Assembly: GCA_021498095.1 (NCBI GenBank)
Contig: JAIZWK010000001.1
Span: forward strand, 4,080,001 to 4,112,000
Direction of reading: 5' to 3'
DNA from: Candidatus Harpocratesius repetitus
GTDB taxonomy: Archaea; Asgardarchaeota; Lokiarchaeia; Sigyniarchaeales; Promethearchaeaceae
Length of the DNA stretch: 32,000 nucleotides
A program made the position numbers and the translations under genes. The notes below the pieces were generated by a model. That model was not told the origin of the DNA. It made no database searches and saw nothing but the letters and a program-made list of their open reading frames with translations. This document shows, in pieces, positions 1 through 32,000 of this stretch. Positions within the stretch are counted from its first letter, which is position 1, and every line of letters begins with the position of its first letter.

Positions 1-300
1 CTTTTTAAAATAAAATTAAAAGCGGAAAAACCTCTGAATTTGATTAAAAGTGATGAAGTGAGTATATTACTTAAATCAGGCAGATATGTTACGGTATTTA
101 TTATCACAGAATCTATCTCTGGTGTGCTAAATCGCGCCCTAAGTCGCTATATTTCTGAATTTGAAAAAAAATTTCAAAAAGAATTGGAAGAAGATATCAA
201 AAGAGTGGAAATTTTCAATAAAGCAGAAGAATTAATAGGCAGTATTTTCCCGTTTTTGAAAATAAAGCGAGTTATAACAGGATTTGGGCAAGAAAATTAA
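1..300 (+). CDS. 3' end of a gene truncated by the window edge; C-terminus resembles the longin/roadblock-like domains common in Asgard proteins
   Basis: Frame 1 is open from base 1 (LFKIKLKAEKPLNLIKSDEVSILL...), so the TTG at 40 is probably not the start. The pattern ILLKSGRYVTVFIITE...LNRALSRYISEFEKKF...FNKAEELIGSIF fits a beta-hairpin plus long helix longin-like end, recalled from Lokiarchaeal proteins. Confidence 0.5.
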   Translation, partial: LFKIKLKAEKPLNLIKSDEVSILLKSGRYVTVFIITESISGVLNRALSRYISEFEKKFQKELEEDIKRVEIFNKAEELIGSIFPFLKIKRVITGFGQEN

Positions 301-604
301 AATTTTTTTATATGTAATTCTCCCGACTCAAATCTAAAATATCCTTCCTTATTTTTTGTCGTTTTAACCAAGGGGCCAAATTCAAGATAGGTAAATCAAG
401 AATTATAATAAAATCGACTTCAGATTGAAGAATTTATAAACAGGATGGTAAATTTTTAATAAATTCTTTGAAAAAATCGAGTTCGACAAAAAAAGAATTG
501 CGATATTTCAGATTTAAGTCGGATATATATAAATGATATTCAAAAAAGCGTTTAAATTAAAAAAGATAAAATATCCTCAGTTAATATTATTCAATTTTTT
601 ATTC

Positions 605-1012
605 TTATTCACGTATAAAATGTCCAATAAAGCGCTCATAACGACCAGGTAGAATTCCTTCTGATGCTAAATAAATCAACCAAGCATGGATCTCGGTTTG
701 CCATTGATAGAACACATCAGCATCAGTGCTTATTCGACCATTTATTGTATACGGCCGAACTTCTGTCATATACCCTGCTTCAGAAATTACAGCAGTAGCT
801 AAATCTTTTAAATATATATCATCTTGAACGCTAAGAATTGCCCGGCTGAAAGCTTGAACTAATCGATTAATGAGATTTTCATAAATATTTCCTGCAAAAC
901 CTTTAAGTATGCCTCCTATCATCCCCATTTGACCCGGATCTGTTCTTCTTTTTGCGAATGGCAGTAAGGTGGCTTCAATTTTTCTAATTTCCGATTCACT
1001 CATAGTAATCAT
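605..1012 (-). CDS. Hypothetical protein, about 132-135 aa, soluble
   Basis: Clean ORF with balanced composition, divergent from the phosphatase gene. No motif recognised. Start could be ATG 1012 or the ATG three codons downstream. Confidence 0.7.
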   Translation of the reverse strand: MITMSESEIRKIEATLLPFAKRRTDPGQMGMIGGILKGFAGNIYENLINRLVQAFSRAILSVQDDIYLKDLATAVISEAGYMTEVRPYTINGRISTDADVFYQWQTEIHAWLIYLASEGILPGRYERFIGHFIRE

Positions 1013-1128
1013 TTTTATTTAATTCTCTTTGTTTTTAAAATTTCAGCAATGTTTAAAAAGAAACATTAAAGTAGTATAAAAAAAACTCCTAAATAGGATA
1101 ATAAAAGTGGTTCAATAATTAGTCAACC

Positions 1129-2148
1129 TTGATCAAATACATAGGATACGAGCTTACCATTATGCGTCATTATAATCGAAATTTCATACCCAAATCATTA
1201 CAACGGATCATTGAAAATCCAGAAGCCTATACTATAATGAAAAATGTATCCCCACTTTCACTTTTTAACATTGGTAAGATTTGGTTAAAATACCAATCTG
1301 TAGCACAACCCATTCCAAATATGGTAAATTTAACCGAAATCAGCAAAAATTTCAATAACGTACTTATTGTAGGTGATACTCATGGTGATTTTACTTCTAC
1401 TTTACGAATAACCCGAGCTTTTTTTGAAAAAAAAGTGGATGCATTGGTTTTTATGGGCGATTATGTTGATAGAGGTGAATATGGATTTTTAAATTTAATG
1501 TACCTTATAGGATTGAACCTAGCATGGCCAGATAGGGTCATTTTACTTAGAGGAAATCATGAAGATATGGCAATAAATTTAGTTTTTGGATTTTATCAAG
1601 AATTACAAAGATACTTTGAAAATCCAGATATATTTAAAGCAGTGCAATCCACTATTGAAGCAATTTATGATTTGATGTCTTTAGCAGCAATTACTCCCTT
1701 AGATTCGTTATGTATTCATGCAGGTATTCCAAAGATCGCTTTTCCTCTAAATATTTTAAATCAAATGCCCAAACCTCATTCAGAATTTAATTCAATAACT
1801 GATCTTCAACTAAAAAAAGAACTTAAAGAGATTTTTACACAAATTCGATGGAACGATCCAACCGAAAATGAACAAGAACATCCTAATGCGCGCTCTTATC
1901 ACGGTTTTTTCTTTTTTACAGAACCAGAACTTAAAGCTTTCTTGAAAATGAATCATTTAAAGCGAATTTACCGCTCACACGAACATCCAAGAGGTATTTT
2001 TCAAGAAATTTTCCCAAATCTTCTATATTATATATATTCATCAACACCTAATTATGGAAATATCCCTATCGGCCATGTCATTCACGAAAAGGGAAATCAT
2101 ATTTATCTTCGTGATATTGATTTTAATCTAAAAAAAAAAATTCAGTAA
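1129..2148 (+). CDS. PPP-family Ser/Thr protein phosphatase (calcineurin-like metallophosphoesterase)
   Basis: GDTHGD, GDYVDRG, RGNHE, HAG, RWNDP, RSHE and SSTPNY occur in the canonical PPP order. Start uncertain (TTG 1129 or ATG 1162). Confidence 0.92.
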   Translation: MIKYIGYELTIMRHYNRNFIPKSLQRIIENPEAYTIMKNVSPLSLFNIGKIWLKYQSVAQPIPNMVNLTEISKNFNNVLIVGDTHGDFTSTLRITRAFFEKKVDALVFMGDYVDRGEYGFLNLMYLIGLNLAWPDRVILLRGNHEDMAINLVFGFYQELQRYFENPDIFKAVQSTIEAIYDLMSLAAITPLDSLCIHAGIPKIAFPLNILNQMPKPHSEFNSITDLQLKKELKEIFTQIRWNDPTENEQEHPNARSYHGFFFFTEPELKAFLKMNHLKRIYRSHEHPRGIFQEIFPNLLYYIYSSTPNYGNIPIGHVIHEKGNHIYLRDIDFNLKKKIQ

Positions 2149-2151
2149 AAA

Positions 2152-2160
2152 ATTTTATAA
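2152..2160. repeat. Left copy of 9-bp target-site duplication ATTTTATAA
   Basis: Identical to 3714-3722 and abuts the left TIR. Confidence 0.85.
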
Positions 2161-3713
2161 CATTCACTATGTAATTGATCTTTTTTCTTCTATTTAAGAT
2201 TAATTCATTCATTAATCTATGAATATATTATTCTTTTCACCTCATGGATGACATATATAATGGATACCGATGATTTGAGCATATTCCAAGAAATTCATTC
2301 AATTCTAACTCTTTTGCGGTAGGATCGTTTCTTTTTATCAGAAATCGTTGTGTCTGCCATATATTATACAAAAAACACCGAACTCCCATAATATTCAGCC
2401 GGTTATTGCGATCTTGCACCTTTTGTGCAATGCCTAACCGATTCATTTCACGAAATGCGATTTCTATTAACCATTTTTGGCGATAAAGATCTCGGATATA
2501 ATTCTCATTGCCGTGTAGGGTTTTTATGCCTGATTTTGAGCAGAACATAACAATTAGGAGAAAAATACGGCTGCTGGCAGTTTGTTCACTAATTTTCTTT
2601 TGATTAAAATCTTGAATAATTTCTTTTAAATTAAATCTGCGTTTAGCAACAAGCAGAAGATCTAATTTAATAGGTGAAAATCCTTTCTTTTTTCGTATTT
2701 GCCCTTAATCATACCTTTGCAGTATCTTTTACCTACTCCATTTAAGTAGTTCATGATTTTTTGTTTTATCTGCGCACATTTTCTTCCAGGCATAATCACG
2801 GTTACGTGCTTCTGCTGAAAGAACTTTAGTATTCTTTTACGATAAAACCCTCGGTCAAGCATAACATATTTTTAGAAAAGCCGTTAGAAACTAGAATCTG
2901 ATGGACATTGTGAAACAGAGGGAGTTTATCTTGACGCTTTTTAATCTTGAAATTGGCAATCATTTGATGAAAATCACCTGAAATAACTGAAAAACTAAGT
3001 GTACGATGAACGGTTTTACCTTCCTTCTTTCCAAAACAATATGGGCCTTGCATATTTTTTTTACAGGGTGTATCGGTGTAATCTGCAATTAATTTTAAAT
3101 CCTCTTTGACAATTTTCAAGGATCTAAGAATTAGTAAATGCGTTAAAAGAACAAAATTCCAGAAATCTTCAATTAAATCTAATTTTGAAAGTTTCCTCAA
3201 GCATCTGGAAAAAGCAGGCTGGTCTGGAAAATACCTTCTTAACTTTCCATTTGAAAAGGTGGTAGTTTCGTATGATTGGAACGATATTTGAGCGTCTTTG
3301 CATTTTTCTTGCATTATTTCTGCAGTACGACGCGGGGAAAGTCGGATAATTTGAATACAGCAGGCAAACAGAACGAAGATCGTGTAGGAAAACCCACTCC
3401 GTTTTTGAGGCATTTTTTGGGAAATAATTGGATTTATTATCTTCGTAATATCTAAAAGTAACTGTGGATTAATCTGATTGGGAGTAATTTGTCCGATATC
3501 GGCGCCAACCGATGGATTTTCCTGAAGATTTGTCGACATATTTACGGGTAAGAAAGCTTAGCTTTTAAATTATTCCCTTTATCTTTCGAGATAATTATGC
3601 ACTTCTTCAATGAAAAGAAATTTGGAAAGTACTACATGATTTAAACAAAAGATTGAACTTCAGCATCATTTCAAGCTCAGAAAATATATAAAAAACCAAT
3701 TACATTGATAATG
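2161..3713 (-). mobile_element. Insertion sequence, IS4-like, 1553 bp
   Basis: Ends CATTCACTATGTAATTGATCTTTT (2161-2184) and the reverse complement of 3690-3713 (CATTATCAATGTAATTGGTTTTTT) match at 19/24 positions. Flanked by the exact direct repeat ATTTTATAA at 2152-2160 and 3714-3722. Contains a DDE transposase. CAT ends and a 9-bp TSD fit the IS4 family. Confidence 0.88.
2237..3539 (-). pseudogene. DDE transposase (IS4-like), about 434 aa if repaired, split by two frameshifts
   Basis: The three track ORFs (2826-3539, 2662-2862, 2237-2548) join into one protein if one A is added at each of two A-tracts (T-runs at about 2869-2873 and 2688-2693 on +). Motifs: PDQPAFSRCLRKL (HTH-like), LIADYTD, MLDRGFY, YRQKWLIEIAFRE (Y-2-R/K-3-E variant). 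Confidence 0.85.
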
Positions 3714-3722
3714 ATTTTATAA
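3714..3722. repeat. Right copy of 9-bp target-site duplication ATTTTATAA
   Basis: Identical to 2152-2160 and abuts the right TIR. Confidence 0.85.
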
Positions 3723-3742
3723 AAAAAAATCAATAAAAAATT

Positions 3743-4330
3743 TCAGTAATGATCCCACACTTGACGTAAAGGAATAAGGGATATTTCTTTAGATTTCACC
3801 TTTAACCGTGCTTTCATAACTTTTAGCACCCTTAAATCTTTGATTTTCAAATATATTGGGATTTTCACGCTTTTTCGTTTTGTAATATAGTAGGGAAGAT
3901 GAGGAACATCAATTTTCAAATAATCTCCAGTAGGATTCCGCAGAAACCTCCACTGAAGAAATAATAAAGTGCTCAATATTTCTAAAATTGTTATCTCAAA
4001 TGAAATTGATGTAAGAAAAATGATTATATTTTTATTTAAGGTCAAAAATGTTATATAAAGGATGATAAGGTCTAATATTGAAGCAATTGCTAATAAGAAA
4101 ATTAAATATTGATGTTTCTTCTTGGCTTTTCTTAAACATTTTCCACACAAATAGAACCGCACTTCTAAAAGATTGCTTCTTCTTGATTTTCTTAAAAATT
4201 CAAATTTCCTGTGAGTAATTGGAACAAATTGAGCAGCATTTAATCCATTCCCTTCTCTTAAACAACCCACACACAATTTAGGTAATTCTATTACTTTACT
4301 TGATTCATTTTTCATCATTTTTACCTCCAT
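3743..4330 (-). CDS. Hypothetical membrane protein with two CxxC pairs followed by two TM helices
   Basis: LCVGCL and LCGKCL, then hydrophobic segments YLIFLLAIASILDLIILYITF and IIIFLTSISFEITILEILSTLLFL. GGAGGT overlaps the ATG at 4330, so the true start is probably 4318 or 4315. Confidence 0.7.
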   Translation of the reverse strand: MEVKMMKNESSKVIELPKLCVGCLREGNGLNAAQFVPITHRKFEFLRKSRRSNLLEVRFYLCGKCLRKAKKKHQYLIFLLAIASILDLIILYITFLTLNKNIIIFLTSISFEITILEILSTLLFLQWRFLRNPTGDYLKIDVPHLPYYITKRKSVKIPIYLKIKDLRVLKVMKARLKVKSKEISLIPLRQVWDHY

Positions 4331-4602
4331 TTTTATTTTTTTTCAATTTAGAAAAAATAATATTGTTTACAAATTAATCATATTTTGATGAAAAAATCCG
4401 AATTCAAAAATCCGGTAAAATTTTTTTTCTTCTCCAAGCTAAACATCGAATGTGGTTATTTTTTTTGTACTCCAATATCTTCTCTGGTATCCATATGGAA
4501 AAATGAAAAACAAATGAACCACTGGTATCAAAATTCATCATCAACATGATAATAATTTAAAAGTATATCGAAAATTAAGAAAAATAATAAAATAATTAGA
4601 GA

Positions 4603-6006
4603 GTGGTGTTCATAATTAATAAGAGATTACTATATTTGGATGTATTTCGTGGTTTTATTGCCTTGTTTATTATCGTGACTCATGCTTTTTCTCATTTGAT
4701 TCTTTGGGATTATTCAATAATTCAGTTGAATGAATTTCCTATTTGGATGGTTGTCATACTCTCACCAATAATATTAATTTCAACTTGTGCACCTGTTTTT
4801 CCACTAATTTCAAGTACAGCCTTAGGATATAAATTAAAAAGTATTTTGAATTCAAATCATAGAATTAAATCACTAAAAACTACTCAAAATCATTCAAATT
4901 CTTATCTTACGCAAACTAATTCACAAATTTCGCTGAAAAACACCTTTTTATTTTCTGGAATAAATTATTTACTTCTATTAGGGATATCCTTTATACATGT
5001 TTCATTATTTCATTATGGAATGCATTGGAATGGCTCAATTCAAAGAACATTAATCACAGGTTCTTTAGAAACAGAGCATTTTATGTTGACAGATGTTCAA
5101 GTTCTTTTTCAAACTGATGCAATAGGATTGATTGCAGTAAATGGTCTAATTTGTTTGGTTACTCTCACCTTATTATGGCGAAATAAAGGATATCTCAAAA
5201 CTAAACGTAATTTAATTATTCTTACATGCATTGCCATTGGGTGGTTTTGTATTTCTCCTTGGCTTCATTCTCATTTAGATTCGTTTTTTTTTACAGCATT
5301 GGATGAAAAAAAATATATAATTGCTTTATGTTTAAAATTTATCATAGGTCCACCAAATAGTACATTCCCAAATGTAGCCTATGGCTTTTTAGGATTGATT
5401 TTTGGAATTTCAATGGCTGAAAAGAAAAATAAAAGATTTTTCCGAATTATTGGGTTTGTAATCGGTCCAATAATAATGCTTGGTACAGGAATTTATATTT
5501 TTATTTATGGATTAAATTTAACTCCAGATGCTTTGGGATATTTTGTTCCTTTAGAGATTCAAATTCTCGATATTGGATATATTCTTTTCATTCAAGCAAT
5601 TTTTATAGAATTATTTGAATTTTATGGCTCTAATAATCTAAAAAAGCTAATTAAGAAGACAAAATTTTTGGGAAGGTTTGGAATAATAACCATGACAATA
5701 TATATCTTCGAAAGCATCATCTGTGTAATAAATCTTAAATGGTATGTGCCTCTTTGGAATCTAATACCAGAATTCCCCGGACATAGATTTATTCAATTAT
5801 TTTTGTTTGTTGGAATGCAGATTTTTATATGGTGGGGAATATCAATAACATGGGAAAAATCCCAATATAAATTCAGTTTAGAATGGATATTAATTACATT
5901 GCGAGCAAAGATAACACAATATCATTCATCCCGATTAAGTAGTGCAATTATTGAAAGAAAATATATTGAATCATCAGAAAACCTTGAAACATTTGAAAAA
6001 ATATAA
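4603..6006 (+). CDS. Polytopic membrane protein, HGSNAT/DUF1624-like (acyltransferase-3-like)
   Basis: N-terminal YLDVFRGFIALFIIVTHA matches the LDxxRG...H signature of this group. About 10 hydrophobic segments. Confidence 0.65.
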   Translation: MVFIINKRLLYLDVFRGFIALFIIVTHAFSHLILWDYSIIQLNEFPIWMVVILSPIILISTCAPVFPLISSTALGYKLKSILNSNHRIKSLKTTQNHSNSYLTQTNSQISLKNTFLFSGINYLLLLGISFIHVSLFHYGMHWNGSIQRTLITGSLETEHFMLTDVQVLFQTDAIGLIAVNGLICLVTLTLLWRNKGYLKTKRNLIILTCIAIGWFCISPWLHSHLDSFFFTALDEKKYIIALCLKFIIGPPNSTFPNVAYGFLGLIFGISMAEKKNKRFFRIIGFVIGPIIMLGTGIYIFIYGLNLTPDALGYFVPLEIQILDIGYILFIQAIFIELFEFYGSNNLKKLIKKTKFLGRFGIITMTIYIFESIICVINLKWYVPLWNLIPEFPGHRFIQLFLFVGMQIFIWWGISITWEKSQYKFSLEWILITLRAKITQYHSSRLSSAIIERKYIESSENLETFEKI

Positions 6007-6050
6007 TATTTTGTTATTTGTGATTTATTTATTAATTTTTTTTCAAGGCA

Positions 6051-7178
6051 TTACATATTCTTACAAATTCTAACAATTTTTTGATATTTTTTGATAATCT
6101 CTTTATTGATATACTCCCATGATCGATTCTCTGAGAAATTCAAAGCATTTTGGCAGAATTTATTATATAAATCATCATTATTGATTAATTGTAAGCAAGC
6201 TTGAAAAAATAACTTTGGTTTTTTTGCATGAACAACTAAACCTGCATTGGATTCTTGGATAATTTCTTGACAACCTCCAATGTCAGATACAATTGCAGGT
6301 ATTCCTGAAGCCAAAGCTTCTTGAACAACTTGCCCAAATGTTTCTGTTGTGGATGGAAATAAGAAGATATCTGCACTGGCAAACACTTGACTCAACATTT
6401 TATCTTCAATATATCCCAAAAAAATTGCTTCTGGCATCAATTCTTCTAATTCATGGCGAATAGGTCCATCACCAGCTAAAACAAAAAGAGATTTTGAAGG
6501 GAATTTAGATTGAAATAAACGATATACCTCCGCAATTACCAGTAAATCTTTATACCATACTAATCGACCTGTATATAGAATTACTTTCCTTTTTCCAACC
6601 TTCCATGAATTTCTAATTGCGCAATTTCTGAATGAAGGATGAAATTGTGTTCGATCAATTCCTCGAGACCATAAAAATACGCGATGAATACCCAATTTTT
6701 CTAAATCATCTTTAATTTTCAAAGTAGGTGTAAAAACTGCGCAAGCTTTATTGTAAAAGGTGCGATACATCCAATTAATTGATCTTTCCAAAAAACCCAT
6801 TTTGTAATATTGAAATACTCGAACAACATCAGAATGGTGAATAAAAACATGTGGAATATTCTGAATTCTGGCATATAAACTTAAAATAAGACCAATTAAA
6901 TCAGGAGTGGCAATGTGGATGATATCTGGTTTGAATTGATTCAATTTTCGGAAAAACCTTCCAATGGGAATCCCAAATTTATATTCTGGATAAAAAAAGA
7001 TAGGAATTGAGGGAAATTGAAAAAGGGTTAGATTTTTCCGTAATTGAGGCGTGATTAAAGGAGATGCTACAAAAACTTTATTATTATTTGCCAGAAAAGA
7101 ATCAACAAGATTATAAGTTGCTCTTGCTACCCCATCATGGTTCTTTTTAAATGTTCCTAAGTAAATTGCTATTTTCAT
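6051..7178 (-). CDS. GT4-family retaining glycosyltransferase (GT-B fold)
   Basis: PDIIHIATP, YTGRLVWYKD and FPSTTETFGQVVQEALASGIPAIVSDIGG (ExFG...E motif); 375 aa. Confidence 0.92.
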   Translation of the reverse strand: MKIAIYLGTFKKNHDGVARATYNLVDSFLANNNKVFVASPLITPQLRKNLTLFQFPSIPIFFYPEYKFGIPIGRFFRKLNQFKPDIIHIATPDLIGLILSLYARIQNIPHVFIHHSDVVRVFQYYKMGFLERSINWMYRTFYNKACAVFTPTLKIKDDLEKLGIHRVFLWSRGIDRTQFHPSFRNCAIRNSWKVGKRKVILYTGRLVWYKDLLVIAEVYRLFQSKFPSKSLFVLAGDGPIRHELEELMPEAIFLGYIEDKMLSQVFASADIFLFPSTTETFGQVVQEALASGIPAIVSDIGGCQEIIQESNAGLVVHAKKPKLFFQACLQLINNDDLYNKFCQNALNFSENRSWEYINKEIIKKYQKIVRICKNM

Positions 7179-7262
7179 GATGTTTTTGCCACATTAAATC
7201 AATACATTTTGATAATATTCACTAAAAGATAATTATTTGCAATACGAGTTGGAAAAAATCAA

Positions 7263-7278
7263 TGTGATTAACTTCACA
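7263..7278. promoter_or_regulatory. Candidate operator TGTGA-N6-TCACA in the divergent GT4 / nuclease-helicase intergenic region
   Basis: The sequence TGTGATTAACTTCACA is an exact CRP-type core palindrome. No cognate regulator lies in the window. Confidence 0.3.
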
Positions 7279-7431
7279 ATGTAACTATTTTTCACAAATC
7301 ATTTAATTAATCTGTAGGGGCATAGGAATTTAAATCTCATAAATGAATAATAATTGAACAGGAAAAAATTATCACTATTATTGTTATTATTTACATATTA
7401 TTTTAACAAATCAAAAGGATAAAACTAGAAA

Positions 7432-10400
7432 ATGGAAAAAAAATCATCCTCCCCTAAAAATCAATCATCTTCATCAGTAATCGATTTACAAATAATTGAT
7501 AAACGTTCAAAAAGTGAAATTGAGAAAGAAATTAAAAATTCTATCAAAATTCCTAAAACATTTGGTAAAAATTCATTAAAACGTCTTATTGAAGTCAATT
7601 GTCTTCGCCAAACCTTTCTTTACCTCCCAAATTCACCACTATGGAGGAATCCAGTGGAAAAACCAGAACCTCGAATTCCAAAACGAGCAGGTTCAGAATT
7701 TTCCATGAAGCAAGGTCATGAATATGAACAAAAAATTTATTCTCATCTTTCTACTCTTCCTTTTTGTTTATGCATTAAAAGTAAAGTAAATAAAATGATC
7801 TTAAAGCGAAATATTACACCACAGTTATTTAAAAAACTATATTATCTTGCTCAAAAAAATAATTTGGATGAATTCATTATTTTGGAAGGTGAATTTGATA
7901 CTGGTGAAGCATTTTTTGAAAAAATCTTCCCTCCAAAACATCCTCAAGATCCACTTCCTATCAAATATTCAAAATTTCGTCCGGATATAATTACAATTCA
8001 ACGGATTACTCCACAAAAAACTAAATCTTCAACGATTTTAGCACTTAACGAATTAGGTATCCAAAAAACTATTTCAATTAATCAGAATTCGCCACTATTC
8101 AAAATATCCATCATCGACATAAAACACGTCTCAGAAAACAATATTGGAAAATCCCATTTTATAGAAATTCTTTATTATATGCATGCAATGGCATGGTATA
8201 TTCATTCTCATGCATTGGATAACATGTTTTTTGTTTCATTAGAAGATAATGGGATTTTACACCTAATAGATGATAACTTAATAGTGCAAATGAATAATAT
8301 TGAACAAATCAATTCCAATTTAGTAAATATAGAATGGAAAAATGTTGCCCGATTATATAGCAACTCAATTAATACATTTAAAGATCTTTGGAAAAAAGCA
8401 CCTTGCAGTATTAATTCTGTACCAATAAATATTCAACCACACTGTGGGAGTTGTCAATTCTTAAATGATTGTATAAAGCGTTTAGGGGTCAATAAAGGAA
8501 ATCCCCCCCAAAATTGGGCATTGGAATTGATTCCTTATACAAGTCCTTCAGTTATTTTACAAATGAAAGATTACGGTTTAAAAACGATTGGAGATGTGGC
8601 ATCAAAACTCCATACTATTCCAATCGGAACGACACCACAACCTCTTTATGCAGAAATGCCTTTAATTCAAAATAGAGCAAAGGCAATAATCCAGCAAACC
8701 CCAATCTATCCATCTACAGGTAGAGTTTATAGTTATGCAGTCCCAAAGTACTCTTCTATGAATTTAATATTTACAATAGAATCAGATCCTTTGAATGAAC
8801 GAGTTTTTGGAATTGGTCTTCGATTAGAAATGATGATTGCAAAAAAAGCCAAGAATTATCCTTTATTTCACCAATGGTGGAAAATATGGAAAGAAGGTCT
8901 TTCACAGAACAAAAGTCCCAGTAAGATTCTTCAAGATCTACAAAAGAATAATCCATTTTACAATAATTTCCCGCTAAAAGCGATTGAATCCTTATATCAT
9001 ATCATTAAAAATATCATTCCCTTAGAAATAATCTTAGAAGGTCAACCCAGACCGAATAAAAAACCTTACCAGAGAACTAAAGTAAATTATGAATTCAACA
9101 TTGTGAATCAAAGTGTGAAAAATTCTAATGACGAATTAATAATGTTGTTAAAAATAATTGACAAACTCATTGCAATCATTGAAATATGCACCATTATTGA
9201 AAATTATTTGGTGTATGAATATAGAGTCATTATAAAAAAAAAGGAATATTATCGGAAACTACGATTACATCTGTCTATCTATTATTGGGCTCAAGATCAA
9301 ATCCAAAACATGCGAGATTTAATGGAAAGAAATTTTGATAATTTACTAAATTCTTCTGGTTATCAGCAAAAATTACTAAAAATCATTCAATTTTTTACTC
9401 CAGCAGAATCAGAAATTTCGCATCCATATCAACATAATAAAATATATGATCTTCTAAAATTTGTTGAATGTGTAATTGGATTTCCATCCTTAATTAATTA
9501 TACTTGGCATGAAATTGGAGCTACAATTTTTAACACAAAATTTAAGCAAAAATTTTGGATAACTCACTTTAATTATATGGATTATCAAGTTTGGTATGAA
9601 TTTTTAGAAACGAAAGATCTGGTATTGAAAAAAAAACTTGAAGAAGAAATTCAATATCAACTATCAAGAAAGACTAAATATATTAATTTAATCAGAAAAA
9701 AGTTTCAAGTAGAAGCAACAGAATCAATCCCTCTTGAATCAAAACCTGTTTCTCTAGATTCTTTTTCTCAAGTAATGGTTCCTCGTTCATTTCACAAAAT
9801 TGCTCATCTTTGGTACTTTTTTGCTAGATTAACAGGGGCTGTTGATGAACTTGAAAAAGAAGAAATAAGAACCATGTTCCCAGAGTATAGTATTGGTAAA
9901 CTCAATGCAGCTGAAGTTCAAAATCTCAGTTTTATTCAAACAAATCCACAAAAAAATTCATATTATATTTTTGAAATAAGAGATCTTTCCAGTAATATGA
10001 AATTGAAGGAAAAAGATCGAGTTTTATTAATCCCAGATGAATTTCGCGATAAGAAAATAGGACCTTGGGTGTATAAATGGATAGTAATCATAGAAAATCT
10101 AATTTGGAATTCGAAAATTCATGGTTTTATTATCAAAACCTATCCACATAATGTTGATTTGGTCAAAAATTATCAAGCATTTACTTCTATTCCAAAAAGA
10201 GAACCAAAATGGTATATTTTTCCATTACCATTAGATGTTTGGAGTAATAAACTCTATAATGGTAACGGAAGCGGATTACTTGAAAATCATCACTTCGGAG
10301 ACAGTTGGTTGGGTTCACTTCTTGCCTACTTATGGGAAATTGATCCACAAACAAAAATTTCAGTTCCGCTATCATGGGAATTTCAATTGACAGAAATATA

Positions 10401-12585
10401 CCTTTTCAACCCAAAAATTCTTACAACTTTACCATTTGAACCAAAATCATTTGAACAAATAAAAAAGGGTAAATTTCCAAATTTATTATCTACAGCTTTT
10501 CCAAAACCTGATCCATCTCAAAAAGAAGCCATTTGTTTGGCTCTCAACTCATACATTCATGCAATACAAGGTCCTCCTGGAACAGGAAAATCACAAACAA
10601 TTACAACATTGATAGATGAATATATTTGTAGAATTAAGCAGAGATTTGGAGAAAACACACAAATAAGAATATTAATTACTGCCTTTTCTTATGCAGCCAT
10701 ACGAGTTTTAATTGATAAAATTCGCGCGAGTCAAGATTCAAAAGGGAATAAAACCCAAGTAGCTTCCATGCAGTTAATATATTTACATTCTGAAATGATA
10801 GAACCAATCGAAGAAGTTCCTGGATTACCACACATTGATGATTTAATACATAAATCAAATGGAGGATGGCTCTGGAATGGTCAAAAAAGAATAATAACTA
10901 AGAAGAAACCGTTGCAAAATGTTCTCCAAAATCAATTTATCCTTTTTGGAAATGCACATCAATTATATCATATTCCAAAATGCACAATCCCACAAATTTC
11001 GTTTGATTTAATAATTGTCGATGAAGCGAGTCAAGTGCCAACGGATCATTTTTTGGCATCTCTACAATTTGTACATTCCAATGTTCTCTCTATTTCACCA
11101 GTTTCCTCTTTGAATTCGATAAAAAATGTACCTTTACAATATTCAGATGATGAATTTCATGAAATTAATTCAGACGAAATCACACAGATAGTTATCGTTG
11201 GTGATTATTTCCAATTACCTCCTGTTCAACCGATAGAACCTCCAAAGAAAGTAGAACAAATATTAGGAAGTTTGTATTCATATTATGTCCGCTATCACGG
11301 AATTTCACAAAGTCAATTACGAATTAATTATCGATCTCATCCAGATATTGTAGAATTTACAAGGCAATTGTCATTATATCAAAATTTAAAAGCACATTTC
11401 AATGCTATCAAATTATCTTTATCATGTAAACTACCATCCTCATCTCCAAAATGGATTAAAGAGATATTTAAATCAGAACGGGTAGTTTCTACAATTATTC
11501 ATGAGTACGAATTTGAAATAGCAATTAGCCCTGTTGAAGCATTTCTAATAAGCAAAATACTTTTATATTATTGGAGATCTCTTAATATCAAGACAATTGA
11601 AGAAGAGAGAAAATTCTGGCTGGAATCAGTTGGAGTTGTTTCCCCTCATAATGCCCAAGGACGACAAATTCTCCGACAAGTCTTTCTAGAAATGACAAAT
11701 AAAAAAAATCGCTTAACACTCTTGTCTGATGAAGAATTAATGAAATGTTTACAAGCCACAATTTATTCTGTTGAGAAATTTCAAGGTTCAGACAGAGATT
11801 TGATTATTGCTTCAGTTGGAATTTCAGATAAAGATCATTTAAAGAAAGAAGAAGAGTTTATCTACGATTTAAATAGATTTAATGTTTTAACATCGAGAGC
11901 AAAACGGAAATTAATCTACATTTGCAGCCGATCCTTTTTAGAGTACATCCCTCATGATAAAATGCTGATAAATTACGCCGCTCAAACTTATAAATATGCA
12001 TTTGAATTTTGCAATCAGGAAAAACTATTATTTTTTAAGAATCATTTGGGTTATCAAGATTATTTCTATTTCCGATGGCATGAAAATCAAAATTCTTTAC
12101 CAAAGGCAGTTATTCCTTTTTCAACATTTAATTATGATATAATATATACAAATCAGAATAAATTAACAATTACTGCTACTTCACAAAAAGATTTTTTAGA
12201 AATAATTAAATCTATCCCAACCAATCAAGTATCAAAAGCCTTTCTTGATAATGGTCAAAAAATAAAGGTTGAAGTAGTTATTAGTGATCCAGAGAAAATC
12301 GCAAAAATTGTACCTATACCTCAAAAATTGCAGCATACTTTTTTTAATTCTGGTTCAAAATCAAAGTATAAAAATACTACACAGTTAAAATCGAACTTAA
12401 TAAAAAAAAAAAATAAATCAAATATCAAAAAAATCGATAAAAATAATTTATCGAAGAAGAAAGTAAAATCAAAAAATAATTCAAATTCAAAACCTGATGT
12501 AAAAAAATCAGGAAAAGGTAAAAAAAAACTACCAGAAAAGAAATTGTCGGTAAAATTGCATGATACTGACGATGATCTTTTTTAG
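7432..12585 (+). CDS. Fe-S PD-(D/E)XK (RecB/Cas4/Dna2-type) nuclease fused to an SF1 Upf1/Dna2-like helicase; TM0106-like architecture, 1717 aa
   Basis: C57 plus C338-xx-C341-x5-C347; GHEYE, RPD185, D229-I-K231 and EILYY nuclease motifs; HhH-like segment at about 364-390; RNase H-like segment from about 445. Helicase motifs: GPPGTGKS (1047-1054), DEASQ (1197), VGDYFQLPP, YRSHPDI, VEKFQGSDRD, RFNVLTSRAK. Lys-rich tail ending DDDLF. Confidence 0.9.
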   Translation: MEKKSSSPKNQSSSSVIDLQIIDKRSKSEIEKEIKNSIKIPKTFGKNSLKRLIEVNCLRQTFLYLPNSPLWRNPVEKPEPRIPKRAGSEFSMKQGHEYEQKIYSHLSTLPFCLCIKSKVNKMILKRNITPQLFKKLYYLAQKNNLDEFIILEGEFDTGEAFFEKIFPPKHPQDPLPIKYSKFRPDIITIQRITPQKTKSSTILALNELGIQKTISINQNSPLFKISIIDIKHVSENNIGKSHFIEILYYMHAMAWYIHSHALDNMFFVSLEDNGILHLIDDNLIVQMNNIEQINSNLVNIEWKNVARLYSNSINTFKDLWKKAPCSINSVPINIQPHCGSCQFLNDCIKRLGVNKGNPPQNWALELIPYTSPSVILQMKDYGLKTIGDVASKLHTIPIGTTPQPLYAEMPLIQNRAKAIIQQTPIYPSTGRVYSYAVPKYSSMNLIFTIESDPLNERVFGIGLRLEMMIAKKAKNYPLFHQWWKIWKEGLSQNKSPSKILQDLQKNNPFYNNFPLKAIESLYHIIKNIIPLEIILEGQPRPNKKPYQRTKVNYEFNIVNQSVKNSNDELIMLLKIIDKLIAIIEICTIIENYLVYEYRVIIKKKEYYRKLRLHLSIYYWAQDQIQNMRDLMERNFDNLLNSSGYQQKLLKIIQFFTPAESEISHPYQHNKIYDLLKFVECVIGFPSLINYTWHEIGATIFNTKFKQKFWITHFNYMDYQVWYEFLETKDLVLKKKLEEEIQYQLSRKTKYINLIRKKFQVEATESIPLESKPVSLDSFSQVMVPRSFHKIAHLWYFFARLTGAVDELEKEEIRTMFPEYSIGKLNAAEVQNLSFIQTNPQKNSYYIFEIRDLSSNMKLKEKDRVLLIPDEFRDKKIGPWVYKWIVIIENLIWNSKIHGFIIKTYPHNVDLVKNYQAFTSIPKREPKWYIFPLPLDVWSNKLYNGNGSGLLENHHFGDSWLGSLLAYLWEIDPQTKISVPLSWEFQLTEIYLFNPKILTTLPFEPKSFEQIKKGKFPNLLSTAFPKPDPSQKEAICLALNSYIHAIQGPPGTGKSQTITTLIDEYICRIKQRFGENTQIRILITAFSYAAIRVLIDKIRASQDSKGNKTQVASMQLIYLHSEMIEPIEEVPGLPHIDDLIHKSNGGWLWNGQKRIITKKKPLQNVLQNQFILFGNAHQLYHIPKCTIPQISFDLIIVDEASQVPTDHFLASLQFVHSNVLSISPVSSLNSIKNVPLQYSDDEFHEINSDEITQIVIVGDYFQLPPVQPIEPPKKVEQILGSLYSYYVRYHGISQSQLRINYRSHPDIVEFTRQLSLYQNLKAHFNAIKLSLSCKLPSSSPKWIKEIFKSERVVSTIIHEYEFEIAISPVEAFLISKILLYYWRSLNIKTIEEERKFWLESVGVVSPHNAQGRQILRQVFLEMTNKKNRLTLLSDEELMKCLQATIYSVEKFQGSDRDLIIASVGISDKDHLKKEEEFIYDLNRFNVLTSRAKRKLIYICSRSFLEYIPHDKMLINYAAQTYKYAFEFCNQEKLLFFKNHLGYQDYFYFRWHENQNSLPKAVIPFSTFNYDIIYTNQNKLTITATSQKDFLEIIKSIPTNQVSKAFLDNGQKIKVEVVISDPEKIAKIVPIPQKLQHTFFNSGSKSKYKNTTQLKSNLIKKKNKSNIKKIDKNNLSKKKVKSKNNSNSKPDVKKSGKGKKKLPEKKLSVKLHDTDDDLF

Positions 12586-12682
12586 TTAAATTTGATCTTA
12601 AAGATAGAAACAACAAATTAATTCAAAACGATTCAGTAGATCTAAAACTTTGCAAAATAATTTAAAACGATGGGGAAGTTGA

Positions 12683-14320
12683 ATGAAACCATTTAAATTT
12701 ATTCATATGGCAGATACTCACTTAGGAAATGTACAATATCACCTTTTTGAGCGATTTCGTGATTTTAATCGTGCTTTTAATGCAGTATTGCATAAAGCTC
12801 TCGAAGAAAATGTTGATTTTATAATACATGCAGGGGATTTTTTTAATTCAAATCGAATCAACCCAGAAACATTATCTGCATGTTATTTAATGATAAAACA
12901 ATTTCAAGATAAAGCAGTAGAACTTTTTGGACATAAGATTCCAATTATTGTAATTGAAGGAAATCATGATAAAAGGAATTATTTTGCAAAACGGTCTTGG
13001 TTAAAATTTTTGGCAGATTTAGATCTAATTTCATTATTATCAATAAATTTTCAGGAAAATCAAAGTACTGGAATTTTTAAGCCGTATTCAGCAAAAAAGA
13101 AAATTGGAAATGTAGTGTCTATTGGGGATGCAAAAATATATGGAATTCCTTCCTATGGCGCACTTACACAAGAGTTACTCCCAAAAATTTATAATTCTTT
13201 ACCTTCAGATGATGATAGATTTAATATCTTGATTATGCATTTTGGAATTCAAGGCCAAGTAAAAGGTAAATTGGGATTGGAAATAACCCCAGACTTAAAC
13301 GCAATTCATGAAAAAATCGATTATTTGGCTTTAGGACACTATCATAAGCATTATTCACTTCCAGAAAATAATCCTTGGATTTATAATCCGGGTTCAACAG
13401 AAATTAATGCTCCAAAAGAATTATATGGAGATAATGGAGAACCATTCCAAAGAGGCGTTTTTTTAGTAGAAGTTTTCGGAAAGGCAGAAGAACAAAGACG
13501 AGTTCAACTTATTGAATTTGAAAATGGAGAAAATGAAGATTCCAGTACTCTTCCAAATAGGGCATTTTATAATGTTAAATTAGATGTAGAAGGTATTTCA
13601 TTAAGCAATTTTGATGATTTAACAGATTTTGTAATAGAACAAGTTAAAAAACAAGGATTCACAATTCTTTCAGGAATTAAACGTGAACAACTGAATTTTC
13701 GAGATTTAAACCTTCCATTTCTATACATATCCATCTTTGGAACAATTCCATTTTCTAAACTAGACTTAAATTTCTCCAAAATGCGAAAAAAAATCCTTAA
13801 TACTTTTCAAATTTTTGAAACACGAATTTTTGCACAAGGTTTAGCTTCAGAAATGGATGATATTTCGATTATTAAGAATGAAAACCGCACTGTCGATGAT
13901 ATTGAAACAGAAATCTTAACAAAAATGATTTCCCTACATCCAGAATATCAACTTTATACTAATGAAATTGTAAAGTTGATGAAAGATTTAAAGAAACCAT
14001 TATTATCGAAAAGAACTGGAAATTCTGTATTTCAAGAAATAATTGCATGGTGGAATTCTATTTTTCCAAAGAAAGAAGCAGAAATGAATTTCCATAAGGA
14101 CCGAAAAACTTTAGCGGATTTTTTACCAAGTTCATTATCTTCTAAACCATCTAAAAATAAATATGGTGAAGAAAATACAGAAAAAGAAAGGTTAAAGGAT
14201 TTAAATATAGAAAGAAAAAAATCAGATGAAGAAGAAATAGATGATGACGAAATAGATGAAGAACAAGTTGAAGAAGAATTGGATAATAATTATGAAAAAT
14301 TAAACTATGAAGGGAGGTAA
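12683..14320 (+). CDS. mre11: Mre11/SbcD DNA double-strand-break repair nuclease
   Basis: ADTHLG, HAGDFF, GNHD, MHFG, GHYH and YNPGS motifs; immediately upstream of rad50; acidic C-terminal tail. Confidence 0.95.
   Translation: MKPFKFIHMADTHLGNVQYHLFERFRDFNRAFNAVLHKALEENVDFIIHAGDFFNSNRINPETLSACYLMIKQFQDKAVELFGHKIPIIVIEGNHDKRNYFAKRSWLKFLADLDLISLLSINFQENQSTGIFKPYSAKKKIGNVVSIGDAKIYGIPSYGALTQELLPKIYNSLPSDDDRFNILIMHFGIQGQVKGKLGLEITPDLNAIHEKIDYLALGHYHKHYSLPENNPWIYNPGSTEINAPKELYGDNGEPFQRGVFLVEVFGKAEEQRRVQLIEFENGENEDSSTLPNRAFYNVKLDVEGISLSNFDDLTDFVIEQVKKQGFTILSGIKREQLNFRDLNLPFLYISIFGTIPFSKLDLNFSKMRKKILNTFQIFETRIFAQGLASEMDDISIIKNENRTVDDIETEILTKMISLHPEYQLYTNEIVKLMKDLKKPLLSKRTGNSVFQEIIAWWNSIFPKKEAEMNFHKDRKTLADFLPSSLSSKPSKNKYGEENTEKERLKDLNIERKKSDEEEIDDDEIDEEQVEEELDNNYEKLNYEGR
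14312..14318 (+). promoter_or_regulatory. Ribosome-binding site GGGAGGT for rad50, inside the last codons of mre11
   Basis: Lies 7 nt before ATG 14326; the mre11-rad50 gap is only 5 bp. Confidence 0.7.
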
Positions 14321-14325
14321 TAATA

Positions 14326-17025
14326 ATGATTCAAAGAATCCAATTAATCAATATAACAACCCATAAAAATAGCATTATTGAATTTAAACGCGGTATTAAT
14401 TCACTCATGGGCGATAATGGGGCAGGAAAATCAACAGTTTTACAAATGATTGGTTTTGTATTATTTGATTTTTTACCTGGAAGAAATCAAAAACAATATG
14501 TTCGAATAGGTGCTAAAGAAAATTTTGGAGAAGTAAAATTATGGATCATAGGTAGAGATGGAGAAGAATATATGATTTATCGGACAATTGGAAAACCTAA
14601 AAATGAATTATCAGTTACTCATACACAAACCGGAATTATCCTTAAGGATATTAACTCTCTCCAAAATTTCCGAGAATGGGTTCATTTAATATTAGGAATT
14701 CGGTCTGATCTCCCTTTAAAAACAATTTTTGAAAATGGAATAGGAGTTCGACAGGGAACTTTTACAGAACCATTCTTGCGAAATCCTACAGGAAGGGCTC
14801 TTGTTTTTGCACCATTATTAAATGTTGATATTTATTCAAAACTATTCAAAAATTTTCTACATACTATTAAAGATTTTGAGAATGAAATCCACGAAAAAGG
14901 AATTCAGAAAAGTGGTCTTGAAGGAGAATTGAAAATTAAGCCAGAATTAGAAGAACGAGAAAAAATATTTTCAAAAAAGATAAAAAAAATAAAAAAAGAC
15001 ATACAAATGCTTAATTCAGAATGGAAAAAAGTGCATAAACACTTTGCTGAACTTGAAAAAATTAAGGAAGAGATCACCACAATTCAAAAAACCATTGATA
15101 TTTTAAAGCAAGATGTTTCAGGACAAGAAAAAATGTTGAAAGAACTCGCAAATAATCTTAGGGAAGCAAAAAAGGCTCAAGATATTTGCATGAAATCTGA
15201 AGAAAATTATCAAAAATATAAAGAGCTTGAAAAGAAAAATAGAATACTTTCTTCCAAAATTCGAGTTTGGAGACAAAACAAAGATAAATTAACGAATTTT
15301 GAAAAAAAACTGGCTGAACTTCAGACTCAAAAAAAGCAACTTGATAAAGAAATAACAGAAATTGAAAAATTAAAGGATGAACTTCCAAATTTAGAAAAAA
15401 TACATCAAAAATTCGAAAAATATAACCAAAATGCCGAAAAACTTCGAATACAAAAGGACAGAATTGTTGAAAAAGAGAAAATTTCAACTCAATTAAAAAA
15501 AGAATTAAAATTGTTGAATACTCTACCAAAAAAACAGCAAAAAATCAATGCAGAATATGAAAACATTCAGAAAGAGTTACAGGAATTAGAAAAACTTGAA
15601 AATAAAGTAAAACAAAATCAAATTGATTTGAAAACACACCAAAATCAGATAAAAGAATTAAAATTGTATATCAAACAAGCTAATAATGGAATATGTCCTG
15701 TTTGTGATCAACCATATAACAACCCTCATAAAGATCTTAAAAGTTATTTTGCAGAGAAAATTGAAATTCATGAAAAAAAGGTAAAAGAATTATCCAACTT
15801 AATTAAAAATCAAAATATAAAATTAAAACAAAAATCAGTATTGCAAAAGCGTAGAGATCGTTGTGTTGAACTCATAAGTCAATATAGAGAACAAATGGAA
15901 CAATTAAAAAGAAAGCAAAGAGAATTAGATGAATTGAAACCGATCATTGAAACAAAACAATCCATACTAAACCAAATATCAGAATTAGAACAAAAAATCG
16001 AACAATTGAAAGATCAAAACCAGCGATATAATTTTGTGACAATTAAAGTTCAGAAAGAACTTATTAATTTTCAAGCATCTGCGTATAATGTCACACAAAA
16101 AATCAACAAAATAAAGAAAGAAATGGAACCCATTGAACAAAAAGTTGAAGAAGGTAAAGATTTAGAGAAAAATCAAATGGAAACTCAAAATTCTTTAGAA
16201 AAATATAAATCTTTTTATGATTTATATCAAAAAAATCAAAAATTAGCCATTAGACTACCTGAATTCAAACAAAAATTGGAAGGAAATAGAATCGAGTTAG
16301 AAAGCTCTAAAAAAGATCTAAAAAATCACACGATTAAACTTAATTCTCTGTTGAAGAACTTTGACGAAAGAGAATTTTCTGAATTAGAAATGCGTCAAAA
16401 TCACATTCAAACAAAAATGATTCAAAAAGAAGAAGAATTCAAACACGTGAAAAATGATTTGGATGATATAAAGAGAAACTTAAGTGTTTTGAAGAATAAA
16501 GAAGAAGAATTATCTCAAATAATATATCATTTAGAGAAATTAATAGAAATAAAAGAATTTTCAGAACTTTTAAGGACTTGGTTTAAAGAAGCAGGCCCAA
16601 AAATAACTGAAGCTTTGATCTCTAACATAAATCAAACCGCCACTGCAATTCTAAGACAAATTAAAGAAGATTCAAATCTTTACATTGAATGGCAAAAAGA
16701 TTACGATGTTATTCTTCAAAGTGAAAAAATTCCAAAGAGAAACTTTTCTCAACTTTCCGGAGGAGAACAAATGGCTGTAGCTTTAGCAATCCGACTTTCT
16801 ATTTTGAAAATATTAACGCAAATCGATTTTGCTTTCTTTGATGAACCTACAACTAACTTAGATGAAGCAACTCGCAGAAATTTAGCTCAAAGTATCCAAA
16901 ACGTTCGAGGATTTGAACAAATTTTTGTAATTTCACATGATGATACTTTTGCAGATTATGCAGATTATAAAATTCGATTATCGAAAAATGAAGACGAAAT
17001 TACAAATGTCGAAATAGAATTCTAA
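14326..17025 (+). CDS. rad50: Rad50/SbcC SMC-family ATPase
   Basis: Walker A GDNGAGKS, long coiled coil with a central CPVC zinc hook, LSGGE signature, FFDEPT Walker B and ISHD H-loop. Confidence 0.96.
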   Translation: MIQRIQLINITTHKNSIIEFKRGINSLMGDNGAGKSTVLQMIGFVLFDFLPGRNQKQYVRIGAKENFGEVKLWIIGRDGEEYMIYRTIGKPKNELSVTHTQTGIILKDINSLQNFREWVHLILGIRSDLPLKTIFENGIGVRQGTFTEPFLRNPTGRALVFAPLLNVDIYSKLFKNFLHTIKDFENEIHEKGIQKSGLEGELKIKPELEEREKIFSKKIKKIKKDIQMLNSEWKKVHKHFAELEKIKEEITTIQKTIDILKQDVSGQEKMLKELANNLREAKKAQDICMKSEENYQKYKELEKKNRILSSKIRVWRQNKDKLTNFEKKLAELQTQKKQLDKEITEIEKLKDELPNLEKIHQKFEKYNQNAEKLRIQKDRIVEKEKISTQLKKELKLLNTLPKKQQKINAEYENIQKELQELEKLENKVKQNQIDLKTHQNQIKELKLYIKQANNGICPVCDQPYNNPHKDLKSYFAEKIEIHEKKVKELSNLIKNQNIKLKQKSVLQKRRDRCVELISQYREQMEQLKRKQRELDELKPIIETKQSILNQISELEQKIEQLKDQNQRYNFVTIKVQKELINFQASAYNVTQKINKIKKEMEPIEQKVEEGKDLEKNQMETQNSLEKYKSFYDLYQKNQKLAIRLPEFKQKLEGNRIELESSKKDLKNHTIKLNSLLKNFDEREFSELEMRQNHIQTKMIQKEEEFKHVKNDLDDIKRNLSVLKNKEEELSQIIYHLEKLIEIKEFSELLRTWFKEAGPKITEALISNINQTATAILRQIKEDSNLYIEWQKDYDVILQSEKIPKRNFSQLSGGEQMAVALAIRLSILKILTQIDFAFFDEPTTNLDEATRRNLAQSIQNVRGFEQIFVISHDDTFADYADYKIRLSKNEDEITNVEIEF

Positions 17026-17201
17026 TAAAAACAATAATCTACATCCTAATATAGTTTTAGATAAGAATAGAAAAAGATTTCTTAACTTTGATTACTTCCA
17101 CAACACTCATTCGGGAATAAACATGAATTGATTGTACAAATTAGTAAAAAGTAATTAATATCGAAAAAAGTGAAATAAAAAAAATCTTTTTTAGATTTAG
17201 A

Positions 17202-18641
17202 TCATGGATTAATTTCATTACCTTGTTTTTCAAGTTCAGCTTCGTAGTGAGTTTGACACAATCCTCCAGATGGAAGAATTCGAAGATCTGTTTCTTTATC
17301 AAAGAAATGAATTTGATCATCCATGAATTGCACTTTTACTGGTTCATCGATCTTCAATTTTGTAATTCCTTCTTGTTTGACAATAATTTCTAAATTATCG
17401 AAAATTGAATTTCGAGATTTTCTTTTAATGGGAAAATCAATGTATACAAATGTATCTGAACCAATAGGCTCTAGAACACCAATTGTTGCATCCAGTTTTG
17501 CTTCAGGGGTATTCAATAAAATATGTTCAGGTCGGATACCCAAAGTTACTTCTTTATTAATAAAATTACTCAATCCTACCTTATAATAATCAGGAATATT
17601 ATAAGAAAATGCTTCTGATACAAATTGAAGCTGTTCACTGTTTTTTTCGATTCTTCCTTCAACAAAATTCATAGGAGGAGATCCTATAAAACCAGCTACG
17701 AACTTATTCACTGGTTGTCGGTACACTTCTTCTGGAGTTCCAACTTGATTTGCTATGCCTTCATTTAACACTACAATACGGTTTCCTAATGTCATTGCTT
17801 CTATTTGATCATGAGTTACATATAAGGTCGTAACTCTAAGCTTTTTGGTTAATCGTTCTAATTCAGCCCGCATCTGAACCCTAAGTTTTGCATCTAAATT
17901 GCTTAATGGTTCATCCATCAAGAAAGCTTTTGGATTTCGAATAATTGCACGCCCTAATGCAACTCGTTGGCGCTGTCCACCACTCAATTGTTTAGGTTTT
18001 TTCCAAAGTTGAGTCTCAATACCCAATAACTCAGATGTTTCTTTTACCTTTTGCCGAATTTTCTCTTCTCTGGAAAGATATTCTTGAAATATTGGAATCT
18101 TCATCTTCATTGCCCAAAAACGAAGATTCATCATTTTAATATCTTGTCTAGTCTCAGGGAAGGAATATAACATAAAAATCCACCCCAAAATCCCTGCAAC
18201 AAATATTAAATTAATATATTCGGGAACAATTTGGCCCAAAAGCTGGCAAAATCCATAATATAAACTAACAATACCTCCGTAAAATAAAAGAAGAGCCATC
18301 GAAATCATCAAGTTTGCCCATTTTATTTTCTCTCGATTTCTGATACCAAATGCAAGGTTTTCATAGATTGTATAATGGGGATATAAAGCATAGGACTGAA
18401 AAACCATAGCTATATTCCTATCTTTCGGAGATATATCATTGATTATTTCTCCATCAATGGAAATAGTACCACTAGTTATAGTTTCTAATCCTGCCAACAT
18501 TCGGAGTGTAGTAGTTTTCCCACATCCGGATGGTCCGACTAAACAAACGAACTCTTCATCAGATACTTCTAAATTAAAGTTCTTAACTGCTTCAAATGTT
18601 CCAAATTTTTTAGTGATATTCTTAAATTCTATTTTTGCCAT
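17202..18641 (-). CDS. malK: Carbohydrate ABC importer ATPase (MalK/MsmK type) with an ~85-aa hydrophobic insert
   Basis: GPSGCGKT, VFQSYALYPH, LSGGQRQR, DEPLSNLD, VTHDQ, VAGFIGSPPMN and a TOBE-like C-terminus (LGIRPEH). AAGGAG RBS upstream. Confidence 0.95.
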   Translation of the reverse strand: MAKIEFKNITKKFGTFEAVKNFNLEVSDEEFVCLVGPSGCGKTTTLRMLAGLETITSGTISIDGEIINDISPKDRNIAMVFQSYALYPHYTIYENLAFGIRNREKIKWANLMISMALLLFYGGIVSLYYGFCQLLGQIVPEYINLIFVAGILGWIFMLYSFPETRQDIKMMNLRFWAMKMKIPIFQEYLSREEKIRQKVKETSELLGIETQLWKKPKQLSGGQRQRVALGRAIIRNPKAFLMDEPLSNLDAKLRVQMRAELERLTKKLRVTTLYVTHDQIEAMTLGNRIVVLNEGIANQVGTPEEVYRQPVNKFVAGFIGSPPMNFVEGRIEKNSEQLQFVSEAFSYNIPDYYKVGLSNFINKEVTLGIRPEHILLNTPEAKLDATIGVLEPIGSDTFVYIDFPIKRKSRNSIFDNLEIIVKQEGITKLKIDEPVKVQFMDDQIHFFDKETDLRILPSGGLCQTHYEAELEKQGNEINP

Positions 18642-18653
18642 TTTAATATCTCC

Positions 18654-20342
18654 TTACTTAACACTTCCTGCAACAGCACCTTTAGCTAAATCTTTTTGCA
18701 TAAACAAAAAGAACAATACAACAGGCAATGCAACCAGAATAGAATATGGAGCAAGTAATTCAAAAAAAGGAGCTTGATCTTGAGCATTCTCATAATTATC
18801 CGATAATAATGGTAGGGTATAATTTTGAGGTGTTCGTAACAATGTACGTGCTAAAATAAAATCTTGCCAAGAGCTCAGAAAAGTGAAAATTAATACTGCG
18901 ACTAATCCAGATCGAGCAAGTGGAAACGCAATTTTTGCAAAATTACCAAATCGTCCAGTACCATCAATAATAGCTGCTTCTTCAATATCTACAGGGATGG
19001 TTTCAAAATAACCCTTCATCATCCAAGTACAATATGCTGTAGTCCCAACGGCAGATGCTAATAAAATTCCACCAAATGTATCTACAAAACCTAAAGAAGC
19101 CCATATTACATATTGAGGGAGTAAAAGAATGATTCCAGGAAACATTTGTGTCGTTAGAATTAAATAGGTTAAGAAACTATTCCCTTTAAACTTAAAACGT
19201 GCCAAAGCATAAGCAGAGGTGACTGAAATCATAATTCCAATTAATCCAGTTCCCAAACCTAAACCAAAACTTCTTAAGAGCGCACCACTAAATGAAGGTT
19301 CATCAGAAGAAACTGCAAACATGACACTTGAATAATTTAAAATTAAATTATATAATGGTGAACCAGGTGATACACCTGTTAAAATCTCTTGATATGAAGA
19401 AAGTGACACCTTAATTACCAGATATACAGGAAAGAGCGAAAATATAACATAGGCAATTAACACCACATAAAACGGAGTCATTTTTATTAATTGAGAACTA
19501 TTTTGGATAAAATTCTCCTTTGATTCATTAGAGTGAAAGAAATATTTATAAAAATTAACAATAATTAAACCAAAAACAACAGAAAGACCAATTATGTCCC
19601 AAATTAATATTACATTATTATTTGCTTCTTCTTTAAAATAAAGTTTAATTAAGTTGATAAAATAAATTAAGAAACCTCCTAATATTACCAAAAACAAAAC
19701 TCTGATAATTTTAAGAATATTTTCTTTTTTAGGACTATTTTGAATTATATTAAAAGCAAACATAACAAAGACAGCCAGATATAAGAACATGAAAACCAAA
19801 GTAGATATTTCCATAAATTCTGAATAATTTCCTATATCCCCTCTGATCCAATCTGCACCGCTTTGAACTTTATCAACTGTATCTGGAATTGTTTCAATTA
19901 TTTTAATAGATTGATTAATCCAAAAACTTGTAAAGATCGCAATTCCAGTATATATTAAACCAAGAATTGAAACCATACGCATTTTGTCGTCCCAGTCTTT
20001 ATTTTTTAGCACATACCCGATTATAGCTATTGAAACAATGGTTAAAACAACCAAAGTTGCAAAATAAATACCATAATTCATGTGCAATAATCGTAATACA
20101 CGAGATAAATCCCCATCAGGTTGATCTCTATGATAGATTGGATTGTTGTTTTTCCATAAAGATCCAGTTCCATATTTAATGCGGTTCCATAATATTGTTT
20201 CTGTTTGCCAAAATCCTCCAATTATAAGAATTAATCCCATAACTATTAAAATCACAAGAAAATTTATTGGTCGAGTTTTAAATTTCTGGTCATTTACAGA
20301 GACATTGATATAATTTAAATCATTAATAATTTCTTCTGTCAT
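18654..20342 (-). CDS. malG: Carbohydrate ABC permease, MalG-like, with an ~287-aa N-terminal multi-TM extension
   Basis: SAYALARFKFKG, QMFPGIILLLPQY and EAA loop IEEAAIIDGTG. Start moved from TTG 20354, which overlaps GGAGGT, to ATG 20342. Confidence 0.88.
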   Translation of the reverse strand: MTEEIINDLNYINVSVNDQKFKTRPINFLVILIVMGLILIIGGFWQTETILWNRIKYGTGSLWKNNNPIYHRDQPDGDLSRVLRLLHMNYGIYFATLVVLTIVSIAIIGYVLKNKDWDDKMRMVSILGLIYTGIAIFTSFWINQSIKIIETIPDTVDKVQSGADWIRGDIGNYSEFMEISTLVFMFLYLAVFVMFAFNIIQNSPKKENILKIIRVLFLVILGGFLIYFINLIKLYFKEEANNNVILIWDIIGLSVVFGLIIVNFYKYFFHSNESKENFIQNSSQLIKMTPFYVVLIAYVIFSLFPVYLVIKVSLSSYQEILTGVSPGSPLYNLILNYSSVMFAVSSDEPSFSGALLRSFGLGLGTGLIGIMISVTSAYALARFKFKGNSFLTYLILTTQMFPGIILLLPQYVIWASLGFVDTFGGILLASAVGTTAYCTWMMKGYFETIPVDIEEAAIIDGTGRFGNFAKIAFPLARSGLVAVLIFTFLSSWQDFILARTLLRTPQNYTLPLLSDNYENAQDQAPFFELLAPYSILVALPVVLFFLFMQKDLAKGAVAGSVK

Positions 20343-21987
20343 TGTAATTTTCAACCTCCTTAAAAAGTTCTTTGGGTTTGCTTTTTTCTAATTGGCTCAT
20401 TTCTATATATCGATTGTAAATCTTTTCTTCCAACGTTCCTTTTTCGCCTACAAAGATTTTATCCGGATTAAATATCTTCTTGTAAGCACGACTGAAAGTT
20501 GTTAACAATAAGAATACAATGAAACTTAAAGCAGCGGCTCTTGCATAATCACGAGATTCATCGAATAAACTATAAATAAACGTTACAAAAATGGAATATA
20601 GCCGACTATTCGGAAGATTTTGTCCTTGTGCAAGAATGTAAACAACATTAAATAAATTAAAGGTCCAAACAAATCCCAGTAAAGATACTGTAAAAAGAGT
20701 AGGTTTAATTAAGGGAAAAGTTATTGATTTAAATTGAGTCCATGCATCGGCTCCATCAATTTCTGCAGCTTCATAAAGATCTGGAGGGATACCTTGCATG
20801 GCAGCTAAGAAACTAACCATCATGAAAGGCACTCCTAACCAGATATTAATAATTATAGCTGAAAAAGTAATCATAATAAACCTTTTATTTAAAATATAAA
20901 CTGAAGAATTTATCCAAAAAGAATCACCTGTAGTATCTTCTATATTGATTATTTTATAACTGAATAAATTGTTCTCAATTCCACCTAAAATCGGGTTAAT
21001 ATAATAATATAGAATCCATCCTAAAAGTACTCCAATGATTAAAAATACACTTCTAATTAAGGCGCGATAAGATTTATCTTTTATAATTTTTAGTTCAAAG
21101 AAATTAATTGATATTGAAAGAACTGCAAAAATAACTAGAGCACCAAAAATAATTGAAATTAAATTACCAACATTAAATGTGAAATATCCTTTTGGAAAAA
21201 TCTTATCTGTGTTTTTTCCTAAAAATCCATTTGGATTAAAAATGAAATTTTTCCATATTAATGTTGATGCAAATGAAGGAATTGCCCAAGGAATGATGAA
21301 AATACTACGGAAAAAACCTTTTCCCGCAAAATCCCGGTTCATTAAAACAGCTAATAAAATTCCAATTATAACATGAAAACATACACAGACAACTGTCCAA
21401 AAAACAGTATTAAACAATATTTGGACAAAATCTAGTTCTGTTGCGGTTAATACAACTCTATAATTCTCAAGTGGAATTACAATTGGAATGTAATTCCATA
21501 TAAATCTTAAAAGCCATAATAAAGAGGGTGCAACCAATAATCCTGAAAACAAAACAATTAAGGAAATTACTGGACTGGAAAGTTTGGATTTTTTCTTGAA
21601 TATTTTATAGCCTAAATTAATATATAGAAGATAAAAAATGGTTAAAATTAATAAAAATAATCCATAACTAATATCACCATTAGCTGTAAAAATACTGGTA
21701 TCTGTATATGTAAAAAATTCAAAAAAAGAAGTATTATTTAAATTTTTAAAATTGAAATAGAATTCAAATAATCGATCTCCTAGATCTCCAGCGGTAGGAT
21801 TTATATATAAACTCATAATTAAAGCGAAGAAAATAGGTAAGAAAATGAAGATAATAATAGAAAGTAAAGCAGGAAGAAGAAAGAGATAAGCCGTAGCAAG
21901 ATCATTTGAACGCATTGTTCCTTTTGATTTCTTGCGTTTGGTTGTTCTCTTAGCTTGTATTTGTGTTGCAGTTGTAATAGTTGACAT
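20323..21987 (-). CDS. malF: Carbohydrate ABC permease, MalF-like, with two extra TM hairpins
   Basis: AYLFLLPA, FRSIFIIPWAIPS, NIWLGVPF and EAA loop LYEAAEIDGA. Start set to ATG 21987 behind a GGGGGT RBS (the track starts at 22071, inside the upstream gene). Confidence 0.88.
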   Translation of the reverse strand: MSTITTATQIQAKRTTKRKKSKGTMRSNDLATAYLFLLPALLSIIIFIFLPIFFALIMSLYINPTAGDLGDRLFEFYFNFKNLNNTSFFEFFTYTDTSIFTANGDISYGLFLLILTIFYLLYINLGYKIFKKKSKLSSPVISLIVLFSGLLVAPSLLWLLRFIWNYIPIVIPLENYRVVLTATELDFVQILFNTVFWTVVCVCFHVIIGILLAVLMNRDFAGKGFFRSIFIIPWAIPSFASTLIWKNFIFNPNGFLGKNTDKIFPKGYFTFNVGNLISIIFGALVIFAVLSISINFFELKIIKDKSYRALIRSVFLIIGVLLGWILYYYINPILGGIENNLFSYKIINIEDTTGDSFWINSSVYILNKRFIMITFSAIIINIWLGVPFMMVSFLAAMQGIPPDLYEAAEIDGADAWTQFKSITFPLIKPTLFTVSLLGFVWTFNLFNVVYILAQGQNLPNSRLYSIFVTFIYSLFDESRDYARAAALSFIVFLLLTTFSRAYKKIFNPDKIFVGEKGTLEEKIYNRYIEMSQLEKSKPKELFKEVENYNDRRNY

Positions 21988-22018
21988 TGTTATTACCCCC
22001 GAATAAAAAAGAAAAAAA

Positions 22019-23491
22019 TTAAATCCTTCGTTTCCGTAAAAGAAGGAATGTAGTAATGGCAATCGCTCCAATGAATAAACTGATAGGATAAGAAGGTATT
22101 GAACTTGTTCCTTGAATCACATCATCAGTTAAATCTCCTGATTTTTTGGGCAAATATTCTCCCCACCTTACCAAAGTATTTGCAATACATTCATCAAGTG
22201 AAATTTCTCCAGCTAAATATTCATTAATTCGATCCCCAAAATCGGTTTCGATTTGAGCCCAATCCTTTGAAACAGGAACACGAAGTGCTGATTGAACTGC
22301 ATCCCAATAAGCTTTAACATAAGGATAAGAAAATGCTTCCTTAACTTCTGACATTTCCATTACACTTTTTCGAGAAGGAACGTGATAATAATCAATTGCA
22401 CCAATTTTTTGAGCTTCTTGACCACTCATATATTTGGCGAACAATACTGAAGCATTGTATTCTGCAGAATTTGGAACTACATGTTTAGATATTACATAAC
22501 CATGACATCCTACAGGGGCGCCTCTATGACCTTCTTCATCATGTGGTAGTTGTACAATTCCAAGATTATCTCCACCTTGAAAAATGGGTTCAATTTCAAT
22601 GTTCTGTTTTAATTCCCAAGGCCCTTGATTAATCATCGCTACCTTTCCAGAACGAAAACTTGGATTCAATGGACCCCAACCTTGATCTAACCAATTTGGA
22701 GTAACTGAACTATCAGTTAAGTTTTTCAAGAATTGAAGAGCTAATCGTGATTCAAGGCTATCGATAGCAACAGAATCTATATAAATTTCATCATTGTAGA
22801 ACATCTGAGCGCCATGACCAAAATAGTAAGGTTGTGCACCAAACATCATACCTGCTAAAGTTGTTGCATAAACATGATGGGTTTCTCCTCCATATTCATA
22901 TTCAGTTCCATTAACTTGGTTCAAAATATCCAAATATTCATCCCAAGTCCATGAAGTATTAATGCTTAAAGTACTTGTATCAATTCCAGCCAATTCAAAG
23001 ATTTCTTTATTATACATAATTGCTGGTGTATCGACTAATTGAGGATATGCCCAAATTTGATCATTTCCTTCAGAATCAGGATATGTGACCATTTCAATAG
23101 AAATATTGATGAAATCATCTAAATCTTCTTGAGAAAAAGTATCTGTCAATGGATTCAACATACCCGATGCAGCAAATTCTGGAATCCAATCCCGAGTAGC
23201 ACGCATTACATCGGGTTCTGTGTTAGCAATATACGAACTAGTAAAAAGATTGCGCGCATCGAAAAAATCGACATATAAAGCATTAACTTCAATATCAGGA
23301 TGTTCCGCTTCAAAATCTGTAATTAGTTGAATAACTCCTGGTTCTTCAGCAATATTTTCAGTATACCAAAAACTAATGCTTATAACAGCAGATTTTGGTT
23401 TTTGTGAAACTCCTACAACATTCGGGACAAATGCAAATCCGGAAATCGTAAGTAAGACTAAAAAGAATACAATTTGCTTTTTAATTTTCAT
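22019..23491 (-). CDS. Sugar ABC solute-binding protein (MalE/maltodextrin-like) with signal peptide and Loki-CTERM-like anchor
   Basis: FEAEHPDIEV, PDVMR..DWIPEFAASGMLNPL, YNKEIFE, GKVAMINQGPW; C-terminus IPSYPISLFIGAIAITTFLLLRKRRI. GGAGG RBS at 23499-23503 and an 11-bp overlap with the upstream gene. Confidence 0.88.
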   Translation of the reverse strand: MKIKKQIVFFLVLLTISGFAFVPNVVGVSQKPKSAVISISFWYTENIAEEPGVIQLITDFEAEHPDIEVNALYVDFFDARNLFTSSYIANTEPDVMRATRDWIPEFAASGMLNPLTDTFSQEDLDDFINISIEMVTYPDSEGNDQIWAYPQLVDTPAIMYNKEIFELAGIDTSTLSINTSWTWDEYLDILNQVNGTEYEYGGETHHVYATTLAGMMFGAQPYYFGHGAQMFYNDEIYIDSVAIDSLESRLALQFLKNLTDSSVTPNWLDQGWGPLNPSFRSGKVAMINQGPWELKQNIEIEPIFQGGDNLGIVQLPHDEEGHRGAPVGCHGYVISKHVVPNSAEYNASVLFAKYMSGQEAQKIGAIDYYHVPSRKSVMEMSEVKEAFSYPYVKAYWDAVQSALRVPVSKDWAQIETDFGDRINEYLAGEISLDECIANTLVRWGEYLPKKSGDLTDDVIQGTSSIPSYPISLFIGAIAITTFLLLRKRRI

Positions 23492-24980
23492 AATATTTCC
23501 TCCATTTTTTGGTAAAAAAAGAAACTAGTCCTAATCCTATTATGCTGCTTATAATTACTAATGAGGGACTTCCAAATGAAATACCTCCAGATGTTTCTCC
23601 ATAGAATTTGAAACTACTGATATCTTGCCCAATGGCTGGATGATCTGCTTGCCTGAGCACTTTAGCATCAATTCTTACTTGTAACGAAGTTGCACAAGTT
23701 GAGCCATTTTGAGCATCACGAATCATTGCAGTTACTTCGCTCTCAAAGATGTCTTTTATGTATAAATCCCAAAATCGTGAGATATAAACACCTTCTGCTT
23801 GTTCAACCAAAGGTTTGTATGATTGAATTATAAAATTATTAGAAAGACTTTCATCAGAATACACTGAATCAATTGCAGGCAATAAAAATTCATTTATTGC
23901 ATATTCTTTCATCGAATCAGGAGAACAGAGGTAATTTGCTAAATTCAAAGCATCTTCTCGTTTTGTAGTTGAATTACTGATCATTATTGCGGTAACTTCT
24001 AAAAATGGAGATTTTCCTTTAGAATTTTTAGGTGTTGGTGCTAATCCAAGTTTTGAAATATCAGAGAAAATTCCATCCGATGTCAGTTTTTTCATATCTT
24101 GAGCAAAAAGCATTGTTGAACTAACATTTTCGTTGATAGCAAAATCATCGTAGATTTTATCAGTTTTCAAACTATTGTCTACATTTACATAGAACCCTGT
24201 TTTGTAAGAAGGGGTCAGCTCATAATAATTCACTATATTATAAATATAATTAAGTGCATCTATAGAGTAATTTTCTAAGATTTTGTTGTGTTGTGCATCA
24301 ACAGAATCATTTTCAAAAAGGATTCCACCATCACCTTTAAAGAGTGTTAATTCGGCATCTTTAAAATTTAAAAATGAAAACCCAAATTGCTTATTATCGG
24401 GTAGGCTTTGATCATTCATTCGTGTAATTGCTTGTTGAAAAGCTGCCATATCCCAAGAGCCTCCAATTTCTGGAATTGTTGCAGTATTTACTTTATCTTT
24501 GTTATACACAAAAGCCATTACATCAACTGTTTGAGGGATTCCATAATAAGCAAGCATTTGTGTATTATATTCCCCATTTTCAACATAAAAATAAGAAACT
24601 GCGCGTAAAGCTTGAGGAATATAGTTATACTGCAAATCATTAACTGCTAGAGGAGCAATGTAATTTCTATGAGCTAAATCAGGTATCCATTCAGCATCTC
24701 CTTGAATTAAATCAGGAACTTTACCTGAACTATAAGCATTTTTGAATTCCATTCTCAAAGAATCTTTTGGAATATATGTTAAATTAACATTCACATCATG
24801 ATCGGTTTCGTATTGAGCAATTAAATCCAACATAGTATCATCCAAGAAATCTTCTTGCATGTACCACATCTCTAAAGAAGTAGTTTCAGCATGCACAGGA
24901 ATGGCAATTTCTGAAGCAATGATACTTGCTAGGAAAAGAGTTAATATTGCTGTTGCAAATAGTTGTTGTTGTTTTTTCAT
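23481..24980 (-). CDS. Second, more divergent sugar ABC solute-binding protein with signal peptide and C-terminal TM anchor
   Basis: YETDHDVNVNL, PDLIQGDAEWIPDLA, YGIPQTVDVMAFVYNKD; C-terminus GGISFGSPSLVIISSIIGLGLVSFFTKKWRK. Confidence 0.82.
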   Translation of the reverse strand: MKKQQQLFATAILTLFLASIIASEIAIPVHAETTSLEMWYMQEDFLDDTMLDLIAQYETDHDVNVNLTYIPKDSLRMEFKNAYSSGKVPDLIQGDAEWIPDLAHRNYIAPLAVNDLQYNYIPQALRAVSYFYVENGEYNTQMLAYYGIPQTVDVMAFVYNKDKVNTATIPEIGGSWDMAAFQQAITRMNDQSLPDNKQFGFSFLNFKDAELTLFKGDGGILFENDSVDAQHNKILENYSIDALNYIYNIVNYYELTPSYKTGFYVNVDNSLKTDKIYDDFAINENVSSTMLFAQDMKKLTSDGIFSDISKLGLAPTPKNSKGKSPFLEVTAIMISNSTTKREDALNLANYLCSPDSMKEYAINEFLLPAIDSVYSDESLSNNFIIQSYKPLVEQAEGVYISRFWDLYIKDIFESEVTAMIRDAQNGSTCATSLQVRIDAKVLRQADHPAIGQDISSFKFYGETSGGISFGSPSLVIISSIIGLGLVSFFTKKWRKYYEN

Positions 24981-25037
24981 ATTTACCCACTTTATTTTTT
25001 CTTTTAATTAATGGTTGAGCAAGAAAAAAATAAAAAA

Positions 25038-28000
25038 TTAACCACTTTTTAGTTTCTTATTTTGTAAATAGATAATTCCTATAACTAATGAGATAGTTAG
25101 ATATAAAATAGAAAATCCTGCAATCCCCTTTTTTGGTTCATCTTCAGGTTCTTTGAGAGAATTCACAGTAATGATTATTGAAGCGCTTGCGGATTTTCCA
25201 TTTGTATCAAATACCTTTACTGTAATATTATATATTCCTTCCTCAAATGAAAGAATGTATTCAGTTGCATTTGCTGGTAAAGTGCTTGCTAGTGTATTAT
25301 TTATAAAAATTTCAAAGTAATCAATGCTAACATCAGCAGGTACGGAAAAACTAATGCTAATATTCATTGTATTAATATTTTCAGGAAGCGTGTAGTTTTG
25401 ATTAGTTGTTGTTATTTCAATAGTAGGTTCTACAGTTTCAACGTTATCCATTCCTAAATATACAGCTGGAATTGTACAATATGTCTCTGAAGATTCATCA
25501 TAATTTCCTAAGATTTCAGTTTGATTCATATATGAAGGAAGGAGAACATCTACGACATTTGGATCATAGGATGAATCGTCTCCACCACCAAATTTCCATT
25601 CTTGGGGTTGTGCATAAAATTCACGAAATTTTTGAAAATCTTGTGAACCAACAACGACTGTATATGCCCAATCTGTTTGAGGTAGGCCAATTACTGAAGC
25701 TGGTGCTGAAAAGACGATAACCTTATCTACAGAATCACTAAAAGTGCTTACTCCTGAAACTTGAGTATCATCTTCAAGTAAAATATATTGAAGCCAGCCA
25801 TCGGCACGAACCATGTATTCCCATGCATGTTCTGATGAAATATTAAAATGACCATTTTGATCACAATCCGTTCTTCCAGAACCAGGAACATTATCTTCAT
25901 CAATATACACCTGCATTAGTGGATGGCTGTAACCTCCGGGACCATTCCATGGATTGAACAATTCGCGGAATTTAAACTCAAAATAGACGGTATCATCAAT
26001 ATATCCAACCCTGAATCTTAAAATATCCATTAATCCAGTTCTATTTACATCATAATCTGGATGCATTTGAGGATTGGTTGGATAAATTCCATGTTCATCA
26101 TAAGCAGGATCATCCATAGCAAATACTTCAACCATATTAACCCCACCAAAAGGAATATTTAAACTCCATGGTCCATCTTCAGGAGTAATATCAAAATTAT
26201 GCATACTGGACTCATTTGTTGCTAAAACTCGGAGATATAACAAATCACCTTTTTCAATTCCTAATAATGAAAATGGAATGCTCATTTCGCAGAAATCATC
26301 AATTGCTAGAGATATAGATGGGGTCGGAGATACTTCATCCCACTTGTAAGAAGAATTAACTTCAAAAACAGAAACATCTCCCGTTTCTAGATCAATTCGA
26401 ATTTCAGTAGTTATTTCAAAACCTAATATTTCAGAAGGATCGGATGAATCTGCAAATCTTGGAAATATTGTGGAATATTGAGCATTTGGATTTGAGAAAT
26501 ACAAGCCAACGGAATATCCTGTAATTGAACTAAGTGAATATGCATCTGTTGTATCTAATCTGATATGAAGATCTGTAAGAGCTTCATCAACGCCTAAATA
26601 AAGATCTTTAAACAATCGAGTTGGATCGGAAGCATTTGCATTTGAATAATGAGCAGCTAAAGTCCATTCATTGCTGTTGGTTTCAAAACCATCAATTGTT
26701 GGTAAGTATTTTCCTTGTATGCTTGCAGACACAGGAGGAAGCATTTTTAAGTACAAATAAGGGTAATTTTCCATTATTTCTGACTCGGTCCAATTAATGC
26801 TTTTATAAACACCACGGAGAATCGTTTTAAACTGCCAATCGAAGAGTTCATCATGTCCAGAATCTTGATCAGAACCATACCACCAGAACCAATCACTTCC
26901 TTCAGCAGCATATAAAGCTTCCCATGCATCTGGCAAATCATCTTTAGATAAGCTATGATCGGTCATATACTGAATAAGATCTTGTCGAGTAGTAATTAAA
27001 CGATCCCATGCTTCATTTTCATCATCCTCACCAATCCATGTATTCAAATCTCCTGCCCATGAACCAGTTGCTAATTGGATCTCTTGTAAAGTGCTGGGGG
27101 GATGTTCAGCAAGATATTGTTTGGGAGTAATTGTTCGCAACCAACCTTCATCTTGTGCTTCTTCCAATTTCTGATACATATATTCGCGGAATAGATTACC
27201 AGTGTATTCAACACGACCATCTCCATCTAAGTCATATTGATAATTTTCCCAGGCATTTTCCCCATCTAAAGCTACAGTAAAAACGGGATCTTTATCATCA
27301 GTCCAGCTATCTCGATAGGTTTTTAACATTTCGAGCATATTTGTTGCAGCTACTTCTGGATCTAGTCCACCATAATTAAAACCAATTTCATCTGAAAGCT
27401 GTTGATGTCGGAAAAATACAACTGAACTATATCCATCTTTTTTAACAACGTAGGGCTGAAACCATTGCTCAGGTGTAAGTTGACTTACACCCAAACTATT
27501 TTGAAGCACAGTATAATCAGTAACAAACCATTCAATACCACTTTGATTCACTAAGGGAATAATTTCGTCGCTAACTGCTTCTTCCGAAGGCCACATTCCG
27601 ACAGGATATTTCCCAAATAATGAAGCAGTATAATTTTTTCCTTTTTGAATTTGTGCCAAAGCATCTTCAGTCCAGAGAGTATTTTGATCAGGTAGAGGTA
27701 AATCAGCCACACCTTCATTCACTTCTCTGGCATTTGTTAAATTAATTAATAAAGGCAATATTGGATGATAAAATGGAGTAGTGATTATTTCTAAACGACC
27801 TTCATTTTGAAGTTGCTTATGAAGGGAGATAACTTGTTCAACAATAGAATAAGCATAATCCAAAACTCCATTTTTCATAGCACTGTTATAACCTCCCACT
27901 CCATTAGCATCATCAGTCAAAACTTTCAATGTATATCCAAATGGATTGACTGGAGGTTGATAAGGTTGTTCTGTAGTATATCGTGGATTTATCCAATGAG

Positions 28001-28619
28001 CAAAAAAGAGGGTTTTTAAATCTAAAAAGTCTTGATCTGTAAAACCTTCTACCGCTTCTTGTAATGTATTATAACTATTACGTTTTTCACTCAATTCAAA
28101 ATATCGAGTTCCATTTTGACGAAATTGACCGTTTATATCGAAGAAATACTGGATTACCACACTTTTATTTTCGTCTGACATTGCAGATTCATCCATTCGA
28201 GCTAATTCAATTCTTCGATCAAAAGCAGTTCCATTAATATAGTCAACAAGTTGTTTTAACATTGAAGGTGTCAAGTTGATTGTAACGTTAATATCAGGAT
28301 AATCATTTAAGACATCAGCCATGTAAGGATATGAGTTGGAACCATGCATAAAAACCCATGGTTGTTCATATATTCCTGTTTCTGGGTCTTGATATGATGG
28401 TTGATGTTGATGCCAAATTATGACTAAGTTTAATACCGTATCATTCGATATACTCGTTTCATAATTTATCGAAATATCAGGCATTTTTGTTAAAGAAACA
28501 ATTGATGAATTATATTCGGATGAAAATGTTGGAAAGATTATCATGATAAGTAAACTGGCAAAAAGAATGCCTTGTGAAAATTTATTAATTTTTCTTGAAT
28601 TATATTGCAATAGATTCAC
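25038..28619 (-). CDS. apu: Secreted, C-terminally anchored GH57 amylopullulanase (Thermococcales type) with DOMON/glucodextranase-like and Ig-like C-terminal modules
   Basis: GH57 conserved regions WHQHQP (W69), TTPFYHPILPL, WPSE (E346 nucleophile position), LDGENAWE (D452 acid/base position) and AEGSDWFWW. N-terminal signal peptide; C-terminus GIAGFSILYLTISLVIGIIYLQNKK. Confidence 0.92.
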   Translation of the reverse strand: MNLLQYNSRKINKFSQGILFASLLIMIIFPTFSSEYNSSIVSLTKMPDISINYETSISNDTVLNLVIIWHQHQPSYQDPETGIYEQPWVFMHGSNSYPYMADVLNDYPDINVTINLTPSMLKQLVDYINGTAFDRRIELARMDESAMSDENKSVVIQYFFDINGQFRQNGTRYFELSEKRNSYNTLQEAVEGFTDQDFLDLKTLFFAHWINPRYTTEQPYQPPVNPFGYTLKVLTDDANGVGGYNSAMKNGVLDYAYSIVEQVISLHKQLQNEGRLEIITTPFYHPILPLLINLTNAREVNEGVADLPLPDQNTLWTEDALAQIQKGKNYTASLFGKYPVGMWPSEEAVSDEIIPLVNQSGIEWFVTDYTVLQNSLGVSQLTPEQWFQPYVVKKDGYSSVVFFRHQQLSDEIGFNYGGLDPEVAATNMLEMLKTYRDSWTDDKDPVFTVALDGENAWENYQYDLDGDGRVEYTGNLFREYMYQKLEEAQDEGWLRTITPKQYLAEHPPSTLQEIQLATGSWAGDLNTWIGEDDENEAWDRLITTRQDLIQYMTDHSLSKDDLPDAWEALYAAEGSDWFWWYGSDQDSGHDELFDWQFKTILRGVYKSINWTESEIMENYPYLYLKMLPPVSASIQGKYLPTIDGFETNSNEWTLAAHYSNANASDPTRLFKDLYLGVDEALTDLHIRLDTTDAYSLSSITGYSVGLYFSNPNAQYSTIFPRFADSSDPSEILGFEITTEIRIDLETGDVSVFEVNSSYKWDEVSPTPSISLAIDDFCEMSIPFSLLGIEKGDLLYLRVLATNESSMHNFDITPEDGPWSLNIPFGGVNMVEVFAMDDPAYDEHGIYPTNPQMHPDYDVNRTGLMDILRFRVGYIDDTVYFEFKFRELFNPWNGPGGYSHPLMQVYIDEDNVPGSGRTDCDQNGHFNISSEHAWEYMVRADGWLQYILLEDDTQVSGVSTFSDSVDKVIVFSAPASVIGLPQTDWAYTVVVGSQDFQKFREFYAQPQEWKFGGGDDSSYDPNVVDVLLPSYMNQTEILGNYDESSETYCTIPAVYLGMDNVETVEPTIEITTTNQNYTLPENINTMNISISFSVPADVSIDYFEIFINNTLASTLPANATEYILSFEEGIYNITVKVFDTNGKSASASIIITVNSLKEPEDEPKKGIAGFSILYLTISLVIGIIYLQNKKLKSG

Positions 28620-28740
28620 CTTTCTTTAAATTGAAATTACTAAATACTTATTTATTTTTTTTCACGCTGTTTGTTATAAAAAAAATATGCATTATTAGCT
28701 ATATCGAAACTTAAGTTTTGGCAATAAAAGCCACAAAGAT

Positions 28741-28784
28741 AAAAAAAAGGTTAAATGAAACACTTCTCATTCTGATGGTTTCAT
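28741..28784 (-). terminator. Possible hairpin plus oligo-U terminator or attenuator between the first and second genes of the glucan locus
   Basis: Stem ATGAAAC (28755-28761) / GTTTCAT (28778-28784); on the minus strand it is followed after 6 nt by T8 (A-run 28741-28748). Confidence 0.4.
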
Positions 28785-28812
28785 CTAACTGAGACATTTA
28801 TACAATCTGCGA

Positions 28813-31509
28813 TTATTTTCGTTTTCGGAGCAAAATTACTGCCGATCCAAATAATGCCAAAAGCATTATTCCAACACTATAACCTGGAATCTGGAAGCCT
28901 CCACCATCATCGTCTGTGGCTGTATCATCTGTGGCAGTATCATCTGTGGCAGTATCGTCGGTTGCAGCTCCTTCAACGTTGATTGTGATTTCATCATAAC
29001 CAGCATTTCCTGATTTATCTGTAGCAACAACACGAATAACATTTGCTCCAGCTGATAAGGTGAGTGTTGCAGAATTACCTTCACCAGCTTCAGGAATGTA
29101 CACACCATTCACATATACTTTCACTTCTGAAATTCCAGCAAAAGTACCTTGATCTGGATCTTCAACTGTCCATGTGATTTCTTGTTCAATTGTAGTTCCT
29201 GAACTTATGGTAAGATTAGTTCCATCTGCAGGAGAAGTAATATTCACTACAGGATCAGTTGTATCCACTTCAAAAGATAAACCTTCTCCTACTGCTAACA
29301 ATGTAGCATATTGTTGAGCACCTACATCATAGCTGGTTGAAATGGTTTCTTGTAAAGCAGCGGGATCATCTGCAGTAGGAACCAGAATATCACAGTAGTT
29401 TGGATCATAAGCGCTATCATCCCCACCTCCAAAGTCCCATTCACCATTTTCAGCCAGATGATTTCGGAAATCGTTAAAGTTTGCTGAAGCAACCATTACA
29501 TAATATTTCCATGTACTGTTAGCAACTGTATTAATTAGAGTTTCTGGAACATATAGATTAAACCAGTGTTGACCGTTGATAAATTGATAACTTGTAGTAA
29601 TACCTGTTCCTGCAGTTTGAGGTGATGCAATTGTTTCAGGAGTGAAATATCGGCTCATCCAGCCATCACCATAGAATCCAATATCCCATGGATATTCATC
29701 TTGAACTTTAATACTTGATTTTAGTACTCCTTCAGTAGTACCACCAGGTTGCATATCAATCAAAACCACAAACATTTGATGCGAGAAGTTACCTGCACCC
29801 CAACCAGGATCATAAGAATCGAGTAATCGGAAATCAAATGAAGTACCATAAGCATTAGCACTTACATTGAATTGCAATAAATCGAATAGTCCAACTCCAG
29901 GACCAAAAGCAGCATTAGTTGGATAGGTGCCCCATTCATCACCTTGAGGATCGCTCATATTGAAAATGAGAGATTTAGGAGGTTCAATACCAATATGAAC
30001 TAGGAAATTTCCAGTTTGAACAGTATTGTTATTTTCAGCAATAATATAGAATTCGACTGTCGTGCCATTTGAAAAAGGTCCTAAACTACCTTTGAAAATA
30101 GCATTATCAGATGAGGCAGAGTCATAAGCCATAGGAGATAAATTCCAAACTCCAGTATCATTAAGAGTATAGTTGATATTAACTTCTGTCATTACATCGA
30201 AGGTTACTTTATCAGTTCCATTCCATAATTGTTCAATTTGAACTTCAACTTCAAAAGCTTCATCTGGATCTTTAAATCCACCAGCAGGAGTCACTGCACC
30301 AATAAAACCTAAGTCAATTGGTGGCATTGGAGAAATACCATTCTCAAATGAATAATACTCTTCGGCAGCAGTTGCATTTACATCACCTGCATAGATAAAC
30401 CAGTAAAATTTGTCACCCACTGAATATCCATCTTCTACTAATAAGGGGATAGTGTATCGATAAATTTCATTAGCACCAGCCATATCGCCTGTCTCGTGAT
30501 GCATCATTACTTCATAGGTACTATTTGAATCTGAAGTTGAGTTATAATATGTAATATGCAAAATTGGCCATTGAGAATTATTCATAAATTCAGAATGACT
30601 ATCACTATACCACATTTCATAATAGAATTCCATGTCTAATCCTAAGGTTACATTTCCATCTTTATCGTTAACCTTTGCGCTTGTATAAGAACCATCGCCA
30701 TTTTCTCCAGACCATCCAATTGAATATGGAATTAATTGAGGATCACCATCAGCATCAGCAATTTTTACTGCTACATAGGTATGATATTCATCATTTTCAA
30801 CACCACCATATTGATTAGGAATAACATCTCCAGGATTTCCACCAATCATAGCAGCGAAGAAACGCAATTCGGCATCCGCAGGAATACCTGCAGGATAAAG
30901 AAGATCATATGGAATAAAAGCTTCAAATGTCATAGGAATACCATAACTCCAAGTTCCATCAAAAGCAGTTTCATTAACTGCAGATGTAATAAAACCTGTT
31001 GTAAGATTTGCATAATTCCCAATTTCATCTGTAAAGTTTAAAAGACTCCAAGGACTTGCCCAGTTTCCTTGATCTGATAAAAGAACCAAATTTGGCACAA
31101 ATCCATCACTTGTGAACTTTAAGGATTTTTCATATCCGTAAGTAGGAACAGTACTATAATCAGTTATTCCAGTATTTCCTGCGTCTGTATCAATAAATAC
31201 GTTAAATTGATTAGCAGGACCAGCAAGAGTAATTTTCAATCCCACAAATATTCCGGTATCGTTTAAAGCAAAATACAACCCATCAAGACCCCAATCAGCA
31301 TTCCAAGATGATTGATCAGGATCCAACCTTACTGTATAATTACCATCAGTCCAATCGCTCCCAATAACACCATCAATAATAATATTATTGTGACTGGAAG
31401 TATCTACAACTGCAGATGCACCAGCTAAAAAGGGAGAAAACGACATGGCAACTAACAGGGTCATAAGCAAAACACCAGTTGATTTTTTCGTCATGATAGT
31501 TGTCACCAT
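28813..31509 (-). CDS. Secreted surface protein with glucodextranase/DOMON-like and Ig-like modules, no recognisable catalytic domain, Loki-CTERM-like anchor
   Basis: Signal peptide; DPQGDEWGTYPTN and WDFGGGDDSAYDPN are shared with the amylopullulanase tail; Thr/Asp linker; C-terminus IPGYSVGIMLLALFGSAVILLRKRK. Start may be ATG 31494, which lies behind GGTGA. Confidence 0.8.
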   Translation of the reverse strand: MVTTIMTKKSTGVLLMTLLVAMSFSPFLAGASAVVDTSSHNNIIIDGVIGSDWTDGNYTVRLDPDQSSWNADWGLDGLYFALNDTGIFVGLKITLAGPANQFNVFIDTDAGNTGITDYSTVPTYGYEKSLKFTSDGFVPNLVLLSDQGNWASPWSLLNFTDEIGNYANLTTGFITSAVNETAFDGTWSYGIPMTFEAFIPYDLLYPAGIPADAELRFFAAMIGGNPGDVIPNQYGGVENDEYHTYVAVKIADADGDPQLIPYSIGWSGENGDGSYTSAKVNDKDGNVTLGLDMEFYYEMWYSDSHSEFMNNSQWPILHITYYNSTSDSNSTYEVMMHHETGDMAGANEIYRYTIPLLVEDGYSVGDKFYWFIYAGDVNATAAEEYYSFENGISPMPPIDLGFIGAVTPAGGFKDPDEAFEVEVQIEQLWNGTDKVTFDVMTEVNINYTLNDTGVWNLSPMAYDSASSDNAIFKGSLGPFSNGTTVEFYIIAENNNTVQTGNFLVHIGIEPPKSLIFNMSDPQGDEWGTYPTNAAFGPGVGLFDLLQFNVSANAYGTSFDFRLLDSYDPGWGAGNFSHQMFVVLIDMQPGGTTEGVLKSSIKVQDEYPWDIGFYGDGWMSRYFTPETIASPQTAGTGITTSYQFINGQHWFNLYVPETLINTVANSTWKYYVMVASANFNDFRNHLAENGEWDFGGGDDSAYDPNYCDILVPTADDPAALQETISTSYDVGAQQYATLLAVGEGLSFEVDTTDPVVNITSPADGTNLTISSGTTIEQEITWTVEDPDQGTFAGISEVKVYVNGVYIPEAGEGNSATLTLSAGANVIRVVATDKSGNAGYDEITINVEGAATDDTATDDTATDDTATDDDGGGFQIPGYSVGIMLLALFGSAVILLRKRK
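28909..28968 (-). repeat. Four tandem 15-bp units encoding (A/T)ATDD linker repeats
   Basis: ATCGTCTGTGGCTGT, ATCATCTGTGGCAGT twice, and ATCGTCGGTTGCAGC on +; translates as AATDD-TATDD-TATDD-TATDD just before the anchor. Confidence 0.9.
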
Positions 31510-31529
31510 TGATTTACATTATTTTTCAA

Positions 31530-31560
31530 TTCTATTGATAGAAATAGAAAAAGGTATAAA
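31530..31560 (-). promoter_or_regulatory. Candidate promoter of the glucan locus: TATA-like TTTATA (31560-31555) with palindrome TTCTAT-TG-ATAGAA (31530-31543) just downstream
   Basis: About 46-51 nt upstream of ATG 31509, at the edge of a 490-bp ORF-free stretch. AT-rich context makes a chance match plausible. Confidence 0.3.
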
Positions 31561-32000
31561 TCTGGTTAAAAAAAAAATTGACATTTATTATTAATATGAA
31601 ATCCTATTTAAAGATCCCACAAAAATGGGAAAAGTCCAAGCTAGGAAATGCTTATAAAAAATGCGTAAAAATCGCTTGTGTAATTGTTTCGCAGAGGACA
31701 TTGAGCTTATAAAAAATCATAGATCTACAAATTCTGCGGATTTTTATTCGATTGAAGTTTCTAAATAGACGATCTTCAAAAGAAAATAAATAAAATTTTA
31801 TCGGCTTTTGAGTGCCTAAGAAAATATAATGTTAAACATTAAAATAGATTTTGGTTTCAAGATTTTTATTTTAATACAATTTTTTGTTTAACATTCAACT
31901 TGATTAAATATCAGTTTATCAAAATTATGAAGCGAATTAATAAAAAAGTGAAAAAAATGAGATTTAAAGCATTTTTTGTGTTAAACAGAATTTAAATTGA

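Follow-up and report, generated by a model that had tools for sequence, protein, structure and literature searches.

A nuclease-helicase of Dna2-like design encoded beside Mre11-Rad50: a possible DNA-end resection module of a Lokiarchaeial order

What does a large nuclease-helicase do when its gene lies directly upstream of mre11 and rad50 in an Asgard genome? The question is raised by a 32,000-nt stretch of DNA (the window; coordinates count from its first letter) from the closed genome of Candidatus Harpocratesius repetitus (GCA_021498095.1, contig JAIZWK010000001.1, positions 4,080,001-4,112,000 of the forward strand), in which the three genes occupy positions 7432-17025. We consider it somewhat better than an even chance (about 0.55) that the trio is a lineage-specific chromosomal DNA-end resection module of the Lokiarchaeial order. 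Most likely the trio trims broken DNA ends as a machine of Dna2-like design that has not been described before; we found no paper on it in the literature.

The open reading frames confirm the three co-oriented genes, separated by 97 and 5 nt, that a previous sequence-only reading of this DNA had reported. The locus is composed as follows.

7432..12585, + strand: gene 1, encoding the 1717-aa multi-domain nuclease-helicase P0001 (open reading frame, ~149 homolog clusters)
7561..8481, + strand: Cas4-like nuclease of the PD-(D/E)xK type, residues ~44-350, with a cage of four Cys (Fe-S type; model pLDDT 93)
8488..8706, + strand: (HhH)2-type DNA-binding domain, residues ~353-425 (fold match to the Rad51 N-terminal domain)
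8749..9756, + strand: DEDD (DnaQ-like) 3'-5' exonuclease fold, residues ~440-775 (model pLDDT 90)
9769..10431, + strand: residues ~780-1000, a helical stalk plus a beta-barrel, corresponding to the 1B-type accessory domains found in Upf1-like helicases (Foldseek)
10489..12006, + strand: Upf1-like SF1B helicase core, residues ~1020-1525 (Pfam AAA_11 and AAA_12)
12007..12585, + strand: C-terminal extension, residues 1526-1717, comprising a small domain, a low-complexity tract rich in Lys and an acidic tip that ends with DDDLF
12586..12682, + strand: 97-nt spacer, with a T6 run overlapping the gene 1 stop and then an A/T-rich stretch
12683..14320, + strand: gene 2, encoding the "long-type" Mre11 P0002, 545 aa (Metallophos and Mre11_Pyroc matches)
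14326..17025, + strand: gene 3, encoding Rad50, P0003, 899 aa (end-to-end Rad50 model match), 5 nt past the mre11 stop
15694..15705, + strand: Rad50 zinc hook, CPVC at residues 457-460, midway along the coiled coil and the sole CxxC of the protein

A chance origin of the gene 1 frame is far excluded by 1717 open codons in DNA of 30% G+C and by its homologs. The spacer, which has GGGG about 8 nt upstream of the mre11 ATG, could, with its T6 run, hold a promoter of its own, and co-transcription of gene 1 with mre11 is putative. No integrase or defence genes were found in the window, and a relative with 45% identity has the same synteny upstream of the trio.

The domain assignments of gene 1 rest on predicted structures (pLDDT 93 and 90) and fold matches, which give the order Cas4-like nuclease, HhH2, PolB-type DEDD fold, Upf1-type barrel and stalk, SF1B motor; nearly all homologs have this architecture at 1400-1750 aa. 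Residue conservation was scored over 60 family members with identity down to 19%; no Pfam model matched the region of residues 1-1020 in any of them, and the Cas4 HMM PF01930 did not match gene 1. The cage predicted earlier (C57 plus CxxC-x5-C) is upheld, since no member varies at C57, C338 or C341 and at least 90% of them keep C347. The PD-(D/E)xK nuclease proposed for the same region likewise agrees with the Cas4-like model and with the candidate active-site residues E152, D185, D229-x-K231 and E245xxxY249, among which E152, D185, K231 and Y249 do not vary in the family and D229 and E245 recur in at least 90% of members. In VIA-align the nuclease model matched Cas4 7mi4_A (Z 11.0, rmsd 4.5, 198 aligned), a second Cas4, 8d3l_I (Z 10.3), the AdnAB chain 9np6_A (Z 8.1), AddB 3u44_B (Z 7.7) and Dna2 5ean_A (Z 7.2).

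The HhH plus RNase H-like middle region suspected from the sequence is recovered in the fold matches. Model residues 314-385 superimpose on the Rad51 N-terminal domain 3lda_A (Z 8.0, rmsd 2.5, 61 aligned), with further HhH2 matches to NusA AR2, RNAP alpha-CTD and RAD51C-NTD. In fold the DEDD region most resembles the exonuclease domains that family B polymerases carry (VIA-align: 8d0b_F, Z 13.7, rmsd 3.3, 191 aligned; 4m8o_A, 13.4; 4flt_A, 13.2; 66 chains at Z of at least 8). Its candidate catalytic residues, chosen by sequence conservation, are E450 (kept in 53/60 members), D452 (54/60), E568 (60/60), E590 (55/60) and H712-x4-D717 (49/60 and 47/60, respectively).

For the stalk and barrel, Foldseek gave local matches to SETX 8ftm_B (probability 0.99), Upf1 2xzp (0.98), Sen1 8ram_O (0.97) and Dna2 5ean_A (0.91). 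The helicase core matches AAA_11 (2.3e-11) and AAA_12 (2.4e-19) and carries the full motif set that had been claimed for it: Walker A (1047-1054), DEASQ (1197-1201), GDxxQLPP (1257-1264), NYRS (1299-1302), VEKFQGSDR (1447-1455) and NVLxSRAK (1484-1491), all invariant or nearly so in the family. Among PDB sequences the core is closest to IGHMBP2 and Upf1 (5e-6), while Dna2 is matched at 1e-3 over only 65 residues. The C-terminal extension occurs in about 12 of the 60 members; its body is variable and its [DE][DE]xLF terminus is kept.

Both partners of gene 1 are intact. Mre11 matches Metallophos (5.9e-16) and Mre11_Pyroc (1.9e-26), has intact phosphoesterase motifs I-V (D11/H13, GDFF51, GNHD93, GHYH218) and ends in a ~160-residue extension with an acidic tail. 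Rad50 aligns over residues 2-889 with positions 3-870 of the 878 in model PRK03918 (250.8 bits) and has Walker A at 29, the LSGGE signature at 810, Walker B at 837 and the H-loop at 869. Gene 2 is the sole Mre11 of the genome and gene 3 its sole Rad50-grade match, the next matches being SMC-size proteins. The module probably supplies the housekeeping Mre11-Rad50 function in this archaeon.

The absence of herA and nurA, emphasised by the sequence-only reading, holds for the locus but not for the genome, where a nurA-herA pair, adjacent to each other and unlinked to the trio, lies at 2,552,948-2,555,073, ~1.5 Mb away. Because this pair is kept, resection here is explicable without the module. 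A search of the genome for a canonical herA-mre11-rad50-nurA set found none, the only Mre11 and Rad50 being those of the trio. A canonical 376aa-HerA-Mre11-Rad50 operon is frequent among relatives lacking the module (e.g. L061 and L062); it is present in 1/17 genomes with the long Mre11 vs 24/59 of the others, counts that ignore relatedness.

We surveyed 76 sampled genomes of the order and 301 Asgard genomes, 90 of them of high quality. Within the order, the helicase (gene 1) was detected in 19/76 genomes and the long Mre11 in 17/76; 15 have both, 4 only the helicase, 2 only the Mre11 and 55 neither, again with relatedness ignored. Wherever the two share a contig they are adjacent (13/13; 12 co-oriented, one divergent, G282), so the linkage extends beyond one genome; it persists down to ~37% identity and on metagenomic contigs with other flanks (L019, and L020 with an inserted LRR gene). 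In the trees, the long Mre11 is a distinct clade (support 99/97), separate from that of the operon Mre11, and divides internally along the lines of the order's two families. In family f2 the nuclease domains linked to Mre11-Rad50 group in a corresponding clade (96/96), which argues for vertical co-inheritance with losses.

Across Asgard archaea the helicase was found in 33/301 genomes (12/90 of high quality), and it stands without linked Mre11-Rad50 in families f16, f27 and f29 and in genomes G183 and G222. It went undetected in several relatives that are 100% complete, also when a second profile was used, and it is patchy inside genera (g8, 5/28; g5, 1/22). A standalone relative, L018, adjoins restriction-modification, GmrSD and HEPN genes, and the long Mre11-Rad50 pair of L105 has no helicase upstream. 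The patchiness, the standalone helicases, the defence genes beside L018 and the lone pair of L105 all speak against a resection module. Some Mre11-Rad50 system, of either type, is present in 18/19 helicase-bearing genomes of the order. The module is a trait of the order (17-19/76 genomes), with the Mre11-Rad50 linkage confined to it, and is not general to Asgard archaea.

If the trio is a resection module, Mre11-Rad50 would recognise, tether and clip the DNA end, after which the nuclease-helicase would load onto the exposed 5' single strand. Dna2, Bad and RecD2 are SF1B motors that move 5'->3'. The motor of gene 1 would run in this direction and feed the 5' strand to the Cas4-like nuclease, resulting in long-range resection, while the HhH2 domain would hold the duplex and the DEDD domain would trim or limit the 3' strand or remove 3' blocks. 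We infer a function parallel to those of MRN-Dna2, AddAB/AdnAB and HerA-NurA-Mre11-Rad50, but independently built from a TM0106/YprB-type nuclease and a helicase. The initial proposal of a module parallel to MRX-Dna2 is partly supported: its domains and the Mre11-Rad50 linkage hold up; Dna2 orthology and a general Asgard scope do not.

It is possible, though we consider it unlikely, that the three genes serve as an accessory anti-MGE system. In that case Rad50-Mre11 would sense or clip virus and plasmid DNA ends that are free or unusual, and the dual-nuclease helicase would destroy this DNA processively. RecBCD and AddAB degrade DNA processively before Chi. The patchy distribution and the neighbourhood of L018 are in line with such a role, one motor bearing two nuclease domains whose expected polarities are opposite would suit the destruction of both strands, and the helicase domain weakly matches the defence helicases MkoA (7.6e-30), DpdJ, ProA and Hhe. 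These defence-library matches, however, span only the generic SF1 core; the window has no defence or mobility genes beside the module, local synteny is conserved, and vertical inheritance with loss explains the trees better than frequent transfer does. Moreover, the closed genome has no Mre11 and Rad50 outside the module, and the anticorrelation with the canonical repair operon is expected of a replacement, not of an add-on.

We give still less credence to the idea that only regulation or history keeps the genes side by side, with the nuclease-helicase doing its own job (Okazaki/flap processing like Dna2, stalled forks, or removal of R-loops and RNA-DNA hybrids) and no mechanistic cooperation. 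The unlinked enzymes of other Asgard lineages, the T-run in the spacer and a helicase core whose sequence comes nearest to Upf1 and IGHMBP2, both RNA/DNA helicases, could be taken this way; the invariable adjacency on shared contigs, which survives reorientation (G282) and insertion (L020), the strong covariation in presence and absence (15/4/2/55) and the near-constant company of an Mre11-Rad50 system argue otherwise.

A reading of gene 1 as an archaeal Dna2, whether orthologous or directly ancestral to the eukaryotic enzyme, and of the operon as an MRN-Dna2 precursor is very improbable and we reject it: an Asgard host, the same two superfamily domains in the same order, the shared C-x(n)-CxxC-x5-C cage and Dna2 among the structural matches of nuclease and barrel/stalk are outweighed because the nuclease is nearer to Cas4 (Z 11.0 vs 7.2), RecE, AdnB and AddB and the helicase sequence nearer to Upf1/IGHMBP2, and also by the lack of HhH2 and DEDD domains between nuclease and motor in Dna2, by an N-terminal layout entirely collinear with bacterial TM0106/YprB-type proteins, and by a linkage confined to one order not known as the closest to eukaryotes.

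Among known proteins, the TM0106/YprB type offers a collinear fold match to gene 1 that runs from the nuclease through HhH to the RNase H-like exonuclease domain, as the sequence-only reading had anticipated in preferring this family to Dna2 (it covers the N-terminal 800 residues). AlphaFold clusters A0A6G8IEW2, A0A235ARS7, A0A6C0VHL5 and A0A0D8BS88 match both halves at E 1e-8 to 1e-14. The TM0106-family RecB-like nucleases and YprB RNase H-like proteins correspond to NCBIfam TIGR03491 and DUF2779/DUF83-type entries, some of them fused to SF1 helicases; 5/60 family members match TIGR03491 weakly, and gene 1 itself has no TIGR03491 or Pfam match in residues 1-1020. We know of no established function for this type. 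Judged from the models, gene 1 is this bacterial layout fused to a helicase, and its family differs in being Asgard-centred, 1400-1750 aa long, always helicase-fused and, within this order, coupled to Mre11-Rad50.

Cas4 gives the best structural match to the nuclease, with the same four-Cys arrangement, but in gene 1 this nuclease forms part of a 1717-aa helicase with multiple domains; no cas-family Pfam/NCBIfam match occurs among the window ORFs scanned. Like AddAB, AdnAB and RecBCD, gene 1 couples a motor to a RecB/Cas4-family nuclease (with Fe-S clusters in AddB) and has more than one nuclease site, with the potential to process both strands; unlike them, it is a single chain with one motor and a second nuclease of DEDD rather than RecB type. 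We know of no Chi-type control for the module, and those enzymes do not require Mre11-Rad50. The archaeal herA-mre11-rad50-nurA operon encodes Mre11-Rad50 with a dedicated motor and nuclease for long-range resection. The trio has the same logic, but one SF1B polypeptide with two nuclease-type domains stands in place of a hexameric FtsK-like HerA and a separate NurA, and its Rad50 has 899 aa vs 707 aa.

With Dna2 (PDB 5ean/5eaw/5eax) gene 1 shares a four-Cys PD-(D/E)xK nuclease N-terminal to an Upf1-like SF1B motor with barrel and stalk, and genomic position partners it with Mre11-Rad50 as Dna2 works with MRN/MRX; it differs in ~420 extra residues (HhH2 and DEDD fold) between nuclease and motor and in lacking the N-terminal OB/RPA-binding region. 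Bad, a DNA2-like enzyme of the bacterium Geobacillus stearothermophilus, is a single-chain Fe-S nuclease and 5'->3' SF1B translocase with ssDNA endonuclease activity, a processive 5'->3' motor and a cryptic helicase (PMC7430649). The published summary of Bad mentions no DEDD or HhH2 domain and no Mre11-Rad50 partner. It does establish experimentally that an SF1B/Fe-S nuclease fusion can be a 5'->3' ssDNA motor coupled to an ssDNA nuclease (PMC7430649), and Bad is the best experimental guide to the activities to be expected of gene 1.

The module consists of three co-oriented open reading frames, with gaps of 97 nt between gene 1 and mre11 and 5 nt between mre11 and rad50, in a window with a G+C content of 30%. 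Together with the preceding gene, they are arranged as follows:

6051-7178, minus strand: GT4 glycosyltransferase, divergent from gene 1
7432-12585: gene 1 (P0001), nuclease-helicase, 1717 aa; Pfam detects solely a C-terminal Upf1-like SF1 helicase (AAA_11, AAA_12)
12683-14320, co-oriented with gene 1: gene 2 (P0002), Mre11, 545 aa; calcineurin-type phosphoesterase in Pfam
14326-17025, co-oriented with gene 1: gene 3 (P0003), Rad50, 899 aa; SMC/Rad50 head in Pfam

We suggest, with a probability of about 0.55, that these genes represent a dedicated DNA-end-processing module, in which a helicase-nuclease resection machine is coupled to Mre11-Rad50 (MR). This reading is the best one because the gene adjacency survives inversion and insertion, the presence and absence of the genes co-vary, their trees are congruent and taxonomy-like, the module is nearly exclusive with the canonical operon, and the copy in this genome is the sole one.

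Upstream of the module lies the glycosyltransferase gene, and downstream of it a cluster for ABC-type sugar uptake; genes for mobility or defence were not found around it within the window, and Pfam scans of the window neighbours revealed no cas genes. Synteny upstream of the module is common to the window and a 45%-identical relative (locus L020), in which the same GT4 gene is found. The window GT4 also has a secondary match, above the cut-off, over 51 residues to PF20706 (“GT4 in conflict systems”) at 32.4 bits, and is probably a generic GT4. No plus-strand terminator was detected in the 97-nt spacer by a scan for sigma-70 promoters and intrinsic terminators, which is not meaningful for an archaeon.

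In the module Mre11, motifs I-V are intact, and Rad50 has a split ABC ATPase head, with Walker motifs A and B at positions 29 and 837, the signature at 810 and the H-loop at 869, and a long coiled coil whose centre bears a single CPVC zinc hook at 457. The NCBIfam archaeal Mre11 models match only the N-terminal 234 positions (92.9 bits, cut-off 600), and Rad50 aligns end-to-end with PRK03918 at 250.8 bits, under the curated cut-off of 700. All scored Lokiarchaeial Mre11 and Rad50 proteins fall far under the curated cut-offs. Since the Mre11s from the operon with HerA (“operon-type”) and the standalone Mre11s of ~395 aa (“short”) score as low as the module’s own (“long”), the curated archaeal Mre11 models are unsuited to Asgard archaea.

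The distribution was analysed in 301 genomes of the phylum (76 of the Lokiarchaeial order). The nuclease domain of gene 1 is present in 33 of the 301 genomes and in 12 of the 90 high-quality ones; by family, it occurs in 4/6 (f1), 14/69 (f2), 9/11 (f16), 3/11 (f29) and 1/3 (f27) genomes. A second profile for this nuclease found nothing in five near-complete relatives, and these absences rule out the module being universal in Lokiarchaeia. An exhaustive HMMER search returned 149 clusters of gene 1 homologues (98 at E<1e-30), nearly all of 1400-1750 aa with a similar layout. The named homologues all belong to Promethearchaeota/Promethearchaeia, the closest (88% identity) being labelled Candidatus Harpocratesius sp., and a related-loci search with the gene 1 protein alone returned two MAG contigs only.

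The patchiness of the module, a new observation, speaks for a role as a defence system, as does the defence-like neighbourhood of one standalone family member. This protein, P0016 (L018:19296-23661), is the most distant full-length relative examined and is unlinked to MR; its neighbours are a type II RM pair (N6_N4_Mtase, HinfI), split GmrSD_N genes and a HEPN_RiboL-PSP gene, a defence-island-like context. The module itself lies among sugar-related genes in the window, and PADLOC gave no full-length defence-protein match, only helicase-core or ABC-head segments (MkoA, DpdJ, LmuB, mad3). We consider a defence role unlikely; if it proves correct, the module would be a new Rad50/Mre11-based defence system.

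A search with the window Mre11 separates the long type (497-550 aa, 36-67% identity) from the short one. Wherever long mre11 and the helicase gene occur on one contig they directly adjoin each other (12 co-oriented cases, one divergent), so that the helicase-mre11-rad50 linkage, which the sequence-only reading had noted in the window, extends beyond this genome. The adjacency is also seen on metagenomic contigs with different flanking genes. Among the 76 genomes of the order, helicase and long Mre11 are both present in 15, helicase only in 4, Mre11 only in 2 and neither in 55 (Fisher p 1.6e-10), and long and operon-type Mre11 are both present in 1, long only in 16, operon-type only in 24 and neither in 35 (Fisher p 0.0075), although both tests overstate significance because related genomes are treated as independent. 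One of the two MR systems (long or operon-type) is found in 18 of the 19 helicase-bearing genomes. It is a new finding that “almost always linked” is true solely for long-type Mre11: the helicase stands alone outside the order, and also in G183 and G222, and at locus L105 a long MR pair has no helicase upstream. The standalone helicases are compatible with functional independence of the neighbouring genes; the adjacency kept through inversion and insertion argues for joint end processing, and independence seems to us quite improbable.

Module surroundings differ between relatives. In a 37%-identical one (L019), an ATP-dependent DNA ligase gene and two genes without annotation (285 and 248 aa) lie upstream as a minus-strand group at 6350-9758, divergent from the module; no ligase is found near the module in the present window. 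At L020:15246-18089, a 947-aa leucine-rich-repeat protein is encoded between helicase and mre11, overlapping the helicase stop codon.

A maximum likelihood tree of 44 Mre11 proteins resolves three groups: the operon-type (100/100, long branch), a broad Asgard clade and an order-specific clade (100/99), within which the long (99/97) and short (100/99) types are sisters. The split within the long clade tracks the order’s two families. In the nuclease-domain tree there is a matching MR-linked clade (96/96), and the unlinked G222 protein is nested within it, pointing to linkage having been lost secondarily. In the module-free relatives G204 and G207, a four-gene operon encodes a 376-aa protein, HerA, Mre11 (426 aa) and Rad50 (707 aa, CSLC hook); the 376-aa protein shows no family match and no similarity to the window genome’s NurA. 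Operon-type Mre11 occurs in 25 of the 76 genomes of the order and, at 36-42% identity, in three other Asgard families.

Short Mre11, its motifs intact, is found widely in the order (L053:9181-10371, minus strand; equivalents in L054-L060), and no Rad50, HerA or NurA genes lie beside it at these loci. In a sister species of the same genus (G089, L058:7959-10623), a second Mre11-like gene, split into two short ORFs with an internal TAA, immediately follows the gene for a 606-aa HerA-like ATPase; this may be a decaying herA-mre11 locus, of which no remnant was found in the window genome. In G040, G113 and G147, which belong to the order and are 100% complete, no Mre11 of any of the three types was detected at E<=1e-15 and 1e-20, and Mre11 may be dispensable or very divergent in them.

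The only Mre11 and the only Rad50-grade gene of the window genome, a single 4.36-Mb contig, are those of the module; neither short nor operon-type Mre11 was found. The possibility that the module MR is an accessory beside a housekeeping pair is rejected, since it is the sole pair here. In at least G030, which possesses both MR systems, the module pair is an additional one. The initial description of the module as lacking herA and nurA is valid for the locus and not for the genome, where adjacent nurA and herA genes lie at 2,552,948-2,555,073, ~1.5 Mb away. A canonical herA-mre11-rad50-nurA set elsewhere in the genome, envisaged by the same reading as evidence against its proposal, was not found: this pair has no mre11-rad50 beside it and there is no second Mre11. 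Within L022:7505-15462 (genome 2,552,504-2,560,461, minus strand), the tight pair encodes the genome’s only NurA (388 aa) and a HerA of 528 aa, and it immediately follows the genes for a STAND/AAA-type NTPase of 1388 aa and a protein of 339 aa. The pair may serve housekeeping or belong to a conflict system. This HerA has at most ~30% identity to HerA-like proteins in five relatives, without a close ortholog.

Neither Pfam nor NCBIfam matches residues 1-1020 of gene 1; for Pfam this holds whether the region is searched undivided, as four fragments at E<=10, or singly in each of 60 relatives. In a 60-member alignment with identity down to 19%, K46, C57, R59, G95, E152, D185, K231, Y249, C338 and C341 are invariant, C347, D229, E245 and E99 are conserved in at least 90%, and all helicase motifs are invariant or almost so. 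Because of this conservation, the four-Cys cage and PD-(D/E)xK site recognised earlier in the single sequence are real and under selection.

The C-terminal extension of gene 1 (residues 1526-1717, window 12007-12582) ends in the acidic tip DDDLF-COOH. In about 12 of the 60 family members the tails vary in sequence and retain a [DE][DE]xLF terminus, which looks like a short docking motif of the acidic-aromatic kind known from the tail of bacterial SSB and from RPA70N/PIKK-binding peptides. MR-linked proteins of family f2 lack this tail, and it is therefore probably not a general MR connector.

Gene 1 was modelled by AlphaFold in two parts from family alignments (pLDDT 93.0, pTM 0.90; pLDDT 90.1, pTM 0.86). 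Foldseek against the PDB was insufficient, as neither model gave a match at E<=0.001, and fold assignment needed VIA-align and AlphaFold clusters.

Domains assigned to the gene 1 models (residues)
~44-350: Cas4/RecB-family nuclease; VIA-align Z 11.0 and 10.3 to Cas4
~353-425: (HhH)2 domain; Z 8.0 to the Rad51 N-terminal domain
~440-775: DEDD/DnaQ-like exonuclease fold; closest to family B polymerase exonuclease domains
~780-1000: barrel and stalk; matches to Upf1, Sen1, SETX and Dna2

For the nuclease, further VIA-align Z scores are 8.1-8.5 to RecE, SSO0001 and the AdnAB chain 9np6_A, with weaker ones to AddB (7.7) and Dna2 (7.2). The DEDD domain reaches Z 13.7 with the Pol alpha exonuclease region (rmsd 3.3, 191 aligned), 13.4 with Pol epsilon and 13.2 with archaeal PolB, and at least 8 in 66 chains; against PolB, Pol epsilon, ExoI, 3'hExo and TREX1, Z is 9-13. 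Candidate site residues are E450 (53/60), D452 (54/60), E568 (60/60), E590 (55/60) and the H712-x4-D717 pair (49/60 and 47/60). In the model they lie where beta1 ends, where the helix following beta3 begins and just ahead of a late helix, on the secondary-structure elements in which DEDDh enzymes have ExoI, ExoII and ExoIII. This makes an active 3'-5' exonuclease plausible; the best matches include Pol alpha’s inactive exonuclease domain. Assigning the middle domain to the PolB-type DEDD fold, with a conserved candidate site, is new. The motor has SF1B motifs I, II (DEASQ), III, IV, V and VI, with a 1B barrel and stalk, and is Upf1-like.

By analogy, MR would clip and tether DNA ends, the SF1B motor would run 5'->3' on ssDNA and supply the strand to the Fe-S nuclease, and the DEDD domain might act on the 3' strand. 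Such 5'->3' movement feeding an Fe-S nuclease is described for SF1B motors such as Dna2, Bad and RecD2 (PMC7430649). The module is a concrete testable candidate, combining a motor, an Fe-S nuclease and a putative 3'-5' exonuclease in one polypeptide with its own MR. To our knowledge, DNA-end resection in non-thermophile archaea is poorly known, and so is the way in which the eukaryotic MRN-Dna2/Exo1 scheme replaced HerA-NurA. No description of the module turned up in full-text literature searches, and a 2026 review refers to Asgard resection proteins as uncharacterised (PMC13748450).

Both the division of Mre11 into three lineages and the replacement-like pattern are new, and the near-exclusive distribution of module and canonical operon offers a natural replacement experiment. 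Tentatively, a two-nuclease SF1B single chain with a diverged MR may have replaced the ancestral HerA-NurA-Mre11-Rad50 role in the order; it would be an independent prokaryotic “Mre11-Rad50 plus Dna2-like motor-nuclease” in close archaeal relatives of eukaryotes, and the sole system in the window genome.

Among known systems, gene 1 resembles the TM0106/YprB type in that a YprB/RNase H-like domain comes after its RecB/Cas4-like nuclease. Both models are collinear with the same bacterial AlphaFold-cluster entries, named PD-(D/E)XK, YprB RNase H-like or TM0106 family, some with helicases. TIGR03491 does not match P0001 at E<=0.1 and matches 5 of 60 relatives weakly (best E 2.7e-5). On account of these fold, cluster and TIGR03491 matches, the reservation made from sequence, that gene 1 fits the TM0106 type better than true Dna2 orthology, proved correct. 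The module offers the first plausible role for this widespread architecture, which has been without a function so far. The cluster Q54P97 (1679 aa, “DNA2/NAM7 helicase-like”) is also collinear with both models (nuclease at 273-589, middle region at 667-1157); its accession series points to Dictyostelium discoideum, and should the entry be eukaryotic, some eukaryotes would possess the TM0106-helicase architecture as well.

True Dna2 ancestry is very improbable: Dna2 is rejected as the nearest relative in the PDB search (IGHMBP2/Upf1 5e-6 vs Dna2 1e-3 over 65 residues) and as the nearest nuclease fold (Cas4 Z 11.0 vs Dna2 Z 7.2). The likeness to Dna2 lies in the four-Cys Fe-S-type cage around a PD-(D/E)xK nuclease (conserved C57/C338/C341/C347 and D185/D229/K231), N-terminal to an SF1B helicase (AAA_11/AAA_12). 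In Dna2, the nuclease is followed directly by the barrel/stalk and motor, with no further enzymatic domain. Unlike Dna2, gene 1 has an HhH2 domain and a DEDD exonuclease fold of ~335 residues inserted between the nuclease and the barrel/stalk/motor. In gene 1, a nuclease pair of the TM0106/YprB type is joined to an SF1B motor; its design is Dna2-like, and it is not a Dna2 ortholog.

What the first reader, a model, noticed from the sequence alone, without database searches (positions are those of the whole stretch)
18078..18332. MalK-type ABC ATPase with a predicted transmembrane hairpin inserted in its helical subdomain
Seen: the Q-loop Q82 and the L of LSGGQ (L219) are 137 residues apart, versus about 52 in ordinary MalK/MsmK. 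The ~85 extra residues (about 104-188) contain two uncharged hydrophobic stretches, WANLMISMALLLFYGGIVSLYYGF and INLIFVAGILGWIFMLYSF, joined by a short loop. The frame is intact and all catalytic motifs remain. Established: type I importer NBDs are soluble subunits that dock on the permease EAA loops, and the helical subdomain rotates during the ATP cycle. Inference: a membrane-tethered NBD whose hairpin could pack with the extra helices of the permeases, or couple transport to a membrane signal. I do not know of a described example.
Basis: partly seen in the sequence, partly recalled or inferred. Interest (0 to 1): 0.82.

Follow-up and report, generated by a model that had tools for sequence, protein, structure and literature searches.

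The report
Membrane hairpin inside a sugar-importer ATPase
The normally soluble ATP-burning subunit of a starch-sugar ABC importer in this Asgard archaeon carries a conserved pair of membrane-type helices inside its catalytic domain, so it is probably an integral membrane protein; I found this layout in no solved structure, family model or paper that I searched.

Summary
The gene at 17202-18641 (minus strand, 479 aa) is an intact MalK/UgpC/MsmX-type ABC ATPase. It has an in-frame insert of about 85 residues (about 105-191) between the first two helices of the helical subdomain. The distance from the Q-loop to LSGGQ is 137 residues, against exactly 52 in all 55 ordinary relatives measured.

The insert is not an artefact. 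A contig from an independent study spans it without gaps, and 63 related proteins carry it at the same site.

It looks like a membrane hairpin:
- Across the family there are two charge-free hydrophobic helices.
- K/R residues cluster on both flanks, and the short connecting loop has almost none.
- AlphaFold2 models the region as helices with pLDDT above 90.

The insert has no detectable homologue outside this ATPase clade. With the insert columns removed, the clade forms one side of a single tree branch.

It occurs in 15 of 400 Asgard species genomes. It always sits in the same operon, with two permeases of nearly double the normal size. The conserved extra 4-helix block of one permease is found in the same genomes and in no other.

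The most likely reading is a membrane-embedded ATPase subunit of an enlarged alpha-glucan importer. Whether the hairpin packs against the permeases is untested. First-stage notes of this scan flag the same MalK insert in another genome, and similar inserts in other ABC families.

The parts
17202..18641 (-). ABC importer ATPase (NBD) of the CUT1 / UgpC-MalK-MsmX type, 479 aa. All catalytic motifs and the C-terminal OB_MalK/TOBE regulatory domain are present.
   Evidence: PDB phmmer best hit 7x0q, E 3e-104. Pfam ABC_tran, OB_MalK and TOBE_2. NCBIfam UgpC subfamily 440.8 bits against a cut-off of 432. AF2 mean pLDDT 91.2.
18069..18329 (-). In-frame insert of about 85 residues (about 105-191) in the loop between helix 1 (92-103) and helix 2 (192-206) of the helical subdomain.
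   Evidence: Gap in all PDB and NCBIfam alignments between query 104 and about 192. Alignment with ordinary relatives. No Pfam or NCBIfam family for residues 100-195, even at E 10 for Pfam. pN 0.18 against pS 0.82 compared with the 86%-identical homologue.
18225..18311 (-). Predicted TM helix 1 (residues about 111-139; AF2 helix 107-136). Contains the near-invariant Tyr121.
   Evidence: KD19 1.85. Eisenberg mean H 0.74 across the family, with low moment. Family-wide K/R and D/E are near zero at 111-135, and Y121 is Y in 55 of 60 and W in 5 of 60. pLDDT 92-95.
18159..18218 (-). Predicted TM helix 2 (residues about 142-161; AF2 helix 140-160). Has a small-residue motif (A/G149, G150, S/G153) and conserved F147 and F161.
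   Evidence: KD19 2.02. No charged residue at 145-161 in any of 60 sequences. The loop 136-144 is N/G/D/P-rich with 0.18 K+R per sequence.
18069..18158 (-). Basic return segment (residues 162-191). It holds a conserved P/S-E-x-R motif (E163 95% D/E, R165 93% K/R), helix 162-179, and an N-terminal extension of the next NBD helix (183-206).
   Evidence: AF2 secondary structure. 5.2 K+R per sequence at 162-189. Conservation table. Amphipathicity is only moderate: muH is 0.26 across the family and 0.07 in the window's own sequence.
18654..20354 (-). MalG-like permease, 566 aa. It has a canonical BPD_transp_1 core with an EAA motif, plus an N-terminal block of about 290 residues with extra TM helices. 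Four of these helices are conserved family-wide.
   Evidence: Pfam BPD_transp_1 at 373-551. TM scan. Alignment of 15 orthologues with invariant W56 N57 R58 Y61 G64 W67 P72 W145 W169, and E458 E459 A460 for the EAA motif. The N-terminal block is found in 14 of 400 Asgard genomes, all of which also carry the ATPase insert.
20323..22071 (-). MalF-like permease, up to 582 aa (start codon uncertain), with at least 9 hydrophobic segments.
   Evidence: Pfam BPD_transp_1. TM scan. Orthologues of 491-937 aa in every related locus.
22019..24980 (-). Two solute-binding proteins (490 and 499 aa), each with an N-terminal and a C-terminal hydrophobic segment.
   Evidence: Pfam SBP_bac_1 and SBP_bac_8. TM scan.
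25038..31509 (-). GH57 enzyme with a Glucodextran_C module (1193 aa) and a GH57-less paralogue with Glucodextran_C (898 aa). These give the substrate context, alpha-glucan.
   Evidence: Pfam. The same enzyme families flank the transporter in distant loci.

Best explanation
The gene encodes the ATPase subunit of a type I (CUT1-family) ABC importer for alpha-glucan oligosaccharides. Its helical subdomain carries an integral-membrane helical hairpin. After NBD helix 92-103, which faces the membrane subunits, the chain leaves the domain as a long helix. It crosses the membrane at about 111-139 and turns in a 3-9 residue outer loop. It returns as a second helix at about 142-161, ends at a conserved Glu-x-Arg boundary motif, and rejoins the NBD through a basic helix. 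Both ends are therefore cytoplasmic, and the ATPase fold and its motifs stay intact. The result is an NBD that is permanently embedded in the membrane beside the permease it docks on, inside a transporter whose two permeases also have roughly doubled helix counts.

Shown by computation: the insert itself, its conservation, its single origin, its hydrophobic and charge pattern, its helical model, and its strict linkage to the enlarged permeases.

Inferred: that it spans the bilayer; that it lies against permease helices rather than free in lipid; and that it stabilises assembly, or transmits helical-subdomain rotation to the membrane domain.
For: Insert and intact motifs.

The sequence is real and translated. 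An independent contig spans it without gaps. There is no frameshift or stop in 63 homologues. pN is 0.18 against pS 0.82 versus P0003, and 0.28 against 0.88 versus P0005.

Membrane character:
- The KD19 maximum is 1.9-2.95 in all 63 insert-bearers, against 0.65 or lower in 55 ordinary relatives.
- Eisenberg mean H is 0.74 and 0.75 with low moment.
- There are zero charges at 145-161 and almost none at 111-135 in 60 sequences.
- K+R per sequence is 1.4 in the 6-residue N flank, 5.2 in the C flank and 0.18 in the loop.
- Small-residue motifs occur at 126/130 and 149/150/153.
- Two relatives (P0031, P0033) have added a further 60-residue hydrophobic pair after the hairpin.

Structure: AF2 pLDDT is 92-95 over helices 107-136 and 140-160.

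Linkage:
- Every locus examined whose contig reaches the neighbouring genes has the order F-like (491-937 aa), G-like (475-591 aa), NBD, with at least one SBP gene upstream in most.
- The G-like N-terminal block is present in 14 of 400 Asgard genomes. All 14 also carry the insert. The 15th insert genome has its contig cut inside that gene.
- The same genome's other CUT1 system pairs an ordinary 381-aa NBD (spacing 52) with a fused permease of two ordinary-sized halves.

Insertion site: the helical subdomain is the variable, permease-facing part of the NBD and forms the cleft for the coupling helix (PMC6906923; PMC3150292). From memory and not verified here, the aligned E. coli MalK position (about K106) cross-links to the EAA loops (Hunke et al. 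2000).
Against: - No experiment and no dedicated topology predictor was available. The evidence is hydrophobicity scales, charge bias and a monomer model whose coordinates I could not inspect, so I did not verify the orientation of the hairpin relative to the membrane-facing surface.
- Summed Hessa-scale values (scale recalled from memory) are about 0 to +1.3 kcal/mol for the window's own two segments. These are marginal, like the core helices of multi-pass proteins, and not typical of strong autonomous anchors.
- TM2 has only about 17-20 hydrophobic residues.
- Conservation shows no clear helical periodicity, so there is no evidence for a conserved packing face.
- The return helix is only weakly amphipathic.
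- Co-occurrence with the enlarged permeases comes from one monophyletic operon lineage. It may therefore reflect shared descent rather than functional dependence.
Confidence: 0.7

Rival explanations
1. The hairpin is a plain lipid anchor. It keeps the ATPase at the membrane, for example so that it stays with its transporter when the NBD dimer opens, or in large or irregular Asgard cells. It makes no specific contact with the permeases and has no role in coupling.
For: There is no helical periodicity of conservation in either helix. Insert sequence identity falls to 13-30% across the family while hydrophobicity is kept. The complex prediction gave no usable result (not evidence either way).
Against: Tyr121, F147, G150, F161, E163 and R165 are near-invariant over a family that is otherwise 13-30% identical in the insert. 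That is more than a generic anchor needs. The hydrophobicity is marginal for an autonomous anchor. The insert is never found without the enlarged permeases. The insertion point lies in the permease-docking subdomain.
Confidence: 0.2
2. The insert does not cross the membrane. It is a cytoplasmic or membrane-surface helical arm, or a re-entrant hairpin, that packs on the NBD, on the cytoplasmic loops of the permeases, or on another protein.
For: TM2 is short (17-20 hydrophobic residues). Hessa-type sums are about 0 to +1.3. The AF2 monomer model cannot distinguish membrane from solvent.
Against: Two consecutive helices have no charged residue in 60 sequences, and Eisenberg H of 0.74-0.75 lies in the transmembrane range. 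The turn lacks K/R while both flanks are basic. Relatives add further hydrophobic pairs. Ordinary soluble relatives never exceed KD19 0.65 in this interval.
Confidence: 0.08
3. The insert is not part of the mature protein or is not real: an assembly chimera, an intron, an intein or a mobile-element remnant.
For: None found. It interrupts a conserved domain at a sharply defined point.
Against: An independent-study contig is collinear, with no joints. The insert is in frame, with the same length to within 3 residues in about 57 of 63 homologues. pN is far below pS. It matches no Pfam or NCBIfam family, including intein domains, even at E 10 for Pfam. There is only one copy in the genome. There are no homologues elsewhere among 1.84 billion representatives.
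Confidence: 0.02

Closest known systems
MalK / UgpC / MsmX / SugC-type ATPases of CUT1 type I ABC importers (e.g. PDB 7x0q, 6yir, 2d62, 1g29, 2r6g, 8ja7)
   Same: Same fold and all catalytic motifs. Same C-terminal OB/TOBE regulatory domain. Same operon logic, with SBPs and two BPD_transp_1 permeases carrying EAA coupling motifs. TM-score by target is 0.84-0.93.
   Different: All solved and ordinary relatives are soluble subunits of 353-393 aa with a Q-loop to LSGGQ spacing of 52. This protein has 137, because two membrane-type helices and a basic return helix are inserted between helical-subdomain helices 1 and 2. No PDB chain, AFDB cluster or ESM Atlas cluster representative covers the insert: TM by query is 0.77 or lower.
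ABC transporters with NBD and TMD on one chain (half-transporters; MacB-type N-terminal NBD fusions). From general knowledge.
   Same: The ATPase is covalently part of a membrane protein.
   Different: In those, whole domains are joined end to end. Here a hairpin is nested inside the NBD fold itself, the permeases remain separate genes, and no fused form was found (weak evidence).
Accessory TM helices that intercalate into ABC transporter TMDs, e.g. the LptC helix in LptB2FGC. From memory; an analogy of mechanism only.
   Same: An extra TM element from outside the core permease fold could sit at the periphery of the TMD and modulate ATPase coupling.
   Different: LptC is a separate protein of an exporter-like system. 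Here the element belongs to the ATPase of an importer, and no contact has been shown.
TM-like inserts in other ABC ATPases noted by this scan (OppD of Marine Group II archaea, LivG of planctomycetes, LolD of Phycisphaerales, DppF). These are unreviewed AI notes.
   Same: The same general phenomenon: a hydrophobic hairpin (or hairpins) inside a normally soluble NBD, next to an enlarged permease.
   Different: They are different ABC families and apparently independent insertions. The insert profile from this family finds none of them. I did not test those notes.

Membership tests
ABC transporter nucleotide-binding domain (PF00005) | Walker A, Q-loop, LSGGQ signature, Walker B with catalytic Glu, D-loop and H-loop | tested here: met
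   GPSGCGKT 36-43, Q82, LSGGQ 219-223, D243-E244, SNLD 247-250 and H277. The key residues of these motifs are invariant in the 84-row alignment. PF00005 E 1.7e-30.
CUT1-type importer ATPase (UgpC/MalK/MsmX subfamily) | Reaches the curated family score and has the C-terminal OB_MalK/TOBE regulatory domain | tested here: met
   NCBIfam NF008653 (UgpC subfamily) 440.8 bits against a cut-off of 432. PF17912 E 2e-13 and PF08402.
MalK proper (NCBIfam NF008233 equivalog) | Score at or above the equivalog cut-off | tested here: not met
   371 bits against a cut-off of 568. It should be called MalK-like, not MalK.
CUT1-type importer ATPase | Encoded with an SBP and two BPD_transp_1 permeases bearing the EAA coupling motif | tested here: met
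   Pfam on the four upstream genes. E458 E459 A460 ... G465 are invariant in the G-like permease.
CUT1-type importer ATPase | Soluble peripheral subunit with a compact helical subdomain (Q-loop to signature about 52 residues) | tested here: not met
   The spacing is 137 against 52 in 55 of 55 ordinary relatives. KD19 maximum is 2.02 against 0.65 or lower.
Helical-hairpin membrane anchor (N-in/C-in) | Two uncharged hydrophobic helices of TM length, a short turn, and the positive-inside rule | tested here: met
   KD and Eisenberg values, charge counts and the AF2 helices.
Helical-hairpin membrane anchor (N-in/C-in) | Demonstrated membrane integration and topology | not testable with these tools
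   Needs fractionation, accessibility mapping or a structure.
Intein / intron / mobile insertion (considered) | Splicing motifs or homing-endonuclease domains, no selection on the encoded peptide, and extra copies elsewhere | tested here: not met
   No family hit for residues 100-195. pN is far below pS. Single copy in the genome.

The most novel reading that the evidence does not exclude
The hairpin is a second, intramembrane coupling element. Because it is rooted in the helical subdomain, which rotates during the ATP cycle, it would move against the extra permease helices. It could transmit or gate the power stroke directly within the bilayer, or make ATPase activity sensitive to the state of the membrane. 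Together with the analogous inserts this scan noted in OppD, LivG, LolD and DppF, that would define an overlooked class of ABC importers with membrane-embedded motors.
Probability: 0.25. Interest if true: 0.82.

Novelty: new variant of a known kind. Interest (0 to 1): 0.62.

Why it matters
The textbook view of type I ABC importers is that the ATPase is a soluble subunit. It touches the permeases only through the coupling-helix cleft, and it can be shared between transporters or released from them. An ATPase with its own membrane hairpin, rooted in the subdomain that rotates during the ATP cycle, breaks that view.

It would bear on three things: how the complex is assembled (the motor would need co-translational membrane insertion), whether NBDs can exchange between systems, and how force reaches the membrane domain.

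The family is small but conserved, and it belongs to a distinctive, fully membrane-attached alpha-glucan uptake locus of Asgard archaea. This gives a defined system for structural work. If the parallel cases in other ABC families hold up, the phenomenon is general and has been missed by annotation, which simply labels these proteins 'ABC transporter ATP-binding protein'.

Tried and rejected
- **Complex prediction.** I submitted the G-like permease (alignment A4) with insert residues 100-195 (from A3). The verdict was 'no answer', ipSAE 0.02 and 0.01, and the controls were not run. This is not evidence for or against binding.
- **RNA evidence.** No RNA holder was listed for the stretch, so expression and the mature transcript could not be checked.
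- **Fused forms.** A search among proteins of 840-2395 aa with the insert region found none. This is weak evidence only.
- **Named genome carriers.** The search for related loci with the insert alignment failed because no stretch was conserved enough. Organism names therefore come only from source labels.
- **Origin of the insert.** The insert profile against 1.84 billion representatives returned only 5 proteins, all members or fragments of the same family. The origin stays unknown.
- **Conserved helix face.** No periodicity of conservation was detected.
- **Amphipathic return helix.** The 'amphipathic interfacial helix' reading of residues 162-181 is only weakly supported: muH is 0.26 across the family and 0.07 in the window's own sequence.
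- **Literature.** Seven full-text searches and three papers read in part gave no description of a TM insert in an importer NBD. I could not verify from the library my recollection that MalK K106 cross-links to the EAA loops.
- **Model coordinates.** The AF2 model coordinates are not readable, so I could not measure the direction in which the hairpin leaves the NBD.

Full report
**What is there**

The minus-strand ORF 17202-18641 encodes a 479-aa protein, P0001. It is the last gene of a co-oriented cluster. In order, the cluster holds:
- a GH57 enzyme and a GH57-less paralogue (25038-31509);
- two solute-binding proteins;
- a MalF-like permease (up to 582 aa);
- a MalG-like permease (566 aa);
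- this ATPase.

P0001 matches solved MalK/MsmX/SugC-type ATPases at E 1e-104 to 1e-87. Every match is split into query 1-104 and query about 192-455. NCBIfam places it in the UgpC/MalK subfamily (440.8 bits, cut-off 432), again in two stretches. It stays below the MalK equivalog cut-off. Walker A, Q82, LSGGQ 219-223, Walker B with its Glu, the D-loop and H277 are present, and the key residues of these motifs are invariant in an 84-sequence alignment.

The finding's coordinates, 18078-18332, are residues 104-188. By alignment with ordinary relatives, the insert runs from about 105/107 to 191.

**Is it more than chance or artefact?**

Among the 121 best homologues, 63 have a Q-loop to signature spacing above 100 residues. 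Sixty of these measure 133-147 and three measure 192-194. All 63 have a 19-residue Kyte-Doolittle maximum of 1.9-2.95 in that interval. The 55 ordinary homologues in which both motifs were found all have a spacing of exactly 52 and a maximum of 0.65 or lower.

The inserts align with each other in register.

Contigs from a second, independent study cover 17701-18700 in one piece, with 20 substitutions and no gaps or joints.

Against the 86%- and 75%-identical homologues, the insert has pN 0.18 and 0.28 against pS 0.82 and 0.88. It is therefore translated and under purifying selection. It evolves about four times faster than the NBD core, and somewhat faster than the C-terminal regulatory domain (pN 0.13 and 0.23).

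The genome holds one copy.

**Anatomy of the insert**

AlphaFold2, run with the 84-row alignment, gives mean pLDDT 91.2 and pLDDT 92-95 over the insert. It models helices at 107-136, 140-160 and 162-179. A further helix at 183-206 extends the next NBD helix N-terminally.

Across 60 family members:
- Positions 111-135 and 145-161 carry essentially no charged residues.
- K/R cluster just before the first helix (positions 107 and 110) and after the second (165, 166, 169, 171, 178, 181, 186).
- The 136-144 turn is rich in N, G, D and P and has 0.18 K+R per sequence.
- Overall, K+R per sequence is 1.4 in the 6-residue N flank, 5.2 in the C flank and 0.18 in the loop.

This is the positive-inside pattern expected for an in-in hairpin hanging from a cytoplasmic domain.

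Eisenberg mean hydrophobicity is 0.74 and 0.75 with low moments. The window's own segments score KD 1.85 and 2.02, within the range of the accepted helices of the neighbouring permeases.

The best-conserved positions are Y121 (Y or W in all 60), F147, G150, F161, E163, R165, I168 and Y188. Small residues recur at 126/130 and 149/150/153.

Two relatives (P0031, P0033) carry a further 60-residue hydrophobic pair after the hairpin. Another (P0012) has a Lys/Glu-rich stretch before it and a longer outer loop.

Three caveats apply:
- Hessa-type sums (scale recalled from memory) are marginal, at 0 to +1.3.
- The second helix is short.
- The return helix is only weakly amphipathic, and I saw no conserved helical face.

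**Where the insert sits in the NBD**

It lies in the loop between the first and second helices of the helical subdomain. That subdomain is the most variable part of ABC ATPases. It forms the cleft that receives the permease coupling helix, and it rotates during the ATP cycle (PMC6906923; PMC3150292).

The aligned E. coli MalK position is about residues 104-106. My recollection that MalK K106C cross-links to the EAA loops (Hunke et al. 2000) would place the site on the membrane-facing surface, but I could not verify this in the library.

I could not read the model's coordinates, so the exit direction of the hairpin is inferred, not measured.

**Distribution and origin**

A profile of the insert alone was searched against 1.84 billion representative proteins. 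It found five hits, all members or fragments of this same family. The insert matches no Pfam or NCBIfam model.

No PDB chain, AFDB cluster or ESM Atlas cluster representative covers it. TM-score by query is 0.77 or lower, while TM-score by target reaches 0.84-0.94.

In a tree built without the insert columns, the 59 insert-bearers form one side of a single branch (SH-aLRT 93, one change). This is consistent with one origin. The ordinary sequences in that tree are only the nearest hits, so deeper sampling could change the picture.

Among 400 species genomes of the window's phylum, 15 carry the insert. They fall in 6 genera and 5 families, always with a single copy. The pattern is patchy: two genomes of the same genus, 87% and 92% complete, lack it.

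Source labels name Promethearchaeota, Thorarchaeota, Hodarchaeales and Candidatus Harpocratesius. One 'Methanobacteriota archaeon' label belongs to a gene identical to that of a genome of the same GTDB phylum. One '[Eubacterium] cellulosolvens' label sits on a locus with the same operon and 36% GC, and its ATPase nests among Asgard sequences in the tree. I treat that label as doubtful.

**Linkage to enlarged permeases**

Every locus examined whose contig reaches the neighbouring genes has the order F-like (491-937 aa), G-like (475-591 aa), NBD. At least one SBP gene lies upstream in most of them, and GH57/Glucodextran_C enzymes are usually nearby.

The G-like permeases share an N-terminal block of four TM helices. 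Its predicted outer loops carry invariant aromatic and polar residues (W56 N57 R58 Y61 G64 W67 P72, W145, W169). This block precedes a canonical core with an intact EAA motif.

A profile of that block finds it in 14 of 400 genomes of the phylum. All 14 also carry the insert. The 15th insert genome has its contig cut inside that gene.

The window's genome has one other CUT1 system. There, an ordinary 381-aa NBD (spacing 52) sits beside a fused permease made of two ordinary-sized BPD_transp_1 halves.

So the hairpin and the extra permease helices travel together. Because they share one evolutionary lineage, this is a single event and does not prove functional dependence.

**Mechanism**

I commit to the following reading. 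This is a canonical type I importer cycle: SBP docking, EAA-cleft coupling and ATP-driven NBD closure. Each ATPase is additionally stitched into the membrane by an in-in hairpin next to the permease it docks on. It forms part of a membrane assembly of roughly twice the usual helix count.

My estimates are:
- about 0.8 that the hairpin spans the membrane;
- about 0.55 that it packs specifically against permease helices;
- about 0.25 that it acts as a second, intramembrane coupling or sensing element.

The one complex prediction I could run gave no answer.

**Comparison and novelty**

By every tested criterion the protein is a member of the CUT1 ATPase subfamily, except the one that makes those subunits soluble. 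I found no solved structure, family model or paper describing a membrane hairpin nested in an importer NBD.

First-stage notes of this scan flag the same MalK insert in another genome. Follow-up notes describe analogous inserts in OppD, LivG and LolD, and a first-stage note describes one in DppF. These are unreviewed, and I did not test them. They suggest the phenomenon is recurrent, and the follow-up agents also found no description of it.

I class this as a new variant of a known kind.

Noticed in passing
window 19485-20354 (-), residues 1-290 of the G-like permease; alignments A4 and A5: The N-terminal extension of the MalG-like permease is a conserved 4-TM block. Its predicted extracellular loops carry invariant W/N/R/Y residues (W56 N57 R58 Y61 G64 W67 P72, W145, W169), the kind of residues that bind sugars or dock binding proteins. 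The window's copy has two further, non-conserved helices (213-266). The block has no Pfam match.
   Followed up: partly
L015:6343-7908 (-) and L020:9495-11111 (+); proteins P0031, P0033, P0012: Some family members enlarge the ATPase insert further. Two have an extra 60-residue hydrophobic pair after the hairpin, giving 4 predicted helices. One has a long Lys/Glu-rich low-complexity stretch before it and a longer outer loop.
   Followed up: partly
L010:10175-11950 (-); L003:3702-6515 (+): Permease enlargement continues within the family. One G-like orthologue has an additional hydrophobic insert of about 70 residues inside the core after the QYVI motif. One F-like orthologue is 937 aa.
   Followed up: no
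L023 (G000:C1:4195000-4207000), about 85 kb beyond the window: The genome's second CUT1 system consists of an SBP (493 aa), a single 697-aa permease with two BPD_transp_1 domains (a fused F+G), and an ordinary 381-aa ATPase. A GH2 enzyme lies close by.
   Followed up: partly
L004 / L016 and L003: Source labels appear unreliable. The 'Methanobacteriota archaeon' gene (GCA_003696825.1) is identical to that of a genome in the window's own GTDB phylum. A '[Eubacterium] cellulosolvens' label (GCA_975851105.1) sits on an Asgard-type operon with 36% GC.
   Followed up: partly
Fold-search results for model m435954028388: ESM Atlas clusters of cyanobacterial MalK-like proteins (416-431 aa) align over about 398 residues, more than ordinary relatives do. 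AFDB entries such as A0A1A9QCR0 (452 aa) align end to end with high rmsd. These may be other NBDs with inserts at or near the same site. Their sequences could not be fetched.
   Followed up: no
window 12683-17025 (+) and L021 / L022: The mre11-rad50 pair lies tail-to-tail next to the ATPase gene. The same neighbourhood (Metallophos + SMC/SbcC) is kept in the two closest relatives, but they have a PfkB sugar kinase gene in between that the window lacks.
   Followed up: no
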